From a virus (taxonomy: Duplodnaviria; Caudoviricetes): a stretch of DNA of 62,078 nt. The DNA lies in IMG/VR virus record IMGVR_UViG_3300034104_006372, positions 1 through 62,078 of that record; one strand, 5' to 3'. This document shows, piece after piece, positions 1-62,078 of the stretch; position 1 is the stretch's first letter, and every line of letters begins with the position of its first letter. The position numbers were made by a program, and so were the translations under genes. The notes below the pieces were generated by a model. That model had not been told where the DNA came from, searched no databases, and worked only from the letters and a program-made list of their open reading frames with translations.

Positions 1-550
1 TTATTTCAACTGTAGAATCATGAGCGTATATTAAGTTTGATCTATTATTATTGTCAGTTCCATTACCTACAATAAAAGCTGCAGGTACAGAGGAGGTAGC
101 GTTAAATTGGCCCTGTACGTGTTGATGATTGGCTAATGCTATTGTTTGATAACCTTCGGCATGTGAATATGAGCCTGATGCTATTGTTTCTTGACCTTCA
201 GCATGTGAATAATTTCCTTTTGCTTGGGTATAATCTCCTTCAGCATGCGAGTAGTCTCCTGTTGCTTGAGTAATACTTCCTTCAGCATGTGAGTATTCTC
301 CTGTCGCTATATTTCCCTCTAATCCTTGAATAAGAGAGCCTGTTATTATAACTAGTTGATTTAACGGATTAATATATGATGCAGTTGAAGCAAATGATGA
401 GCTTACTGCGTTTAGTACATAGGAAGCAGTAGTTGCATTTCGAGCCCAACTAGCGGTTCCGTGTAGCGAACCTGTGATTCCATTGGTTACTGTAAGAGCG
501 TTTAAAAAAGCATCGGAGCCCGATACTATAACTTTTTTCCAACTAGGCAT
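1..550 (-). CDS. tail fibre/adhesin-like protein, partial (runs off the window start), with YSHAEG (Hep_Hag/YadA-head-like) repeats
   Basis: Hand translation from ATG at 550: MPSWKKVIVSGSDAFLNAL...GEYSHAEGSITQATGDYSHAEGDYTQAKGNYSHAEGQETIASGSYSHAEG...; absent from the ORF track. Confidence 0.8.
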   Translation of the reverse strand, partial: MPSWKKVIVSGSDAFLNALTVTNGITGSLHGTASWARNATTASYVLNAVSSSFASTASYINPLNQLVIITGSLIQGLEGNIATGEYSHAEGSITQATGDYSHAEGDYTQAKGNYSHAEGQETIASGSYSHAEGYQTIALANHQHVQGQFNATSSVPAAFIVGNGTDNNNRSNLIYAHDSTVEI

Positions 551-561
551 TTATATCTGTT

Positions 562-618
562 TATTACGGTTGGTTACAACAAATGTGTGCTGTCCACTTC
601 CCTTACGGGCCTATAATA
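562..618 (-). ncRNA. candidate cis-regulatory three-way-junction RNA in the 5' leader of the fibre gene
   Basis: UAUUAUAGG/CCGUAAUA closing stem, CCC-GUAA-GGG GNRA hairpin, UGG..ACAGCA/UGUUGU..CCA stem. Confidence 0.45.
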
Positions 619-622
619 TAGT

Positions 623-630
623 CATAAATA
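623..630 (-). promoter_or_regulatory. late-promoter-like motif variant TATTTATG
   Basis: One mismatch to the recurrent TATTTATA motif; directly upstream of the structured leader. Confidence 0.5.
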
Positions 631-649
631 TTGGATACTCTGCCTCTAG

Positions 650-889
650 TTATAATTTGTTATTTTTGTATTTCAAATCTACTAGCTGTTTTTGTAGCTT
701 GAGAGTTAGATTGTATACGGTTTCAACGTATTCTCCTCTAAACAAACCATTTTTAATGGTTAATAGTAACAGTTCAAGTTCCTTGTCTGTTAATTCAATA
801 CTAGTAGAATCGTTTGTGGGGGAAGGAGTGGGGGTTTCCACTTCAATTTTGGAGCCCCCTACTATAATGTTTGCTGCTGAAAATGACAT
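650..889 (-). CDS. small hypothetical protein (likely start MSFSAANII at 889)
   Basis: ORF track 650..934; start moved to avoid overlap with the upstream gene. Confidence 0.7.
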   Translation of the reverse strand: MSFSAANIIVGGSKIEVETPTPSPTNDSTSIELTDKELELLLLTIKNGLFRGEYVETVYNLTLKLQKQLVDLKYKNNKL

Positions 890-908
890 AAACCAATTTT
901 TTAATGTA

Positions 909-1934
909 TTAAGAGTAGATCCAAATACCTTCATCTGAACCTATAAAAATATTACCTTTTACTTGATATCTAGCTGCTACTACTGTTGGGTCTGTACCTG
1001 CTCCTTCTAAAGTTAAAGCCATGTAAGCATCGGGAACAAATGCGTTTTGAGAAGCATCAAATGAGCTGCTTACTCCCCAACGTGTAGCACCAGAATCGAA
1101 TCCAAATACTTCAGCGTTTAAAGCATTGGTTTGTTGTATTGCAATACCACCGTCTCCTGCTGCATTTGAGCCAGAAGCTAAACGGATAAATCTATCTGCT
1201 ATATCAAGATCTTCAGTGTGTTGGAAAGAAGCAGTACCAAATACTGTTAAATTTCTACTAACTACTAAATCTTGACCAATTGTTACATCATTTGGTAAAC
1301 CAATTGTTAAAGTAGTACCCGCAGCAGAAGTTTCAATTTCGTTTGCAGTTCCCCCAATTGTAAGATCTTGAGTTATTAGATCAATTGTAATCCCTGATCC
1401 GTTAGAACCAGATATGTTTAGGTTAGTAGCTAGTCCTGTTAAACCTGAACCATCACCTTTGAATGAACCAGTAAATGAACCAGTTAAAGAAGAGCTAGCA
1501 CCTGTTAGTTGGATTGAAGTAGCACCCGATACTAATGTACCATTGTCTGTTAAGGAAGAGTTAACAAACGCATTGCCATTCCATTTTGTTACAGCATTAT
1601 TATTTAAAGCTGAAGCTCCAGAAACAGCAACAGTAGCAGTTCCGGAACCATCGTAAGTAAATGGAACGATACCTGAACCTTGTGTTAAGTCTGGTAGGTT
1701 TGTGGTACCAACAAATGAACCACTAAATGAACCCGTTAATACCGAACCAGTACCTGTGGAAATAATAGAGTTAGATCCAATATTTAAATTTCCCCCACTA
1801 AAAGTAAGACCACTATTTTGGAGAGCACCACCCACTCCTGCCATTACCAAATTTCCGTTTGTTAAAACAGAGGATGTGATTTGGGCTAGATGTGCGTTCG
1901 AGCCACTAACAATTATTTTCTTCCAGGTTGCCAT
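909..1934 (-). CDS. tail fibre/virion structural protein
   Basis: G/S/T-rich; GSFSGSF and GSFTGSF repeats; N-terminus MATWKKIIVSGS shared with the fibre starting at 550. Confidence 0.75.
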   Translation of the reverse strand: MATWKKIIVSGSNAHLAQITSSVLTNGNLVMAGVGGALQNSGLTFSGGNLNIGSNSIISTGTGSVLTGSFSGSFVGTTNLPDLTQGSGIVPFTYDGSGTATVAVSGASALNNNAVTKWNGNAFVNSSLTDNGTLVSGATSIQLTGASSSLTGSFTGSFKGDGSGLTGLATNLNISGSNGSGITIDLITQDLTIGGTANEIETSAAGTTLTIGLPNDVTIGQDLVVSRNLTVFGTASFQHTEDLDIADRFIRLASGSNAAGDGGIAIQQTNALNAEVFGFDSGATRWGVSSSFDASQNAFVPDAYMALTLEGAGTDPTVVAARYQVKGNIFIGSDEGIWIYS

Positions 1935-1959
1935 TATATATTATAAAAGTATATTTTGT

Positions 1960-1967
1960 TATAAATA
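1960..1967 (-). promoter_or_regulatory. putative late promoter TATTTATA
   Basis: Recurrent intergenic 8-mer shortly upstream of structural gene starts. Confidence 0.65.
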
Positions 1968-1976
1968 TGATTATCT

Positions 1977-2375
1977 TTACATTCCTACATAAAACTCATT
2001 GCTCGCATACACAATCCCTCCCTCAACAGGAGAGGGTAAAGAAGCAAATTCTAGTAATTGAAATCGACCTGCACTGTCCACTTTAATACCGGTATTTGTG
2101 CTCGTATTTCGTATTAGCATTAAATCATCAATACTTCCTGTGTGATATACTTCTAGGCGAGTAGTTCCACTAGTAGTACCGCCAATAGCTAAATTTAAAC
2201 CATCGAATTGTAAATTAGGTTCACCTTGTATAATATTAGGATAACCTGTAGCAGTAATTATGTAATTATTAACATTTTCTAATATATTAATACCACTACC
2301 CGAGCCTCCCCCACTACTAATGTCTATAGCATATGCTCCTACATTTAACGAATCTATAAATCTAATATCTGACAT
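1977..2375 (-). CDS. virion structural protein (fibre-associated)
   Basis: ORF, composition and context. Confidence 0.6.
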   Translation of the reverse strand: MSDIRFIDSLNVGAYAIDISSGGGSGSGINILENVNNYIITATGYPNIIQGEPNLQFDGLNLAIGGTTSGTTRLEVYHTGSIDDLMLIRNTSTNTGIKVDSAGRFQLLEFASLPSPVEGGIVYASNEFYVGM

Positions 2376-2376
2376 C

Positions 2377-3390
2377 TTATGATCTTAATTCTGATCCTGG
2401 ATCGGGTGATTGTGTTTCTCTTCCTGGTGTTACTTCTCCAACACTGTTAATTCTACCATCGGTATCTCTATCTTTTCTAGTTCTACCGTCACTTAGTTTT
2501 TTGATGTTTGGATCAAATATATCGGAGTTGGTTACTGTTTCTACTTGTATAATAATTTTGGATTTAGAGTTTATCTTCTTGATAGAATTCAAATCTTTTT
2601 GTAATGTATCTGGTATAATGTAACCGCGTAATCGAATAGTAAATGTTCCTTTTACTAGTCTATCTTGTCCTGCTGTTAATTCGGTAGCAGTAGTAAATTG
2701 ATCTATAAATGCTCTAAATTTAAAGCGTTCAGGGTCACCCCAATATGCATCAGAAGCATATTCAATGGCTTCAATTATTTTATTTAATTGTTCCATATAA
2801 TATGTTTGCACAATACAGCTGTATTCTAAAGTAACGTAATCAGGAACAGTTACTGCATGAAATGTTTTAACTGGGATTCTATTGTTTAGAGCTGCAAAGT
2901 TGCTATAGAAGTTTTTGGGATTAAATGCTTTCTGGAATGTAGCGTATAAATTTGGTTGGTTAGAATCCAATTTATTTGTTACAGTTCTATCTTTAGATAT
3001 TGTATCTCGTTTTACTGCTATTAGCGGAAGCATTATTGCCCCGTTTTTATCTCTATAGTATCCATCCTTTTGGAATGATTTCCAACTTTCTGGTGAACCA
3101 TATATAACAGGTACTTCGTATCTTTCACCGTTTTGGTATACAAAAGGTCGTATTACATTTTTAAAATAATAGAATACTGCCTCATCTAAATCCTGTATAC
3201 CAATGGTAAATGGCTTGGTTGTATCGTCTTTAAAACTTAATTTAGTAGAACGATTAAACTCTATACCAGTTTCATTCTCGTTTGGATTTAATTTAGCATT
3301 AGGATTACCTCTAACCGGATCAGTTGCTTTTTGGAGATTTTCGCTAATCTCTCGTTGTGATTTGGGTACAGGTTTTCTTGGTCGAGCCAT
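2377..3390 (-). CDS. tail sheath stabiliser/tail completion protein (T4 gp15-like)
   Basis: VPVIYGSPESW, LPLIAVKR, VPDYVTLEYS motifs; follows the neck genes. Confidence 0.65.
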   Translation of the reverse strand: MARPRKPVPKSQREISENLQKATDPVRGNPNAKLNPNENETGIEFNRSTKLSFKDDTTKPFTIGIQDLDEAVFYYFKNVIRPFVYQNGERYEVPVIYGSPESWKSFQKDGYYRDKNGAIMLPLIAVKRDTISKDRTVTNKLDSNQPNLYATFQKAFNPKNFYSNFAALNNRIPVKTFHAVTVPDYVTLEYSCIVQTYYMEQLNKIIEAIEYASDAYWGDPERFKFRAFIDQFTTATELTAGQDRLVKGTFTIRLRGYIIPDTLQKDLNSIKKINSKSKIIIQVETVTNSDIFDPNIKKLSDGRTRKDRDTDGRINSVGEVTPGRETQSPDPGSELRS

Positions 3391-3908
3391 TACATACGTT
3401 CTTTATATGGAGAAATTGCAACTTTATCTGCTGGAATGTAATAAGTATCACATATTATCGATATGTTTGAACCAAAGTTTTCTAATCCTGGATTTAATGG
3501 GTTTTCATTATTTGGATAATCTGGATTTTTGCCCACAAAATATTGGTTAATAACTGTAGATTGTACACCATAGTATGCATCTTGATATAGTATAATATCC
3601 CCTACTTCAGGTACCACATTAGCATCTACTAGATCATCTCTAAAGAAAGAGAATGTAATACCTACTTGATAATTTACACCCAATTCACTTACTGGGTATG
3701 TTTGATCTGCTCTATTTATCAAACAGTTAAATAGAAACGGACCATCATAATATTTTACTCCTGCGGCCTCACCATATAAATTTACTTTGGTTTCTTGCAA
3801 TTTATATTTGTAGAAAGAAGCTTGTTGAGTAATTATATTACCTAACAATTCACGATTCAACTTTCTAATTAAGCTTACGTCTCGTAAGCCCCCAAACATT
3901 GCACACAT
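3390..3908 (-). CDS. neck/head-closure protein (T4 gp14-like)
   Basis: NLYGEA and PEVGDII motifs; between gp13-like and gp15-like genes. Confidence 0.6.
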   Translation of the reverse strand: MCAMFGGLRDVSLIRKLNRELLGNIITQQASFYKYKLQETKVNLYGEAAGVKYYDGPFLFNCLINRADQTYPVSELGVNYQVGITFSFFRDDLVDANVVPEVGDIILYQDAYYGVQSTVINQYFVGKNPDYPNNENPLNPGLENFGSNISIICDTYYIPADKVAISPYKERM

Positions 3909-3909
3909 A

Positions 3910-5055
3910 TTATCCTACGTAAATTGTAAATGGAACTTCAGCTAATTCATTTTTTCGAGCTACAGCTTCTGCTGCTCTTCGTTCTAAAGCAGCTTGACGA
4001 GAAGTTTGATCAAAATATTCTCGTAATTTTTCAATCAACCTTAATTTATCGGTTGATGCTTGTGTTAACAAATCTTGTTGGTTTAATGTTACCTCAGAAT
4101 TTGGTATAGGTATATTGGTATATTTTCCTCTAACTAAACCTAATATTTCTTTAGCAAGAGCTAAAGTATATTCAAATATCCACTGACGACCTACACTGTT
4201 GATTAAAGCATAAGTGGGGTTTGAGTAAGGAATATTAGATACATTGTTAGCTGATTCTGTGTTAGGAGTAGTAACCGAATCACTTATTCGTTCATTATCC
4301 TTAATATACTCAAAATGCATTTTTGCTTCTGAATTATTAGGGATAGGGAATATTCGTAATACATTATTTTTCATTTCAAAACTATAGTTAGATCTACGAA
4401 CCATGTCGTTTAACTCAATAGCTTGCAATGTTTGGAGATCATAGTTTAGAGGCATCATTAAAAAGTTGATGGCAGGAGAAAATGATCCAAATCCAAAACT
4501 ATCAAATAATGCTTGATATCCATATCCTGTACCTGCATATGGATCAAAATATCTTACTACTGCAGGTGGGGCCTCATAAAATACGCGTTTAATTTCAATA
4601 CTACCAGTTATGCCTTCATCTTCTGCCCATTGTTTTAGATCATAATCTTGTACAGAAGCACTCAAAGGTATAGATCCTTTATAATAAGTTATATTACCAC
4701 CTGTACCAGCTTCAGATCCGTATTGCTGAGATAAACGAATTATAGAACTAAAGTTAGGGGTAACTATAGAATTATTTAAAGGAGTAGCAGTACTTACACC
4801 AATTAGATCTAATTGATTATCTCTAATCTGGTATGCATATAGTTCATTTCCGTATGTAGTAATTGCTTCTTCGAATGCAGCATAAAAGCTAATATCTTGC
4901 AATTCAACATCTACTAAAGGATAGCCTAATCGTCTAGCACAAAAATTTGCTACTTTGTCTGCATCTCTTTGGAAATCCACATCATAGTCATAAAACCCAA
5001 ATGGGGTTTCACCTGGGGAAAAAGTACTAGTACCTGACCATATAGGAATATTCAT
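3910..5055 (-). CDS. neck protein/head-tail adaptor (T4 gp13-like)
   Basis: RRLGYPLVDVEL, WIFEYTLALAKEILGLVRGKY, VTLN motifs. Confidence 0.8.
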   Translation of the reverse strand: MNIPIWSGTSTFSPGETPFGFYDYDVDFQRDADKVANFCARRLGYPLVDVELQDISFYAAFEEAITTYGNELYAYQIRDNQLDLIGVSTATPLNNSIVTPNFSSIIRLSQQYGSEAGTGGNITYYKGSIPLSASVQDYDLKQWAEDEGITGSIEIKRVFYEAPPAVVRYFDPYAGTGYGYQALFDSFGFGSFSPAINFLMMPLNYDLQTLQAIELNDMVRRSNYSFEMKNNVLRIFPIPNNSEAKMHFEYIKDNERISDSVTTPNTESANNVSNIPYSNPTYALINSVGRQWIFEYTLALAKEILGLVRGKYTNIPIPNSEVTLNQQDLLTQASTDKLRLIEKLREYFDQTSRQAALERRAAEAVARKNELAEVPFTIYVG

Positions 5056-5065
5056 AGTATTTTAA

Positions 5066-5494
5066 TTAAGAAGTTGCTACATAGAACTCTACTTTAGCAG
5101 TATTAGTGCTTCCAGATGGTCTTAAGTTTATAGAAGAAATATAATCGTATGAAAAACCTACCAAACTTCCTGTTACCTGTGAACTTGGAAGATAGAAAGA
5201 CTGCTGTGGTTCCATTCTAAAGTTAAATGCTTGTGTAGAGGAAGATACCTCTATATTAACTGGAATACTAGTAGAATGGTTTGTTACACGAGCATATTTT
5301 AGCTTATCTTCTTTAAAAGTACCTGATGTTACCTCGGTGTTAAATTCAAATATGGTAGTTTTAACACCAGCAGGAAGAAGCATAGTTCTATGATCTAGAT
5401 AGTTTATATCTGATACATCAATAGATTGAAGGGTGCTTCTATCATCCCCATCTAAGCTAAGTTGTTCGTTTATAAAAAGTTTTAAAGTTGCCAT
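5066..5494 (-). CDS. hypothetical virion protein
   Basis: ORF with its own late motif; beta-rich. Confidence 0.6.
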   Translation of the reverse strand: MATLKLFINEQLSLDGDDRSTLQSIDVSDINYLDHRTMLLPAGVKTTIFEFNTEVTSGTFKEDKLKYARVTNHSTSIPVNIEVSSSTQAFNFRMEPQQSFYLPSSQVTGSLVGFSYDYISSINLRPSGSTNTAKVEFYVATS

Positions 5495-5502
5495 CTTTTT
5501 AT

Positions 5503-5510
5503 TATAAATA
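5503..5510 (-). promoter_or_regulatory. putative late promoter TATTTATA
   Basis: Recurrent motif. Confidence 0.65.
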
Positions 5511-5521
5511 TTGAAAAAATG

Positions 5522-6208
5522 TTAGTCCCTAAAAAGCTTGTATACCTCTAATATAGGTGCAACTATTTCATGTCTGTGGTTTGTTTCTAGAGAAATTGTT
5601 TTAAATCCTTCAACATTTTCTTCCAATCTGTATAAAAAAGTAAAGCCAGATTCCTTTTTATTTTTTAGATCTATTTGGGCAATGTCGCCACATATTACCA
5701 TTTTGGAATTTTTTCCTAAACGACCAATAACGGTTTCCATTTGGGAATGTGTTACGTTTTGGGCTTCATCTACAATTACAAACGAGTCTACAAATGTTCT
5801 ACCCCGCATAAAAGCAAATGGTACAATTTCAATATCTCCATTTTCTATATGTTTATCTACTTTTTCTTTAGAATATAACATATAAAGATTGTGATATATT
5901 GGGGCCAACCAAGGATCCATTTTTTCACGTATATCACCCGGTAAAAACCCGATTTCTTCCTTGGATACAGTGGGCCGTGATATGACTATTTTTTCAACTT
6001 GTTTATTGAAAAACATGTCAAGAGCACATTGAACTGCTACTAGTGTTTTACCAGAGCCTGCCATACCTTTTATTACGGTAATGGGATTATCTAATATGAG
6101 TGATTTGGCTTGTTTTTGTTCGGCGTTTAAAACTACATTAAACTTAATTGGATTCTTTGGTTTACGCTTTTGGACGAACACGTCGTCCGAATGATGATTT
6201 GATGTCAT
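5522..6208 (-). CDS. phoH: PhoH-family ATPase
   Basis: GMAGSGKT, IGFLPG, FMRGRTF, DEAQN, GDIAQID motifs. Confidence 0.95.
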   Translation of the reverse strand: MTSNHHSDDVFVQKRKPKNPIKFNVVLNAEQKQAKSLILDNPITVIKGMAGSGKTLVAVQCALDMFFNKQVEKIVISRPTVSKEEIGFLPGDIREKMDPWLAPIYHNLYMLYSKEKVDKHIENGDIEIVPFAFMRGRTFVDSFVIVDEAQNVTHSQMETVIGRLGKNSKMVICGDIAQIDLKNKKESGFTFLYRLEENVEGFKTISLETNHRHEIVAPILEVYKLFRD

Positions 6209-6230
6209 ATAGATAACTTTAAAATTCTGT

Positions 6231-6238
6231 TATAAATA
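6231..6238 (-). promoter_or_regulatory. putative late promoter TATTTATA
   Basis: Recurrent motif upstream of phoH. Confidence 0.6.
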
Positions 6239-6245
6239 TAACAAT

Positions 6246-6274
6246 AAAAAAGCCCAATCCAAAGGATTGGGCTT
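6246..6274 (-). terminator. intrinsic terminator after the major capsid gene
   Basis: AAGCCCAATCC-TTT-GGATTGGGCTT followed by a T-run. Confidence 0.9.
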
Positions 6275-6294
6275 AATTTACTTTAAATTGTTAA

Positions 6295-7920
6295 TTAAAG
6301 GGTGTTCAATCCGTTAATTTCAATTTTGCCATAGAATTCAGGACGTACCATCTTCTTAGCGTAACGAGTCAATAGACCTTTTCTTGGAGTAAAGGTATCT
6401 GGATCGTACACAAGTGGAGTCATGATCAATGGAATATAAGGAGAGAATACAGCACCAGTCTCAAGGAACTGAGCACCTCTAAATCCTAACAAGATTTGGT
6501 TTTCAAGCATGTAAGGGTTTTTGTAAACCTTAATCTTACCACCGCCTAAAGCACCAATTTTCTGTACTCCGAATGCGTAAGTTGACTTTTCAACATCACC
6601 ATCAACATCACCTGCAAATCCAGGGATAGATTCGATGATTGTAGAAACAGCTGGAGACAATACCATGAAGTTTGCACCACCACGAAGAGTTTTCTGGTGA
6701 ATAATGTTGCTTAACTTCTGGATTTTAGTTCCAAGAGTTTGGAACCACTGACCTTGGCTGTTATAGAAGCCTAAGTTAGAGAACGTTCCGTTAGATCCGT
6801 TATCAACGATAGCAACGTTGTTAACTGCAGACCATACTTCAGTTCCAGCAGCAGCAGAATCCATCAACATATCCAAGATTTCAAGGTCAATTTCCAAAGA
6901 AATGTACTCAGAAAGGATAGAAGTCAATTCAGCTTCAGCATCAAGAGCATGGTAAGCATTAAGATCTTGAGCAAATTCTGGAGTCCATACAGCCTTCAAT
7001 TTACGAGTTTTAGCAACGATAGCAGAAGATTTCATCTGTACGTTGATTTCAGGGATTGAAATTGGGTTGTTATTGCTGTTCAATGCAGTGTTTCCATCTT
7101 CAAAATCACCTCTGTATTGGTCAGTTGGTTGCTTTGAGAAAGTTACAGTTACCAAAGAAGATTGAACTGGAGCTTGAGAACCAGAAACGATAAATACTAA
7201 GTTAGATCCAACAACTTTAGTGAATTGTGGCAATTGAACCGCACCAGTAATAGAACCAGTAGTCAAAGTAAATGCTCTAATACCTTCAGCATCATATCCA
7301 CTTAAGCCAGATAAAGCTACGCTAACGGTCTTGTAACCACCAGCAACTACAGAAGCAGAGTAGTCAGAATCAAATAACATGTCAGACCATGTAGCAGATC
7401 CAGTAGTACCAGTTACTACAGAAGCAGTGTTGTTAATAGAATATCCGAATCGACCAGCACCGTATAAACCACCAGCATTTGTGTTACCAAATGGTTGTTC
7501 TGCTGCGCTAGAAGAACCGTATAAAGAGTTACCAGCAGTAAATGGAGCTTTTGTAGTTCCATACTGGAAGTCAAGATAGAATACTAGACCAGAAGGTAAG
7601 TTCATTGGCTGAACAGAAACGAATTCTTTCGCTGCAATTTGACCAAATACTTTTCTTACCAATGGAAGAGCAACTCCTGCCCATTGTTCACCCACACCTG
7701 CAGTGAATGTACCTTGAGAAGCAGTACCACCACCAGTTTGAGATGTTTCAACTACTAATTGCTTAGCTTGGTTTTCTAAGATGATACTCATGTTGTTCTT
7801 ATGTGTACCAGCCAAACCTTCTAGCAATCCTGTTTTTTCCCACTTGCTAGCTAATCTAGCGGCATCACTCTGTACAGAGTGATATGGGTTTGCGCTTTCT
7901 AAAAGAGATTGTAAGCTCAT
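6295..7920 (-). CDS. major capsid protein (T4 gp23-like)
   Basis: VSVQPMNLPSGLVFYLDF, AKTRKLKAVWTPEFAQDL, PYIPL, TRYA motifs. Confidence 0.95.
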   Translation of the reverse strand: MSLQSLLESANPYHSVQSDAARLASKWEKTGLLEGLAGTHKNNMSIILENQAKQLVVETSQTGGGTASQGTFTAGVGEQWAGVALPLVRKVFGQIAAKEFVSVQPMNLPSGLVFYLDFQYGTTKAPFTAGNSLYGSSSAAEQPFGNTNAGGLYGAGRFGYSINNTASVVTGTTGSATWSDMLFDSDYSASVVAGGYKTVSVALSGLSGYDAEGIRAFTLTTGSITGAVQLPQFTKVVGSNLVFIVSGSQAPVQSSLVTVTFSKQPTDQYRGDFEDGNTALNSNNNPISIPEINVQMKSSAIVAKTRKLKAVWTPEFAQDLNAYHALDAEAELTSILSEYISLEIDLEILDMLMDSAAAGTEVWSAVNNVAIVDNGSNGTFSNLGFYNSQGQWFQTLGTKIQKLSNIIHQKTLRGGANFMVLSPAVSTIIESIPGFAGDVDGDVEKSTYAFGVQKIGALGGGKIKVYKNPYMLENQILLGFRGAQFLETGAVFSPYIPLIMTPLVYDPDTFTPRKGLLTRYAKKMVRPEFYGKIEINGLNTL

Positions 7921-7956
7921 TGTTTTTCGATTGTTTGTTTTAAGTTATTATTTTAA

Positions 7957-9264
7957 TTATTTGATACCAGCTAGCTTCTGCCATCTGGCAACCATTGGAT
8001 CAACTTCTACAATTGGTTGTTTGCTTTCGCTAATAAACCCTGTAGCTTTTGAAGCACTACCTTTGATTTCATTCATCATAGAAGTTTTAACAGTTTTAGA
8101 TGTCATTCCTTCGTTCAATGTTTCAAAGATAACTTTAGCTTCTTTTACAGATGAAGCCTTGTCAAAAGCCTTCAATACTCTAAGTTTTTGGCTTTCGTTA
8201 AGGTTTTTGGAATTGAAGATTTTGTTAGTGTACAAAAGTTTAGCGTTCAACAAATTAACTTCTTGAAGTTCTTTCTTAAGTTCTTCAATTTCGTTCATTT
8301 CGTCTTCAACTTCTGATACTCTTTCTGTGTTAATTCCAGATGCTTTAGCTGTATCTTCAATATCGTTTGCTAATTCTGCTCCTTTTGCACCAAGTTTACC
8401 TGATTTAAGTACTCGCATCAGTTTTTCAATAGCAAATCCCGATCCAAAAATTGATGCTACTCCACCAACTATTATTGGTAATGAAATTTCAAAAGGAATA
8501 GCACTAGGGTCAGTTTTTATAATTTGTAAAAGCTGTTGTCCTATATCCTGAAGCATTGCTGCATCAATTTCTTGAAGAGGAGTTTTAGTTTCTTCAACTT
8601 CTTCACCTTCGTTAACGGCATAAGCGGAAGTAGTTTGTCCTACTTTTGTTGGGGCTAACTTCTCTAAAGTAGTACCTCTTGCAGGATTATTTTTCTCATT
8701 CCAACTTACTTCGTCCATTTCGTCTAATTCCTCCATGTCGCCCATTTCTTCTTCAGCTTCCATGTCGCCCATCTCGGCTTCCATTTCTTCTCCAGCTTCC
8801 AATTCACCTGCAGCTACCATGTCGGCAATTACATCCTCGATAAAAGATTTAAGATCATCTTCGGTCATGTCTTCTAGGTCGATTTCTACGTCTTCCATTT
8901 CGCCAGCTTCCATTTCGCCTTCTTCTCCGGCTTCCATTTCATCTTCAGCTTCATACATTTCTTTTTTGTCTTCACCTTCTTCAAGTTCCGCAAGGATTTC
9001 GTTCAAATCGAATTCTTCTTCGATTTCATCCTTCATCTCATTTACTTCAACTTCTTTCATCGTGTCTTCCTCTTTAGCTTTCATGGCTTCTTTAACGTCT
9101 TCGTCTTCGTCTTCGTTATCCATTGCTTCTAATTTAAGGGCCAACATTTCTTTCAGACGTGGAGCAAATGCTTCTTCTAAAGCAGCTTTTGCGTTTGCAA
9201 TAGCAGTTTCTTTAACAGCTTTTGCATCAGCGATTGCCTCTTTAAGCAAGTCTCTGTTTGTCAT
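7957..9264 (-). CDS. prohead core/scaffolding protein (likely start MTNRDLLKEA at 9264)
   Basis: Highly acidic coiled-coil protein between protease and MCP; ends RWQKLAGIK. Confidence 0.8.
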   Translation of the reverse strand: MTNRDLLKEAIADAKAVKETAIANAKAALEEAFAPRLKEMLALKLEAMDNEDEDEDVKEAMKAKEEDTMKEVEVNEMKDEIEEEFDLNEILAELEEGEDKKEMYEAEDEMEAGEEGEMEAGEMEDVEIDLEDMTEDDLKSFIEDVIADMVAAGELEAGEEMEAEMGDMEAEEEMGDMEELDEMDEVSWNEKNNPARGTTLEKLAPTKVGQTTSAYAVNEGEEVEETKTPLQEIDAAMLQDIGQQLLQIIKTDPSAIPFEISLPIIVGGVASIFGSGFAIEKLMRVLKSGKLGAKGAELANDIEDTAKASGINTERVSEVEDEMNEIEELKKELQEVNLLNAKLLYTNKIFNSKNLNESQKLRVLKAFDKASSVKEAKVIFETLNEGMTSKTVKTSMMNEIKGSASKATGFISESKQPIVEVDPMVARWQKLAGIK

Positions 9265-9397
9265 TTGTCCTAAAATTTTGTTTAGTGAAATACGTTTATT
9301 AGATAGTAACGTAATAATATAAATTAAAAATATGGTGCTATATAGCGGGGATAGCACATTTACGATTATACGTATATTAGGATTTTTCAAAACGCGA

Positions 9398-9419
9398 AAA
9401 GCCCTCCAGAGAGGGCTTT
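9398..9419 (-). terminator. intrinsic terminator after the prohead protease gene
   Basis: AAAGCCCTC-TCTG-GAGGGCTTTT. Confidence 0.7.
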
Positions 9420-9477
9420 GGTCTTAGGAGACTATCCTAAGAGGGGCACATCCTTCGGTAGCGTCCGTTGGGGAGTA

Positions 9478-10089
9478 TTAAAATATTGGGCAACTGCCTT
9501 TAGAGCAGAGTATTTCGTGTATAATGCTATTTACTTTATTGTAGTTTGCAGTAGGATATTCTTTACCTTCTCGCAATACTGACATAAATGAGCCTGGATT
9601 GGATGGGGTAGAAACAAAATCCCAACATAGTAATTCGAAATCATCTTGTACTTCCATTACATTACCTCTTTGCTCTAATGAACCCATTCCTCGGGAAGAT
9701 ACACCTACAGTGATGTTGTTATGGATTAATGCTTGTAAAATTTGACCAGATGGAGTATCAAGTATTTCAATTTTACCCATTACATTATCTCCATCCCACC
9801 AGTAATCGGAAATGATGTGAGATACATTTTTTAGGTTAATAATTTGGGATTCAGGGTGGTCTAATTCACCTATAGCACGTCTTTGTTTGATTTGCTCGGA
9901 ATATTTTTTCATTTCACGATCCCACAGATCACGAGCATAATATCTACCATTACCATTTTTAACCTCAGCTGTAGCTAGTATACCTACTACTATTAGAGGT
10001 TTCTTTACCCCACCAACATTTTCAGTTAGTGGGGCAGCAGAAATTTTAATAGGATGGGTTTCTATAAGTAATTGCTTATTCATTATCAA
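9478..10089 (-). CDS. prohead core protease (T4 gp21-like)
   Basis: NGNGRYY, GELDHP, GVSSRGMGS, WDFVSTPS motifs. Confidence 0.92.
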   Translation of the reverse strand: MIMNKQLLIETHPIKISAAPLTENVGGVKKPLIVVGILATAEVKNGNGRYYARDLWDREMKKYSEQIKQRRAIGELDHPESQIINLKNVSHIISDYWWDGDNVMGKIEILDTPSGQILQALIHNNITVGVSSRGMGSLEQRGNVMEVQDDFELLCWDFVSTPSNPGSFMSVLREGKEYPTANYNKVNSIIHEILCSKGSCPIF

Positions 10090-11548
10090 ATGAGGATTCG
10101 TCTACCATTTCTTTGGTATATTTTTTACCACCAGTCATTTTTCCGTACATAGCCTCCATCTTAGCTTTAGTTTTTTCTAAGATTTTGATTTCTTTTTGCA
10201 TTTCTTTTACTTTAACTTTATCTACTAATTCAGCTAGATTAGCATCTTCTTGGATCATGCTTAATCTTTCCATTTTAGCAGAAATCATTTCGCTAACTCT
10301 ATCTAATTTAGCTTCCATAGCAACGATTCCAGCTTGGGTATCGATTTCGGCTAGGTCAGCATCTAAAGATTCTTTTTTAACTTTCTTTTTTTCGGGTTTT
10401 GGTTCAGCTTCTTCAACATTTTCAACTTCAGCTGTTATTTCTACTTCTTCACCAATTGCATTTTCGTTAATAGATTGGATTTTAGTTTCTAGATCGCCAA
10501 TTGAGTTTTCTAAATCATCTAATTGTTCTTGATACCAATCACCTGATGCAGCAAATTCTAGATCTGTTTCTTTTTCCATAGCAGAAATCAAATCAAAATA
10601 TGCCTTTTTAAGCATGTTTAACTTTTGTGTTAAAGTTTGCTTCTTATTAATTACTTTTTGATCAGGAGCAACACCTGCTTTTTTCTGCATTTGAAGCATT
10701 CTGAGTTGAGCCATTTTCTCTTCAAAGTCAGAATCTTCACTTAAACTTTTGCCTCCTTTACCTTTAATTATCTGGTTAGCTGCTGCTTGCAATTCTGCAT
10801 CGTGTTTTTTAAACCATTGAACTACATCTTCGTTTTTCTTCATAGCAACTCTTCTTTGAGCACCACTGTCTATATAATCAGTGTCAAAATCGTACCATCT
10901 CATTATTTTTACAGCTAAATCTTCAGCAGAAGTAGAAAGTGGGTTTGTAATTTCTTCTTTTACCAAAGATTCTTTAACCATTTTCTTTAGCTTATCAGAA
11001 TAGCCAGATGAAGCATATTTTCCAGATACCTCTTCCATTTTTGTTTCTTGATATCCTAATCCTTTAACACCAAATGCAGCATTTTTCATATAGTACTGTC
11101 CGTCTTTAGCTAAGTTTTTTTCTACAATTTTACGAAGCTCGTCTAATGTTTTGTCTGGGTTTTCTCTGCCTTCAAAATATAGACCATTCAATACTTCTTG
11201 ACCAATTTGGTTGTCAAGATTAGTTTTGTTTTTATAGTCGTAGTTATGATCTTGAATGTCTTCTACTTCTTTGGTTGTTTTTTTCTCTACTGCTTTAGCT
11301 TCTTCAGCTAAAAATTGAGCGAATTTATTTTCCCAAGCTGTTTTTGGAGAAGCCTCAATTGTATTGATTGGTTTTAAATCAACATAATTTTCGGAAATCA
11401 CACCACGTGTTTTTAACATTTTAGATGCTTCTTCAAATCCCATTGGATTTGTTAGCATGTTAGGGAATTGCTTTTTAGCCTCAGTAAGGAATATACCCTT
11501 GTGACCTTTTCCCTCTTTAATCAAATTGTATTGTTCTTGTAGAGTCAT
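10076..11548 (-). CDS. acidic head-core/internal protein
   Basis: In the head operon; E/K-rich; many [ILV]-x-E sites. Confidence 0.6.
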   Translation of the reverse strand: MTLQEQYNLIKEGKGHKGIFLTEAKKQFPNMLTNPMGFEEASKMLKTRGVISENYVDLKPINTIEASPKTAWENKFAQFLAEEAKAVEKKTTKEVEDIQDHNYDYKNKTNLDNQIGQEVLNGLYFEGRENPDKTLDELRKIVEKNLAKDGQYYMKNAAFGVKGLGYQETKMEEVSGKYASSGYSDKLKKMVKESLVKEEITNPLSTSAEDLAVKIMRWYDFDTDYIDSGAQRRVAMKKNEDVVQWFKKHDAELQAAANQIIKGKGGKSLSEDSDFEEKMAQLRMLQMQKKAGVAPDQKVINKKQTLTQKLNMLKKAYFDLISAMEKETDLEFAASGDWYQEQLDDLENSIGDLETKIQSINENAIGEEVEITAEVENVEEAEPKPEKKKVKKESLDADLAEIDTQAGIVAMEAKLDRVSEMISAKMERLSMIQEDANLAELVDKVKVKEMQKEIKILEKTKAKMEAMYGKMTGGKKYTKEMVDESSFDNE

Positions 11549-11793
11549 TATTCTTCTCCTTTTAGTAAAATTTCTATATCGTTTATGTAATCGTTAATTA
11601 AATCCGTTCCTTTTACTACTGTATAACTGGTTGGGTTTTCTCTATAGTATGCTATAGTTTCAATTTTACCTTGTCGCAGTAGTTTTTTTATGTCTTCAAG
11701 TCTAGCTTCTATAGAATCAAATGCCATGATGCGTTGATTATGGAATTTTTTTAAGGTTTCATCCTCTTGTTCTTTAATTCTATACTTATACAT
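11548..11793 (-). CDS. small head-associated hypothetical protein
   Basis: ORF translationally coupled to the next gene. Confidence 0.65.
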   Translation of the reverse strand: MYKYRIKEQEDETLKKFHNQRIMAFDSIEARLEDIKKLLRQGKIETIAYYRENPTSYTVVKGTDLINDYINDIEILLKGEE

Positions 11794-11794
11794 A

Positions 11795-12100
11795 TTAAAA
11801 TAAGTTTTTAACTTCTAGACCAGAGCCTTTCTGCACATAGTTTCCTTTTTTATCTTTAGGAACCAGCTTGTATTGGAATTTCTTAACGTAGTAGTTATCT
11901 TTAACACCTTCGGGTCCTGCTTTAGGGCCTGGTCCTAAAGTAGCACCTACATTTTCTTCAACAGGTGTATATCCTAGTTTTTTTAGCTCTTTGGGCATTT
12001 TAACTTTTTTAGCAAATGCGTATTTAGTTAAATAACCACCTGCTCCACCCGAGGTGGACATTTCTTTTAGCTTATCGGATATTTTATATTTGTACCCCAT
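11795..12100 (-). CDS. small head-associated hypothetical protein
   Basis: ORF; LKEMSTSGGAGGY segment. Confidence 0.65.
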   Translation of the reverse strand: MGYKYKISDKLKEMSTSGGAGGYLTKYAFAKKVKMPKELKKLGYTPVEENVGATLGPGPKAGPEGVKDNYYVKKFQYKLVPKDKKGNYVQKGSGLEVKNLF

Positions 12101-12953
12101 TTGCTTTTCTAATTTCTTGAACTAGTTCATAGTATTGCATTAAATCCACTAAATGATCATCATTAACTTTAGCAGTTTTGTCAAGCTCAACTAAATGTTT
12201 AGCTATTTCTTCAACTTTAATTTTGGTAGCTGGATCTTGGATTGTTTTAATGCTCTTGCTTAAATGTTCTTTTAGTTCAGCAATTTTAGTGTTGTAAAAT
12301 TCTCTTAAATGTGGGGCAGAGTCTACAGAATTGATAAATTCTTTTAAGATTTGTTTTTGTTCAATAGAAATAGAATCATATTTCTCGTTGAATTTCTCTA
12401 AAAGAATCTTGTATGTGAGAATTCTTAAATCTTTGTCGTATGCTTGAAATTCTTGTATTACGTTTTCTTTTGAATCTTGTGATTTAAGTTCCTGCTTGGT
12501 TAAAAATTCTAATAATGTAATTTTACAATCAACCATTTGAGCAGGAGCAACATAAGAAGCACCACTTACACCTTCAATCAACATATACAAAGAAGCTAGT
12601 TCTTTATAATTTTTAATTTTAATGTTAAAAAATGTATCTAAATCGTAGTGGGATTTAATTTCTTTGATTAGATTGTATTTCTGTCTCTTTAAAGTACTTT
12701 TATTTAAGTTAACAGAAGATTCTAAAATGGTACTAACGACAGTATTTGCTCTGCTTTCGTTTAATACTTTAGATTTTAGAATAGATTCATATAGTTTATA
12801 TTCTCTACCTAGTTCACTTTTGACAAAATATTTTTTCATAATGTCAATAGCGGGTGAATCTACTCCTTTTAAGGTATCTATAGTTACCTGTCTAACAAGT
12901 AACTCAAATAATATACCCGTGTTTTTGTATTTGCTGTGCTTGATTTTCATCAA
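12084..12953 (-). CDS. hypothetical head-module protein
   Basis: Helical ORF directly downstream of the portal gene, with a late motif. Confidence 0.7.
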   Translation of the reverse strand: MMKIKHSKYKNTGILFELLVRQVTIDTLKGVDSPAIDIMKKYFVKSELGREYKLYESILKSKVLNESRANTVVSTILESSVNLNKSTLKRQKYNLIKEIKSHYDLDTFFNIKIKNYKELASLYMLIEGVSGASYVAPAQMVDCKITLLEFLTKQELKSQDSKENVIQEFQAYDKDLRILTYKILLEKFNEKYDSISIEQKQILKEFINSVDSAPHLREFYNTKIAELKEHLSKSIKTIQDPATKIKVEEIAKHLVELDKTAKVNDDHLVDLMQYYELVQEIRKANGVQI

Positions 12954-12968
12954 AGAAATATATTTATT

Positions 12969-12976
12969 TATAAATA
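12969..12976 (-). promoter_or_regulatory. putative late promoter TATTTATA
   Basis: Recurrent motif. Confidence 0.65.
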
Positions 12977-12987
12977 TTAAAGAAATC

Positions 12988-14889
12988 TTATCCCCTCAAC
13001 TGATTTTCATCTAGTAACGAAGTATCATCTTTGTCCTGTTCAAATATCAGTTTCTTCTTGTCTATTTTAGAAAACATATCCTTGTTTCTTAAGAAAGCAA
13101 CTTGGGCATTTTCAAGAGCCATACCACTTTTGTTGGTATCTGTTCGGCTGTCTAAAGAATCGTTTTTATCAGTATCTTTCATTCTCTTAACACCCAAACG
13201 ATCTTTACCAAAATTGCTATCTTGTTTTCCAATGTTGGAGATGGAATCTTTTGGTCTACCTAATGTTTCATCCTCATCGTATCCACGTGGAACGTTTTTA
13301 GGATCTGAATCGTTTCTACCTTTACCGTATAATGAAGCTAGGTCATGTGGTGTACCATAAGATTTACCACTTTCAACTGGGTCATTACCTTCGTTTTCAA
13401 TTTGGGTAACTCGGAATTGACGTTTAGCATCTTCTCTAATTAGATCTCTATATTCATCATACTGGTCTTCAGATAAATGGAATATGTTGTCGTAAATCCA
13501 ATCAGTAGGTAATAGTTTCTGGTCTAGCAATGATTGAGCTAAATCAGCTTTAGATTTCATTAATTCAATTTTCTCTTGTTCAAATATAATAGAAGGAGTT
13601 TGCATAGACAACTCAAAGTTTGTCAAAGCCTCATCTCTATATCCTTGAGAATATAAGTGTACTAAAGCAATTTTGTTAAGTTCTGATACTAGGATGCGTT
13701 GAATACGATCAATTGTACGAGCAAATCTAATATCTTCGGCCGCTAATGTTGCTTTACCTTCTATATTTTCGTCATATCCTAAAAATGCTTTAGGTACTTT
13801 AAGGGCAGCAAATAATTTATTTCTTAAATATTCAACATCTTGAATACCATCATAATCTAAACCTTTAGTGGTATCAATTTTAGTTGTTGTATCATTTCCA
13901 CGAATCGGGATATAAAAATCCTCCATCATGTTTTGCATATTGTATTTCAAATTGTAATCTCCGGTTTGCTTATCAACATATGGAGTACGTTTCATGTTTG
14001 AAATAGTTTTTTGCATAAACGCATCTACCTCATTTGGAGGAATAGAACCTACGTTTACATAGAATATACGTTTTTCTGGAGCACGAGCGATTCTATGGAT
14101 TAACATAGCATCTTCCATCAAAGTATATTGCTTAAATAGTTTACGAGCGGGTTCAATATATGAACGACCATATGGAAGATAATTAGTATCTCCAATTAGT
14201 CTAAAGTGGGCCATCTCATAGTTATCAAACATTATACCACCTGTTTGGTCTGTACCTTGCCCTGTAACCGCATATAGTCCAGAATTGGCATTTACTAGGC
14301 CATCAGGATTATATCTAAATTTAACCTCAGATGGATTTTGACGATTAAATCCTTCTAATCTTTCAATATGGAATGCAGTGTATGGAATTACATTATATAC
14401 ACCATATTTTTCTGCTATTTCTAGTTTTAAGAAAAAATCACCATATTTGGACATTTGTCTAACCCAAGCCCACAAATTAAATTCGATGTTTAAAACATCA
14501 TAAAATAAATTATACAGAATTCTTTGAATATTTTCGTTAGAGGAGCGAATAGATAATACTTCGCCCATATCATTTTTCAAAGTACATTCATCAGCTATAA
14601 TATCCAAAGCAGAAGCTATAATAGCATCTTGATCCATTACATCATATTCTGAATATAATTGGGGTCTTAAGTATTTGTAGTTAAAGTTGAATTGGGAACC
14701 ATATAATGAGCTAGGATTAGTAGAATAGATTCTATTGTACCTATCCATAAGAGAATTTGTTTGAATTGCTCCATTGGATTGGATTTGATTAGTATCCATT
14801 ACACTAATTTGATTACCTCCAACATTTCGGATGATTACATCTGTTGAAAATAATCGTTGTAGTCTACTAAATAAGCCGGTGTTTGCCAT
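12988..14889 (-). CDS. portal protein (T4 gp20-like)
   Basis: LMEDAMLIHRIARAPEKRIFYVNVG, MMEDFYIP, KLFAALKVPK, EDIRFAR. Confidence 0.95.
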   Translation of the reverse strand: MANTGLFSRLQRLFSTDVIIRNVGGNQISVMDTNQIQSNGAIQTNSLMDRYNRIYSTNPSSLYGSQFNFNYKYLRPQLYSEYDVMDQDAIIASALDIIADECTLKNDMGEVLSIRSSNENIQRILYNLFYDVLNIEFNLWAWVRQMSKYGDFFLKLEIAEKYGVYNVIPYTAFHIERLEGFNRQNPSEVKFRYNPDGLVNANSGLYAVTGQGTDQTGGIMFDNYEMAHFRLIGDTNYLPYGRSYIEPARKLFKQYTLMEDAMLIHRIARAPEKRIFYVNVGSIPPNEVDAFMQKTISNMKRTPYVDKQTGDYNLKYNMQNMMEDFYIPIRGNDTTTKIDTTKGLDYDGIQDVEYLRNKLFAALKVPKAFLGYDENIEGKATLAAEDIRFARTIDRIQRILVSELNKIALVHLYSQGYRDEALTNFELSMQTPSIIFEQEKIELMKSKADLAQSLLDQKLLPTDWIYDNIFHLSEDQYDEYRDLIREDAKRQFRVTQIENEGNDPVESGKSYGTPHDLASLYGKGRNDSDPKNVPRGYDEDETLGRPKDSISNIGKQDSNFGKDRLGVKRMKDTDKNDSLDSRTDTNKSGMALENAQVAFLRNKDMFSKIDKKKLIFEQDKDDTSLLDENQLRG

Positions 14890-14904
14890 ATTGTTAATTA
14901 TTGT

Positions 14905-14912
14905 TATAAATA
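14905..14912 (-). promoter_or_regulatory. putative late promoter TATTTATA
   Basis: Recurrent motif upstream of the portal gene. Confidence 0.65.
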
Positions 14913-14915
14913 TTG

Positions 14916-16490
14916 TTAAAATAGCCAGCTTATATCTTCTTTCCCACCATGTTGGTTTTCAATATAGTATGGGTTATCATTTTTGTTGGCATAATATGCC
15001 CCTTGATATGAAGTTCTATTAACTGTTATGTTGTTTAATGCGCTGCGTGTTAAATCTAATCCTCTTTGTCTATATTTCAAAGCTGTATCTCGAATATACA
15101 TTGCTATTCCAAAAGCCATTACTAAGTCATCGTTATAGCCTTGTTGTGCTTCTGCTCTACCATTTTTCCAGATAAATACTTTCATTTCCTCTATTAATCT
15201 TTTTGATTGAATAGTTACAGATTTTTCGGAAATATATTCTTGGAACTTACCTACCACCATAGGGCGGGTACGAGCTGACATTGTAAATCCTGCTACTGCT
15301 TTTGACGTATCCATATATTTGTCAAAATACGAATCAGCATTTGACTCGGCACGGGGAGAATAATAGAGATTGGAATAATTTCTATCTATTGCTACTTGTA
15401 TAGTTGCCCACCCAATATTAGCATTTTCTATCACTAGTAATGCTTCATTATATTCTGTAGCTATACCTACTAGCAAATGTCCAAATTCTTTAGTTCCAAT
15501 TTGACCTTTATATTCGGCTACCTGTACGTTCGATTCTACATCTATAACGTGGAATGTAGAGTAATCTTTACCATCACCACGAGCTACGTCAGCTACTACT
15601 ATATAACTTCGAGTATAATCTGGTGATTCCCATACCCACAGATTTTGGTCTGCACCTCGTTTTTCTAGTGGTTCTTTAATGTATGTTTTTTCGTAGTATT
15701 CTAAATATTCATTATAGAACACAATATCCCCAGAGGTAGAAAAATCACAGTCACATTCTTGGGCTGCTAATCTAGGATCACCTAACAGTTCATCTTGTCT
15801 ATCTCTCCATGTTTGGTCTCGTTCTGGATGGACCATCCATGGTAATTTAATAGGAATAAAATCGTTTTCTGCAGATTCTGCTTTAACCCATGTTTGATGG
15901 AACCAGTTACCAGTGCCAAAAGGGGTAGATAATACAATAGCACCACCACCCGTTGCTAGGGTTTGTTGAGCGGAAGCCCATGTTTCACCAATATTTTCGA
16001 TGAAGGCTGCCTCATCTATTATTAGCAAAGATACTGCTTCTGATCGTGCGGAATCGGAATTTGAAGATTTAGCTTGTATTTTAGATCCATTAACTAAATG
16101 TAGTGACAGTTTATTGTTTTCTACTGCATCTACTTTTAACCATGATGGTAAATTTTCCCACATGAATTTTACCTTAGATACTATATTACGAGCGGTTGCT
16201 TGAGTAGTTGCTAGAGCTAGTACGTTTTTATCTTTATGAAAAAGCATTAACCACGTAGCATATCCTGCAGCTAAAGTAGAAATACCTAGCTGACGGGATT
16301 TTAGTAGAATAGTGTAGTCGTGTTTTTTAAATAGGGTAAGTACCTTTTCCTGGAATGGATATAGGTTAAATTGTATTCTACCCCTTTGTGGGTGTTGGAT
16401 ATAACAATATTTGCGCATAAAGTGAACCGGATCTTGGGAACACTTTATATATTCTTGTTTTATTATCTCCTTTATATTAGGATTGGACAT
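14916..16490 (-). CDS. terL: terminase large subunit (T4 gp17-like)
   Basis: KSRQLGIST Walker A, LLIIDEAAF Walker B, ADVARG..DYS and DDLVMA nuclease motifs. Confidence 0.95.
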   Translation of the reverse strand: MSNPNIKEIIKQEYIKCSQDPVHFMRKYCYIQHPQRGRIQFNLYPFQEKVLTLFKKHDYTILLKSRQLGISTLAAGYATWLMLFHKDKNVLALATTQATARNIVSKVKFMWENLPSWLKVDAVENNKLSLHLVNGSKIQAKSSNSDSARSEAVSLLIIDEAAFIENIGETWASAQQTLATGGGAIVLSTPFGTGNWFHQTWVKAESAENDFIPIKLPWMVHPERDQTWRDRQDELLGDPRLAAQECDCDFSTSGDIVFYNEYLEYYEKTYIKEPLEKRGADQNLWVWESPDYTRSYIVVADVARGDGKDYSTFHVIDVESNVQVAEYKGQIGTKEFGHLLVGIATEYNEALLVIENANIGWATIQVAIDRNYSNLYYSPRAESNADSYFDKYMDTSKAVAGFTMSARTRPMVVGKFQEYISEKSVTIQSKRLIEEMKVFIWKNGRAEAQQGYNDDLVMAFGIAMYIRDTALKYRQRGLDLTRSALNNITVNRTSYQGAYYANKNDNPYYIENQHGGKEDISWLF

Positions 16491-16496
16491 ATTATT

Positions 16497-16901
16497 TTAT
16501 TTTAAAATAAATAATACTGCCAATATACCTAAGATTCCTGTACCTGCAACCATTTTTCCTTTTACTTGTTCTTTCTTTAAATCTCGTTGCAATCTACTTG
16601 ATAACTCTTGTGATAAAGCCAATTGTTCAGATCTAGTATCTATAATGGATTTATAGTTGAATATCTGAGTATTTAGATTTGTGATGATGCTATCCTTAAA
16701 TACAATTTTCTGCTCTAGCAATTTAACTTTATCTTGTGTAAGGAATAGTTCTTGTTTTGCCCCATCCCCTACTATAAGATCTTTAATTACTAGACGAGCT
16801 ATTGGCTTTTCTAAGCGAATCAAAGTAATATCGGTAGCGGTTTGTGAAAAACTCTTTGAGCTCATCATCAGTATAGCTATCAACACTACTAACTTTTTCA
16901 T
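16497..16901 (-). CDS. signal peptide + coiled coil + C-terminal TM protein (possible spanin partner)
   Basis: MKKLVVLIAILMMSSKSFSQ signal-like N-terminus; hydrophobic C-terminus; overlaps the upstream gene in another frame. Confidence 0.5.
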   Translation of the reverse strand: MKKLVVLIAILMMSSKSFSQTATDITLIRLEKPIARLVIKDLIVGDGAKQELFLTQDKVKLLEQKIVFKDSIITNLNTQIFNYKSIIDTRSEQLALSQELSSRLQRDLKKEQVKGKMVAGTGILGILAVLFILK

Positions 16902-17151
16902 TAACTTCATTTCTTAAGGTATTTATACTATTATCTTTTAAATCAAGTTCTTGATCCAATTTAGATATTTGTATGTTTAAGGTATCAATTTTCAAAGACA
17001 AATCATCGTTCACATCTTGGAGTGAATCGACCTTTTCATCTAGTTTTTCGATTTTTAAATTATATTCTTCAACGTAATCTTCTTTTTTATTGAAGAAAAA
17101 TAAAATAAAAATACAAACTATTACTACAACTAATATATTAAAATATTTCAC
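16783..17151 (-). CDS. N-terminal TM + coiled-coil protein (i-spanin/Rz-like candidate)
   Basis: Hydrophobic residues ~4-20 followed by a heptad coiled coil. Confidence 0.5.
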   Translation of the reverse strand: MKYFNILVVVIVCIFILFFFNKKEDYVEEYNLKIEKLDEKVDSLQDVNDDLSLKIDTLNIQISKLDQELDLKDNSINTLRNEVNEKVSSVDSYTDDELKEFFTNRYRYYFDSLRKANSSSSN

Positions 17152-17654
17152 TTTTCTTTAGGGAATACAATAGCTTCTAGTTCTTTCTTAAGATCAGTTT
17201 TCTTTCTTAAGTCAGCTAACATTTTTTCTTTTTCAGCTCCTTCAGCTTCTTTATATTTTTTACCTAAAGATTTCATTTCTTTAGTTAATCTAGCTAACTC
17301 ATCTTTTGCTTTAGCTATACCTTTAGTGGTTTTAGCAATATTTTTTAACTCAGATTTAGTTGGTCCTTTATCTTTATCTCCATCTTCATCTTCAACCTTA
17401 TAATAATCATCCTTTACTTCTACATCCTCCTCATCCTTTTTAGCTTCTTTGATTTTTTTAGAACCCATAGCTATACTATTTACATTAGGATCAGATTTTA
17501 GCTTATTGATAGTAGCAGTATCTGTGGGGTCAATATCTAATACCTTATCAGACATTGCTGGATTTTTGTAGTCTATAGTAGTTTTTTGAGGGGCTTCAGA
17601 TAACATTTTAACGATTTGCTCCTTAATGTATTCCTTAAGTTCTGATTTTTTCAT
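17148..17654 (-). CDS. putative internal head protein
   Basis: MKKSELKEYIKEQI..LSE N-terminus; late motif upstream. Confidence 0.6.
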   Translation of the reverse strand: MKKSELKEYIKEQIVKMLSEAPQKTTIDYKNPAMSDKVLDIDPTDTATINKLKSDPNVNSIAMGSKKIKEAKKDEEDVEVKDDYYKVEDEDGDKDKGPTKSELKNIAKTTKGIAKAKDELARLTKEMKSLGKKYKEAEGAEKEKMLADLRKKTDLKKELEAIVFPKEK

Positions 17655-17679
17655 GATGGTATTAATATTTATATTTTGT

Positions 17680-17687
17680 TATAAATA
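17680..17687 (-). promoter_or_regulatory. putative late promoter TATTTATA
   Basis: Recurrent motif. Confidence 0.65.
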
Positions 17688-17689
17688 TA

Positions 17690-18220
17690 TTAGGGATTAA
17701 TAACATTCAGAATCTGCTGTATTCGTTCCTCTGTTGAACCACTGATAGTGTGAGCAGATTTAAGTTTATAAGAATATGATTGCAATAAGTTTTGTATACT
17801 TACATCAATAAGATGTCTATATGTTGAATTAGTTTCACGCACACCATTATCCTCTATTGGTAATCCTTCAGAAGAAATATAAAATATGTAATCATATTCT
17901 CCCAAGAAACTAGATGCATATTGTTCGTATTTATCTTTATCTAAAACATTAATAGATTGAGCATTAGCTGTAAATGCCATAACATCTATAATAGTACGAT
18001 CTGTAATTAGATTATCATGCATTAATTCAGCACAACGTTCCGCCAAAAACACTGTTTGACCTTTTAATGTAGAATCCGTATTTAATGGAATACCTAAATC
18101 TCTTAAATATTTTGAACGTTCAGTAGCAAATTTATATTTTTTAAATTGTGGGAGTTTTTGTAAAGCATTTACCAATGTAGTTTTTCCTACACTCATTGTT
18201 CCTGTCAATCCTATCTTCAT
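17690..18220 (-). CDS. P-loop nucleoside/nucleotide kinase (NadR/Ttd14 AAA_28-like)
   Basis: GTMSVGKTT, ITDRTIID, YDYIFY, EDNGVR motifs. Confidence 0.75.
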   Translation of the reverse strand: MKIGLTGTMSVGKTTLVNALQKLPQFKKYKFATERSKYLRDLGIPLNTDSTLKGQTVFLAERCAELMHDNLITDRTIIDVMAFTANAQSINVLDKDKYEQYASSFLGEYDYIFYISSEGLPIEDNGVRETNSTYRHLIDVSIQNLLQSYSYKLKSAHTISGSTEERIQQILNVINP

Positions 18221-18224
18221 ATTC

Positions 18225-18644
18225 TTATTTGTTTAATAGCCAACTTGATGATTGAACTTTAGCTCCCAATCCATCAATTAATTCTATTTCATTATCAACG
18301 CAAACCTGTGTTTCTGGAATGGTATCATTGTTTTGATCACCCCCATTTGCAAATGCAAGTCTATATTCTCCCCCGTAAATGTCCGAAAGATATTTCAGGG
18401 TAGCACATTGTGTTTTGTCTTTATCTATAGAAATCATACAATTATCTACAATCCTTAAATTACGGATGATCATCAAACGTTCAAGTTCGTCTTGAAATTC
18501 TTTAGATCCCTTTAGTTCCCGTTGGTGATCAGAGTTAATAATCACAAATAGTTTGTGATTATAACCTTTTGCTCTGTGGAAAAGTTCAAGATGACCTTTA
18601 TGGAGCGGGTTAAAATACCCGCTCACTATAACCATTTTTTTCAT
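18225..18644 (-). CDS. HxGH cytidylyl/adenylyltransferase (TagD/RfaE-II-like)
   Basis: SGYFNPLHKGH, NGGD, QSSS motifs. Confidence 0.85.
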   Translation of the reverse strand: MKKMVIVSGYFNPLHKGHLELFHRAKGYNHKLFVIINSDHQRELKGSKEFQDELERLMIIRNLRIVDNCMISIDKDKTQCATLKYLSDIYGGEYRLAFANGGDQNNDTIPETQVCVDNEIELIDGLGAKVQSSSWLLNK

Positions 18645-18648
18645 ACGT

Positions 18649-18912
18649 TTAATTACGATAACCGTCTTCCAATTGGGACTTCATTGATGGATTTTTGTAC
18701 CACGGCAAACCTTCTTGATCTCTATGAGCTTGCTCAAATTGTTCTTTAGTGTACTGGATTCCATGAATATAGTATTCGGCTCGTTTTGTATCGCCTTCAG
18801 GGATTAAAGCAGGACCGTCCCAGTTATGCAATTTACCATCTTTAATGTGAGCGATGGTACCATCAGCTTTCTTTAGTCTTTTAACTACGATTGGTTTTTT
18901 AGTATTGCTCAT
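18649..18912 (-). CDS. hypothetical protein
   Basis: ORF; KLHNWDGPALIP motif. Confidence 0.7.
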   Translation of the reverse strand: MSNTKKPIVVKRLKKADGTIAHIKDGKLHNWDGPALIPEGDTKRAEYYIHGIQYTKEQFEQAHRDQEGLPWYKNPSMKSQLEDGYRN

Positions 18913-18934
18913 AATTCAATATTTTTATCAATGT

Positions 18935-18964
18935 TAAATATACGAACTCTATTTAGGAGTTCAA
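18935..18964 (-). promoter_or_regulatory. host-type (Bacteroidota) promoter TTG-N19-TATATTTA
   Basis: Matches the recurrent -33/-7-like element. Confidence 0.5.
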
Positions 18965-20254
18965 AATGTCTTCAGCAACATAAATCCCTTGTGCACCACT
19001 CACCGTTATACCTCTAGCAGATAATGCGTCTCCCACAAAGTGAACATTGGGGAACTCGGTCAAGGCTAGGTTAGTATAATCGACGAGCGGCTCAGGTGAC
19101 AAATATTTTACTTCAGGAACATAAATGCCCCAGTCATGTTCAAGTGTTGGAAACACTTTTTTCATATCTTCAATAAAATCTTCAATATATTTAAAATATC
19201 CTTTAAATGCCGGCTTTATAATATTTTCTAATTCTCTAGAACTAAAGGCAACTGCAGATACTGTTTCGCCTTCAGAAGTTAAAGATGGACGTCTAGAAGG
19301 AGAATAGTATAAACCTGTTCCACTAGTATTTACATTAGATACTAAATTTCTAGACCATTCAAATGGATCTTCAATACCTGGAATTTCCATTAAAATGCCA
19401 AAATTGGTCATGTTGTTGCGGAATTCCTCGCCCTTCTTAGCGTGGCCGTTATAGCTCACATTTCCGTATGTTTCCTCTACTGCTACGTAAGCAGCGTTGT
19501 TATTTGTGCAGAATGAACGAAGCGAAACACCTGTGTCCTCAAACTTACGATACAATTTAAAATCGTAGGATATGTCAATTAGTTTTTGGAAGTGTTTTTG
19601 TGGTGCTTCAAATCGAACACCAATTTGTACTGGCTTTGGCTCATCTGGTAGATTGTATTGTTGAGCTAGTTCTTGAGCAAAATCAATACCTGATTTGCCT
19701 ACTGCAAATATAAGTGTATCGTATTTTAAATCCGCATTGTGGGTATAAATTCTGTTATTGTTAAAGTCAATATCTTCAACTTGAGTTTCCCATTCAAATC
19801 TAACGCCTTTATCAACTAAATATTGATACCATGCTTTAGCAATTTCATGTAGGAAATTAGAACCAATATGCCATACAGGAAACATTCTCAAGCCAAAGTA
19901 TGGTTTGATAAACTCGGGTTCCTCTTGTGGATCCGAACAAAAAATTTCTTCTGGTTTAGGGTGGAAACGTCTAAAGTTAGCAATTACTTGATCCATCAAT
20001 TCCATTGCTTTATCCTCTCCACAATATTTTGATAATTGACCTCCAATAGCAGTGTGATAAGTTAGCTTACCATCACTCCATCCACCTGCTCCTAGCATAC
20101 CTGTCATTACTTCTTCAGGTAAGCGGTTATGTGGATCACTTCCTTTGTCTATAATTGTGATTAATTCTCCAGGATATCCATTGTCTACTAATTTAGTTGC
20201 GGCATTAATTCCTGCTACTCCAGCTCCTACAATTACGATTTTATCTTGTTTCAT
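18953..20254 (-). CDS. FAD-dependent oxidoreductase (uncharacterised family)
   Basis: GAGVAG Rossmann motif, GAGGWSDGKL, IGVRFE, VGDALS..GI. Confidence 0.85.
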   Translation of the reverse strand: MKQDKIVIVGAGVAGINAATKLVDNGYPGELITIIDKGSDPHNRLPEEVMTGMLGAGGWSDGKLTYHTAIGGQLSKYCGEDKAMELMDQVIANFRRFHPKPEEIFCSDPQEEPEFIKPYFGLRMFPVWHIGSNFLHEIAKAWYQYLVDKGVRFEWETQVEDIDFNNNRIYTHNADLKYDTLIFAVGKSGIDFAQELAQQYNLPDEPKPVQIGVRFEAPQKHFQKLIDISYDFKLYRKFEDTGVSLRSFCTNNNAAYVAVEETYGNVSYNGHAKKGEEFRNNMTNFGILMEIPGIEDPFEWSRNLVSNVNTSGTGLYYSPSRRPSLTSEGETVSAVAFSSRELENIIKPAFKGYFKYIEDFIEDMKKVFPTLEHDWGIYVPEVKYLSPEPLVDYTNLALTEFPNVHFVGDALSARGITVSGAQGIYVAEDILNS

Positions 20255-20274
20255 GTTGCATTATAAATTATTTG

Positions 20275-20305
20275 TAAATATACGAAAAGAAGTGACGCAA
20301 TCCAA
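20275..20305 (-). promoter_or_regulatory. host-type promoter TTG-N20-TATATTTA overlapping a terminator
   Basis: 20-nt spacer, as in four other copies. Confidence 0.6.
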
Positions 20306-20320
20306 GTTGAATTGCGCCAC
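20285..20320 (-). terminator. intrinsic terminator ending the head-cargo operon
   Basis: GUGGCGCAAUUCAA/UUGGAUUGCGUCAC stem followed by UUCUUUU. Confidence 0.75.
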
Positions 20321-20324
20321 AGCT

Positions 20325-20368
20325 GTATAGTTTTTGTCTCTTTTGAGCGACCGGCTATGAATCGGTCT
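20325..20368 (-). ncRNA. candidate H-type pseudoknot RNA (preQ1-I-like architecture)
   Basis: GACCG-AUUCAUAGC-CGGUC hairpin, CUC-AAAA-GAG, then ACAAAAACUAU tail able to pair with loop AUAG. Confidence 0.35.
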
Positions 20369-20379
20369 GTATGTTTATT

Positions 20380-20952
20380 TTAGCTATATATAAATTTAAT
20401 AACATCATCAAGTTTATCTTTAGCTTTTGGATTAGTTTTGGCGTAATTCTTTAGTTTATCTACAATAAAATATCTTTTTACTACATCAGAATCAGCTGCA
20501 TTTTTTACATTTTGAATGAGAGTTTTAGCCATTGGGTCATTGCTATCCATAGCTAAAAAGAAAGATGCGGGGTCAAATTTGTATTCTTCATCTGAAGGTA
20601 ATTCATCCAAAGTTACAGTAGCTCCAAACTTGATATCTCCGTTAGGGAGTAATTCTACGTTAATGTCAGGATTACCTTCCAAAGTATCTTTGCCACCTAC
20701 AGAAGCTAGATATTTTGATAGAGCGTTAAATTCATCAGCATTAGGGTATGCTTCTTCATCTCCATATTCTTCTTTCTCCCATACACCTTCAAAATATTCT
20801 CCTTCTTCCATTTCATCGCTTACACTAGCATCCCACATGCCAGATATATAATCTTCAAATTGTTCAATATTTTCGTTTAATTGTTCTTCAGTTATGATAC
20901 CCGCTAATCTCTGCATTCTGCGGAATTGTTCATTTAAAATTTGCTTTGCCAT
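20380..20952 (-). CDS. putative internal head protein, paralog 1
   Basis: N-tag MAKQILNEQFRRMQRLAGIITEEQLNE. Confidence 0.75.
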   Translation of the reverse strand: MAKQILNEQFRRMQRLAGIITEEQLNENIEQFEDYISGMWDASVSDEMEEGEYFEGVWEKEEYGDEEAYPNADEFNALSKYLASVGGKDTLEGNPDINVELLPNGDIKFGATVTLDELPSDEEYKFDPASFFLAMDSNDPMAKTLIQNVKNAADSDVVKRYFIVDKLKNYAKTNPKAKDKLDDVIKFIYS

Positions 20953-20965
20953 TGTTTTGTTATTT

Positions 20966-21523
20966 TTAGCTATTTATAAACTCAATAGCAGCATCAAGTT
21001 TACCTTTAACTTCTGGATTAGCTTTAGCGTGATCTTTTAGTTTGTTTATAATAGTAGATCTTTTAGATAGATCAGAATCAGCTACTTTCTTTATGTTTTG
21101 GATAAAAGATTTTGCATTTGGATCTTTACTATCCATAGCTGAAAAGTAAGATGCAGCATTGAATTCGTTTTCTTCATTTAATTGTCCAGAAGCTAACTCT
21201 CTGATCATATCAAATAATTCAGACGCATCCATATCATCTTCTAGATCAACACCTAAAGTTCTTTCATTAATAGCATTAATTAACTCTTCAGCAGAAGAAA
21301 CATTCATTTGAGAATTTAAATTGCTATAATCTTCTTCCTCAGCCTCAATATCGTCCAACATTTCTAATTCAGATTGGAGGAAATTAGCTTTGATAGTATC
21401 AAAGTTTTGGCTAACAAACTTAACCATCTCACTTGCTACATTTTCATTTAATTGCTCTTCGGTTATGATACCTGCTAGTTTTTGCATTCTGCGAAATTGT
21501 TCGCTTAAAATTTGCTTTGCCAT
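20966..21523 (-). CDS. putative internal head protein, paralog 2
   Basis: N-tag MAKQILSEQFRRMQKLAGIITEEQLNE; C-terminal ~65 aa similar to paralog 1. Confidence 0.75.
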   Translation of the reverse strand: MAKQILSEQFRRMQKLAGIITEEQLNENVASEMVKFVSQNFDTIKANFLQSELEMLDDIEAEEEDYSNLNSQMNVSSAEELINAINERTLGVDLEDDMDASELFDMIRELASGQLNEENEFNAASYFSAMDSKDPNAKSFIQNIKKVADSDLSKRSTIINKLKDHAKANPEVKGKLDAAIEFINS

Positions 21524-21535
21524 TATTTTATTAGT

Positions 21536-22078
21536 TTATTTTACTGTTCCGCCTTTAGCTGTTTCTTTAAACTTAAAGGTTAAGATATACCAAAATCCAT
21601 CTTGCTGACTAAAGCCATATATCATATTTGGATATTTTTCAAAAATTTGTTTTAATATTTCATTACCCAAATTATCAACATATTTCTTTATTTCTGGATT
21701 GTTAAACCAATTTCCTTTTGCTGATATTGCGCTTGAAGTGATGTTTTGTCCAAATTTCTCTGCTGCTTTATATGACCAATCATTACCCCCACCTACCATT
21801 ACTTTAGCAACAGATTCTGCAGTTATTGCTACCAATACTCTTTCATCTGGTTGGTCTGTTACTATTATTTGGACTGCTTGATCTCCTTCTCCAATTTTTT
21901 TAGTTTTATCAGTTTCAATCTTACTTCTTAATTCAGGTCGAAATCCCTTACTCTTTAAAAAGGAATAAAGTTGTTTAGACATTTGTTTTAGTTCCAAAAT
22001 ATCCTCATTTAACTGTTCTTCAGTGATAAGACCAGCCAACACCTGCATTCTGCGAAATTGTTCGTTTAGGATTGCCAT
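21536..22078 (-). CDS. putative internal head protein, paralog 3
   Basis: N-tag MAILNEQFRRMQVLAGLITEEQLNE; unrelated body. Confidence 0.75.
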   Translation of the reverse strand: MAILNEQFRRMQVLAGLITEEQLNEDILELKQMSKQLYSFLKSKGFRPELRSKIETDKTKKIGEGDQAVQIIVTDQPDERVLVAITAESVAKVMVGGGNDWSYKAAEKFGQNITSSAISAKGNWFNNPEIKKYVDNLGNEILKQIFEKYPNMIYGFSQQDGFWYILTFKFKETAKGGTVK

Positions 22079-22341
22079 TATTTTGTTATTTGTATTTTTA
22101 AATTAGTATTGCCTTTAATTACTCTATGTATTTGGTATTCCGGTATAAATATACTATCTCCTTTTTGAAGCGCCAAGGGCAACTCATTATCTCTTTGAAG
22201 TTGCCAACCTTCTCCCTCTAATATTTCAATAGTACGATCTTCTTCATCTTGGTGCCAAACTAGCTCCATGGGATCTACTTCAGAACTAAATTCTCGTATA
22301 ACTGAAGTTTGGGTAATTGGGGTGTTTGTGTATGGTTGCAT
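22078..22341 (-). CDS. small cupin-like protein
   Basis: LVWHQDEEDR..EGEGWQLQ..IFIP...HRVIKG. Confidence 0.7.
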   Translation of the reverse strand: MQPYTNTPITQTSVIREFSSEVDPMELVWHQDEEDRTIEILEGEGWQLQRDNELPLALQKGDSIFIPEYQIHRVIKGNTNLKIQITK

Positions 22342-22355
22342 TATTACTCTGCAAT

Positions 22356-22697
22356 TTAATCATTTTCTTTTAAACCATAGGGAATTCCTATTATTCCGTG
22401 GACTGTTTTTCTAAACATTTTTTGGGACTCAACTTGAATAGCTTTCATAAGTAAATTTTGCAAAACTAAATTATCTTTTAGTAAAGCAATTTTACCATTA
22501 TCGCCATTATGAAAAAAATAACTTAATTTAAGAATCATGTTATTATCTTCATCTATGTCTATTTTAACAGTTGGTATATCATCTAATGGGTTAGGATCAA
22601 CTAATTTATTACTTTCTTTAGTATTAAAAATATAGTGATCTTTTCCTACTTTTTGTAATTCTTCTCTAACAAGTTGTTTTAGCTGGGATTTTTTCAT
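22356..22697 (-). CDS. putative internal head protein
   Basis: MKKSQLKQLVREE N-tag. Confidence 0.6.
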   Translation of the reverse strand: MKKSQLKQLVREELQKVGKDHYIFNTKESNKLVDPNPLDDIPTVKIDIDEDNNMILKLSYFFHNGDNGKIALLKDNLVLQNLLMKAIQVESQKMFRKTVHGIIGIPYGLKEND

Positions 22698-22726
22698 GTT
22701 ATTTTGTTTTAAACTATAGGTAGAAG

Positions 22727-23140
22727 TTAGTTATCTGTTAAAGGACCGCCAACAACCCAAGCATCGCATGTTCGAGCCGCAGCGCATTTGAATTTCAAAA
22801 ACCGACAATACCCTAATTTTCCGGCATCAATTACATCAAATGGATCTTCTGTTCCACCATCACTGCCTATTCCTTTAGCAATGCAATCTAGTGTTTTGGT
22901 TGTAATGTCGAAAGCAGCACAATTGGCACATAGTGATTTTTTAGCTTCTTCGGCAGAATCTAACTTCCACATATCCACTTTGGCCTGCCAAAACTTTTCG
23001 TTTGGTTCGTTTGGATTTAGAGGTCCGTATCCATACTCGTTAATAGCTTTTTGTCTGTTCTCAAGATTAAGTGCTATATTTTGGGTTGGAGCAGGACATT
23101 CGTTTAGCTCTACCTCGTTTAATATGTCAAGTAGTTTCAT
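22727..23140 (-). CDS. Cys-rich putative head protein (metal-binding)
   Basis: MKLLDILNE tag; CANC..GYC...KC....TCDAW. Confidence 0.65.
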   Translation of the reverse strand: MKLLDILNEVELNECPAPTQNIALNLENRQKAINEYGYGPLNPNEPNEKFWQAKVDMWKLDSAEEAKKSLCANCAAFDITTKTLDCIAKGIGSDGGTEDPFDVIDAGKLGYCRFLKFKCAAARTCDAWVVGGPLTDN

Positions 23141-23460
23141 TGTTTTTTATCTCGTATAAGTAATTCACCTAGTACCTCTAATCGACCTACCTCCCTCTGG
23201 AATTCAACAGCGGTCATATTCAATGAAATACTTTTTAATGTGCTATCAAATTCTTTTTTAGCTGCTTCTTCGTCAAATTTACCAGCAGTTGCTTTTTTGT
23301 AATATGGAGCCTTTACTTTAAAGTGATGCCATGTTAACAAAGCTAATCCACCTTTTTCCTCAGCTGTAGCTGCTATTTTAGCAGCACCTTCACCTCGTGT
23401 AGCAGCAAATTCTTCAAAGCTTTCTTTAGCTTCGGTTAGTAGTTGAAGTAGTTTTATCAT
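23137..23460 (-). CDS. putative internal head protein
   Basis: MIKLLQLLTE tag. Confidence 0.65.
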   Translation of the reverse strand: MIKLLQLLTEAKESFEEFAATRGEGAAKIAATAEEKGGLALLTWHHFKVKAPYYKKATAGKFDEEAAKKEFDSTLKSISLNMTAVEFQREVGRLEVLGELLIRDKKQ

Positions 23461-23963
23461 GATTTTTTATTTTTTATAGGAGCATATCCGGAACCATAGG
23501 GTGCTGCTTTACCAGATTGTGGATCTGATGTTTCTTTTAATTTATTTAAACGTTGTGTTTTTGCTTTAGAAGATTCTTTGCGAGATTCAATATAGTCTAG
23601 AGCACGTTTTAAACGAGATTTTACCTCAGCATCTTTAGCTTTACCGTATGCAGCTCTAACACGTTGGTGTATTAAATTAATAATTTGTGACTGGCGAGCG
23701 TGAGATTTAGCTTTAAATGAATCTTTATTTAACGTATCAACTATGTCTTCCTTAGTTTTAAATTTAATAGATACAGTATCGCTTGGATTTTCGTCTGTGT
23801 ATAGGCGACGACCCGATCCTTTAGGTTTTTTGCCAGTACCAATTTTAGGATCTGCTTCTTCTAAACCACCAGGTGTATTTAATTTTTTACCAGTTTTGGT
23901 ATCAGTAGTATACCCACAAGTTCCTTCAATAATTTCTTGTAATATATCAAGTAGCTTTATCAT
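23457..23963 (-). CDS. basic putative head protein (likely start MIKLLDILQE at 23963)
   Basis: Tag, and ATG overlapping the upstream stop codon. Confidence 0.65.
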   Translation of the reverse strand: MIKLLDILQEIIEGTCGYTTDTKTGKKLNTPGGLEEADPKIGTGKKPKGSGRRLYTDENPSDTVSIKFKTKEDIVDTLNKDSFKAKSHARQSQIINLIHQRVRAAYGKAKDAEVKSRLKRALDYIESRKESSKAKTQRLNKLKETSDPQSGKAAPYGSGYAPIKNKKS

Positions 23964-25138
23964 TTGGTTTTGCCCCATGTTTTGCCTTTACCTGAATCTT
24001 TACATCTAGCAGCTGTTGGTCTACAAGATGGATATTTTGCTCGTTCTTCACCTTTTTGGCGTCCACAAGGTTTGTATCCTGTTATTTTTCCATCTTTACG
24101 AATAGGAGAATTACAATCTACCCAACCACCTGTTTTACCTGGGGCTCCTTGGCGTTTAAACCATTTACGGAGAGATTCATCTTCTTTCAGAATTTCTTTT
24201 AATTGTGAAGTATTTAATATTTTAACTTTCATACTCTTATTAGCAGCTAAACCAGCATATAATCTAGTTCTTCCACCAATAACATATAAAGTTCCATTAA
24301 TATTAATTAACACAGGAGGTTCATAATTCCCTTTTACTACATTATCATAGTTTTGTACTGGGTTGTATCCTCTGTTTCTGTTTTCTTTTTCATCTCTTTT
24401 TTTCATGTAATCAGCATATTCTTGACGAGAATCTGGTGATTTACTAACACTGATCATATCTTTTATAAGAGATTCTTCTCCAGGTTTGTTATTAAAATTT
24501 TTGAGATTAGATATCTGAGAAGGAGATATGGTAGTTTCAGGAGTATTATCTATAATAGGAATTAGTCTATTTACTGATTCTTCATCATTTTTAAAACCTG
24601 CGTTGTTTATTACTTTAGATATGTTTAGGTCTTTTTGTCCTACCAATTCCCATGCTTCTTCATCACTTCCTTCTTTAATACCTTTCCATATTTTACCTTG
24701 ACGGCATCGTACTACTGCTCCAGATTTGTAAGCGGAAGGTTTATCAAATTTGCGATCTGCTATGCGCAAGCATCTATCTCTTTTGGTTTTTTTTTCCAAA
24801 AGCATTTCTTTAACTAACGACTTTAATCGAGTTTCTAATACATTTACTTGACCTGCTCTAAAGAAATTTACAGCAGGTATTTTGCGTATTTTTTCGATTA
24901 AACTATTGATTTGAGTATCTTTATCAAATTCAGTGAATGGGAAAGTGTCAAATTTTAAGCTTAATATACCAACGTGGTTTGGATTGCTTGCCGCACTTTC
25001 TTCCTCGTTTTTAGGGGTAAATGTTACAATCGTTATTCCCTCAATTGAGCGAATATCTGAGATAAGATCTGCTTGGGGGGTGATTGTGGTATTTAAACCT
25101 GCTTCTCCGCTTATTTGATATGTTCTATTGTATGACAT
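23960..25138 (-). CDS. multi-module head protein with an internal ParB/Srx-like domain and basic Cys-containing modules
   Basis: PPVLI..LYVIGGRTRLYA; LRKWFK..GGWVDC..KPCGR..YPSCRP. Confidence 0.6.
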   Translation of the reverse strand: MSYNRTYQISGEAGLNTTITPQADLISDIRSIEGITIVTFTPKNEEESAASNPNHVGILSLKFDTFPFTEFDKDTQINSLIEKIRKIPAVNFFRAGQVNVLETRLKSLVKEMLLEKKTKRDRCLRIADRKFDKPSAYKSGAVVRCRQGKIWKGIKEGSDEEAWELVGQKDLNISKVINNAGFKNDEESVNRLIPIIDNTPETTISPSQISNLKNFNNKPGEESLIKDMISVSKSPDSRQEYADYMKKRDEKENRNRGYNPVQNYDNVVKGNYEPPVLININGTLYVIGGRTRLYAGLAANKSMKVKILNTSQLKEILKEDESLRKWFKRQGAPGKTGGWVDCNSPIRKDGKITGYKPCGRQKGEERAKYPSCRPTAARCKDSGKGKTWGKTK

Positions 25139-25139
25139 T

Positions 25140-25763
25140 TTACCAGAAAGTATTCATGTTTGCACCTAATCCTAAAGCTTGAGCGTATCTTGGTAGATTA
25201 CAGCTCCAGTATCCTGCTTTTGTTCTATCTTTTTTGCTTGAACATCTATGACGGTCAGCAAATGCTTTTCGTATTTTTGAGTTCTTAAACTTTACTCTTA
25301 AATTTTGACCACCACCTGCGGCACCAAAAGATACTTTTTTAACGCGTTTGGTTTTGGGATCTTTTACGTAAACATAGAATTTTTTACTTCCACCACGCTT
25401 TGGTTTATTCAGTTGAACATCCTTGCCCTTAAATTCTGCTTCAGTTACTTCAGCTTCTTCTAGCATCGGTAGATCTAAAGGTACGCTTTCTCCTTCATAT
25501 AGGCCAAATTCTCCTAAATGAGTTTTGATTAAATGCTCATCATCTTCACATAAATCAATGATGCCGCGAGAGTACATCTTGCGTGCTTCTTTAATTAGCG
25601 ATAAATGTTTTTCTGAACCTATGCGATATACAGTTTCAAATAAAGGTATTTGTTTATCTATATGGTATTGTAGACCTTCGGATAGCAAAGATTTTACCTT
25701 GCCTTCTGTGAGTAAAGGTCCTGTTATTTTTGTTTCGCAAGTATTACATCCGCAGCTGCACAT
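25140..25763 (-). CDS. basic phage head-associated protein
   Basis: AEFKGKDVQLNKPKR..KKFYVYVK..KVSFG..AFADRHRC..AGYWSC, recalled from T4-like phages. Confidence 0.65.
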   Translation of the reverse strand: MCSCGCNTCETKITGPLLTEGKVKSLLSEGLQYHIDKQIPLFETVYRIGSEKHLSLIKEARKMYSRGIIDLCEDDEHLIKTHLGEFGLYEGESVPLDLPMLEEAEVTEAEFKGKDVQLNKPKRGGSKKFYVYVKDPKTKRVKKVSFGAAGGGQNLRVKFKNSKIRKAFADRHRCSSKKDRTKAGYWSCNLPRYAQALGLGANMNTFW

Positions 25764-25766
25764 AAT

Positions 25767-26930
25767 TTATTTCATTACATCATTATAAAGTATTTTTCTA
25801 GCATTAGCTGATATATTGCCCATTTTAGATGGTACAATCCTAAAATCTAGGCCTGTAGAAGTACCAACGTGTTGGGCAATATAGAACACAGGATCCATAC
25901 CATCTATTTTAAGATCTTCTAGATTCTTATAGATATGAGAAGCTTGAACTGTGATAGTATCTCCACTTATGGAAAAATCACTTTCTTTCCATGTTCTACT
26001 TACTACAATTACTTTTGGAGTTTCAGGACCAAATACCCAGCCTTCAATATCATCCATTGGGAAATCAGGTACAATTACTTTTGTTACTCTATCACCGGTT
26101 GTTGGATCAAACATTAAATATTTACCCGAAGAATTTGGGTTTGGTTCTAGTGATAGTTTGGGAAGTTGTTTATCTATTCCTTTTTGGATAAATTTGTTAA
26201 TAAAATTTTTATAGGTACTAGCTACTGAAGCCCATCTAAATCCTCCATCTTGTTTTAGAGAAATATTAGCTACTACTTTCCCAGTATCTGAACCAGGTTG
26301 GCCCGATAAGAATTGAGCATCTGATTTGTCACCTTTACTAGCACCAGCTTTAGAGGAATCTCTTACGTGAGTTACATTATTAGATACTTCAGTATGTTCG
26401 GGAGAGATGATTTTTATTGTCGCAGTTCCTTCAGCTTCTCCAATTAATCTATTTAACGTGTCAATAAACATTGCCTCGTTAGATTTGCCAGCTCCTCCAG
26501 GTTCACTTCGGCTTACAATTATATTTACTTCACCTAAATCCCCAGCTGTAAACTGGTACATATTAAAGGAATTACTAGGATTTGGGGATTGTTTTGGTGG
26601 AAATACCTTTATGTCTATATCGTCACCAAATGTATCTTTAAATGCTTGTATAAAAACACTTTCGGGTTGTTTACCCCTAGAACCAATACGGTTTGGTTTG
26701 CTTTTCATAGCAAACAAATCATATTGGGTTCCTACAGTATCTATAATTTTTTGTACTGCTTGGATTGATTCTTTTTTGTTGTTTATTTTATCTTCCTTTA
26801 GTTCTACTTCTACATCTAATTTTTCAAATAACGATTCTAATAACAAAACATCCTGACTATTGTTCATGTCAGGATATCCTTTGTCAAATTTGTATGCAAA
26901 TTTTTTGAAGAATTTGTCAAATATATCCAT
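25767..26930 (-). CDS. tagged protein with a possible PD-(D/E)xK restriction-endonuclease-like domain
   Basis: NE..F / KSD / ISLK spacing; N-terminal GYPD..LLLE leader. Confidence 0.45.
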   Translation of the reverse strand: MDIFDKFFKKFAYKFDKGYPDMNNSQDVLLLESLFEKLDVEVELKEDKINNKKESIQAVQKIIDTVGTQYDLFAMKSKPNRIGSRGKQPESVFIQAFKDTFGDDIDIKVFPPKQSPNPSNSFNMYQFTAGDLGEVNIIVSRSEPGGAGKSNEAMFIDTLNRLIGEAEGTATIKIISPEHTEVSNNVTHVRDSSKAGASKGDKSDAQFLSGQPGSDTGKVVANISLKQDGGFRWASVASTYKNFINKFIQKGIDKQLPKLSLEPNPNSSGKYLMFDPTTGDRVTKVIVPDFPMDDIEGWVFGPETPKVIVVSRTWKESDFSISGDTITVQASHIYKNLEDLKIDGMDPVFYIAQHVGTSTGLDFRIVPSKMGNISANARKILYNDVMK

Positions 26931-27577
26931 TACCTGTATTTGGTGTTAAAGACTTTTACAGCTTCTTTAAATTGAGATCCTTCAACAAATTCAGGATTAC
27001 TTTCTTTCATTTTAGCTACTATACCATCTAAAAATTTTACCATTCCATCTTTAGTAGTAAATTGCTTAAAATTTCCAGTTTGATCAGCTAAGTCTTTTAA
27101 AATAGCTGCCACGTTAGGAGGAATTTGACCTTCAACTTCATTTACTTTTTTTACGAGTCTATATTTCATCTTTTTTTCAGTTATACCAGTTACTGTTCTA
27201 CCACTATATTCACTTTTTAAATAATCAACCATTTTAGCATTCATATTAAAATCCGATTCTAATGGTTTAGTATCGGATTCGGCTTCAATAGTATCAGCCA
27301 TAATTTTAAGAAATCCATTTTCTACAGTATCATCTATAATAGCAGACATTTCATCGTCAATGTCTAATTTGTCTAGCCAGGTTTGAGTTTTTTTAGTATC
27401 AGGTTTTTCAAAAGCAGCTCTTAAAAACTCAAATGTAGTTTTAGCATTTGAAGCACCAGGAATAAGTCCTAATACTTGATCTAAAACAAATGATTTACCT
27501 TGAGAGACTATTTTTTCACCCTTTTGTTTTAATTTAATATTTCTGATTACTTTTTTTAAATCGCCGTACGTTTCCAT
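26930..27577 (-). CDS. hypothetical (head island) protein
   Basis: ORF, coupled. Confidence 0.65.
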   Translation of the reverse strand: METYGDLKKVIRNIKLKQKGEKIVSQGKSFVLDQVLGLIPGASNAKTTFEFLRAAFEKPDTKKTQTWLDKLDIDDEMSAIIDDTVENGFLKIMADTIEAESDTKPLESDFNMNAKMVDYLKSEYSGRTVTGITEKKMKYRLVKKVNEVEGQIPPNVAAILKDLADQTGNFKQFTTKDGMVKFLDGIVAKMKESNPEFVEGSQFKEAVKVFNTKYR

Positions 27578-27579
27578 AA

Positions 27580-28035
27580 TTATGCTTCTGCTGGGGTTTC
27601 TTCTGGGGTTGGTTCTTCTGTGGGTGGTATTTCTTCTGCTCCCTCTACATCTGCTCCTGCTCCTGTTGCGGTTTTACCTCCGTAAGTCAAGATACGAGAC
27701 ACAGCTTTGGATGCCATTTCTTCTTCATCTAAGTTTAGTAGGTAGTATTTTTTACCTTCTACTTGAGCTATCCAACTTCTTGGATCATAGAATAGTACAA
27801 AATTTTCACCGTTTAAAAGATTTACTCGAAATGTTGAAGGACGAGGTGCTACCCAATCTACAGATTCTAGAAATTTATCAAAATCCGTGGTCATCAAATT
27901 TACAATAACAGCTTTAAGTTCAGGGAATTTAACCAACTCATCGTATGCTAAAGCAGCATCATCGGATTTGGCTTTTTCCTTGTATACTTGTTTTACAAGC
28001 AATTTTATTCTATCTCGTAATTCTGATGCTGTCAT
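27580..28035 (-). CDS. hypothetical (head island) protein
   Basis: [14 protein letters not shown] tag; acidic Pro-rich tail. Confidence 0.65.
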   Translation of the reverse strand: MTASELRDRIKLLVKQVYKEKAKSDDAALAYDELVKFPELKAVIVNLMTTDFDKFLESVDWVAPRPSTFRVNLLNGENFVLFYDPRSWIAQVEGKKYYLLNLDEEEMASKAVSRILTYGGKTATGAGADVEGAEEIPPTEEPTPEETPAEA

Positions 28036-29198
28036 TATTTAGATAATTTAGCAGCTATTGCCATTTCATGTTTTTTTTCTTTAGATTTGCCTTGGAATTG
28101 CGAAGCATCACTTTTAGCAAAGTCTTCAATGTATTTCTTCATTGGTGTTTTTGCGGTAAGTTTTTCTCTAATTAACTCTTCAAGTTTTTTTAGTTTAGAG
28201 TTTGGATTTGGGATTAGGGAGATTTTTTCCACAGTAGGATCTGTAAATTCTCCTTTTTCACTTGGAGCTCTTTGAACTAAAGCTTGGGTTGGTTCATCAC
28301 CTACTTTAGTTTTAATTAATTTCTTGATTACTTTTTCTATATTGTTGTGGGATATTTTATCTCCTACTTCAAATTCTATAGGTGATTTTTCTTCCATCAT
28401 GGTGTCCATCATAGCATCGATTTGAGCTACTTTTTCTTCACCATCTAGATAATCAAAAGCACTATCTAACATAGCATTGGCTTTAATGATTTTTTTCTGC
28501 CACCACTGTGGAAAATCAACTTCACCACCCATTCTATCGTACTTATCTATTTTTTGATACAACATTTGTATCATTTTTCCTGCTCTAACTAGTTCAGATT
28601 TTAACATATGTGGCTCATCATCTTGATGTCCTACATCTAGGTCTTCTTCTAAACCACGTTCTTGACGGTATTTTTTTACATCCTCCTGGATTTCATCATC
28701 TGTAGGTGGGATTAGTGTATCATAATCTTCCATAGATAAGATACCTCTTTGTTTGCTTAAAGCAATAGTTTTGGTAGCTAATTCGTGTAAGTCCATGTCA
28801 TCTGCTGCATCTTCTTTAGCATATTCTAGCATACGGATAAATAAAGGAACATCTAATGTTACAATATCGATTGCATCTTGTTGTTCTTCTTCTTTAACCA
28901 TATTTTTTTTCTTCATTGCTCTTAAAGCTTCAAAGTCAGATGCTTCGATTTCCCCATTATCATTTACATCCAACTGTTTTTGTTTTGTAGTAAGAGCGGC
29001 TTCTATCATGCCTTTAAGATTTTCTAAATTCATGGTTTCTTGTTTCTTTTTTGCTTGCTTTATTGCTGTACCATACATAACTTTTTCTGCGTCCTTACCA
29101 TATTTTTTAACCAATGAACGTTTGCTTTTAAGTAGACCCTTAAGAGAAATATCTCTTTGTTCTAGTTCATTTTCAGTAAGTTTACGCTCGTTAAGCAT
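28035..29198 (-). CDS. modular acidic/basic head protein
   Basis: Several short modules separated by x-x-E linkers. Confidence 0.65.
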
Positions 29199-29199
29199 A

Positions 29200-29760
29200 T
29201 TATCTTTCTACTACATGGGTTCTAGTAAAGAAAGTAATAGAGTTGCCAATTTGATCAGCTAATTTTTGATCGCCAACTGCCATGGCATTGTCATAAGCAA
29301 TTTTTAAGCTATTTTGGATTTCTTGTTCTTCAGCTGATAAGCCTTGAGCAGGAGCTGCTTCAACGTCAACATCTACTTCAGCATCCATTTCTTCTTCTTC
29401 TGCTGGTGCTTCTTCTTCGTCTTTTTTAGCTTCATCAAGAGGCATGTCTTCCATATCTTCGAATTCTTCATTATCAAGCATGTCAAAGATATCTTGCATA
29501 GATAATTCATCCTCATCGTATTCAGGGCGAATGCCATAAAATTCCATTTTACGCCCCTCTCGTTCCTCTGCATCGTAATTCTCGTCTTCACTTAAAGTAG
29601 AAAGAATTTCTTCACGAATTTTGGCTTTAAGCTCAGACATTTTCATCTTAGCAGTCTTAGGAGCCTCTTGTGCTTCAGTGATTAGTTTTGTGGATTGAGT
29701 TTTTTCACCCTTGAATAATGGGTTATTTTTTAAATACTCAATATAGTTAAAATCGCTCAT
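29200..29760 (-). CDS. acidic putative internal head protein
   Basis: [10 protein letters not shown] and internal [13 protein letters not shown] motifs. Confidence 0.65.
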
Positions 29761-29774
29761 GGTTATATTTTATT

Positions 29775-29782
29775 TATAAATA
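29775..29782 (-). promoter_or_regulatory. putative late promoter TATTTATA
   Basis: Recurrent motif. Confidence 0.65.
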
Positions 29783-29789
29783 TTAAAAA

Positions 29790-29921
29790 TTAGTCTTTGG
29801 ATCCTTTAGGTTGTGGAGTTACTTCTTTATCCTTAGTAGATTCTTTTACTTGTTGTTCACCTAAATAATGTTTTAAGTAACGCTCTAAATTCCACTTATG
29901 GATGTCAAAATTATCTTTCAT
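29790..29921 (-). CDS. 43-aa peptide MKDNFDIHKWNLERYLKHYLGEQQVKESTKDKEVTPQPKGSKD
   Basis: Hand translation; has its own late motif at 29939-29946; below the ORF-track cutoff. Confidence 0.6.
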   Translation of the reverse strand: MKDNFDIHKWNLERYLKHYLGEQQVKESTKDKEVTPQPKGSKD

Positions 29922-29938
29922 AATATTAGTGTATATGT

Positions 29939-29946
29939 TATAAATA
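29939..29946 (-). promoter_or_regulatory. putative late promoter TATTTATA
   Basis: Recurrent motif. Confidence 0.6.
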
Positions 29947-29953
29947 TGCAGAA

Positions 29954-30529
29954 CTACCTTTTAAGCGATTCTAAATATTTAACCACTTCTTCTACGCTAT
30001 TATTTACTAGTTCTACATTTATTTTACCTCTCCATTTTTCAACATCCCCGTCTTCGGAAACAAAAGAATTGTTGCTTTCGCTTAATTTTTCTTCAATCCA
30101 CAATTTATATTCAATAATTTTATTCTCTATTTCATTGTTATGGATTCTGTTTTCGTATTCTTCCCACTTGCCTTCTTTTCTTAGGTTTGCCTCCATATCA
30201 ATAACGCAGTTAAAACACATTTTATGTATGTTATAAAATGGTTTATCGTTACGATTTTTCATTACTTTGCTGCAAACTGGACATAACAAAGGCATTACAT
30301 GGTATTTTTTAGCTTTATCAAATTTAGTTACATTTTGTTTAATACCACCTTTAATAGTCCAAGTTCTACCATCTATTTCCCATATATCTCCTTCAGTATG
30401 AAATTCTTCTTTTTTGGAAAATCCAACGCTTGAACGTGATTTTTCTCCATACTTACCTTGTACAAGATTACGAAGACGTTGTACATCTTTTTCTTTAAAG
30501 TCTTTCTTTAAAACTGATTCTTTACTCAT
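29954..30529 (-). CDS. hypothetical protein with CxxC..CxxC zinc finger
   Basis: CPVC..CFNC. Confidence 0.7.
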   Translation of the reverse strand: MSKESVLKKDFKEKDVQRLRNLVQGKYGEKSRSSVGFSKKEEFHTEGDIWEIDGRTWTIKGGIKQNVTKFDKAKKYHVMPLLCPVCSKVMKNRNDKPFYNIHKMCFNCVIDMEANLRKEGKWEEYENRIHNNEIENKIIEYKLWIEEKLSESNNSFVSEDGDVEKWRGKINVELVNNSVEEVVKYLESLKR

Positions 30530-32532
30530 AAACCTAATTGTTTTAATTGTTTAATGGTATTAGCAGTATTGGTATGAAGTATACCTATACCACCTGCTGC
30601 TTTCCATTGGTCTATATTTTTTTGTCTATCATCTATTAAAATAGAAGTTGGAGAAGCATATTCCTGTTTTTGAGAGGCATATTTTAAAATAAGCTTTACA
30701 CCAGGTAATTCTCGCTTTACCCAAACTCTTTTACCTAATTTAGAGGATTCTTCGCGTGATGGGGCAGACAATAGTATTGGATTATATTTTTTAATATAGT
30801 CCCATAGTTGTTTTCCGTCTGACATCCATTGCAGCGTAATCCAAAATTTGGCTCCTGCTTTAGAAAGTGGATCCCAAAATGCTTCTACCCCGTTAGCATC
30901 TGCTTGTTGGCTAGTCATACCTGTTAATTCTTGGTATCCACGATCAAAATCAACTAATACACTATCCATATCACAGTATATTGTATATTCTGTTTCTTCT
31001 TCCCTTAAACGGGCTAATTCCATAGCGTATGCGTTTAAGCCAAATGGATCTTTAGATTTCTTTTCCCTTAAACTATCGGACCAATTTCTAAAAGTAATGT
31101 TACCTTCCTCGTATGCTTCTCTTTCAATACCTTCTAAATAATCATCCTCGTTTGTATTAGTAGTTTTAATATCTCCGGTTCCAATTCTACCCTCTAGATT
31201 TTGGATGTGGTGAATCATTTCATGAGAAAATGATCGTACTATATCTTTAGGATGGCGTCCTTCAGTATATAATACAATTTCCATAGTTTTGGGTTTGTAA
31301 TACGCAGTTTTGCCTAAAAATTGTTTAGCATTTTCTGCATCTCCATGTTTGAATATTACTTTAGGTAAAGGAACAATATTCATCCCTTTATCTATCATAT
31401 GTTGAGTTAGCTCTTTAATTTTTTGCTTTATATCTATGTGCTGTGAATATGAAGCATTTTCGTTTAAAGAGTTGGATTTAGGTATATTTAAATCCTTAGT
31501 ATTAAAATAAGTTTTTAAATCAATACCTTTATTTTTAGCATCTTTTAAATCAATAGTTTCAGGAACTATACCTTCTTCCCATTCAGTTTCAGGAGTTGCT
31601 AAAACAACATCACTATCATTTAAAATAATAGCCTTTATTTCAGGTACATTTCCTATTTTAAAGGCACCTAAACGGTGATTACCATCCACAACTAAATATT
31701 TTCCAGGTAATAGTGGGTGTTTTAAAGCCACAACTGGGGAGAATGATTCTATACCTTTTTCTTTAACAGACTTTATCATTTTTTCAATATAAGATTTTTT
31801 TTCTGTATTGAAATAATTAAAATCTTTACCGGGTTCATTTCCAATGCTATCGCTAACTTTTAAAACTTTTACTTCTCCTTTTGGATTTTCAGCAATATCA
31901 CTTCCTTGAAAATTTGGATATATAATAGTTTTATCAGAAGGTTGATCTAAATTTTCTTGCATTTTACCAGATACTATTTGGTATACTTCCTTTTTTTCTT
32001 CGGGTGTTAAAACACTAGGTAGAAAGGGTTCAAACTTTTCAAATGATACTTTAGAAGCATTTCTAGCAGCTGTACCTGATACTCCACCTTTAGTTATAAT
32101 AGTTCTAGCCTCAATATTTGGGTAGTTGGTTATAGATTTGGTACGTGAACCAATATCTGTAAAATCTTGTTCATTGTCTTCTCTAGCACCTAAAATCCAT
32201 AATATTTCTCTTGTGGGGTGATTTTTTGCAAAATCATATACTGCTTTAATTGGGGGTAAAGAACTAAGTTCTATTTTAACCTTAAATGGTAGATACTTGT
32301 TGTATATTTCCCAAATTAATAAAGATTCCTCTTGCGATACACCATCACGTTCTTTGGAACCTACAAAAATTATAAATTCATCTATTTCTGGGTTTTGCTT
32401 AAGTGCTTCTTGCACAACAGCAAAATGACCTGCTGTAGGGGGTTTAAATCCACCTGCATATAAGGCAGTGGTTTGTTTTTTTTCTTCCTCGGGTAAGAAG
32501 TTTTTAATTATTTCTTGTACTAATCTATTCAT
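30526..32532 (-). CDS. four-domain protein: HxGH-type nucleotidyltransferase + ParB/Srx + HExxH zincin + HAD 5'(3')-nucleotidase
   Basis: GGFKPPTAGH and SGTAAR; VVDGNHRL; SHEMIHH..EREAY; YCDMDSVL..LIDD. Confidence 0.75.
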   Translation of the reverse strand: MNRLVQEIIKNFLPEEEKKQTTALYAGGFKPPTAGHFAVVQEALKQNPEIDEFIIFVGSKERDGVSQEESLLIWEIYNKYLPFKVKIELSSLPPIKAVYDFAKNHPTREILWILGAREDNEQDFTDIGSRTKSITNYPNIEARTIITKGGVSGTAARNASKVSFEKFEPFLPSVLTPEEKKEVYQIVSGKMQENLDQPSDKTIIYPNFQGSDIAENPKGEVKVLKVSDSIGNEPGKDFNYFNTEKKSYIEKMIKSVKEKGIESFSPVVALKHPLLPGKYLVVDGNHRLGAFKIGNVPEIKAIILNDSDVVLATPETEWEEGIVPETIDLKDAKNKGIDLKTYFNTKDLNIPKSNSLNENASYSQHIDIKQKIKELTQHMIDKGMNIVPLPKVIFKHGDAENAKQFLGKTAYYKPKTMEIVLYTEGRHPKDIVRSFSHEMIHHIQNLEGRIGTGDIKTTNTNEDDYLEGIEREAYEEGNITFRNWSDSLREKKSKDPFGLNAYAMELARLREEETEYTIYCDMDSVLVDFDRGYQELTGMTSQQADANGVEAFWDPLSKAGAKFWITLQWMSDGKQLWDYIKKYNPILLSAPSREESSKLGKRVWVKRELPGVKLILKYASQKQEYASPTSILIDDRQKNIDQWKAAGGIGILHTNTANTIKQLKQLGL

Positions 32533-33332
32533 TTAGATAAGAATTGTTGTATTTTAGATTGTGCTTCTTCCTTAGAAACAGAATTGTTGATTATATTAGC
32601 TACCCCTTCGTCTTGCAGTAAAGTAGATACTTCTTGGCTTAATTGTTCTCTTGCTTTTTTAGCTCGAGCTTGCGCTTTAGGATTTTTTTCTTTAGTATCT
32701 TGTGGGGAAAATGGTTTAAGATATTTGTCTACAATAGATTCTAAATCTTTTAACTTTTCATCCTTTAAAGTATTAGATATAGATACAAAATTATTACCAA
32801 ACATTGATTTGTAAATATTATAATTTTTAGTTACCTCCGCCCAAGTACGTAATACAATAGCTGGGGCTAGACTTCTGTCGGTACCTCCAGATTTCTCAAA
32901 TCTATCTTGGTTTTGTTGCAATGCACGTTCTAAATCAGTATAAACGTATAACATAAATACTTCATACCCTGCATTTTCTAATTCGGATTTTAGCTCACTC
33001 GTTTGTTTAACAGATGAAGCTGTACCATCTAATATAAATGATTCTTGATTAGCTATAGCTTGTGGGATAGTTTCTTTCTTTAATTTAGAAGTTGCTTGAA
33101 CCATTGCTTGGGCAGCTGCACTTCTGTCCTCAGGACCAAGAGATTTTAAATCTAAAGAAATATTAGCCTGTTTTAGTAAGTCTATAAAGGTATTATCTAG
33201 ATTAAAGATTTTTAAACCACCTAAATCTAGACCCTTTAAAATAAATCCCTTCCCAGCTCCAGGAGCTCCAGCTAATATGATAGCTTTGGGGGTTCCTTGT
33301 ACTTCTTTTAACAGCTGCATTAAACTAATCAT
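32529..33332 (-). CDS. zeta-toxin/AAA_33-like P-loop kinase (likely start MISLMQLLKE at 33332)
   Basis: GAPGAGKG, ILDGT, GYEVFMLYV; late motif 14 nt upstream of the revised start. Confidence 0.75.
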   Translation of the reverse strand: MISLMQLLKEVQGTPKAIILAGAPGAGKGFILKGLDLGGLKIFNLDNTFIDLLKQANISLDLKSLGPEDRSAAAQAMVQATSKLKKETIPQAIANQESFILDGTASSVKQTSELKSELENAGYEVFMLYVYTDLERALQQNQDRFEKSGGTDRSLAPAIVLRTWAEVTKNYNIYKSMFGNNFVSISNTLKDEKLKDLESIVDKYLKPFSPQDTKEKNPKAQARAKKAREQLSQEVSTLLQDEGVANIINNSVSKEEAQSKIQQFLSK

Positions 33333-33346
33333 AAAAAGTAGTTTAT

Positions 33347-33354
33347 TATAAATA
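33347..33354 (-). promoter_or_regulatory. putative late promoter TATTTATA
   Basis: Recurrent motif. Confidence 0.65.
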
Positions 33355-33414
33355 TAACCTTTATTTAAAATTTGACGATATAAATATATGAAGGAACTTT
33401 CGTTCCTCCACATT

Positions 33415-34185
33415 TTATCCTATATTTCTTTTTATAGTTGTTACAAAACTTTCGCTAGCTGGTTTGTGTTTTGGATTTTCTAAACTAAATATTTTATATA
33501 CTGATTTGAATATATCTAGGTTTTCCTCTTGTGTTCTTTCAGATTCGTGAATTTCCCAATTTTTACCTTTAATTTTATTGCCACTTTTATCTTCACCTCG
33601 TGAAGATGATTTGAGCCAAAGTATACCTACTCGATCAATTTTCTTTTCAAAACATTCTTCATAGCATTTAGCATAAACTGCTCCTTGCAAATCGTAGGTG
33701 GTTTGTAAATGGTTAGATGTTTTTAAATCTATAATCCATCTTTCACCCCCAAATTCACATACCAAATCACAAGTACCTGCTACTTTTAATTCATCTGAAA
33801 ATAGATGAACTTCAGTTTCAATTAAAGTTGGTGTGTGTGTTTCCCAAAAATCTACAAAGCGCAAAACCATTTTCCAGATTTCAATATCCATTGTAGGGTA
33901 TCCTTTAGAATCTAAATAATTAATTTCTTCACCATTTAGGTATGATTCTATAAGTTCGTGGGTTAATGTACCAGCTTCAGCAGATTTTTTCACAATATAA
34001 TCCGCAGTATAACCATGTCGCTTCAACCATTCTTCAAAATGTTTACCTTTGGGGTAAGAATTTAGAATATATGTAATTGAAGGATAATATTCTCCATTAC
34101 GTCTGTAGTATCTTGAATCTGGGAGGGTGATTTGTTTGTGATCCTTAGATACCTCTAGGATACGATTATATGATTTTTTGATCAT
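33415..34185 (-). CDS. PD-(D/E)xK exonuclease
   Basis: YPSITYIL, GTLTH, AGTCDL, IIDLKTS, Q..VY. Confidence 0.85.
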   Translation of the reverse strand: MIKKSYNRILEVSKDHKQITLPDSRYYRRNGEYYPSITYILNSYPKGKHFEEWLKRHGYTADYIVKKSAEAGTLTHELIESYLNGEEINYLDSKGYPTMDIEIWKMVLRFVDFWETHTPTLIETEVHLFSDELKVAGTCDLVCEFGGERWIIDLKTSNHLQTTYDLQGAVYAKCYEECFEKKIDRVGILWLKSSSRGEDKSGNKIKGKNWEIHESERTQEENLDIFKSVYKIFSLENPKHKPASESFVTTIKRNIG

Positions 34186-35114
34186 AATGTTAGTTTTTTC
34201 TCCATTAAACCATAGTAGGTTAAAGGGATTGTGTTTTGGATTAATTTAGTAAAATTTCTGAAGCCAAGTTCAGATGGGTCTTTGCTGGTTAGTTCAACTA
34301 GATAAACTTCTTTACCTTCGTTTATTAACATTTCACAAAATTTTAATGCCTGTTTAATGGCGTCTTTATCTAAAGCTATATAAATTTTATCTATTGCTGA
34401 TGTTACTATTCGTTTCATCAAATTAGGTTCAATGCTTTTACCTAATAAAGGAATAGCATTTCGTTTAATTGCAATAGCATCAAATAGTCCCTCACATAGT
34501 ACTATTGGAAGATTCCAATTGATCAAATGTTCATTTGGGATTATGTCTCGACTAACGGAAGGATTTCTATATTTTACGTAGGGATTTTTTTCAAAGGAAC
34601 GAGCTGTAAAGTAGTTTAAATTACCATCTTTATCATAAGTTGGCAATATAATCATGTTAGCATACAGTCCTTTAGAACAGTATCCAATATTATATTTTAT
34701 AACATCGTGTTGACTAATATTACGTTTTTTTAGGTAGATTAGCGCGTGTTTAGCCATGATATCATTTGGATCAGGACACGCTAAGCTAATATATTCCTCA
34801 GGTAAAGACACGGTATTTACCGTTTGAGTATTTTTAATTGAGTAGGTAGAAGAGGACACTAAAGCCTTAACCTTAGATATGTTTTCAGGGGTGGTTTTAC
34901 ACTGCTTAAATAAAGTATAAATGCTATTTCCTCGCGTATCGCAAGACCAGCAATGCCATGGGTTTTTACCTTCTTTGTTTTCCGTTAAGTTAACCTCTAG
35001 TTTAGGTTTAACGTGATGACAAAAAGGACAATGGTAGGCATAGTTGTTTCGGGCTGTTGATTTGCCCACTCCTAAAACCGAGTTTACTAATGCTAATAGC
35101 AGTTGATTCACCAT
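34182..35114 (-). CDS. DNA primase (zinc finger + TOPRIM)
   Basis: CPFC..HCWSC, LCEGLFDA, IALDKDA, KDPSE. Confidence 0.9.
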   Translation of the reverse strand: MVNQLLLALVNSVLGVGKSTARNNYAYHCPFCHHVKPKLEVNLTENKEGKNPWHCWSCDTRGNSIYTLFKQCKTTPENISKVKALVSSSTYSIKNTQTVNTVSLPEEYISLACPDPNDIMAKHALIYLKKRNISQHDVIKYNIGYCSKGLYANMIILPTYDKDGNLNYFTARSFEKNPYVKYRNPSVSRDIIPNEHLINWNLPIVLCEGLFDAIAIKRNAIPLLGKSIEPNLMKRIVTSAIDKIYIALDKDAIKQALKFCEMLINEGKEVYLVELTSKDPSELGFRNFTKLIQNTIPLTYYGLMEKKLTL

Positions 35115-35138
35115 AACCCTTAATATAATATATGGGGT

Positions 35139-35588
35139 TTAGGAAGACAAAAAATCCTTGGAGAAAAATTTTCCTAAAATATTGTTGTTAAACCAGTCAT
35201 TGGGGTGTTCCAAAACCTCGTATATGAATTGATATTTAACCTCAAAATACGTAAGCAATTTTTTATTATCAACTAATTTTAAAATAACTCGTTCAAACTC
35301 GTTGTGTTTACCTTCAGCTAGTAACTTTTTAATTTCTATTTCAGATCCATAATATGTTTTCCAATCTGATTCTTTAGTTACTATTTTGGTAGTAGATTTT
35401 CTACCTGGACCTGTTTGTGTAGCTATTTCCTTTTTTCCTAATTTAGTTTTTTTATTGTGGTAAAGTACTTTTTTACCAATATAGGATTTATTTGTAGGGG
35501 TATGTGTTACTATGTAAACAAAACCGTACGTGTTTTCTGGAAATTGAGAAATATCCTCAATTGTACTACCTTTATATAACCAATTCAT
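35139..35588 (-). CDS. GIY-YIG family nuclease-like protein
   Basis: GFVYIV..SYIGKK, YYGS, FNNNI. Confidence 0.7.
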   Translation of the reverse strand: MNWLYKGSTIEDISQFPENTYGFVYIVTHTPTNKSYIGKKVLYHNKKTKLGKKEIATQTGPGRKSTTKIVTKESDWKTYYGSEIEIKKLLAEGKHNEFERVILKLVDNKKLLTYFEVKYQFIYEVLEHPNDWFNNNILGKFFSKDFLSS

Positions 35589-35594
35589 ATTTAA

Positions 35595-35924
35595 TTATTT
35601 ATCAAAGTTTACTAATATTGTAGTATCTGTAGTACGAGAGGTAGGTAATGGTTTAGCTAGTTTAGCTACTGCTAATAAATTATAAGAATTATCATATAAA
35701 CCTACTGTTGTAACATAAGGTGCAAAGAAAGAACCTGTTGCAAAATCGTACAATTGTCCTTCACTACCTGAAATTAGGGATGGGTTTAGGGAATAATTAA
35801 ATTCATCTGCTCCAATAGTACATTTATATTGTGTTTCATATAACGTATATGAACTTGAGAATGAACAAGTTACATTAGAACCGGTTACAAATGCTAATAT
35901 AAAATCCGTGTGTAATGAAGGCAT
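35595..35924 (-). CDS. C-terminal half of a split baseplate/tail structural protein
   Basis: EFNYSLNPS..TTVGLY..LLAVAKL matches the C-terminus of paralog 38835..39854. Confidence 0.75.
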   Translation of the reverse strand: MPSLHTDFILAFVTGSNVTCSFSSSYTLYETQYKCTIGADEFNYSLNPSLISGSEGQLYDFATGSFFAPYVTTVGLYDNSYNLLAVAKLAKPLPTSRTTDTTILVNFDK

Positions 35925-35939
35925 TATTTAATATATTTG

Positions 35940-36551
35940 TTATAAATATTTATCTAAATGATCTTTCCATAAAAATTTAGTTACGGGCGTATTATAATTA
36001 TCTTGATAAAAATACAGTCCATCTTTAGGAGTTAGATAAATATATTCTTTACTATGCATAGCAATAATAATATCGCAAAATTCGCTAGATTGAAGGGATT
36101 GATTTAAAAAATTTAACATTAATTGGGCCGATTCTAAGCTAGGGATAAGACAAGGAGTTAAAGATAACATATAATAAGATCTATAAAAATGATCATTATA
36201 ATCTGTTATGTACATATTGGGTTTAATTCCCCCACAATCATATAAACTTCCCCCTAAAAATATAAAAGTAGCTTCTTCAGGTATATCAATAACCTCAGGT
36301 ATATTACTTATGGGTTTAATATCATCATCTAATGTTATAAATGGAAATATATCATTATTAATAGCTTGTTCCATTAATTTAATATGTCCTAAGGTTATTC
36401 GGTTTTGTCTTAAAGATGATTCGGCATTATTAAGAATTTGGGTATAAGGCACTCCCCAATTACTTAACATATTATCCATATTTATTTTTCTATCAGGATA
36501 ACCTTCATAGTTAAGATAATAAAAATGAATATCTTTGAAATTTACAACCAT
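35940..36551 (-). CDS. glycosyltransferase, GT25-like
   Basis: YYLN..RK..M, GH..L, ITLDDD, IFLGG pattern. Confidence 0.55.
   Translation of the reverse strand: MVVNFKDIHFYYLNYEGYPDRKINMDNMLSNWGVPYTQILNNAESSLRQNRITLGHIKLMEQAINNDIFPFITLDDDIKPISNIPEVIDIPEEATFIFLGGSLYDCGGIKPNMYITDYNDHFYRSYYMLSLTPCLIPSLESAQLMLNFLNQSLQSSEFCDIIIAMHSKEYIYLTPKDGLYFYQDNYNTPVTKFLWKDHLDKYL
35941..35948 (-). promoter_or_regulatory. putative late promoter TATTTATA for the C-terminal half-gene
   Basis: Recurrent motif overlapping the GT25-like stop codon. Confidence 0.55.
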
Positions 36552-37297
36552 ATAATGGTATTATTACTTATATTAAATAATTTATCTCTATTTTCTAATA
36601 AATTTTTCTTGTGTTCATTTATATCTAAATCTGAGCGTCTAGTTTCACCTATTCCTCCCTTATCGCTTATATCAAATGCAAATTGTTCACAGGGAACAGT
36701 ATAAGGAGGGTTATAATGAAAATATGTGTTAATATAACTTTCGTCATTTACTCCTGGTTCATATGGTATTTTTTTATCTTCTAGTTGCCACTCTCGAAGT
36801 GTAGTACAAAAATCAATTATTTTATCTTTTTTTCCACCAAAAAAGGCACCATAATGATAAGTATAGGGTAGAGGAGAATCATATGGCACATAAGCTTTGG
36901 ATTGGGGGAATCTATCAAACCCTTTGCCATCAGATAAAAATGATCTATTTCCAAAATGTTCACCTCCAACTAAATCACCTAAAAACCATTCTTCAGTAAA
37001 ATCCCTAGAAATATTAGTATCGGCATCAAAATAAAATAGATAATCACTTTTACAATTAGATAAACTAACTATATTTTTAAACTTTGAATTAGTACCATCT
37101 AACCAATTAGTATGAGAATCAAAATGATATTCTACATCAATATTATCAGATAGATATGGTTTAGGGTCTGTATCTGAAAAGAAATAGAATGTAATATTTT
37201 TATTTCCTTTATAATAATGAATAAATCTTTTTACAAACCTAATTCCTAAAACAAAATAAGCATTTGTTGCTATTACAACAATTCCTATATTAGACAT
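36542..37297 (-). CDS. GT6 (ABO/alpha-1,3-Gal-type) glycosyltransferase (likely start MSNIG at 37297)
   Basis: IGIVVIATNAY, DYLFYFDAD, YHYGAFFGG, NDESYIN motifs. Confidence 0.85.
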   Translation of the reverse strand: MSNIGIVVIATNAYFVLGIRFVKRFIHYYKGNKNITFYFFSDTDPKPYLSDNIDVEYHFDSHTNWLDGTNSKFKNIVSLSNCKSDYLFYFDADTNISRDFTEEWFLGDLVGGEHFGNRSFLSDGKGFDRFPQSKAYVPYDSPLPYTYHYGAFFGGKKDKIIDFCTTLREWQLEDKKIPYEPGVNDESYINTYFHYNPPYTVPCEQFAFDISDKGGIGETRRSDLDINEHKKNLLENRDKLFNISNNTIIWL

Positions 37298-38226
37298 GAT
37301 TTTTCTGCAGTTTTTTGAACCCAATCCCAATAGTGCCAATTAGCTACATTCTTTCCAGGTTCTGGGGAATTATTATATGGTAATTCATTTATATATTTTG
37401 CTTTATAAAATAATCCAGATGAGTCATCAGTTACTCCTGCATTATGCATGATATTCATTTTATGGTAATCTGCTTCAGAAGAGGTAGACCAGCTAAATTC
37501 AAAATTAGAGTGAGTAATTGTATTTTTACCCATTAACCATCCTTTCCAAAGAACAGCCCACATATCAGAACACCATATTTGAAGTTCGTGGTATTGGGGA
37601 TTTTCGGCTTTTTTTAGATTGTTTAGTTCAGTTATTTCTTTGAACATTTTATCGCATTTTACTTCTACCCAATTCCAGTATTCATATGATAAATCTTTCA
37701 TTAAATATTGGGCTCCGATACAATTAAGCTCGTTATCTTTAATTACTTGTTTATCTATTTCCATTATAGAACACATTTGTTCTAGTACATCTTCACCTTT
37801 AGATGTAATATAATTATGTGAAATATACCATCTTACATCTGATCCATACCAGTTATCATCTTGCAACATTTCATCTGTAATCCATTCTTTGGGTGGTTTG
37901 GTAAAGATAATGTCACAATCGTGATAAAAGATTGCATCATCTTGTAGATATGGATGTTGTTGAAAGTGTTGTTTTAGGATATTAGGGCGAATAGAAGAGA
38001 TATAGTGTTTATTTTCTCTTGTATCATCATAGAAAAAAAATCTTGCAGAATAGACACTAGCTAATTTTTTCCAATCCTCAGGAATAATGCCATCTATCTT
38101 CCAACACACAATATCTATATCGTTAGGATTTACACCCATAGATATAAAATTGTTTAACATAACTTCTATTTGCCATACATAATAGTTGTTAGCAGGTTGG
38201 GCGCAAACATAACGTAATTTTTTCAT
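37285..38226 (-). CDS. GT-A glycosyltransferase resembling peptide O-glycosyltransferases (HPAT/SGT, GT95/96-like)
   Basis: YYVWQ, YISSIRPNILKQHF, FYHDCDIIF (DxD), GAQYL, WCSDMWA. Confidence 0.55.
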   Translation of the reverse strand: MKKLRYVCAQPANNYYVWQIEVMLNNFISMGVNPNDIDIVCWKIDGIIPEDWKKLASVYSARFFFYDDTRENKHYISSIRPNILKQHFQQHPYLQDDAIFYHDCDIIFTKPPKEWITDEMLQDDNWYGSDVRWYISHNYITSKGEDVLEQMCSIMEIDKQVIKDNELNCIGAQYLMKDLSYEYWNWVEVKCDKMFKEITELNNLKKAENPQYHELQIWCSDMWAVLWKGWLMGKNTITHSNFEFSWSTSSEADYHKMNIMHNAGVTDDSSGLFYKAKYINELPYNNSPEPGKNVANWHYWDWVQKTAEKSCLI

Positions 38227-38253
38227 TTAATATAACTTTATTTTTATGATATT

Positions 38254-38829
38254 TTAATTAGTTATAACTACAATACCATGTTCATATATAATATTACCCA
38301 CGTAATTGGAACCAGATTTTATTCTACCTTCACCATCATCATATAAAGTACCACTTACTGGGCTTATTATTTTGAAGGAGTTAGGTCTGATATAGTCACC
38401 AAATAATTTAGTAGGAATAGATACAACCCCTATACTTTCAGTTGGGAATGTTTTTTGTGGATTTAAAGTGGTAGTCTCAAAGTTATCATATAAAGTATTA
38501 TATGTTTGAGATGAACCAGATGGAGGAGTAATAGTACCATCAGGATTAAAACTAGGAACTACAGCATTTGATACTTCGCCAAAACTACCTGAAATATAGT
38601 TAGTGTAATATAATTGTTTAGCTGAATTATATATTGTAACTTGGTATTCTTGGGTTACTTGGCCTGTAAGTGATTTATCGGTTAAAAAATTACTGTTTGT
38701 ACCTAAAAATCTATCTATACCTACATTAGAGGCAGTTAAAGCACTTGCCCCCTCAAAGTAAAAGTTTTTACTTACCTTGAGAGGGGATATTATTACATCT
38801 TGGGAATTTAATGTTTTGAAAACAGCCAT
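38254..38829 (-). CDS. N-terminal half of a split baseplate/tail structural protein
   Basis: IPTKLFGDYIRPNSF..DDGEG..GNIIYEHGIVVIT resembles the middle of paralog 38835..39854, then stops. Confidence 0.7.
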   Translation of the reverse strand: MAVFKTLNSQDVIISPLKVSKNFYFEGASALTASNVGIDRFLGTNSNFLTDKSLTGQVTQEYQVTIYNSAKQLYYTNYISGSFGEVSNAVVPSFNPDGTITPPSGSSQTYNTLYDNFETTTLNPQKTFPTESIGVVSIPTKLFGDYIRPNSFKIISPVSGTLYDDGEGRIKSGSNYVGNIIYEHGIVVITN

Positions 38830-38834
38830 TCATC

Positions 38835-39854
38835 TTAGAAATCTAACTTTACTCTAACTAGTGCTTCTTTGGTAAAATTCTTTTGAAGTGGTCTTGATAA
38901 TTTAGCTACAGCAAGTAATTCGTTAGCATCATTGTATAAACCTACAGTTGTAGGATAAACTTGGGGGCTATTAATAAAATATGGATAAATTACTTCGCCA
39001 GTTGATCCGGAAATGAAACTAGGATTAGTAGAATAGTTAAATTCAGCATTTCTAGATCTAACAAACACAAAATCTGAAGTAATTGTTTCTTCAGAATTTA
39101 ATTCAAATGAACTACCACTAACTAAAGTTTTATACAATTTTAATACATTTTGACCATCTGTATTAGGGGTTAGGTTAGTATTTAATCCAAGACCACCAGC
39201 AGATCCGGTTGAATCTAATGCTATACCGTTTAATAAAATTACAGAAGTATCAGGAAAAAATAAACCATAAGATCCAGAAGATGGAGTAAATCCTGTTCCT
39301 CCTAAAGAAAAATTATAGGGTAAACCACTAGATCCACTTACTACTTGATATGCTCTTTGTGTCCCATAATAAAGAGGAAGATTACCATTTTGGGAATTAT
39401 CCGTTAAAGATAGAGTAGTAGAACCATTTCTTAAAACAAGATTTAAAGAACCAGGTAATAATTTTTCTTTGTATCTTGCTCTAGATACATTTATTGCATA
39501 AAAATAACTACTAGTTACACTACCAAATAAAAATTGAGAATTTTCATCTTCTAACATTAAACTTCTATATTGCCCAAAAATAGTAGAAGAAGGAGATATT
39601 CCAGGAACTGATGCATTATAATACAAAGATCCACTTCCATATCTATTGCCATAGGCTATATCAAATTGTACTTCTGCACTTGGGTTAGTAGAGGCAGTTT
39701 GATAAATAGACAAATAATAATCTCCAGCTTGAGCAAATTGGGCAGTAGAATAATAAAATTCAGTTAATTCAGGGCTGTTACCTGACCATACCGTAGATGA
39801 TACAGCATCAGCACTTACTAAAAAATCTTCGGGGTCAAATCGTTTAAATCCCAT
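38835..39854 (-). CDS. baseplate/tail structural protein
   Basis: Context; EFNYSTNPS..TTVGLY..LLAVAKLSRP C-terminal domain. Confidence 0.7.
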   Translation of the reverse strand: MGFKRFDPEDFLVSADAVSSTVWSGNSPELTEFYYSTAQFAQAGDYYLSIYQTASTNPSAEVQFDIAYGNRYGSGSLYYNASVPGISPSSTIFGQYRSLMLEDENSQFLFGSVTSSYFYAINVSRARYKEKLLPGSLNLVLRNGSTTLSLTDNSQNGNLPLYYGTQRAYQVVSGSSGLPYNFSLGGTGFTPSSGSYGLFFPDTSVILLNGIALDSTGSAGGLGLNTNLTPNTDGQNVLKLYKTLVSGSSFELNSEETITSDFVFVRSRNAEFNYSTNPSFISGSTGEVIYPYFINSPQVYPTTVGLYNDANELLAVAKLSRPLQKNFTKEALVRVKLDF

Positions 39855-39862
39855 ATCTTATA

Positions 39863-40522
39863 TTAGGTTGTAGTTTTGTTAATTGTAACAGGAATTGTAA
39901 TTCTAGCTCCACTATCTAATCCTACTACAGTTAAAGTAGTTCTTAGTTGAGAATTAGTTCCAAATAATGTGTTAACTGTTGTAGCTCTTAAATTAAGTTG
40001 AGTTCCAATAACAGTTTTAGATACGTTAGTGCCAATAGTAGAAGTAGAATTTTGATCAATAGCAGTTTGTGTATTAATACCTAATCCTTCAAATGAAGAC
40101 ATTAATCTAACGTCTGCAATTGTAGCTACATATCCACTAGTTTCAAATGTAGAAACGTTGTCTAAATAATTTAGAGTTTGTGGAGTAATAGAAAGAGATG
40201 CACCTTGTTTTAAAGTAATAGCATCATATCCTAGATTCAAGATAGGGAGTTTAGCAGTACCTCTAGGTAAAGTAGCTAACTTATATTTCATAATTTGCTG
40301 ATCATCAGGGAATGCTTCAAGTAAAGGCATTCCTTCAATTGCTTCTCCATAAAAAGCAGATCCTGATGGGTGAGTAGGGTTATATAGAGTATAATCTATT
40401 TCATCATCAGAGAGAGCAAATTGTGTAATACGAAAAGAACCATCATTTCGAGCTAGGGCTTCTCTCCCTTTTTTAGTTAATATAGCATCAACTGTAATTA
40501 CGGTATTATTTAAATATCCCAT
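39863..40522 (-). CDS. baseplate/tail structural protein
   Basis: VDAILTKKGRE..ITQFALSDDEIDY; late motif upstream. Confidence 0.7.
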   Translation of the reverse strand: MGYLNNTVITVDAILTKKGREALARNDGSFRITQFALSDDEIDYTLYNPTHPSGSAFYGEAIEGMPLLEAFPDDQQIMKYKLATLPRGTAKLPILNLGYDAITLKQGASLSITPQTLNYLDNVSTFETSGYVATIADVRLMSSFEGLGINTQTAIDQNSTSTIGTNVSKTVIGTQLNLRATTVNTLFGTNSQLRTTLTVVGLDSGARITIPVTINKTTT

Positions 40523-40544
40523 TTTATTTAAGTATATATTTTGT

Positions 40545-40552
40545 TATAAATA
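40545..40552 (-). promoter_or_regulatory. putative late promoter TATTTATA
   Basis: Recurrent motif. Confidence 0.65.
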
Positions 40553-40555
40553 TGT

Positions 40556-43537
40556 TTATATTATTCTTTTTTCAATAAGATCCTTAAGTACTAAATCAGG
40601 ATTTTTATTAAATATCTCTATTCGATGTTCTGGTAAAAGAATACCTGGGGAAGATGATGGGCTAACTGGTTCTACTCCTACAAATCCATCTTCAGCTGAA
40701 AATGCTACTTCACCTTTTCCAGTAGATATTACACCATACGGCATTTGTTGATTTAAAATTATAAAGTTTTTATTTTCTTTATATCTTCTAACAACAAAAA
40801 AATCAAAATTAGAGGGTCGATTAACTATAATTTCACCATTAGATCCTGTATATTCAAATGGGGGAGAAATAACTACTCTTAATTTATCTTCAGGAAGTTC
40901 ACTATTTACATTTGAGGGTGGTTTTATAGCATCTCTACCCTCAGTTGCTGTAATAGTATAAACATAATTTTCACTGTTTTCAAATCTAATTTCATCTCCA
41001 GGTTGTAATTCCCAATAATCTGTCACAGGATCAAATTCAATAAAATCTGGTTCTACAGTTAATGGAAAATCTGTACTTGCAGCTCCTACATATGGAAGAT
41101 TAGCTTGAATAAAAGATTTACCATAAGTTTGATTTAGAATAGAAGATGACATATAAAGTACATCTGTTGTAGGATTTGTAGAATTTGGGTATCTTCTCCA
41201 GAAAGGACCTGATGCTTGGTTTTTAACTGCATTCTCAGATAATGGAGAAGTTACTGATAGTTTTAGGGTAGGTCTTGGAATAGGAAGATTAGCAAAAGTA
41301 GGGGTAAATGTTCTTTTCCATTTTAAATCACTTCTTCTTGATCCATTTTCTCCTATAAATAAAAATATATCTCGAGGGCGGGTATTTTTACCATCATCAT
41401 TTTGTACATCTAAACTTCCATTACATTCTAAAAAGAATCCTGTACCTTGAACGACATTATTAAATTCAAATTCTACAGTCCAATCATATTTTACAGGTAT
41501 TCCTCCCCAACCAAAATTTATACCACTACCATTTGTAAACCACCCTCCTGCTATTAAAGGTAAGGCATTTATTCTATCTTGACTATTGTTTGGGTTTCTA
41601 CCAAGCAGATTTCTTATAATTAATTCTTCCAAATATAAGCTATCAGGAGTTAAATTTAAACTTGTTTTTGTTAATTCCCATTGTCTAGTAGATACCACTT
41701 CAGGTTCCTCTTCAATTACAAGTGGAGGGTATACTACAGGATTAGTACCTCCAGGATTTACAGTTATTACTAGTTTAACTCCATCTTTTTTAACTTTAAA
41801 TCCTTTAGTAGTGTTTACATAATCTGATTTGTTACTTCCTGCGGAACTTGGTGGTTTTACATAAGGGGATAAAGTAACAGTCATTAAATTTTGATCATTA
41901 ACTTTTTGTCTATCTTTATACCATTTAACCGAACTATCTAAATTTTCAGCATCACCACCTGTATATTTAGCAGGCATAGTTGAAGTAGTAAAAGTAAAAC
42001 TACCTTTTATTATATAATTATCTGAAAGTATTTTTCCTGCTCCATTTCCTTCAATAGATTCAGTATCATTAGTTGGAAATACAATAGCATAAGATGGAAA
42101 GAAGCTACTAGTAGGAGTGGTTGTAGGTGTATTACTTTTAAAAGGAGTAATATTAATAGGTAACCAGTCTAATTCATTTAAACTACTTAAATCTACAGGG
42201 GTTTCAGCTGATGTAGCAACAGAAGCATCAGATTGAGTAGAAAAAATATCTATACCTAATTTAATAAAATCTTTATTTATATCTCCTAAAGCGGTATAAA
42301 ATAAACTTCCAGATAGTGATATTTCACTAGCATAGCCTATACTAGAAGTTTGAGTGTATAAAATAGGGACAGGGTATTCTCCAACTCTAAATACAGGAGA
42401 CATACCTTCATTTAATTTTAATAATTCTTTTCCTTGATCTATATTTGATACAGCAGTATTTACTCGAGTTGGAAGATTATCATAATCTTTTAATTGAAAA
42501 GTACCTTGTAGAATAGAAAAGTTTATGTTAGATACACTAGGATCTAATATATTCCCCCCTTCATCTATTAAATATTTAGTATAATATGCTACTTTATTAT
42601 TTAATATTGGGTATGGATCTATAACTTTATTAAAGTATGCTATATAGGCATTATTTAATTCTACATTAGGAATTTTACCTAAAGATGGACCTTTTCCTTT
42701 ATCTACAAGTTCTGGGGATTGTTCATCGTATACTACTTTATTAAGAGAATCAGATTTACCATTAGGATTATATTCATTAATTTTATCACGAGTAGTAGAA
42801 CTACCAACATATCTAGAATGAACAAACCCTAGTTGTGTGTAATTAGATTGAGGAACTGCAGCTTTAGTAGCAGTAAAATTTATTAACTGATTAAAATTAA
42901 TAGGTATAATTGCATTTACTGAGTAATCAACATCTTGCAGCCATTCATTAGTTCTAGGTTCAGTAGCATTATTTAGTAAAGGATCACAATCTGAGTCTAT
43001 GCTAAATTGTGAATCAATATATGAAAATCCAGTTTCAGCACTTGAAGTATTAGCGGCAACTGCTATTGAAGTTTCGGGAGAAGAATCGTTTATAATAATA
43101 GAATTATATGTTCCTTTATCATTTGCATTTCCAATAATATATCTTTCTACTATAGCAGAATTAGTGGCTGTTGGGTATAAAAGGGATCCATTTTTATCTC
43201 TAGCTTGAAGCATTGAAAACTCAATCCATTCTGCTTTGTTTATAGTAGAACTAATGTTAGATCCAGTTTTGGGGGTATTTGATATTTTAATATATTGTAC
43301 TTTTTCCCCATTATTCCACAACCATGCAGAACCACTTGGTGGAATATAAGCATCCGACACAAAAGTATCTTCAGGTACTCCTGTAACATCTTGTGTAGGA
43401 GTATATGAAGAAGAAGCATTAAAAACTATGGTACCAAAACCTCCTACACTAATTTTATGATAGGCCGAAGCGCTAAAATATGTAAAAGTTTTAGCGTTAG
43501 CAGATTGATTAACAATAGTATATTGTAGTAAACTCAT
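40556..43537 (-). CDS. large baseplate/tail structural protein
   Basis: 993 aa, beta-rich, in the baseplate cluster. Confidence 0.65.
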   Translation of the reverse strand: MSLLQYTIVNQSANAKTFTYFSASAYHKISVGGFGTIVFNASSSYTPTQDVTGVPEDTFVSDAYIPPSGSAWLWNNGEKVQYIKISNTPKTGSNISSTINKAEWIEFSMLQARDKNGSLLYPTATNSAIVERYIIGNANDKGTYNSIIINDSSPETSIAVAANTSSAETGFSYIDSQFSIDSDCDPLLNNATEPRTNEWLQDVDYSVNAIIPINFNQLINFTATKAAVPQSNYTQLGFVHSRYVGSSTTRDKINEYNPNGKSDSLNKVVYDEQSPELVDKGKGPSLGKIPNVELNNAYIAYFNKVIDPYPILNNKVAYYTKYLIDEGGNILDPSVSNINFSILQGTFQLKDYDNLPTRVNTAVSNIDQGKELLKLNEGMSPVFRVGEYPVPILYTQTSSIGYASEISLSGSLFYTALGDINKDFIKLGIDIFSTQSDASVATSAETPVDLSSLNELDWLPINITPFKSNTPTTTPTSSFFPSYAIVFPTNDTESIEGNGAGKILSDNYIIKGSFTFTTSTMPAKYTGGDAENLDSSVKWYKDRQKVNDQNLMTVTLSPYVKPPSSAGSNKSDYVNTTKGFKVKKDGVKLVITVNPGGTNPVVYPPLVIEEEPEVVSTRQWELTKTSLNLTPDSLYLEELIIRNLLGRNPNNSQDRINALPLIAGGWFTNGSGINFGWGGIPVKYDWTVEFEFNNVVQGTGFFLECNGSLDVQNDDGKNTRPRDIFLFIGENGSRRSDLKWKRTFTPTFANLPIPRPTLKLSVTSPLSENAVKNQASGPFWRRYPNSTNPTTDVLYMSSSILNQTYGKSFIQANLPYVGAASTDFPLTVEPDFIEFDPVTDYWELQPGDEIRFENSENYVYTITATEGRDAIKPPSNVNSELPEDKLRVVISPPFEYTGSNGEIIVNRPSNFDFFVVRRYKENKNFIILNQQMPYGVISTGKGEVAFSAEDGFVGVEPVSPSSSPGILLPEHRIEIFNKNPDLVLKDLIEKRII

Positions 43538-43547
43538 TTATTTTTAT

Positions 43548-43555
43548 TATAAATA
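43548..43555 (-). promoter_or_regulatory. putative late promoter TATTTATA
   Basis: Recurrent motif. Confidence 0.6.
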
Positions 43556-46500
43556 TTAAGGGCCGCATCCACTTTGACCTGATACTATTTGGAGTGAAGC
43601 ATTAACTGTTTGTTGAGGAGAAGTTGTACCAGCTGCATTATCCCAAACCCAGAAATTACCAGATATTGGATCTACATATCTTTGATTAGTTAATGCAGGA
43701 GTAATTGTAGTATCAAATAAAGGATCTCCACCATTACATGGATTTAAAGTATAGTATAAAGTAGGAGCAATAGTAGTAGTAGTGGTTGTTGTTGTTGGGC
43801 CTGCAGTTGTAGTTGTTGTAGTTGTTGTGGTAGTTGGGGTAGGAATTGAACCTGATGTTATAGTATAGTCATCATCTGATCCACTAAAAAATTGTAATTG
43901 ATATACATAAAAATTATTAGGGTTAATTTTTAAAGTAGAAGCACACGGATCATCAGCATTACCTAATCCCCTCTGTAGTTTAACATAAGGATCTGATCCA
44001 CTAAATTCACCGTTATAAAATTCACGTTGATCATCTCTATCATAGGTTACTACACCTAATGTGGTAGAGAATGATTCATCCCAACTTTGAGTAACATTAT
44101 GTATATTGTCTACTGTAGTTGGGTAAAATTCAGTACCATTAAATTGATCAAGAGTACCACCTGTACCCCCACTAAATCTGTAGATAGAGGAACCACTTAT
44201 ATATTCATATTGACCTGTATCTCCAGATCCTGTATCGTATCCCCTAGAGAAGGGTTTAATTAAACCTTCAAGCAATTCATTACTTGAAGTAACTTGTGCT
44301 GGTCTTACTCTATTTCTTTCTAGTATGTGTTGTTTTACTACTACACCTGCAGATAAACTTGTTCTAGCAGGAGTGAAATCCTTGATCATTCTGAATAGTG
44401 AATTATCAAAGAATTTAATTAAACGAATAAAATCAACAACATCATAGCTGTGAATATATTTTTCAAAGTATGCATTTCTTAATCTATCTAGATCTGGATA
44501 GTTAACAGCTGAGGATGATATTTGTCTAGGATCACCAATGTAATCACCTAGATTGAAATTACCTAATTGGGCAATTATATCATCATTAATTTGATCTTGT
44601 GGAGAAAATGCTACTTCTAGATAGTTAACATCTTCAGAAAAACTACCAGATACATCAGAAGCTTGTTGTATAGATCTTAATGGAGATAAAACATTGATGT
44701 CAGTATTAGAACCAGATACATTAGCTGCTAATATATTAGATCTAATTTGTATTTTATCAGTTACTCTATCTTTAATACCAGATATAAGTTGATTTTCATT
44801 TATTATCTCCTTATTGGTAACAAAATTACTACTGCTTAAATAAAAATTACTATTAGAAGCAAATGAAGAAGTTATGTAAATTGTTGAACCCGATACTTTA
44901 GGGTGAATTGATTGTCTACTACCTGTATTAGATAAAGTGCCTAAATCTGCTCTAAATATTAATTCATTAGGAGAAGAATTAATTCCATTTCCTTCACTTG
45001 AATATGGGTTTAAAACATAATCATAAAATACACTAGCACTTAAATTAGGGATATAATACCTAATTTCTTGTAATGAACCAGAGAATGGTAAATAGGTATT
45101 TGAACCATATGTTATACTACTAGAGTTAGGAAATCTTATAACAGTTCCATTATTATAGTTAGTAGCACTATATCCAGTAACACTACTCGAAGATGTAAAT
45201 CCTAGTGTATTATTTATAGAATTAGCAACATGCAAACTAGCAGTAGTACCATTTTGAGTAGTCATTACAGACCACCATCCTTCGTTAAAGAATGGTAGGT
45301 ATATACTAGCACTTATAGAAGGAGAAGAAGAATCAGGTATAAATTTTAAAGTACCATACTCATTATAGGGATCTGGAATTGATCCTGAATATGAGCCACT
45401 AATTAGTTTTGAGCCTGTGTATTCTAATACTAATGAAGAATTACCATTATCTATAGACCATAATGATTGGGAAACTCTAGTTGGCAATCCCCCTGCATTA
45501 AATCTAAATTGGATGGTATTTGGTCTGCCACTATCAAAGTTTGGATTTGGAACAAATGAAGATGAGAAATGATACTTTCCTTCAGTATTAAAAGCATAAT
45601 TAAATTCACGTTGCTTTAAGTTTCTATCATCTAAAAAACCTATAATATTTCCACCAAATTCATTTATTCTTAATATTGTATCAGGGATACCATATGAGGT
45701 AACAAGTGCTCTTAAGCCCGCAATTGTACCTTTAGTTTTAAGTAAATATGGTAAATTATGGTATATTCTCTTATATAATCTTTTATTAGCATCATCTAAT
45801 GGTATAACATCACTAGAGGCAGATATTAAAGTATCAATGTACTCATACCCACTAGGAGTAGGTAATGTTGAAGTTTGATTAGGATAAGGGAATAAACTAC
45901 CTGAAGGAGTTATACCTAAAAAAGCAGTATATAAATCATTAATACTAAAATTATTAGCATATAATTTTACACCAAAATCTTTAATAGCATCTGCTACTAA
46001 ATCTTTAGATATACCATAATCTAATCTATTATCTGCTGAAAATTTATTTGTTACATCTTTAGTATAAGTCCAAATATTATCAAAATGTTGACCAATCATA
46101 TCTACAAATAGCAGATATTGATCATTATCAGGATCATCTCTTAAATATTCAGGTGTTGCCCAATATAACCAATCTTGATTATCTTGATCATAGTTTGAAG
46201 CAGATAATGCTAACCCACCATAATAAGGATTAGTAGTATTAGCACTACCTATCCAATTAAGAACCTGAGAACTTCCAGTAGAATATAAAGCATATGGGGG
46301 TTCTGAATTAGATTTAGGCCAAGAATATTGGGAACCACTATTATAGTATAAAAAATATTCGTAATTGTCAAAATTTTTAATTATATTTTGAATTGAAGCA
46401 GTTACAGTAGCTGTACTTGAAGTAGCAGCTATTAATTCTTGAGCTAAATTATTATACCCTTCAATTAAGCTAACTTTATAGTAAAAATTTTCTAGTCTAG

Positions 46501-47383
46501 TTTTAGCAGAAGAAAAATGAATAAATTCATTAAAATCTTCATAGTTAACATTAATCTTTAGTCCTTTTTCATTTAATAATGATTGAAGTTGATTATATGA
46601 ACTTGTAATATTGCTTGATAATAGAGTATCAAGTGAAAATTCTTGGTTAGTAGAACCAACTTCTTCTTTAATATTTAAGTTAAAGTTTGGACCTGAAAGA
46701 TATTGAAAGTCCTGTATTATAAATGGGGTAGTAGGAAATTGAACTTGATAAGCTTGGGAAGTAGATAACTGTTCTACTACCCAAACTTGAGACTTTAAAT
46801 TAAACTCTGATGGTAATGGTTCGTATAATTTGATTAATATAGTAGGATCACTAGCAATACTATTATCTAATTGTATATTATTAGCTATAACTAAATTATT
46901 TGACCCAAAATTAAGATAAAAATCAACAAAATAGGGGGAAGAATTTCGATATTGAACAAATGCATTAGTTGAAGATACAATATCTTCATTTGAAATTGTA
47001 GTAGAATCTAATCTAATTTCAGTTCTATCTGAGCTTATGCTTGAAATGTAGTAAAGACTAGAAATTGAAGAGGCTAATCTTTTTCTATAAAAATTATAGG
47101 ATATAAAATACACACCTTCATCAAATCCTAATCTTGATAGATCTTGATCAGGAGAAAGTAATACATTTCCATCTTTTATGGTATATGTTAATAATTCTTG
47201 TGTAGTACTAGGAAATATTAAATTTTGATTTTCGTCAAAAATAAAATATTCTATATAATCTATGGATTGAGAAAATACAGTATCTACCTCAAATTGAGCT
47301 ATAATATTAGTATCTTGAACCGAATAATCTTGCAGCTCAAAAGTAATTGGATCTACAGGTGTTATTAATATTTGTTCTTCCAT
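43556..47383 (-). CDS. large baseplate wedge-like structural protein with a C-terminal poly-Thr linker
   Basis: LPYLLKTKGTIAGLRAL..YGIP (wedge/tail protein I-like segment); FSGSLQEIRY LamG-like segment; PTPT10AGPT8. Confidence 0.7.
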   Translation of the reverse strand: MEEQILITPVDPITFELQDYSVQDTNIIAQFEVDTVFSQSIDYIEYFIFDENQNLIFPSTTQELLTYTIKDGNVLLSPDQDLSRLGFDEGVYFISYNFYRKRLASSISSLYYISSISSDRTEIRLDSTTISNEDIVSSTNAFVQYRNSSPYFVDFYLNFGSNNLVIANNIQLDNSIASDPTILIKLYEPLPSEFNLKSQVWVVEQLSTSQAYQVQFPTTPFIIQDFQYLSGPNFNLNIKEEVGSTNQEFSLDTLLSSNITSSYNQLQSLLNEKGLKINVNYEDFNEFIHFSSAKTRLENFYYKVSLIEGYNNLAQELIAATSSTATVTASIQNIIKNFDNYEYFLYYNSGSQYSWPKSNSEPPYALYSTGSSQVLNWIGSANTTNPYYGGLALSASNYDQDNQDWLYWATPEYLRDDPDNDQYLLFVDMIGQHFDNIWTYTKDVTNKFSADNRLDYGISKDLVADAIKDFGVKLYANNFSINDLYTAFLGITPSGSLFPYPNQTSTLPTPSGYEYIDTLISASSDVIPLDDANKRLYKRIYHNLPYLLKTKGTIAGLRALVTSYGIPDTILRINEFGGNIIGFLDDRNLKQREFNYAFNTEGKYHFSSSFVPNPNFDSGRPNTIQFRFNAGGLPTRVSQSLWSIDNGNSSLVLEYTGSKLISGSYSGSIPDPYNEYGTLKFIPDSSSPSISASIYLPFFNEGWWSVMTTQNGTTASLHVANSINNTLGFTSSSSVTGYSATNYNNGTVIRFPNSSSITYGSNTYLPFSGSLQEIRYYIPNLSASVFYDYVLNPYSSEGNGINSSPNELIFRADLGTLSNTGSRQSIHPKVSGSTIYITSSFASNSNFYLSSSNFVTNKEIINENQLISGIKDRVTDKIQIRSNILAANVSGSNTDINVLSPLRSIQQASDVSGSFSEDVNYLEVAFSPQDQINDDIIAQLGNFNLGDYIGDPRQISSSAVNYPDLDRLRNAYFEKYIHSYDVVDFIRLIKFFDNSLFRMIKDFTPARTSLSAGVVVKQHILERNRVRPAQVTSSNELLEGLIKPFSRGYDTGSGDTGQYEYISGSSIYRFSGGTGGTLDQFNGTEFYPTTVDNIHNVTQSWDESFSTTLGVVTYDRDDQREFYNGEFSGSDPYVKLQRGLGNADDPCASTLKINPNNFYVYQLQFFSGSDDDYTITSGSIPTPTTTTTTTTTTAGPTTTTTTTTIAPTLYYTLNPCNGGDPLFDTTITPALTNQRYVDPISGNFWVWDNAAGTTSPQQTVNASLQIVSGQSGCGP
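43761..43843 (-). repeat. Thr-codon tract (mucin-like PTPTTTTTTTTTTAGPTTTTTTTTIAPT)
   Basis: Mixed ACT/ACA/ACC codons. Confidence 0.9.
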
Positions 47384-47385
47384 TT

Positions 47386-47751
47386 TTATGTAAGTGAACT
47401 AGTAATTTGTATCCCACTAGTAGCTTGAGCAATTTGAATTTGAGTATTTAAAAGTTCTTCTCTTAAATTAGCTATTTCATCTTGTAGTGCTCTAATTTCT
47501 TCGGAATTAGCTTCAAAATTTATATATTCACCACTTTGTTGAACTAAAAATTCATGAGAATTGGTTTCACCATTGGGTGGTATATCATAAAACAATTGAT
47601 TATATAACTCAAAAAATTGTTCTACAGTAGGTTGGGATTGAAGGTCATCAGAAATAGTTGTAACTCCAAATTCTCTAAAACTAGTATCTATAGTTTTTGA
47701 ATATTGGTTTTTATCAAATACACTTTTTTTAGTATCTATCTTTTGTTCCAT
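47386..47751 (-). CDS. baseplate-cluster hypothetical protein
   Basis: ORF, coupled; C-terminal coiled coil. Confidence 0.65.
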   Translation of the reverse strand: MEQKIDTKKSVFDKNQYSKTIDTSFREFGVTTISDDLQSQPTVEQFFELYNQLFYDIPPNGETNSHEFLVQQSGEYINFEANSEEIRALQDEIANLREELLNTQIQIAQATSGIQITSSLT

Positions 47752-48902
47752 TATCCATTAACTATTTTAAAGTAATAATTATCGTCTTTTATCATAGTAC
47801 TACCACTTATAGTAGTTTGGATTAATATTTTATAATATCTTTCAGGTTCTAACCCATTCATATAAACATCAAAATAATTTCCTTTAATAGGATCACAACT
47901 TATTTTTGTAAATTTAGAATCAAAATCTATTACAAATTCATTAGTATCTAAATCTTTTATAGCATATAAAGAATCACTATTTAAAACTTTATTATTAGTA
48001 TATACTGAAGTGGTTTGGAAAGTTCTAGTAGGAAATTCTTCTCTAACATTTATACCAAATCTATTTACACTATCTGTATAAAATATACCTGGGTTATTAT
48101 CTAATGAAGCATAAAAATTACTAGTAGTAATAGGGGATAAACTTCCAGAATCATATATTTGATCATTCCATTTTATTTCTAAACATGGAGGATATATTGT
48201 ATTAGTATCTATTGAATAGAATTGCATTATAGGTTGAACAGCATCACTAGTACTAAATTCAACAGCTTTTTCCCATTTAACTATAAATCCATTATTTTGT
48301 ATATTAGTGTAACCCCCAATAGAATTTGAACTAGAATACCATACTTTTACAATATCAGATACATCTACATTTAAATCTTTAGTTGTTCTATAATCAAAAC
48401 TTTGGGTAGGAGTTAACTTAGTATGATTAGGATCATTAGATCCAGTATACCATGTTCCACCTCCTACAAAACTCCCAGAATAAGATCCAGTTACATATGT
48501 TGGATAATTCCCACTATCCCAAAGTGCTCCATTTTCATATGTTCTATATCTCCAGCTTACACCATTAGTAGTAAAAGGAGAATCTAAATAAGTACCAGAT
48601 CCATTATTCCAGGAAACAGACACAGGATATACTTCTAAATCTGTTTGTGCAACTACTCCTTGGGCAGTAGCTATAAAGCATTTTAAACTACTAGAAAAAT
48701 TAGTACCTCCAACTTTGTTATCTATAACATCCTCAATTTCGGATTGATCAAATTGAACTAAAAATCTAAATACCTGTGGTACAGGATCGTAGTTAACGTT
48801 TAAATTTCCTATCTCAATAATAGAGTCAATCCCAGTATTCATAGTGGGATAAAAAGAATATATACTAGCGTCCTTTGAAGGAAATAATTTGTATACTGCC
48901 AT
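47751..48902 (-). CDS. virion structural protein
   Basis: KDASIYS..NTG.D; NNGFIVK; TNTIYPPCLE; baseplate cluster. Confidence 0.65.
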   Translation of the reverse strand: MAVYKLFPSKDASIYSFYPTMNTGIDSIIEIGNLNVNYDPVPQVFRFLVQFDQSEIEDVIDNKVGGTNFSSSLKCFIATAQGVVAQTDLEVYPVSVSWNNGSGTYLDSPFTTNGVSWRYRTYENGALWDSGNYPTYVTGSYSGSFVGGGTWYTGSNDPNHTKLTPTQSFDYRTTKDLNVDVSDIVKVWYSSSNSIGGYTNIQNNGFIVKWEKAVEFSTSDAVQPIMQFYSIDTNTIYPPCLEIKWNDQIYDSGSLSPITTSNFYASLDNNPGIFYTDSVNRFGINVREEFPTRTFQTTSVYTNNKVLNSDSLYAIKDLDTNEFVIDFDSKFTKISCDPIKGNYFDVYMNGLEPERYYKILIQTTISGSTMIKDDNYYFKIVNG

Positions 48903-48905
48903 TTT

Positions 48906-50747
48906 TTATATAGTTACTACTCTTCCTTTAATATCTGTATTTGGGTATTTTAATTCAAATATAGAAGGATCAAGTGAAGGGTATATAATACCTTTTTGTG
49001 TAGCTCCTGCTATATCATAAGCATATTGTGAATATCCAGAGGTTGTCCCTGCTTTATTTGTAATATTTACTTTATTTATAGTTTGAACACCTTCAATATT
49101 ATCTAATAAAATATTTATATCTCTTAACACTATAGGTTGATTAATCTGCCAATTATTTATATTAAAATAATTTTGCAATGAAGAAATACATCTAAATATC
49201 ACCTCATTACTATTATAATTAGGTAAAGTTATTATCTCAAAATCACATGCTATATTAATAACAAACGCATCTTTAATAGAAATTGTATCACCAATCATCC
49301 TATATTGATTAATATAGGTTTTTAAATTATTTTTTAATGTAGTAGAAGTATTTACTAAATTACCAGATGAATTGTAAGTTAAAACATATAAATCTAATGT
49401 AGTGTTAGCATCATTTGCTTTTGGTTTTTCTGTGTATGCTTTAGCTACTATTCCATATCTTGGAGACATACTTAAAGCTCTAACCAAATAATCATCAGCA
49501 GTTACATTTCGTAACTGGGTAGAGAAGTTTGATATAGAATTTTGTCTTATTTCTTCTATACTATCTCCATCTTGACCCCCACTAGCTGCTGATTCATTAT
49601 TAGAGGCAACAGAATTAAATATATATTGTGCTGTAGTAGAGTTTAAGTTATTTTTTAAAAATCTAATAGTACCAGTATTAAGTGTAGTTAAATCATTAGC
49701 ATTAACATTAGATCCAACTCCCCCACCTGTTAAGTATCTTACAGTTAAAGTAGTATTAGATGGAGCAATCCCATAAGTATTTGTAAATATAAAATTAGTA
49801 GGAGAATATGCAGTTGTTAATTTATTTTTTTCAAATGGTAAACCTAATCCTACATTTGAAGGATTAGGAATTACATTCTCATCATTATCATTTGGGTTAC
49901 CAGATCCAAACTGTAATTGTAAAGTGGTAGGATTTAAAAATCTAGTTGTAAATCTACGTTGTACTTGTTTAGTTTGTAAAATGTAAGGAGTATTATCACT
50001 ATTTTGGTAATTATTGGGATCATTTATATTAGTATTTTTTATACCATCAAACACCAATTCCTGTGCTAAATGATCAACTTCATACCATATATTACCGTCA
50101 GAATCCACGATATCTAATATACCAGCAATATCTGCCCCGTTAATAGTTACTGTGGAAAATTCCACAGGAGATCCAAATGAAAAACTAATAGTATTAATTG
50201 TCCCGGATGTTGCCTTACGAGTTTTTTTAAGTAGATAATAGGTAGGACTTCCACCAGATACTTGAGCTACACTGATTGTAGTAGGATCTAAGGAACTAGA
50301 TATAGTAAAATCTATAGGATCTTCAATTATAAATTTAGTATTAGAAGATCTAGAAGATACTTGAGTATTTGTATCTACATAAAGAGCATAATCATAATCA
50401 GGTACTACATTTAACCCAACAGTTTTAGAAGGTATTAATTGATAAAAATCAATGTCTACTGTAGCTAATCCTGTTGTTTTAGGTTTATATCCAAACATAT
50501 ATGCTAATTCATATAAATTATTAGATTGTCTTGCATATTGTAAAAAGTTTTCCTGTATCTGGTTATCTAGATAAAATGATAAAACATCACCTACATAAGA
50601 GGCCATTTCCATAAACATTACCCCTGGGGAGGATGGAGTAAAGTCTGTATATGTGTTTGGGAAATAGGTTTGTGCGTAATTTAGAAGTTGGGATCTAAAT
50701 TCGTTAAAATTTTTATTTATGTATTTTATATCTCTATTTACTGCCAT
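48906..50747 (-). CDS. baseplate wedge subunit (T4 gp6-like)
   Basis: YTDF..SPGVMFMEMASYVGDVLSFYLD, LQFGSG, Q.RNVTADDY. Confidence 0.85.
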   Translation of the reverse strand: MAVNRDIKYINKNFNEFRSQLLNYAQTYFPNTYTDFTPSSPGVMFMEMASYVGDVLSFYLDNQIQENFLQYARQSNNLYELAYMFGYKPKTTGLATVDIDFYQLIPSKTVGLNVVPDYDYALYVDTNTQVSSRSSNTKFIIEDPIDFTISSSLDPTTISVAQVSGGSPTYYLLKKTRKATSGTINTISFSFGSPVEFSTVTINGADIAGILDIVDSDGNIWYEVDHLAQELVFDGIKNTNINDPNNYQNSDNTPYILQTKQVQRRFTTRFLNPTTLQLQFGSGNPNDNDENVIPNPSNVGLGLPFEKNKLTTAYSPTNFIFTNTYGIAPSNTTLTVRYLTGGGVGSNVNANDLTTLNTGTIRFLKNNLNSTTAQYIFNSVASNNESAASGGQDGDSIEEIRQNSISNFSTQLRNVTADDYLVRALSMSPRYGIVAKAYTEKPKANDANTTLDLYVLTYNSSGNLVNTSTTLKNNLKTYINQYRMIGDTISIKDAFVINIACDFEIITLPNYNSNEVIFRCISSLQNYFNINNWQINQPIVLRDINILLDNIEGVQTINKVNITNKAGTTSGYSQYAYDIAGATQKGIIYPSLDPSIFELKYPNTDIKGRVVTI

Positions 50748-51154
50748 TATGTAAATGTTAATTGTAATTTATCGTTTATTCCTGTATTACTAATGCTATA
50801 CTTGATAATTATATTGATTGTGTTATAATCTTCTTGACTTAGAACTTCCACGGAATTTACAATAACGTTAGGAAAGTTATTTGTCAATTTTTGTTGAATA
50901 TCTTCTTTTATAAAATCAAGATTACCATTATTAATCTGGTTGAAAATATATCTTCTTAATCCTGCTCCAAATGTTGGATTAGCAGGCCTTTCACCAGGAT
51001 TAGTTAAAAAATAATTAATCAGGTTATTTTTAATAGCATCTTTAGTTGTATAGTTTAAAACAAAAACACCCGCTCCATTAAATGGAAGATCTACACCTAT
51101 AGCAGTTCTAGGTTTTAAATCATTAGGGAATATCTGTTTTGCACCAAATGCCAT
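50747..51154 (-). CDS. baseplate wedge/sheath initiator (gp25-like)
   Basis: IKNNL..FLTNPGER..PTFGAGL. Confidence 0.85.
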   Translation of the reverse strand: MAFGAKQIFPNDLKPRTAIGVDLPFNGAGVFVLNYTTKDAIKNNLINYFLTNPGERPANPTFGAGLRRYIFNQINNGNLDFIKEDIQQKLTNNFPNVIVNSVEVLSQEDYNTINIIIKYSISNTGINDKLQLTFT

Positions 51155-51522
51155 TATTTTTTATTCATTAAACCCATGATCATATTCATTGGTACTTCTC
51201 CTTCAGGTAATCTACCATTTGGAGAAGCTGTGTCCATAGAACCATTTAATTGTAATGGCTTTCCTACTTGAGAAGTGTTAAATGAAGCTGCAGTTTCACC
51301 TAATATATTTCTATAGTTTTCTCTAAGTTGTTCTTTTGAAACTGTAGATGTAGATGGAGGAGAAGGTGGAAGATAATTAGCTGTAGGTGATGGATTGTAA
51401 ATTTGGGTTTCTACAACAGGTTTAGGGGTACGAATAGCTTCAAGTAAAAGATCTTTTAGCTCTTCTTGTATCGCACCTTTTACTTCTTCTCTAATGATTT
51501 TTCTTAATATGTCTAATTTCAT
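51154..51522 (-). CDS. hypothetical virion protein
   Basis: MKLDILRKIIREEV..IQEE tag-like N-terminus. Confidence 0.6.
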   Translation of the reverse strand: MKLDILRKIIREEVKGAIQEELKDLLLEAIRTPKPVVETQIYNPSPTANYLPPSPPSTSTVSKEQLRENYRNILGETAASFNTSQVGKPLQLNGSMDTASPNGRLPEGEVPMNMIMGLMNKK

Positions 51523-51537
51523 AATATTAGTATATGT

Positions 51538-51545
51538 TATAAATA
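51538..51545 (-). promoter_or_regulatory. putative late promoter TATTTATA
   Basis: Recurrent motif. Confidence 0.65.
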
Positions 51546-51550
51546 TGGTT

Positions 51551-53131
51551 TTAGAATGCTTTTAAATTATTTGATTGAATATAAAACGCTAGTTCGTTAA
51601 TTAGTATTTGATCACTAGAACTGAATGATGGGTCTCCTTTAACTAGCACAATACCTTGTGAATTTTTACCAACTGCTTGTCTTCTTTTTAAATTTCCTAC
51701 AGTATTTTGGTCCATAGCTTGTACTTCTAGAGTAAATCCATTTATGGTAGTTGGAGAGGATACTCCCTCTTCATTAGCTTCATTTGATAAATCTATTAAT
51801 TCTTGAGATAAAGCTTCGGGTTGCACATTGAGTTCAGTAGCACATTCTTGAGTTAATTCATCTAATAATTTTAATAGAACTAATATTGTGGCAACGGCAG
51901 CTGTTAATAAAACTAAACCATTTACAATTTGTTTATTTAATTCAGTATTATCACTTTCTAATTCTGTTAATACTTGTTCTACTTCTTGTAATTTGGCAAC
52001 CGCACTATATGGAACTCCTACTCCTATTGGAGCACCTAAAGGTAAAGGTAAATTTAAAATAATACTTTTATTAGACTTTAATAAGGCAGCTATAGCAGTA
52101 AGAGCTGCAGCTATAGCAGTATTTAAAGTAATTTGTTTAAATATTTGATTTAACTGTCTAACAACTCTATTTCGACGTTCAGTATTAGTATTTAGGGTAG
52201 AAGCTGAAGGGCATACTTTTTGGTTTTTTTCACTTAATTTAGTAATACCAAAAGCTAACAATAATTCAATAGCTAAAGGAAGTAATCGGGTTTGAATAAT
52301 ATTAATACTTTTTAATATTTGTTGTTTTCTAAAAACTAAAACTTTTTCTTTAGGAGCTAGGAGAACTTCTCTTGTAGTTTTATATATAGGATAATATTCA
52401 CCTAAATATTCAGGGAGAGCATCACTTGCGGCTTGAGCTAAGCTTACTAAAGAAAAAATAGGCAAAACTTCTTTAACTTCCCTTTCTCCTGTTGATAAAG
52501 ATTGTGGGAGAGGAAGATATGATTCTTTAGTATATAAAACATATGCTTCAATTAATAATTTGTTATTAAATGGAAGATAGGGTAAACGGTAGTTAATTTT
52601 AAAAGAACCTTTATTATCAGTATAAATATCTCTTTGTGTAATATTTCCTTCTTCATCTTTAATTCTTTCTCCAGAAATAGGAATAACTCCCCCAGTATTA
52701 GGATCTTTAATAGCTATTTGAACTTTAACTCCTTCTAAGGGTTGTTTTGTAAATTGATCAAATACTCTTCCTGAAGTAGTATATGCTTTAAATTTAGGAA
52801 TGAATTGACCTAATGTTCCACCTCTTTCTTTTCTTTCTTCTGCTCGTTTTTCTCTTTCTTTTCTTCTTTCTTCTATCCTTTTTTCTCTTTCTTCACGATT
52901 TTTAGCTCTTTCGTCTTGACGAGCTGTTTTTCTTTCTTCTCGAGATAAAGTTGGTTTTTGGGTTGTATCATTTCCATTAACTCTAGATTGTGATTCTAGT
53001 GCTCTAGATTGTATTTCAGATTTAATTTGATTTTCGAGTGAACTCAAATCAATATCTTTACCTATCAGTTTTTTGCCTGCATCTGAAAAAAGAAATTCTT
53101 GAGCTAATTGTAATAATTGTTCTTCTCCCAT
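51551..53131 (-). CDS. structural protein with an ER/K helix, a CarboxypepD_reg-like domain and hydrophobic helices
   Basis: REERK..EERKER; SGRVFD..PLEGVKV..TDNKGSF; two hydrophobic stretches. Confidence 0.55.
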   Translation of the reverse strand: MGEEQLLQLAQEFLFSDAGKKLIGKDIDLSSLENQIKSEIQSRALESQSRVNGNDTTQKPTLSREERKTARQDERAKNREEREKRIEERRKEREKRAEERKERGGTLGQFIPKFKAYTTSGRVFDQFTKQPLEGVKVQIAIKDPNTGGVIPISGERIKDEEGNITQRDIYTDNKGSFKINYRLPYLPFNNKLLIEAYVLYTKESYLPLPQSLSTGEREVKEVLPIFSLVSLAQAASDALPEYLGEYYPIYKTTREVLLAPKEKVLVFRKQQILKSINIIQTRLLPLAIELLLAFGITKLSEKNQKVCPSASTLNTNTERRNRVVRQLNQIFKQITLNTAIAAALTAIAALLKSNKSIILNLPLPLGAPIGVGVPYSAVAKLQEVEQVLTELESDNTELNKQIVNGLVLLTAAVATILVLLKLLDELTQECATELNVQPEALSQELIDLSNEANEEGVSSPTTINGFTLEVQAMDQNTVGNLKRRQAVGKNSQGIVLVKGDPSFSSSDQILINELAFYIQSNNLKAF

Positions 53132-54397
53132 TTAAATAGTTTTAGAAAATCTAGATAGATAATTTTTATCTTTTATAAGATTAATTATAGTTTTCAACTG
53201 AGAGGCAGCAGCAGGTGCTCCACCTTTTAATGCCGGTTCTGCAACTAAGGCATCGCAAAGTAAATTCATAGCTTCCAATAAAACCTTAAATTGTTTTATA
53301 AAGCTATCCCCTAAAAGTAGAGACTCCCCAGCATTAATTCCTCCCAATTTAATCAAATCTCCAGTTAAAGTAACATTTTTTCTAGTACTAATTCCTATAT
53401 CTTCGTTAGCAGATAATGATATAACTTTTTGGGAAGATAAAAGAATACTATCAGTTGATGAGTTGAATAAAATTCTCCCTGAATTTAGTATTATTTGATT
53501 TTGATTATATGAAATAGGATATAATGGGATTTGGTCTGTAGAAATACCTGAATAGTTTTTGCTAGAAATATTTATAGGAATTCTTTGAGTAGAGGTGATA
53601 TAAATAGAAGATAAATCATTGTTTATACTTTCTACTAAAGGTAACCATCCTTCCTCTGAAGAATTTATTGGTTGACCATTTCTTATTATAATAATGGGAT
53701 CACCTTCATTTCCTATAGTAGACCAATTATTTTGATATAAACTGTTAGATTTAACAGTACTCCCTAATCTAATACTATTACCAAATCTTCCCTCAAATAT
53801 ATTATCTCCAGTAAAAGGTAAAATAGGGTGGATGTTAATTCGTTCAACAAATTTTCCTCCACTATTATTAGTAGAATTTAAATTTATTTCTGTAGAATTA
53901 TCAGTTACTCTTCGTACATTCCCACTTTCTATAGATTTATAATCTTTTCTTTGAGCTTCAGGTATAGTACTACTATTTTGAGGATTAGGAAAAGCATTGT
54001 GATGGGGATGATTCCATAATGATATTACATTTAAATAATAAAAAACTTCATTATCAGTTAAATTATTTAATGAATCTGTATCTGGAAGGCTTATTAAAAA
54101 TACAATTTCGTTTTTTAAAGGGAAGGTTTTAGTATTAGCTAATAAAGGTTTAGCTATACTTTTTTCTGCTCTTTCACCTTCAGGAGAGAGAATTAATTCA
54201 TATTTTATAGTGCCAATCCCATTCCATTCCCCTAAATTTACAAAATCAGGGTGAGTTTCATCGAGTATAATATCAACTACACGGGCCGGAACAAGTTTAT
54301 TATTTAAACTTTCAATTTGTTTGCTTATAGCACTAATTGAATTATCCGGTTTGTAGGGTTGATTTATTCCTGCAAATCCAAATTTACTGCCTATCAT
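53132..54397 (-). CDS. baseplate hub/central spike protein (gp5/gpV-like)
   Basis: PLKNEIV, GDNIFEGRFGNSIRLG, QIILNSGRILFNS, LLLGD. Confidence 0.6.
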   Translation of the reverse strand: MIGSKFGFAGINQPYKPDNSISAISKQIESLNNKLVPARVVDIILDETHPDFVNLGEWNGIGTIKYELILSPEGERAEKSIAKPLLANTKTFPLKNEIVFLISLPDTDSLNNLTDNEVFYYLNVISLWNHPHHNAFPNPQNSSTIPEAQRKDYKSIESGNVRRVTDNSTEINLNSTNNSGGKFVERINIHPILPFTGDNIFEGRFGNSIRLGSTVKSNSLYQNNWSTIGNEGDPIIIIRNGQPINSSEEGWLPLVESINNDLSSIYITSTQRIPINISSKNYSGISTDQIPLYPISYNQNQIILNSGRILFNSSTDSILLSSQKVISLSANEDIGISTRKNVTLTGDLIKLGGINAGESLLLGDSFIKQFKVLLEAMNLLCDALVAEPALKGGAPAAASQLKTIINLIKDKNYLSRFSKTI

Positions 54398-54738
54398 TTT
54401 TTATTCTTATCAGAATTAATTTTTTCTAATTCTTCCATTAATTGTTGTTTTTCTTCCTCGGTAATCCCCAACGATTCTTCACCACTACTACTATTCATCG
54501 CACGCTGTATGATAGTAGCCATTTTAATTAATTGTTCGTCGTTTTTAACGCCAATTTCTAAATATTCTTTAATGAGTGGAACAATTAAGGTAGCATCTCC
54601 TATATCACTAATAAGAGGCTTTAATTCAGCAATCAATCCTGATATTTGTTTTTCTTTTCTTTTCTGGTTATCGTATATTTCACCTAGTATATCCGAGAAT
54701 TTTTTCTTCCCAAATACTACACTATCTAATGATCCCAT
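54394..54738 (-). CDS. helical hypothetical protein
   Basis: ORF with a late motif upstream. Confidence 0.65.
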   Translation of the reverse strand: MGSLDSVVFGKKKFSDILGEIYDNQKRKEKQISGLIAELKPLISDIGDATLIVPLIKEYLEIGVKNDEQLIKMATIIQRAMNSSSGEESLGITEEEKQQLMEELEKINSDKNKK

Positions 54739-54752
54739 AATATTTATTTTGT

Positions 54753-54760
54753 TATAAATA
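54753..54760 (-). promoter_or_regulatory. putative late promoter TATTTATA
   Basis: Recurrent motif. Confidence 0.65.
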
Positions 54761-54776
54761 TAGATATAAAAAAAAC

Positions 54777-55478
54777 TTAAAATTTAGCGTATCCGTTTTC
54801 AAGATAAAAAACATAATTGGTTTTAAAAATATCGTATAGTTGATTAGATATTTTAGTTATTTTAGGGGTTTTAACATCAATTATTTCTCTGATGTAGATA
54901 TAAAGTGCTTTTTTATTAAAAATCTCTAAATTTTCTCTATTTCTAAAAATTTCAAGTATTGCATCTGCTACTTGAGCATCATTCTTTTTAGGAAATAATT
55001 CAAATATATTTTTAGTGCAGTGTTCAACATACAAATCTAAATACTTATCTAGTTCGTTTTTAGAATTATCTTCTAAAGTATAAAAATGTGTAGTACCTTC
55101 TTTGTCTAATTCACCAATTTCCGTTTTATTTACTTTTTTATTATAATTTTTGGTATTATACAATATAAGCCATCTTTTAACAATAGTTCCAAAATAAGAA
55201 TAAGCTTTAGCTCCTCTGGATGGGTCAAATAAATGGATTTTAGATAGAAGGAAAGTAATTATTTCATGTTGCAGATGTTCTAATTCCTCTACTTCGGTAT
55301 GATAAAATTTAAAAGTATGAATTATATTTTGGGTTAATTTGAAAAAAGCATAGTGAATATGTCTTTCATATATTCTACTTCTTTCTTCAAAATCTTTTGA
55401 ATTATTATATAATACAATATAATCTTCGGTTTCTTGAGTAAAATAGTTTTTACTCTTAGGTTTTCTTTTTTTTATCAT
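54777..55478 (-). CDS. late-transcription sigma factor (T4 gp55-like)
   Basis: FDPSRGAKAYSYFGTIVKRWLI resembles sigma region 2 of gp55-type proteins. Confidence 0.6.
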   Translation of the reverse strand: MIKKRKPKSKNYFTQETEDYIVLYNNSKDFEERSRIYERHIHYAFFKLTQNIIHTFKFYHTEVEELEHLQHEIITFLLSKIHLFDPSRGAKAYSYFGTIVKRWLILYNTKNYNKKVNKTEIGELDKEGTTHFYTLEDNSKNELDKYLDLYVEHCTKNIFELFPKKNDAQVADAILEIFRNRENLEIFNKKALYIYIREIIDVKTPKITKISNQLYDIFKTNYVFYLENGYAKF

Positions 55479-55484
55479 AAAAAA

Positions 55485-55751
55485 TTAGTTTTTGTACTGA
55501 GAGAGAATGTTTTGGATTTTTTTAAGTTCGTTGAAAAACCAACCAATTTCGTCATCAGATTTAAAAATTTCTTTTTCGTCTATCTCCTTTATTCTCTTTT
55601 CAGAATTTTTAATTATTTCTGAAATTGATGAGATATAGTTTTGTTGAGAGACAATTATATCTTCGGCTTTTTCGTTTTTGATTAGAAGGTTGATGGTCGT
55701 GTATCCTAAGACCACGACCATTATTCCTAAAATTATTATAGTTTCTATCAT
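55485..55751 (-). CDS. small membrane-anchored protein
   Basis: N-terminal TM; DDEIGWFF. Confidence 0.65.
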   Translation of the reverse strand: MIETIIILGIMVVVLGYTTINLLIKNEKAEDIIVSQQNYISSISEIIKNSEKRIKEIDEKEIFKSDDEIGWFFNELKKIQNILSQYKN

Positions 55752-55752
55752 A

Positions 55753-56538
55753 TTACAAATCGTCTAACATATTTTTTAAACCTACGCTAGATAAACTACC
55801 TAGAGCTTTGGTTTTTACATTAGTTTTAGTTTTATTATTCAATGTAAAACTCTTCTTTGACTCCTCCAAATTATCTTGTTTTTTTTCTTTAAATTTAGGC
55901 AACCATTCTTTTTCAAATTCTACTCTTGCAGCCAATAAGTCTGCCTGGTGTAGAATGTATGGTAGACAAGTTCTAGGTTTCTGTTCGGGCATAAAGTTCA
56001 ATAAGTACTTTTTATTTCCTTCATCATATAATCCATCATGTGTCTGAATAGCTACCATCTCATTAAAGGTATATTGGATACCATGAGACTGAAGTAGGAA
56101 TAATCCTCTATCTGGAACGGAGGAAAATGGAAGTTGATTATTAAACATGTAATCTTCTCCTAATTTATCTTTTCTCCATTGATCTGTCTGGGGGATATAC
56201 GATTCATGATTTTCATCACCCATTTTGCCGAGGTCATGATTAATAGCGGAAAATACCAACTCTTCTACCGTAAAAGTTGACATATTTGCATCGAATTTCT
56301 CCCATACTAAATATAACTTGATAGCAGCTTGTACTACTCTATTAACATGTTCTACATACCCTCCAGGAAATGCATTGTGATATTCTTTTTTATGAGCAGC
56401 AGGCATCAAAATAAGCCTGTCTTCATATTTTTTATAGAACGCCAATAATTTTTCTTTTCTAGGAGAAGAAATATGTAAATCAATATTCTTCAAAAATTCA
56501 TTCCAATTACCTTGGATTTGTTCAGCTGTTAGTTTCAT
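55753..56538 (-). CDS. HD-domain phosphohydrolase (YhaM-like)
   Basis: HNAFPGGYVEH, HDLGK, THDG, LHQAD. Confidence 0.85.
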   Translation of the reverse strand: MKLTAEQIQGNWNEFLKNIDLHISSPRKEKLLAFYKKYEDRLILMPAAHKKEYHNAFPGGYVEHVNRVVQAAIKLYLVWEKFDANMSTFTVEELVFSAINHDLGKMGDENHESYIPQTDQWRKDKLGEDYMFNNQLPFSSVPDRGLFLLQSHGIQYTFNEMVAIQTHDGLYDEGNKKYLLNFMPEQKPRTCLPYILHQADLLAARVEFEKEWLPKFKEKKQDNLEESKKSFTLNNKTKTNVKTKALGSLSSVGLKNMLDDL

Positions 56539-56554
56539 AACCCTTTATATTAAT

Positions 56555-56752
56555 TTAAAATTTATTTACTTCATTAGGCGATAAAGGTTCGGCCTCTATC
56601 ATACTCTTTAAATCTTCAATAACATCTAATCCTTTTTCTATGTTTTGAAGATAAACTTCTACAGGTTCTTTAGTTTTAACAATACGTTGTAGATTGATTA
56701 AAGTAGATTCAAGATATTCTACTTTCTTTTGCATTAAGCTTCGATTTCTCAT
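56555..56752 (-). CDS. hypothetical protein
   Basis: ORF downstream of the promoter at 56848. Confidence 0.6.
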   Translation of the reverse strand: MRNRSLMQKKVEYLESTLINLQRIVKTKEPVEVYLQNIEKGLDVIEDLKSMIEAEPLSPNEVNKF

Positions 56753-56847
56753 TTTTATTTTATTTATTTATATTTCCTTCCCCCCGGGTTCTATTCCCTT
56801 TCCTTCCCTTCTTCTCCCTTTCTCTCATTTCTTTAAATCCCGTGATA

Positions 56848-56878
56848 TAAAGTTAATCAAGAGAGATGGGGGAATCAA
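56848..56878 (-). promoter_or_regulatory. host-type promoter TTG-N20-TAACTTTA
   Basis: 20-nt spacer. Confidence 0.55.
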
Positions 56879-57294
56879 GTCGTTTGTAAAGACTCTTCGA
56901 TAAGTTTTTTTATTTTAAACAAGTGACTACATTTCTCGTATTCTTCTCTTTCTTCAAAAAAAGATATAGATGTATTTACATTTAACATTAAATCTTCAAA
57001 ATCATAACATTTTAAAGCATCAATGTGCTGTTGATTCTCTACATTAATATCTTTAATATAAAAAAATGCTCTATTAAATGTTATAAATCTAGAAGAAGAA
57101 TCTATATAATCCTTATCATAATTCAGATCAGCACTATCAAGAAATTTTTTAAATTTTATATTGAATATAGTATTATTTCTAATAATTTTATTAAACATTC
57201 CTATTTTAACATAAGGATTATCCATAAAGTTTTCATAAACTTCTATAGTATCCTCATTTTGAAATAGACTAAATATATTATCTTTAGGAATCAT
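56875..57294 (-). CDS. hypothetical protein with a UVR-like C-terminal motif
   Basis: FEEREEYEKC. Confidence 0.6.
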   Translation of the reverse strand: MIPKDNIFSLFQNEDTIEVYENFMDNPYVKIGMFNKIIRNNTIFNIKFKKFLDSADLNYDKDYIDSSSRFITFNRAFFYIKDINVENQQHIDALKCYDFEDLMLNVNTSISFFEEREEYEKCSHLFKIKKLIEESLQTT

Positions 57295-57329
57295 TTAAAA
57301 GATTGTCATATTTGCAATCATAAATACCA

Positions 57330-57812
57330 TCAGGTATATTTTTCCCCAATTAATATAATAATATTTTTAGCTTCCTCCAAATCTACCTGGAAGAATTCTC
57401 TTTGATTACTTATTCTATATTCTTTTAAAGCAGTATGTACTTCATTTTCCATCAAACTCCCATCAAAACATCTAAAAGCCCATTCTACTTTAAAAGGTAC
57501 TACTACTCCTGTAGAAGATGATATTTGTTTTGCTCTTAATTCTGGGGATAAATTAGTGTATCCTATTTTTAAAGCATCAGGAATAGTAGGATTAGAGAGG
57601 ACATAAATCCATTGGTTACCTTCTCCTCTATTAATGTAAATATCATTTCTTTTAGATAAATAATAAGTAACTTTTTCCCAACCTCTACTAGCCATTTCAG
57701 GATTAGGATGTGGGCCTATAGTATAATATGAAGCTCTATGAATATTTCTATTTACAGTATCATCATCCAACGGGATGTATTTTTCGGCCTGTTCAAGAGT
57801 AATTTTTTTCAT
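57330..57812 (-). CDS. T5orf172/MUG113 (GIY-YIG-like) domain protein
   Basis: WIYVLSN..LKIGYT..R..QISS.TGV..PF..E..VH..REFF. Confidence 0.85.
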   Translation of the reverse strand: MKKITLEQAEKYIPLDDDTVNRNIHRASYYTIGPHPNPEMASRGWEKVTYYLSKRNDIYINRGEGNQWIYVLSNPTIPDALKIGYTNLSPELRAKQISSSTGVVVPFKVEWAFRCFDGSLMENEVHTALKEYRISNQREFFQVDLEEAKNIIILIGEKYT

Positions 57813-57823
57813 AAAATTTAAAT

Positions 57824-57850
57824 AGAGGGGGGTTTAACCCCCCTTCTTTT
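57824..57850. terminator. GC hairpin, possible bidirectional terminator
   Basis: AGGGGGGTT-T-AACCCCCCT flanked by A/T runs. Confidence 0.6.
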
Positions 57851-58653
57851 TAATTAGCATACTCTAAAGCCTTAGAAAACATTCTTTTATTAAGATCCAT
57901 ATCTTGTTGGAAATTCTTAATTTTACGAGCACTTCTAGTTTTACCTTTCAAGGTAGAATACATGAAATTTCCTTCAAGAATATTTTCTTGGATTCGGTTA
58001 AATACCTTCCACAAATTATTTCCTTCATCTTCTTTTCTTTGAGGAGCTAATACTTGCTCAATTGAAACATAAGAAAAAGTATTTTCGGTATTTTCAACTC
58101 TAGTTTCGAGCAAATCCTTAGCTAGTGAAAGAATTTGTTCTTGTTCCAATTCAATACTAACCATTTTATTCATAGCCTCAACTGTTAAAGGAAGTGTTTC
58201 AACCATTTTTTTAATAGTATTTTCAAGTTCCTCAAAGTTATAACCCATATGGCGGATTTTAACATCAGCAAACTGGTCAGTGCAAGCCACTAATCCATTT
58301 TCACAAATCATTCTAAACAATCCCGCTGTGAAAGTAAATGCATTTTTACCATCATGTGAATTAGTCAATAGAATCTGTGGGAAAACTACATCACCATCTT
58401 CTCCATTAATAGAGATATCATTGTTTCTAAACACCACTAAGTGTTTTTGAAAGCCTACATTTTTACGGGCTCTAACCTGCTTAGCATCAACAACACCCCA
58501 ACCCAATATTTCCATATCTCTGATTACTCTATCAGTTGGAATGTGTGAGTACTTTTCGGAGGTATTACCTGAACCGTGCTGTGTAAAGATTGAAGGAGCA
58601 ATAGATCTAAGTTGCTCAACTGTTTTAAACTCGGAATTTTGTAGATTTAGCAT
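57850..58653 (-). CDS. DUF932 domain protein
   Basis: SEKYSHIPT, LTNSHDG, GLFRMICENGLV, LWKVFNRIQEN. Confidence 0.85.
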   Translation of the reverse strand: MLNLQNSEFKTVEQLRSIAPSIFTQHGSGNTSEKYSHIPTDRVIRDMEILGWGVVDAKQVRARKNVGFQKHLVVFRNNDISINGEDGDVVFPQILLTNSHDGKNAFTFTAGLFRMICENGLVACTDQFADVKIRHMGYNFEELENTIKKMVETLPLTVEAMNKMVSIELEQEQILSLAKDLLETRVENTENTFSYVSIEQVLAPQRKEDEGNNLWKVFNRIQENILEGNFMYSTLKGKTRSARKIKNFQQDMDLNKRMFSKALEYAN

Positions 58654-58696
58654 AACTTTTATTTGTTTTTTATTGTTGTAACCATTAACAACACCG

Positions 58697-58727
58697 TAAA
58701 TATACGACAGACCTCCTGTGGAGCCAA
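58697..58727 (-). promoter_or_regulatory. early host-type promoter TTG-N20-TATATTTA
   Basis: Lies in a ~40-bp near-repeat of 60716-60755. Confidence 0.7.
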
Positions 58728-58824
58728 GCTACCTGTGGAGTACTTTTGAAAGCTTTTTAATAGCAATGCCAGCTTTACCACACCACTCCCTCTTATCCGT
58801 ATATACAATATTTTCAAAAATAAC

Positions 58825-58855
58825 TTGCCATCCGTAAAAAACATTATTATATTTA
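58825..58855 (+). promoter_or_regulatory. divergent host-type promoter TTG-N20-TATATTTA
   Basis: Same consensus on the plus strand, upstream of the only plus-strand operon. Confidence 0.65.
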
Positions 58856-58885
58856 AATCAAAAAACATATAAACAAAAAACAGTT

Positions 58886-59053
58886 ATGAATCCATTATTA
58901 TTTATTTTAATTGTAGGATGGTCAATGTTAATATCCTTTACAGTTCCAAAATTTATTAAAAATGAAGAGCTAAAATACGGGGTAACACTAATGTTAAATT
59001 CAATGTCTTTAGGGGTATATCTTGGGGTAACTATTGGGGCTTTATTTTTTTAG
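58886..59053 (+). CDS. 55-aa two-TM membrane protein
   Basis: Hand translation MNPLLFILIVGWSMLISFTVPKFIKNEELKYGVTLMLNSMSLGVYLGVTIGALFF; below the ORF cutoff. Confidence 0.65.
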   Translation: MNPLLFILIVGWSMLISFTVPKFIKNEELKYGVTLMLNSMSLGVYLGVTIGALFF

Positions 59054-59069
59054 CTATAAAAAATATTTT

Positions 59070-59372
59070 ATGATACACGTAAAAAGTTTTCCACTACAAA
59101 ACTATACACGGCAAGTAGAAAAAGCTGTTGTAATTTTTGGTTCCCCAACATGCTCAGCATGTAAAAAATTAACCGAAATTATTGTTCCGTTACTCGAACA
59201 AGTTCACACGGATGTAGAATTTATGTTTCTGGATGGTGATCGATTTGAAAGTACAGCTGACTATTACGATATTGAATATTACCCCACCTTGGTTTATTTT
59301 GTGGGGGGGAAAGAAAGAGAAAGAATCCAATCTACGAATATAAAAGAAATTGAATCGGCATTATTTAAATAA
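59070..59372 (+). CDS. thioredoxin-like protein
   Basis: CSAC motif, YPTLVYF; likely start ATG at 59070. Confidence 0.85.
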   Translation: MIHVKSFPLQNYTRQVEKAVVIFGSPTCSACKKLTEIIVPLLEQVHTDVEFMFLDGDRFESTADYYDIEYYPTLVYFVGGKERERIQSTNIKEIESALFK

Positions 59373-59379
59373 AAAAATT

Positions 59380-59775
59380 ATGGAATTATTTGCATTAGGC
59401 GTTGTCATTGGGGGTTTAGTTACCCTGGGTATTTGTGTTTTTGAGTTATGGAAATCTAGAAAAAGTGCTTTTAAAGATGATGAGTATGAACGAACGTTGA
59501 TTGAATATCATGCTTTGATTAAAGATTTAGATTCAAAATATTTGGATTTGTACGTGGAAATTGAACAAATGCGAACTATTCTTAAAAACAATGGTTTTGA
59601 AAAAGACGTGGATATCCCCTCTACCTTACGTACCTTGAATGAAAAGGTAGAAACCGTAAGATCAAATCAAGATTTTGATAGAAGAATACAAACCAAAGCT
59701 ATTGGTAGCTTAGTTGATGATATGAATAGAGTTAAAAAATATGTAACACGTATTGCCTCTGGTAATGAATATTAA
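59380..59775 (+). CDS. N-terminal TM + coiled-coil protein
   Basis: MELFALGVVIGGLVTLGICVF. Confidence 0.65.
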   Translation: MELFALGVVIGGLVTLGICVFELWKSRKSAFKDDEYERTLIEYHALIKDLDSKYLDLYVEIEQMRTILKNNGFEKDVDIPSTLRTLNEKVETVRSNQDFDRRIQTKAIGSLVDDMNRVKKYVTRIASGNEY

Positions 59776-59872
59776 TTTTTAGGTTTGTATATATTTTCCA
59801 TGCCCAAAAAGGTTTTTTAAAAAAGAAGGTTGCCGCTTTATGTTTTTTTTCCAAAATGGGTAAAATGGAAAA

Positions 59873-59901
59873 AGGCCCCCTTTATGGGGGGGCCTATTTT
59901 T
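59873..59901. terminator. GC hairpin between converging transcription units
   Basis: AGGCCCCC..GGGGGCCT with A-run before and T-run after. Confidence 0.7.
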
Positions 59902-60157
59902 TGTTTAAGATATTTGTATATACTTGGTCGGGGTGGAAAGTTTTAGAAGTTATATTTGTACGCCTACAATCCTTTTTCCGGCACCCACGCATATATGGAT
60001 ACCTACGCGTATGGGCGTAACTACGTAATATATACGGCATACCGGCCAAGGCGTATACGCGCACGTACGGACACAGGTAGGGGGTACCCCATATGGAATA
60101 CCCCAATTTAAGAACAACATGCATGTTGTTTCAAAAATTATGGTTATGTATGTTTAT

Positions 60158-60349
60158 TTATGTCAATTCATTGGTATACTTTAATTCCGACACTGCGTGT
60201 CTAATGACACCCCTCAAATACCCAACCTCATAAGCCAATTTGAATGTTGGCTCATCAGCATTTTCATTACCATGCTTTTCAGCCTCCATAATACCATTTT
60301 CCATTAGGGTGATCAATCGATCAATGTTTTCGTTTTTATACTTTTTCAT
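60158..60349 (-). CDS. small early hypothetical protein
   Basis: ORF; GTTATG start context. Confidence 0.6.
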   Translation of the reverse strand: MKKYKNENIDRLITLMENGIMEAEKHGNENADEPTFKLAYEVGYLRGVIRHAVSELKYTNELT

Positions 60350-60370
60350 AACTTATTATTATATATTATT

Positions 60371-60655
60371 CTATTCTACGTTGAATACCATTTCTGATAA
60401 AGCCATTTTATAATTGGTTCTTTGACCCATCATATCATAGGTGTATAAACTAATATAACGTTTAGTTGTTTTTCCAATATTCATAGAACTTCCAAACAAT
60501 TCTGCTCTACCAATAGACCAAGATATATTATCAGAATAGGTGAACTTATATAATGTATATTTTTCACCTTTATATGTGAATGGGGTTTTTTCTTCCAACC
60601 ATCCAGCTTTCATTTTATTTACTACTTGAAACTCTACTCCATTAAATACGAACAT
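60371..60655 (-). CDS. early hypothetical protein (likely start MFVFNG at 60655)
   Basis: ORF downstream of the promoter at 60723. Confidence 0.6.
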   Translation of the reverse strand: MFVFNGVEFQVVNKMKAGWLEEKTPFTYKGEKYTLYKFTYSDNISWSIGRAELFGSSMNIGKTTKRYISLYTYDMMGQRTNYKMALSEMVFNVE

Positions 60656-60722
60656 AACCATTATTTTTATTATATTATCATATAACACCGTGTTATATAA
60701 TCGTTAACCTAAATCAACACCG

Positions 60723-60753
60723 TAAATTTACGAACAGATCCTCGGGTCTCCAA
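60723..60753 (-). promoter_or_regulatory. early host-type promoter TTG-N20-TAAATTTA
   Basis: 20-nt spacer; near-repeat of 58690-58729. Confidence 0.7.
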
Positions 60754-61185
60754 GCGTTTCACATGAGGCTTTCAACAAATGGTTAATAATTTTTTTAAAA
60801 ATTTAACAAAAAAATTTTAAATTTAAATTAAACTTTGCAAATTTAACAATTGGTATAAGTGAGCTTTCTTCTTATTTGCAATTTTTATATGTGTTTTTTG
60901 CAAATAGTGCAATTGGTGTATATATTTTAGAAGAGGTTTAGAATAGGTTGGCTAGCGATGTGAGTAGGTTAATATTTGCCTTCCCCTATCCCCAACACCA
61001 CATCCACCCCGTTCCACATACTATACCATTACTTTTAGATTAATCGAAACTTCTACCATTCATACCCCCACTTATATTCCGTTGTCCACACTTGTGTTAC
61101 CATATACCTAAATATTAGTTGTGTTGGATCTAAATGTCAGTTCCGTTATATCTAAATAGGAGTTTCGATGCACCGAAATTGTTAA

Positions 61186-61425
61186 TTACACACCCTCATT
61201 AAACGCATCATATAGCTCCACCCAATTAACATTATCAATATCAATTCCATCATTCACCCGTATAATATAATTTTCCATTGTTTCATATAGGTGATTAGCA
61301 TCTGTTGAACGAGTAGCTCGACGATACATTAGCTCATCATCCGTTATCCAATTGTAGGTATTCCACGTGTCCCAATTGCTCCATCCGTTATATGTTTCTA
61401 TGTTGGCGGTAGTAAAATTATTCAT
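61186..61425 (-). CDS. small early protein (YNGWSNWDTW family)
   Basis: YNGW.N..TW...W and VNW.EL motifs typical of a phage DUF. Confidence 0.7.
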   Translation of the reverse strand: MNNFTTANIETYNGWSNWDTWNTYNWITDDELMYRRATRSTDANHLYETMENYIIRVNDGIDIDNVNWVELYDAFNEGV

Positions 61426-61436
61426 ATGCTGGATTG

Positions 61437-61613
61437 TTATTTATTTTTATTTTTATACACGATTATTCCTGAATAGTAACTCACGATTATCCCTACCATT
61501 ATATCCCACATTGTTATATCACGTCCCGGGGAGCTAAATGCAATTATTACTCCCACACATAGTAGAATAGGGAGTATATTTAGAATGATTGTATTATATT
61601 GTCGTTTGTTCAT
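61437..61613 (-). CDS. 58-aa two-TM membrane protein
   Basis: Hand translation MNKRQYNTIILNILPILLCVGVIIAFSSPGRDITMWDIMVGIIVSYYSGIIVYKNKNK. Confidence 0.55.
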   Translation of the reverse strand: MNKRQYNTIILNILPILLCVGVIIAFSSPGRDITMWDIMVGIIVSYYSGIIVYKNKNK

Positions 61614-61617
61614 AACC

Positions 61618-61926
61618 TTATTTTTGAATTACTTTAAGAAATGGTTTAAAATCAGTTTTATATTCATTACTTAGATTAGCCATATTAATCATAGTATCAA
61701 TAAACGATTTTTTAGCAAATGTCATATCTGAACTACCAAATCCCTGATCTTCAGGCCAATCTTCAAAATCTGACATAACATCACTTAGTGCCACATATAT
61801 AGCATCTGTTATTGTAACTTCTCTTCCACTCCACTTACTGGTAACTGGGAATGCTTTTTCGATAATATCGTATCCTTCAATTTCTCTAGCAGATAAAACT
61901 GAGGTTAAATTGAATGGTAATGCCAT
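61618..61926 (-). CDS. early hypothetical protein
   Basis: ORF; QGFGSSD. Confidence 0.65.
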   Translation of the reverse strand: MALPFNLTSVLSAREIEGYDIIEKAFPVTSKWSGREVTITDAIYVALSDVMSDFEDWPEDQGFGSSDMTFAKKSFIDTMINMANLSNEYKTDFKPFLKVIQK

Positions 61927-61934
61927 AACTTTTA

Positions 61935-62078
61935 TTATTTATTTAAGGTTGAATTATTCATTACTGTATCTAAAATGATATTGTATGCATCTACTGTATC
62001 ATATCCTTGTCTATCATAAAATGAAATAATGGCTCCTATACTATTACACTCGTTAATTTCATTTGTAGCACCCTTAAC
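61935..62078 (-). CDS. partial hypothetical protein (3' end only)
   Basis: Open frame from the window edge ...VKGATNEINECNSIGAII...STLNK*. Confidence 0.5.
   Translation of the reverse strand, partial: VKGATNEINECNSIGAIISFYDRQGYDTVDAYNIILDTVMNNSTLNK

Follow-up and report, generated by a model that had tools for sequence, protein, structure and literature searches.

The head module, the scaffold and the tagged genes

The window (the whole 62,078-nucleotide stretch of viral DNA that we analysed) carries a T4-type head module, in which Pfam identifies a gp23-like capsid protein, an S77 protease and a gp20-like portal, and it encodes both a large terminase and a portal. The features used below are as follows.

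6295..7920, minus strand: major capsid protein, Gp23 family (Pfam PF07068 at 6.1e-70)
7957..9264, minus strand: scaffold in the gp22 position, 435 aa, acidic (from the ORF and its translation; between protease and major capsid protein)
7960..8016, minus strand: scaffold C-terminal tail, P-I-V-E, then VDPMVA, then RWQKLAGIK
7963..7986, minus strand: motif RWQKLAGI in the scaffold tail (six-frame scan)
9478..10083, minus strand: prohead protease, gp21 family, Peptidase_S77 (Pfam PF03420 at 3.6e-30; phrog_207 at 2.1e-57)
12988..14889, minus strand: portal protein, gp20 family (Pfam PF07230 at 1.4e-69; head-module context)
20380..20952, minus strand: tagged ORF A, 190 aa, acidic body, starting MAKQILNEQFRRMQRLAGIITEEQLNE (tag residues 1-27 at 20872..20952; motif at 20896..20919)
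20966..21523, minus strand: tagged ORF B, 185 aa, a paralogue of A, starting MAKQILSEQFRRMQKLAGIITEEQLNE (tag residues 1-27 at 21443..21523; motif at 21467..21490)
21536..22078, minus strand: tagged ORF C, 180 aa, starting MAILNEQFRRMQVLAGLITEEQLNE (tag residues 1-25 at 22004..22078; motif at 22028..22051)
22144..22152, minus strand: over-represented word ATATTTATA, 66 nt upstream of tagged ORF C

The nearest cultured relative of the capsid protein is that of Flavobacterium phage immuto (57.9% identity). The scaffold probably starts at the ATG at 9264 (the ORF list opens at an upstream TTG at 9390), and its C-terminus reads ..PIVEVDPMVARWQKLAGIK up to the stop codon. It is acidic and helix-rich, and the same protease-scaffold-capsid layout is found in immuto, Mel-JY01 and RM378. 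The scaffold matches no Pfam or PHROG family, and its BLASTP matches to T4 gp22 (E=28) and to cyanophage ACG-2014b gp22 (E of 0.04-0.8) are not significant. Its sole likeness to the T4 and cyanophage gp22 proteins is in the tail, where P-[IL]-V-E is followed by A-R-W-x-K. The motif itself is absent from the end of T4's own gp22, so what is known of T4 is not directly transferable.

An earlier note on this DNA had claimed that the end of the scaffold and the starts of three tandem genes share one peptide. In a six-frame scan of the window, the pattern [RK][MW]Q.LAG[IL] has exactly 4 matches, against 0.00027 expected from residue frequencies over 124,158 positions, and these are the scaffold C-terminus and the N-termini of the three tandem ORFs and nothing else. 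The I-L-x-E and Q-L-N-E brackets that the note described around the tags are there as well. The N-terminal placement is secure because every tagged start codon lies at most 8 codons from an in-frame stop. ORFs A and B are paralogous over their full length, and C has only the tag in common with them, its body being unrelated, so the window holds about three independent placements of the peptide (the tail and two bodies). Pfam and PHROGs offer no family for the three tagged ORFs, nor for the tagged or tailed proteins of other contigs. The body of ORF C clusters with P0032 only; a search of the ESM Atlas with it finds no usable match, and an AlphaFold2 single-sequence model of this ORF is unusable (mean pLDDT 37).

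A conserved terminal module in other phages

The motif search across phage proteins bears out the wider expectation of a conserved terminal module carried by scaffolds and by unrelated proteins. Homologues of the scaffold are abundant, with 7829 of the 8000 candidates scored reaching E<=1e-3, and the tail is kept in all of the 120 best. The pattern R[MFW][QRK][KQT]LAG[IL] ends 75 of 77 scaffold ORFs that adjoin related capsid genes, and a tail of this type is also found on the scaffolds of phages immuto, Mel-JY01, LR756508 and RM378. The scaffold tails of certain relatives read FRRMQQLAGII, which is close to the tag sequence.

Starting from the other side, a profile of the three N-terminal tags retrieves 639 protein clusters (50% identity, E<=1e-3), and it also matches scaffold C-termini of other phages (E of 6e-7 and 0.003). 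Among the best 150 of the 639 clusters, the tag begins at residue 1 in 142, on unrelated bodies, with the motif starting at residue 10-13 in those 142; it starts at 22-29 in a further 6 and lies internally in the remaining 2. All 150 have the same M, A and G, and Q and F are each kept in 149. The core takes the general form R-hydrophobic-x-x-L-A-G-I/L. Word-indexed matches place the tag at the N-terminus in 67/67 cases. In IMG/VR the exact 11-mer is spread over 47 loci, and it is N-terminal in 44/44 exact copies scored (43 full ORFs and one cut short). The motif is occasionally C-terminal, or present at both termini of one protein; copies at both ends, or a motif joined to an acidic scaffold-like body, occur in P0221, P0280, P0252, G008 and G010.

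The bodies are diverse. By BLASTP, 70 tagged proteins fall into 24 body clusters, and bodies are shuffled against one another at Q-L-N-E or T-L-D-E junctions. They are mostly acidic (76% of 102 tagged representatives), and certain tagged proteins have Gly/Ala-rich hydrophobic segments. Pfam finds only isolated matches in these 102 representatives, among them a RecA-like domain (P0311), TnsA_N, PBECR4 and a few weak ones, together with an HD match in what is probably a fused ORF. The RecA-like domain on the tagged P0311 would be an unexpected cargo.

The comparisons of tails and tags across phages show that the pairing is conserved and not due to chance. All five long tag-bearing contigs encode a relative of the capsid protein (63-90% identity) and a tailed scaffold. 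In the other direction, only one of five long contigs picked from the capsid side has an N-terminal tag, these contigs being 27-55% complete. The tag lies within 10 kb of the capsid gene in only 1 of 80 loci. Within genomes, we find no co-variation of tail and tag past the invariant core; in G006 the scaffold reads RMKKLAGL and the tags RMQKLAGI. A 32-position profile search of genomes returned scaffold tails only and missed motifs in G001, G003 and LR756508 that a regular expression finds; since it missed known copies, we scanned whole records by regular expression. A literature search on the motif string gave no match, the matches listed for scaffold mimicry, ejection proteins and targeting include nothing describing such a system, and no virion proteome of any member was found, including among the literature matches listed for immuto. 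Immuto itself, whose host is Flavobacterium sp. LMO8, is a cultured relative with the same arrangement, which makes direct tests feasible.

Protease-type sites lie on the body side of the motif

The gp21-family protease that the earlier note required is present as the Peptidase_S77 gene at 9478..10083, and we presume it to be the enzyme acting on [LI]xE sites. Sites of this cleavage type flank the motif on the side where a cut would free the body, which agrees with the note's idea of clipping. In scaffold tails, [LI]xE lies upstream of the motif in 71/71 cases, 2-6 residues away (5-6 in 70 of the 71). In N-terminal tags it lies at most 12 residues downstream in 144/148, compared with 10% of 12-residue body windows, and I-T-E is present in 114/148; these N-terminal counts are biased because the search profile contained the flanks. 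C-terminal copies of the motif on other proteins have L-x-E immediately upstream. In either orientation, then, the T4-protease-type [LI]xE is on the motif's body side, where a cut would free the body. The overall density of [LI]xE per 100 aa (3.7 in the scaffold and 2.1-3.3 in the tagged ORFs, for a window mean of 1.47) is confounded by Glu-rich composition, and we do not count it as evidence.

Selection on the peptide and direction of evolution

The tags are under selection at the level of the peptide. Over an 18-codon core and 10 pairs, codon differences between tags comprise 68 synonymous and 23 non-synonymous changes; the tags vary at third codon positions, and the DNA upstream of them is not conserved. 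The whole genomes of RM378 and Mel-JY01 have the scaffold tail and no N-terminal tags, from which we take the tail to be the original place of the peptide and the tags to be later.

Proposed role of the shared peptide

The shared peptide is probably an address label by which cargo is loaded into the virus head, judging from the sequence comparisons. We favour, with somewhat better than even confidence, a terminal peptide that acts as a prohead-targeting label by mimicking the scaffold tail and is then removed by the protease. The core of about 11 residues, F-R-R-M-Q-K-L-A-G-I-I, would serve, at a protein terminus, as a docking peptide that brings its carrier into the prohead. The extreme C-terminus of the gp22-position scaffold, where it is kept from Rhodothermus phage RM378 to the window, would be its first home, and one sub-lineage would have copied it to the N-termini of many small, mostly acidic, otherwise unrelated proteins, and now and then onto C-termini or both ends. 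The tagged proteins would co-assemble inside the shell through scaffold-tail mimicry. By analogy, the gp23-like capsid protein is the most likely partner, bound at its inner face or N-arm region, because the C-terminal tails of other scaffolds bind in this way; the presumed docking partner in the window is thus the product of 6295..7920. Once the shell is complete, the gp21-family protease would cut the conserved [LI]-x-E that lies between motif and body (in scaffolds an upstream P-I-x-E, in N-terminally tagged proteins a downstream I-T-E or L-N-E), which would both detach the scaffold and free the cargo. The freed cargo would remain in the head and may exit with the DNA. The binding partner, the cleavage, the residence in the virion and the injection are steps that we infer from this arrangement. 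Points that weigh against this reading are the lack of strict co-variation of tail and tag, the scarcity of tags on capsid-side contigs and near the capsid gene, the mostly acidic bodies, the RecA-like domain on P0311 and the different end of T4 gp22. A complex prediction for the capsid protein, with a 45-row alignment, and the N-terminal 40 residues of a tagged protein gave a score of 0.01 and a mark of 0.32 with controls not run, and it speaks neither for nor against binding.

An unlikely alternative keeps the label as a signal for head incorporation and changes what it binds, which would be the core, either the scaffold itself (by self-association) or a component such as the protease or the portal. 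The tagged proteins would then be built into the polymerising core, the mode described for the T4 capsid-targeting sequence. Proteins with the motif at both ends or with acidic scaffold-like bodies would suit such a cross-linking or core-building role. Against it, the C-terminal tails of P22 and herpesvirus scaffolds contact the capsid protein. The available text of PMC3012670 says that the T4 targeting sequence acts on the scaffolding core and not on the shell; against core binding, scaffold interfaces that have been resolved elsewhere show the C-terminal tail on the capsid protein, as in the part of PMC5644958 that deals with 80alpha.

Tagged proteins that carry a near-exact scaffold tail might instead not be cargo at all. 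They would compete in or regulate the binding of scaffold to shell, or act on the protease, and by occupying the scaffold-tail site they would adjust the timing of assembly, the size of the head or the release of the scaffold. CpmB, which competes with the 80alpha scaffold, is a precedent for competition at one site via a common C-terminal motif, as far as the available portion of PMC5644958 goes. We think this improbable, since a single role is hard to square with 639 clusters of unrelated bodies, and a conserved site of the cleavage type separates tag from body, which suggests that release of the body is intended.

Hydrophobic residues (F, M, L, I, I) line one face of the core, which also has basic residues, and it could be a general amphipathic helix for a role outside the capsid (membrane targeting, a chaperone or a host factor), with the scaffold using the same helix. 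T4-type proheads form on the membrane according to the text available from PMC5694885, and the Gly/Ala-rich segments would fit too; even so, the near-invariant residues suit a specific protein-protein contact more than lipid, and such a helix would explain neither the link to the scaffold terminus nor the orientation of the [LI]xE sites, which makes this reading more improbable still. Finally, the tags might be junctions of DNA-level shuffling, left behind without a function when gene ends recombined. The shuffling of the bodies themselves suggests this, but it is very hard to believe given the synonymous excess with third-position differences, the unconserved upstream DNA and the strictly terminal placement.

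The prohead-targeting label may be extended into a broader picture, which is tentative and to which we give rather less than even chances. An abundant, uncultured aquatic clade of T4-like phages related to immuto would have a natural plug-and-play system of cargo loading, in which any protein with a scaffold tail at either terminus, together with a protease site, competes with the scaffold for the capsid protein and the cargo is freed by the protease and delivered with the DNA; the tagged families, of which there are at least 639 and whose modules are shuffled where protease sites join them, would then be a large set of fast-evolving injected effectors. If this is true, tagged families could include anti-defence or membrane-active ejection proteins, and the system would do for viruses what loading peptides do for encapsulins, as a far broader form of the T4 internal-protein system.

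Comparison with known systems

In herpesviruses, HK97 and P22, a C-terminal tail of the scaffold or protease binds the major capsid protein, the herpesvirus tail is clipped off by the maturation protease, and tails of this type have been used for loading foreign proteins. To our knowledge they occur only on the protease and scaffold, or in artificial constructs, and never as a natural N-terminal label on a large repertoire of proteins. The portable packaging tag proposed in the earlier note is not new in principle, with precedents in the T4 capsid-targeting sequence, P22 scaffold fusions, the HK97 protease tail and encapsulin loading peptides.

The tag is best read as a new form of the T4 capsid-targeting-sequence principle, reportedly described on internal proteins by Mullaney and Black in 1996 and by Repoila in 1994. 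T4 internal proteins are basic and DNA-associated, and most tagged bodies here are acidic. The T4 precedent invoked for the label is a valid one: in the sections of PMC3012670 and PMC5694885 available to us, the targeting sequence is the only common part of the internal proteins, and gp21 processes them after Glu. As here, a short conserved N-terminal leader is found on diverse proteins (IPI-III and Alt); it ends at a protease-type site after Glu (same sources, same parts), and the tags here carry a candidate site of this type. Both systems have a head module of the gp20/gp21/gp22/gp23 type, and in both the internal or tagged genes are away from the head cluster. The likeness is one of arrangement, the T4 sequences covered being the gene 20-23 region and alt. 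What sets the present system apart is a longer leader of about 22-27 residues, built around the C-terminal tail of the scaffold itself, and a peptide that is also found at C-termini or both protein ends; T4 gp22 is without the tail.

The 80alpha scaffold and SaPI1 CpmB have a common C-terminal helix-plus-hook (RIIK) tail that binds the capsid protein N-arm, in the available part of PMC5644958. There, as here, different proteins carry the scaffold's terminal amphipathic helix and a short hook; ..RWQKLAGI(I)K is a similar helix followed by G-I-I-K. The second protein in that system is the satellite's alternative scaffold, with the motif C-terminal on both (same part of PMC5644958), whereas the copies here are mostly N-terminal, phage-encoded and on hundreds of bodies, and there is no sequence homology between the two systems.

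In encapsulins, a terminal peptide targets varied cargo into an HK97-fold shell, and heterologous fusions work (PMC11866011, in the text available). Encapsulins are without portal, terminase, scaffold and maturation protease, all four of which are present here, and the peptide here, unlike an encapsulin loading peptide, would be removed after loading, so the comparison is an analogy only.

Detailed knowledge of how tailed phages choose the proteins that they enclose and inject is limited to a few model phages. Here a probable address label, the same as the tail of the scaffold, can be read from the sequence, and it singles out as candidate capsid cargo hundreds of proteins of environmental phages that could not otherwise be annotated. 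Its confirmation would provide a mechanism for T4-style capsid targeting (scaffold-tail mimicry), a rule by which injected proteins could be predicted from metagenome sequences, and a short natural tag that brings its own release site when proteins are to be loaded into capsids.

A candidate promoter of the tagged cluster

The word ATATTTATA has 20 copies, compared with 6.3 expected. Besides the copy at 22144..22152, it lies directly upstream of the portal gene, ORF 12084, phoH and ORF 5066. The copy at 22144..22152 may be the promoter of the three-gene tagged cluster.

A peptide shared by the scaffold and three tandem genes

The window carries a T4-type head module as a minus-strand run of genes, identified from ORFs, Pfam and PHROGs:

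6295..7920 (-), major capsid protein, Gp23 family (PF07068, 6.1e-70)
7957..9264 (-), acidic protein of 435 aa in the scaffold (gp22) position, without a family
9478..10083 (-), S77 prohead protease, gp21 family (PF03420, 3.6e-30)
between protease and portal (-), four ORFs without a known family
12988..14889 (-), portal, gp20 type
14916..16490 (-), large terminase

The virus record spans just these 62 kb. Ranked by capsid-protein identity, Flavobacterium phage vB_FspM_immuto, which infects Flavobacterium sp. LMO8, is the nearest among cultured phages (57.9%). Further relatives are Microcystis phage Mel-JY01 (52.4%), the uncultured 484-kb phage LR756508 (48.6%), Rhodothermus phage RM378 (36.2%) and the classical T4-like phages (about 27%).

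The scaffold ends in ..PIVEVDPMVARWQKLAGIK. We name this C-terminal motif the tail, and its likeness at the N-terminus of other proteins the tag. Three tandem ORFs begin with a tag:

20380..20952 (-), ORF A, N-terminus MAKQILNEQFRRMQRLAGIITEEQLNE
20966..21523 (-), ORF B, N-terminus MAKQILSEQFRRMQKLAGIITEEQLNE
21536..22078 (-), ORF C, N-terminus MAILNEQFRRMQVLAGLITEEQLNE

The earlier note's reading of the scaffold-tail peptide at the start of these ORFs is confirmed by a six-frame scan of the window, in which [RK][MW]Q.LAG[IL] has exactly four sites, the scaffold end and the three ORF starts, against 0.00027 expected from residue frequencies. ORFs A and B are paralogous throughout; ORF C has the tag alone in common with them. 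The observation also generalizes beyond the window, to scaffold tails and to tags, as described below.

The scaffold tail is old and conserved

The tail is an old, conserved feature of the scaffold. The protein ends in ..SRWQKLAGIIK in immuto, ..ERMKKLAGIVK in Mel-JY01, ..SRMQKLADIS in LR756508 and ..ERIKRLAGL in RM378. The metagenomic scaffold family is very large, with at least 7829 members at E<=1e-3 among 8000 candidates scored, and RWQKLAGI(N)K is the C-terminal end in all 120 of the 120 best homologues. We also retrieved 80 IMG/VR loci by means of the capsid protein (68-93% identity), 77 of which have an ORF just upstream of the capsid gene. In 75 of these 77, R[MFW][QRK][KQT]LAG[IL] is the C-terminal end; the remaining two are an ORF that looks truncated and a variant form, ..RMKKLAF.... 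In several tails the end is ..FRRMQQLAGIIKNN or ..RMQKLAGIIK, practically the tag sequence itself. In GenBank the immuto scaffold (gp067, L001 30627..31868) bears the name 'DNA polymerase phi-like protein', probably in error and owing to its acidic stretch of low complexity.

BLASTP finds no significant match between the window-type scaffold and T4 or cyanophage gp22. T4 gp22 ends in ..KVASRF, without the L-A-G-I part, and, taking one genome per lineage, gp22 ends in ..AIARWSK in cyanophage ACG-2014b, ..ALTRFAK in phiM19 and ..RATRSTR in a Vibrio schizoT4 phage. Because gp22 proteins of other T4-like lineages end similarly, the A/T-R-W/F part of the tail may, judging by these single examples, be older than the clade, and the L-A-G-I form an extension.

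The N-terminal tag is a portable module

The N-terminal copy is a portable module. When ORF B is compared by tblastn with 50,697 phage records, immuto alone matches (four records: three isolates and a RefSeq copy), over residues 1-36 only. A scan of the whole immuto genome finds three motif sites, at the scaffold end and at the starts of gp083 and gp230; the bodies of these two proteins have no relation to one another or to the tagged bodies of the window. A word-indexed search with ORF B residues 1-40 returns 67 proteins, all with an N-terminal motif. It stands at position 11-17, or at 29 in proteins whose start was probably called wrongly. With the three proteins of the window added, the bodies fall into 24 BLASTP clusters. 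A profile of the three tags against 1.84 billion cluster representatives reaches 639 clusters at E<=1e-3, 44 of them at E<=1e-10. Of the best 150 of these 639, 142 have the motif start at residue 10-13, six have it at 22-29 and two have it internally. Across the same 150, the core residues M, A and G never vary, Q and F are each conserved in 149, and a Glu stands at position -5 in 147 and at position +9 in 145. Searching IMG/VR with the exact 11-mer F-R-R-M-Q-K-L-A-G-I-I, back-translated, gives 47 loci, and all 44 exact copies scored are N-terminal (43 full ORFs and one shortened ORF).

The tag is conserved at the peptide level. The three window tags and the two immuto tags differ from one another mostly in the third base of codons, with 68 synonymous and 23 non-synonymous codon differences over the 18-codon core in 10 pairs, and the upstream DNA is not conserved. 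This speaks against a junction left by DNA-level recombination and against an RNA element.

Some proteins carry the motif at the C-terminus or at both ends. Two tagged proteins, P0221 (874 aa) and P0280 (969 aa), and a contig ORF (G008:112288..115041, L199, 917 aa) have it at both termini; another tagged protein, P0252, combines the tag with a scaffold-like C-tail. Such either-end placement fits a docking peptide that needs just a free, flexible terminus. P0221, P0280 and L199 contain a hydrophobic segment rich in Ala and Gly as well as low-complexity runs of Ser/Thr/Pro, and none of the three matches a Pfam or PHROG family. An acidic protein of about 200-250 aa that is not the main scaffold recurs with a tail ..ELRRLQRIAGLIK or similar (G010:29484..30230, L138, L143, L151), and no counterpart is seen in the window. 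This protein may be an additional small core protein of scaffold type.

Tail and tag occur together, and the tail arose first

Each of five long contigs with a tag also has a related capsid protein (63-90% identity) and a motif-ending scaffold; two of the five are complete, with terminal repeats. The five carry 3, 4, 2, 2 and 1 N-terminal tags. In LR756508, two adjoining small ORFs within the 41.6 kb read begin ..RLQELAGI and ..RFQELAGV. Complete genome scans of RM378 and Mel-JY01 find the tail and no N-terminal tag. Counter to joint occurrence, five long contigs picked from the capsid side (27-55% complete) have the tail in 5/5 and a tag in only 1/5, and at only one of the 80 capsid loci does a tag lie less than 10 kb from the capsid gene. 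The tags are therefore an addition made in a particular lineage, with tag genes distant from the head genes. Tag and tail variants show no co-variation beyond the common core.

Protease-type sites flank the motif

T4 gp21 prefers Leu or Ile in its cleavage motif. Passages of PMC5694885 describe T4-family prohead proteases as cutting after Glu in an x-X-E motif. In the scaffold tails, collected independently of their flanks, [LI]xE, mostly P-I-[IV]-E, stands upstream of the motif in 71/71, at 5-6 residues in 70 and at 2 in one; there is none after the motif, where the protein ends. In N-terminal tags the site is downstream, within 12 residues in 144/148 against 10% of 12-residue body windows, the tag figure being inflated because the search profile took in the flanks. 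The commonest form is I-T-E overlapping the motif end (114/148). C-terminal motif copies on other proteins have L-x-E just upstream. As read from the sequence, these putative protease sites are oriented so that cutting would release the body. In the ORF A/B family (alignment A4), homologues have exchanged or duplicated whole body modules, with borders exactly at Q-L-N-E, T-L-D-E and S-L-N-E junctions, and the family looks like a polyprotein-like mosaic of modules strung between candidate cleavage linkers.

A possible packaging label

The earlier note took the tag for a capsid address label, clipped by the protease, on injected cargo. As a packaging label this is plausible and partly supported; its key steps we infer. 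The scaffold would be docked in the growing prohead by its tail, proteins with the same peptide would be recruited beside it, and the S77 protease would then cut on the side of the peptide that faces the body, so that scaffold fragments come free and cargo stays inside. That tagged proteins reside in the virion and are injected we infer purely. Their bodies offer weak hints of cargo function: 76% of 102 tagged proteins have net acidic bodies, hydrophobic segments rich in Gly and Ala, as in ejection proteins, are found in some, and known Pfam domains are rare.

Analogy favours the capsid protein as docking partner. The last 16 residues of the 80alpha scaffold are described as an amphipathic helix with an R-I-I-K hook on the capsid protein N-arm, and the satellite protein CpmB as having the same tail and capsid site (passages of PMC5644958). 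The tail in the window is of similar build, a helical R-W-Q-K-L-A followed by G-I-(I)-K. A live alternative is that the partner is the scaffolding core, because the T4 targeting sequence is said to act there in parts of two reviews (PMC3012670, PMC5694885); against it stands the N-arm contact of 80alpha and CpmB.

The principle is already established in T-even phages, where diverse internal proteins are described as having only a capsid-targeting leader in common, removed by the prohead protease (passages of PMC3012670, PMC5694885; the T4 sequences are tabulated in Supplementary Figure 1 of the latter). Here, in contrast, the leader is the scaffold's own C-terminal tail relocated to the N-terminus, the motif is used at either terminus, the tagged repertoire is very large, and the phages belong to an aquatic clade that is abundant and has hardly any cultured members. 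We found no paper with the motif string and, going by titles and abstracts, no description of the scaffold-tail/N-terminal-tag arrangement; by the same measure, the papers listed for immuto concern DNA modification, polymerases or ecology.

Other N-terminal patterns and a repeated word

Three consecutive ORFs adjoining the tagged genes (22727..23140, 23137..23460 and 23457..23963, all (-)) share a leader M(I)KLL[DQ][IL]LxE, ending in an L-x-E site, which is also found on different bodies in two contigs (three ORFs in G007, one in G009). It could be a second leader of the T4 targeting type, shorter than the first. A third pattern, MKK[SP][EQ]LKxx[IV][KR]E[EQ][IL], begins window ORFs 17148..17654 and 22356..22697 (-); it directly precedes the scaffold-tail tag in G007:108719..109009, and the acidic 248-aa open frame G010:29484..30230 has it at the start and the tail motif at the end. 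Adjoining ORFs 2..550 and 909..1934 (-) have similar N-termini, M[PA][ST]WKK[VI]IVSGS.., which suggests paralogous structural, perhaps fibre-like, proteins.

The word ATATTTATA has 20 copies in the window against 6.3 expected, 17 of them on the coding (-) strand, with examples at:

14905..14913, 12969..12977, 6231..6239, 5503..5511, 17680..17688, 22144..22152

It may be a phage promoter element. The distance to a following start codon is often 15-40 nt (portal, ORF 12084, phoH, ORF 5066, ORF 17148), and tagged ORF C has a copy 66 nt upstream.

What the first reader, a model, noticed from the sequence alone, without database searches (positions are those of the whole stretch)
35940..38226. Candidate phage-encoded virion O-glycosylation pathway (HPAT/SGT-like + GT6 + GT25-like) inside the baseplate operon
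Seen: three overlapping, co-oriented glycosyltransferase genes sit among late structural genes, with no early-type promoter of their own. Known: HPAT/SGT (GT95/96) enzymes put the first sugar on a peptide hydroxyl, and GT25 and GT6 enzymes extend or cap glycans. The GT6 keeps a DAD (DxD) motif as vertebrate ABO enzymes do, whereas most bacterial GT6 have NxN. Its YHYGAFFGG aligns with GTB YYMGAFFGG, which hints at a Gal rather than GalNAc donor. Inference: an initiate-extend-cap pathway that coats the virion with a blood-group/alpha-Gal-like glycan, rather than modifying DNA or host LPS.
Basis: partly seen in the sequence, partly recalled or inferred. Interest (0 to 1): 0.9.

Follow-up and report, generated by a model that had tools for sequence, protein, structure and literature searches.

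The report
Phage glycosylation cassette for poly-threonine tail proteins
Three sugar-adding enzymes sit together in the tail-fibre region of an aquatic phage, and the first belongs to a widespread phage family that is nearly always encoded right after a poly-threonine tail protein, so these phages probably coat their own particles with sugars.

Summary
Three overlapping, co-oriented minus-strand genes encode GT-A glycosyltransferases:
- a 313-aa protein with a GT8/GT24-like fold (PHROG 4417, "unknown function");
- a DxD-type GT6 of 251 aa, counted from its ATG;
- a 203-aa GT25-like protein.

They lie at the distal end of the baseplate/tail-fibre block of a T4-like myovirus related to Flavobacterium phage immuto. 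The cassette sits between the two halves of a fibre-like gene.

Family-level result: in 80 viral contigs carrying 313-aa homologues, the ORF immediately upstream has a poly-Thr tract in 54 of 77 cases. The rate is 0 of 153 at +1/+2 and 7 of 788 at positions beyond ±2. One such upstream ORF has a tail-tube domain. In 5 of 7 cultured phages the homologue follows a protein with a Thr-rich tail or tract.

The 313 gene is the constant element. The downstream transferases vary (GT6+GT25-like, GT32+GT2, GT2, or none).

This supports virion protein O-glycosylation with the 313-aa enzyme as initiator. In this window, however, the adjacent ORF lacks the tract, and the only poly-Thr tract lies five genes upstream.

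HPAT/SGT membership was not confirmed. The blood-group-like glycan remains speculation, and no biochemistry exists.

The parts
37285..38226 (-). 313-aa GT-A glycosyltransferase (PHROG 4417). It has a GT8/GT24-like fold and is the proposed initiating poly-Thr O-glycosyltransferase.
   Evidence: No Pfam hit. PHROG 4417 at E 2.5e-58. AF2 model pLDDT 96.8. Structural neighbours: LgtC Z 14.7, Skp1 alpha-GalT Z 14.3, glycogenin Z 14.2. Invariant residues D105, Q173, H261, G264 and K275; D103 is nearly invariant. The family is linked to an upstream poly-Thr ORF.
36542..37297 (-). GT6 glycosyltransferase of 251 aa from the ATG (the TTG-extended ORF reaches 37339). It is DxD-type and belongs to the minimal-domain phage clade.
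   Evidence: Pfam PF03414 at E 4.4e-14. BoGT6a at E 7e-11 and human ABO at about 5e-9, with DAD, YHYGAFFGG and NDES aligned. DAD and NDES are found in 12 of 12 sequences and Y.YGAFFGG in 11 of 12.
35940..36551 (-). 203-aa GT25-like GT-A glycosyltransferase.
   Evidence: No Pfam hit. AF2 model pLDDT 93. Structural neighbours: 9u7j Z 14.9, Mimivirus R655 Z 13.8, COLGALT1 Z 13.8, and Foldseek E about 1e-5. D76 and D77 are invariant. Atlas leads point to PF01755.
38254..38829 (-). 191-aa ORF directly upstream of the 313 gene. It is homologous to the N-terminal part of immuto gp105 and to the N-terminal ~190 aa of the poly-Thr proteins of relatives. The poly-Thr part is absent here.
35595..35924 (-). 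109-aa ORF directly downstream of the cassette. It is homologous to the C-terminal part of immuto gp105 and to the C-terminal domain of the 339-aa protein.
   Evidence: BLASTP against the 339-aa protein gives 49% identity over 71 aa, E 4e-15. tblastn against immuto is.
38835..40522 (-). The 339-aa and 219-aa fibre-module genes. They are apparently co-transcribed with the cassette.
   Evidence: Their homologues in Flavobacterium phage immuto are 53% and 75% identical and lie just before the tail fibre and tail spike genes. Gaps between the genes are 5-27 nt.
43772..43834 (-). Poly-Thr tract (T10-AGP-T8, residues 1184-1204) in the 1275-aa baseplate-distal protein (gene 43556-47383). It is the best acceptor candidate in this window.
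   Evidence: The tract is kept in the 90%-identical orthologues of L106 and L111.
40543..40553 (-). Promoter-like motif ATATTTATAAC upstream of the 219-aa gene. No further copy occurs before position 35949.
   Evidence: 12 copies against 1.05 expected, all on the coding strand.
35939..35949 (-). Promoter-like motif ATATTTATAAC upstream of the 109-aa ORF. It marks the end of the block 219-339-191-313-GT6-203.

Best explanation
The cassette is a phage-encoded O-glycosylation module for the phage's own tail or fibre proteins.

Proposed steps, all inferred:
1. The soluble 313-aa enzyme (GT8-like, probably retaining and metal-dependent) puts the first sugar on threonines of poly-Thr, mucin-like tracts in structural proteins. 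This would happen in the cytoplasm before or during assembly.
2. The 203-aa GT25-like enzyme (probably inverting, beta-Gal/Glc type) extends the glycan.
3. The DxD-type GT6 (retaining, alpha-1,3-Gal/GalNAc type; an Ala at the GTB-268 position hints at Gal) extends or caps it.

In this phage the likely acceptor is the poly-Thr tract near the C-terminus of the 1275-aa baseplate-distal protein. In most relatives the acceptor is the protein encoded immediately upstream of the 313 gene.

The downstream transferases are swappable, so related phages would carry different virion glycans.

What is shown: the folds and motifs, the gene order and fusions, and the statistical linkage to poly-Thr proteins. 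What is inferred: the acceptor, the sugars, the order of action, and the presence of the glycan on virions.
For: 1. All three proteins are GT-A glycosyltransferases. Their catalytic motifs are conserved: D103xD105 and H261 in the 313-aa protein, DAD and NDES in GT6, and D76/D77 in the 203-aa protein.

2. The parts work in one pathway.
- The order 313-GT6-203 is kept in 7 syntenic loci and in 2 loci on an unrelated background.
- GT6 and the 203 protein are fused in 2 loci.
- Of 81 longer homologues of the 313 protein, 17 are fused to GT6, 22 to GT2 (with or without GT32), 10 to GT7C and 1 to GT11. The other 31 are 17 radical SAM/SPASM fusions, 1 FkbM methyltransferase fusion and 13 with no Pfam domain.

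3. The family is linked to poly-Thr proteins. In the 80 closest viral-contig loci (49-78% identity):
- The ORF at -1 has at least 14 Thr in 20 residues in 54 of 77 loci.
- At -2 the figure is 13 of 72, at +1 it is 0 of 78, at +2 it is 0 of 75, and elsewhere it is 7 of 788.
- All 55 ST-rich upstream ORFs are on the same strand, with a median gap of 20 nt.
- After clustering the 313 homologues at 70% identity, 20 of 28 clusters are all-positive and none is mixed.

4. The poly-Thr neighbours are virion proteins.
- The -1 ORF of L067 has a Pfam tail-tube domain (residues 5-137) followed by poly-Thr-linked extensions.
- Tail-fibre chaperone domains lie nearby.

5. Cultured phages show the same pattern. 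The homologue directly follows:
- the tail tube gene in phiCTP1, whose C-terminus is ...TTTTTNAPITTTTTTV;
- the major tail protein in Staphylococcus phage SA2, which ends ...STTTTTTTTP and has an overlapping poly-Thr ORF;
- an Ig-domain protein with TTVKP repeats in Lactobacillus phage 521B;
- poly-Thr proteins in Semele and in Chryseobacterium phage MA9V-3.
That is 5 of 7 phages examined.

6. Within the window's own phage group, S/T-rich ORFs occur in 4 of 6 loci with a 313 homologue and in 3 of 74 without one. Fisher p is 3e-4, not corrected for relatedness.

7. The 313 gene is constant while the downstream genes vary:
- GT6+203;
- methyltransferase+GT32+GT2;
- GT2 plus an unknown ORF;
- nothing.

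8. The cassette lies in the slot where immuto carries tail fibre and tail spike genes. It shares a promoter-like motif block with fibre-module genes.
Against: - No biochemical or proteomic evidence exists for any member of the family.
- In this window the -1 ORF (191 aa) lacks the poly-Thr part. The only poly-Thr tract is five genes upstream.
- 22 of 77 loci (8 of 28 clusters) have no S/T-rich -1 ORF, and some of these sit in non-structural neighbourhoods.
- Enterococcus phages 9183 and Planchet place the homologue after a capsid gene with no Thr tail.
- One 100%-complete relative has weakly S/T-rich fibre proteins (14 of 20) but no 313 homologue.
- 17 of 81 fused forms carry radical SAM/SPASM domains, whose role is unexplained.
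- The 80 loci are the closest relatives, all from aquatic viral contigs, and they are not independent.
- The sigma-70 promoter scan is uninformative: 48 sites found against 55.9 expected. The timing of the ATATTTATAAY motif is unknown.
- Which of the three enzymes acts first is inferred from gene constancy only. GT25 enzymes such as COLGALT1 also act directly on protein.
Confidence: 0.6

Rival explanations
1. The cassette modifies a host surface glycan. The three enzymes would act on host LPS, capsule or glycoprotein precursors during infection, for example to block superinfection or to stop progeny from sticking to debris. This is the usual reading of glycosyltransferase islands in marine phages.
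For: Characterised bacterial GT6 and GT25 enzymes build LPS or LOS structures. BoGT6a and PaGT6 make an A-type antigen (PMC3516806, section 8 and passages). A 2025 cyanophage paper files such genes under cell-wall synthesis and modification (PMC12801897, passages). The cassette occupies the host-recognition slot of the genome.
Against: This does not explain why the family sits directly downstream of a poly-Thr ORF in 54 of 77 loci, against about 1% elsewhere. It does not explain the placement inside head or tail modules of Firmicutes siphoviruses. Pfam scans of the window's ORFs gave no flippase, ligase or sugar-activation hit. The phage GT6 clade lacks the C-terminal membrane-binding domain of bacterial GT6 (PMC3516806, passage).
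Confidence: 0.12
2. The target is still phage poly-Thr proteins, but the roles differ. The 313-aa enzyme would extend a sugar placed by another enzyme (the GT25-like protein or a host enzyme). Alternatively, the modified protein is not part of the virion.
For: The nearest folds include enzymes that extend protein-linked glycans: XXYLT1, GlyE, Skp1 alpha-GalT and UGGT. GT25 includes COLGALT1, which acts directly on protein.
Against: In phiCTP1, SA2, 9183 and Planchet no neighbouring feature is annotated as a glycosyltransferase. In L106 and L111 the homologue is flanked only by the p191- and p109-type ORFs. A lone enzyme must act on the acceptor itself unless a host enzyme primes it. Glycogenin, a close fold match, does glycosylate protein directly. 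One poly-Thr neighbour has a tail-tube domain.
Confidence: 0.15
3. The enzymes hypermodify DNA by adding sugars to hydroxymethylated bases of phage DNA, as in T4 and in the metavirome 5hmC systems.
For: GT-A enzymes, including GT8-like ones, add second sugars to 5hmC in some phage clusters (bioRxiv 10.1101/2023.12.21.572611, sections 8-9 read). The primase and exonuclease genes lie just downstream. Only about 41% of the genome is in the window.
Against: Pfam scans of 68 window ORFs found no thymidylate-synthase-like, TET/JBP or C5-methyltransferase gene. None was found in a 119-kb relative that is 70% complete. One 330-kb contig has a ThyS-family gene about 47 kb from the cassette. The poly-Thr linkage has no place in this model.
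Confidence: 0.03

Closest known systems
Mycobacteriophage virion glycosylation (Freeman et al. 2023, Cell Host Microbe). The paper is not held. It is known here only from a passage in PMC12619734 and from recall.
   Same: Phage-encoded glycosyltransferases are involved. Glycans are reported at the C-termini of capsid and tail-tube subunits. Here, Thr-rich C-terminal tails on tail-tube or major tail proteins lie next to the 313-family gene.
   Different: The hosts differ (aquatic Bacteroidota-type and Firmicutes phages). The long poly-Thr tracts (40-100 residues in the window's relatives; spans of several hundred in others) and the fixed gene adjacency were not found described for phages in my four searches; the Freeman paper itself could not be checked. 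Whether the mycobacteriophage enzymes belong to the same family could not be checked.
CAZy GT6 clade 1: cyanophage P-SSM2 GT6, marine metagenome homologues and Parachlamydia PaGT6 (PMC3516806)
   Same: Minimal catalytic domain, DxD kept, no membrane-binding domain. P-SSM2 is a tblastn hit at 30.5% identity.
   Different: PaGT6 transfers GalNAc to H antigen. The window enzyme has Ala at the GTB-268 position and Tyr at 266, so its donor may differ. No fucosyltransferase is present in this cassette, although one relative has GT11 next to GT6.
GT8/GT24 retaining GT-A enzymes (LgtC, glycogenin, Skp1 alpha-galactosyltransferase, GlyE, UGGT catalytic domain)
   Same: These are the best structural matches over the whole 313-aa model, Z 12.9-14.7. 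The DxD plus His-x-x-Gly pattern is present. Several of these enzymes act on proteins or on protein-linked glycans.
   Different: There is no Pfam GT8 hit, identity is about 10%, and a long helical insertion (residues 181-231 of the model) is present.
GT25 (human COLGALT1, Mimivirus R655, bacterial LOS beta-galactosyltransferases)
   Same: Top fold matches for the 203-aa protein, Z 13.8-14.9. The acidic DDD motif is present. Atlas neighbours carry PF01755.
   Different: There is no Pfam GT25 hit for the protein itself. It is much smaller than COLGALT1. The margin over other GT-A folds is only 1-2 Z units.
Chlorovirus PBCV-1 and Mimivirus virion glycosylation
   Same: The virus encodes its own soluble GT-A enzymes for structural proteins. 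PBCV-1 A64R appears among the fold matches, at Z 10.9 and Z 12.2.
   Different: Those are eukaryotic giant viruses. The acceptor is not a poly-Thr tract.

Membership tests
CAZy GT6 / Pfam PF03414 (middle gene) | Profile match above the curated cut-off | tested here: met
   PF03414 scores 52.4 bits against a cut-off of 25, E 4.4e-14. NCBIfam Gltr_6 gives E 2.1e-19 but falls below its strict cut-off of 250 bits.
CAZy GT6 / Pfam PF03414 (middle gene) | DxD (or NxN) motif and the catalytic Glu in the (H/N)DES motif | tested here: met
   FDAD aligns to VDVD of human ABO transferase and to FNAN of BoGT6a. NDES aligns to HDES. Both motifs are kept in 12 of 12 sequences.
CAZy GT6 / Pfam PF03414 (middle gene) | Alpha-1,3 transfer of Gal or GalNAc to a beta-galactoside | not testable with these tools
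   Only the residues at the GTB 266/268 positions (Tyr, Ala) can be read. The rule linking these residues to donor specificity is recalled from the literature.
HPAT/SGT (GT95/GT96; Pfam PF23452) for the 313-aa protein | Profile match to the HPAT family | tested here: not met
   The window protein has no hit even at E <= 10. Of 44 aligned members, 1 has a hit at E 0.23 and none at E <= 0.001. Of 79 further representatives, none has a hit at E <= 0.001.
HPAT/SGT (GT95/GT96; Pfam PF23452) for the 313-aa protein | Remote kinship by other measures | tested here: inconclusive
   19 of the 30 nearest named Atlas hits fall in the set represented by a cluster where 10% of members carry PF23452. No chain titled HPAT or SGT appeared among the fold matches.
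HPAT/SGT (GT95/GT96; Pfam PF23452) for the 313-aa protein | First sugar placed on a peptide hydroxyl | not testable with these tools
   The only evidence is indirect: the gene adjacency to poly-Thr ORFs.
GT8 (Pfam PF01501) for the 313-aa protein | Profile match | tested here: not met
   No PF01501 hit.
GT8 (Pfam PF01501) for the 313-aa protein | GT-A fold closest to GT8 members | tested here: met
   LgtC Z 14.7 (rmsd 3.7, 237 residues aligned), glycogenin Z 14.2, GT8 entry 3tzt Z 13.3, GlyE Z 12.9.
GT8 (Pfam PF01501) for the 313-aa protein | DxD plus a C-terminal His for metal binding | tested here: inconclusive
   D103 is nearly invariant, and D105, H261, G264 and K275 are invariant. No residue-level superposition was made.
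GT25 (Pfam PF01755) for the 203-aa protein | Profile match | tested here: not met
   No hit at E <= 10. A profile of 31 sequences against PDB sequences gave only chance hits.
GT25 (Pfam PF01755) for the 203-aa protein | Fold closest to GT25 members, with a DxD-type acidic motif | tested here: met
   9u7j Z 14.9, R655 Z 13.8, COLGALT1 Z 13.8. Foldseek E is 1e-5 to 8e-5. D76 and D77 are invariant. 24 of 30 Atlas hits are of the PF01755-bearing set.
Phage DNA-glycosylating systems (T4 type; 5hmC metavirome type) | A base-hydroxymethylating partner nearby (ThyS-like, TET/5mYOX or C5-methyltransferase) | tested here: inconclusive
   None was found in the window or in a 70%-complete relative. The window holds only about 41% of the genome.
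Phage virion protein glycosylation | Glycan shown on virion proteins | not testable with these tools
   This needs glycoproteomics. The only support is genomic.

The most novel reading that the evidence does not exclude
PHROG 4417 (the 313-aa family) is an unrecognised, very widespread family of phage polypeptide threonine O-glycosyltransferases. They would start mucin-type glycans on poly-Thr tracts of tail-tube, fibre and decoration proteins. The family spans aquatic T4-like myoviruses, jumbo phages, and Firmicutes siphoviruses and herelleviruses. Swappable downstream transferases would give closely related phages different 'virion glycotypes'. These include GT11+GT6 pairs that could build histo-blood-group-like epitopes.
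Probability: 0.5. Interest if true: 0.85.

Novelty: new variant of a known kind. Interest (0 to 1): 0.75.

Why it matters
Virion glycosylation by phage-encoded enzymes is experimentally documented mainly for mycobacteriophages. Glycosyltransferase islands of marine phages are still read as host cell-wall or DNA modification (PMC12801897, passages).

The rule found here gives a function to a large family. The family has 2756 clusters at 90% identity and 816 representatives at 50% identity, and all are labelled hypothetical. The rule is that the gene follows a poly-Thr structural protein.

It also names directly testable cultured phages: Clostridium phiCTP1, Staphylococcus SA2-type phages, Lactobacillus Semele and 521B, and Chryseobacterium MA9V-3.

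If the rule holds, mucin-like glycan coats on phage tails would be common. That would bear on host recognition, particle stability and stickiness in water and mucus, and immune recognition of therapeutic phages. It would also supply new enzymes for peptide O-glycosylation.

Tried and rejected
- blastn of the region against cultured phages found nothing.
- Sequence and profile searches of the 313-aa and 203-aa families against PDB sequences gave no hit or only chance hits (TALE repeats, TRAF2).
- My first poly-Thr test looked only at orthologues of the 1275-aa protein. It found 0 of 4 cassette relatives with a tract, which looked like a refutation. The tracts turned out to lie in the ORF next to the 313 gene.
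- The T4 late-promoter word TATAAATA is only mildly enriched, 31 against 20 expected. The real recurrent motif is ATATTTATAAY.
- The sigma-70 and terminator scan was uninformative.
- The paper on the Lactobacillus phages (PMC6669764) says nothing about glycosylation; a term search gave 0 hits.
- PMC8402811 concerns host glycans, not phage proteins.
- Four literature searches found no paper that links phage glycosyltransferases to poly-Thr structural proteins. This covers the held library only.
- No complex prediction was run. An enzyme-substrate pair with a low-complexity acceptor is a poor case for that tool.
- No chain titled HPAT or SGT appeared in the fold searches, so fold-level kinship to HPAT/SGT stays open.
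Full report
**What is there**

The window is a 62,078-base IMG/VR virus record estimated to be 41% complete. It is about 31% G+C, and nearly all long ORFs are on the minus strand.

It is a T4-like myovirus. Pfam finds Gp23 capsid, Gp20 portal, prohead protease, T4-type terminase, gp25 baseplate wedge and PhoH. PHROGs add a gp6-like wedge protein.

The closest cultured relative is Flavobacterium phage vB_FspM_immuto. Its homologues of the 219-aa and 339-aa proteins are 75% and 53% identical.

The three ORFs of the finding exist as described. Relatives show that the middle gene starts at the ATG at 37297, giving 251 aa. The genes overlap by 13 nt and 10 nt.

**What the three proteins are**

*Middle protein: GT6.*
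- Pfam PF03414 matches at E 4.4e-14.
- It aligns to Bacteroides ovatus BoGT6a at E 7e-11 and to human ABO transferases at about 5e-9.
- DAD aligns to NAN/DVD, YHYGAFFGG to YYMGAFFGG, and NDES to HDES.
- DAD and NDES are kept in all 12 sequences compared (the window and 11 relatives), and Y.YGAFFGG in 11 of 12.
- A DxD-bearing, minimal-domain GT6 clade typified by cyanophage P-SSM2 is already described. Its one assayed member, PaGT6, is metal-dependent and transfers GalNAc to H antigen (PMC3516806, passages and section 8). The DxD point is therefore correct but known.

*313-aa protein: GT8/GT24-like GT-A.*
- It has no Pfam or NCBIfam hit.
- It belongs to PHROG 4417, labelled 'unknown function'.
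- The family is large and unnamed: 2756 clusters at 90% identity and 816 representatives at 50% identity.
- An AlphaFold model from 44 sequences has pLDDT 96.8. It is a GT-A fold.
- The best matches are GT8/GT24 enzymes: LgtC Z 14.7, Skp1 alpha-galactosyltransferase Z 14.3, glycogenin Z 14.2, WbbM Z 13.8, UGGT Z 13.5 and GlyE Z 12.9.
- D105, Q173, H261, G264 and K275 are invariant, and D103 is nearly so.
Pfam HPAT reaches E <= 0.001 in 0 of 44 and 0 of 79 members. The only lead is a 10% share of that family in a neighbouring Atlas cluster.

*203-aa protein: GT25-like GT-A.*
- It also has no Pfam hit.
- Its model (pLDDT 93) is closest to GT25-type structures: 9u7j Z 14.9, Mimivirus R655 Z 13.8 and human COLGALT1 Z 13.8.
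- D76 and D77 are invariant.
- Atlas neighbours carry Pfam GT25.

**One pathway**

The order 313-GT6-203 is kept in seven syntenic contigs (L003-L009). It is also kept in two loci on an unrelated genomic background (L011, L013), which are identical over the aligned genes; one lies in a 330-kb contig. GT6 and the 203 protein are fused in L016 and L017.

Of 81 longer homologues of the 313 protein:

| Fusion partner | Count |
|---|---|
| GT6 | 17 |
| GT2 (with or without GT32) | 22 |
| GT7C | 10 |
| GT11 | 1 |
| FkbM methyltransferase | 1 |
| Radical SAM/SPASM | 17 |
| No Pfam domain | 13 |

**Place in the genome**

In immuto, tail fibre and tail spike genes fill the stretch between the 339-aa homologue and the GIY-YIG-like gene.

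Immuto gp105 matches the window's 191-aa ORF with its N-terminal part and the window's 109-aa ORF with its C-terminal part. So the cassette sits between the two halves of a fibre-like gene. The relatives have the same arrangement.

The motif ATATTTATAAY occurs 12 times against 1.05 expected, always on the coding strand, and in the copies checked 15-20 nt before a start codon (portal, PhoH, baseplate genes). One copy precedes the 219-aa gene and the next precedes the 109-aa ORF. The six genes 219-339-191-313-GT6-203 therefore look like one unit. This is inference; the timing of the motif is unknown.

**The acceptor**

This is the main new result.

*The window and its close relatives.*
- In all seven close cassette relatives, the ORF directly upstream of the 313 gene carries S/T-rich tracts of about 40-100 residues, mostly Thr.
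- In the window that ORF is only the 191-aa N-terminal part and lacks the tract. The window's single poly-Thr tract is in the 1275-aa protein, residues 1184-1204.

*A broader sample.* I fetched the 80 closest of 595 confirmed viral-contig loci carrying a 313 homologue. The table gives the share of ORFs with at least 14 Thr in 20 residues.

| Position relative to the 313 homologue | ORFs with the tract |
|---|---|
| -1 | 54 of 77 |
| -2 | 13 of 72 |
| +1 | 0 of 78 |
| +2 | 0 of 75 |
| All other positions | 7 of 788 |

- All 55 S/T-rich upstream ORFs are co-oriented with the homologue, with a median gap of 20 nt.
- At 70% identity the 313 homologues form 29 clusters: 20 all-positive, 8 all-negative, none mixed, and 1 without an upstream ORF.
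- The -1 protein of L067 has a Pfam tail-tube domain followed by poly-Thr-linked modules. Tail-fibre chaperone domains lie nearby in L060 and L067.

*Cultured phages.* A tblastn search found 77 records with a homologue. I examined seven.
- phiCTP1: the homologue follows the tail tube gene, whose C-terminus is poly-Thr.
- Staphylococcus SA2: it follows the major tail protein, which has a poly-Thr end and an overlapping poly-Thr ORF.
- Lactobacillus 521B: it follows an Ig-domain protein with TTVKP repeats.
- Semele and Chryseobacterium MA9V-3: it follows poly-Thr proteins.
- Enterococcus 9183 and Planchet are exceptions. There it follows a capsid gene with no Thr tail.

*The window's own phage group.* I examined 80 loci found with the 219-aa protein.
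- S/T-rich ORFs occur in 4 of 6 loci with a 313 homologue and in 3 of 74 without one. Fisher p is 3e-4, uncorrected for relatedness.
- The two negatives among the six do not cover the 1275-aa gene.
- One complete relative has weakly S/T-rich fibre proteins and no 313 homologue.

**Modularity**

The 313 gene is the constant partner of the poly-Thr gene. What follows it varies, even between phages whose flanking genes are 97-99% identical:
- GT6+203 (the window, L003-L009 and L100);
- GT6 followed by ORFs that did not match the 203 protein (L103, L105);
- methyltransferase+GT32+GT2 (shown by Pfam for L101; L102 has ORFs of the same sizes);
- GT2 plus an unknown ORF (L109);
- nothing (L106, L107, L110, L111).

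The 313 alleles themselves differ, from 43% to 90% identity to the window's protein. One distant island has GT11 next to a GT6::GT25-like fusion.

**Reading**

The best explanation is a phage-encoded, cytoplasmic O-glycosylation of poly-Thr tracts in tail or fibre proteins. The 313-aa enzyme would initiate, and the GT25-like and GT6 enzymes would elaborate.

The rivals are host surface modification and DNA glycosylation.
- Neither explains the poly-Thr linkage.
- No ThyS, TET or C5-methyltransferase gene is in the window or in a 70%-complete relative. The genome is incomplete, though.

The sugars, the order of action and the blood-group or alpha-Gal-like product are untested. The Ala at the GTB-268 position only hints at a Gal donor, by a rule I recall from the ABO literature.

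**Limits**
- All the evidence is comparative.
- The loci are related to one another and come from aquatic viromes.
- In this particular window the adjacent acceptor gene lacks the tract.
- I found no paper describing the poly-Thr linkage in four searches of the held library.
- Freeman 2023 could not be read.

Noticed in passing
window 1958-54761 (12 sites, e.g. 14903-14913, 40543-40553, 35939-35949): The motif ATATTTATAAY occurs 12 times against 1.05 expected. All copies are on the coding strand, and those checked lie 15-20 nt before start codons, including those of portal, PhoH and baseplate-module genes. It is a candidate phage promoter or translation-start element.
   Followed up: partly
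window 38254-38829 and 35595-35924; L019 14372-15445: The 191-aa and 109-aa ORFs that flank the cassette correspond to the N- and C-terminal parts of a single gene in phage immuto (gp105). The fibre-like gene is therefore split by the cassette, and both halves are kept in relatives. The 109-aa ORF shares its C-terminal domain with the 339-aa protein (49% identity over 71 aa).
   Followed up: partly
window 35139-35588: A SegE-type GIY-YIG protein (Pfam E 1.3e-26), whose PHROG 447 label is 'NAD synthetase', sits at the same position in dozens of relatives and in immuto. That is unlike a freely mobile homing endonuclease.
   Followed up: partly
L013 5411-7441 and 12001-15576; 9237-9968: In a 330-kb viral contig the cassette is flanked by a 676-aa IPT/TIG-domain protein and a 1191-aa collagen-repeat protein. 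A GIY-YIG/NUMOD3 endonuclease gene is inserted between GT6 and the GT25-like gene.
   Followed up: no
L016 4445-10588: A T4-like contig carries a glycosylation island: GT2, methyltransferase, GT2, GT2/GT7C, an ORF with no Pfam hit, FkbM methyltransferase, GT11 fucosyltransferase, and a GT6::GT25-like fusion. GT11 beside GT6 is the enzyme pair that makes H and A/B-type antigens in other organisms.
   Followed up: no
L023 5117-5930 (Staphylococcus phage SA2): An 87-aa ORF that is almost pure Thr/Ser overlaps the 3' end of the major tail protein gene in another frame. It may be a frameshift extension of the tail protein.
   Followed up: no
P0316-P0342; L060 8969-10003: 17 of 81 long homologues fuse the 313-type domain to a radical SAM/SPASM domain. 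In L060 the same enzyme is a separate gene directly downstream. Its role is unexplained.
   Followed up: no
window 17690-18644: Adjacent AAA_28 (NadR-like kinase) and cytidylyltransferase-like genes suggest an NAD salvage pair rather than sugar activation.
   Followed up: no
window 32529-33413 and 30526-32532: One ORF is a zeta-toxin/AAA_33-like kinase. A 668-aa ORF next to it has a C-terminus matching 5'-3' deoxyribonucleotidase. Both lie among the replication genes.
   Followed up: no
L015 4698-6560: The RecA gene is interrupted by an intein with an HNH endonuclease domain.
   Followed up: no
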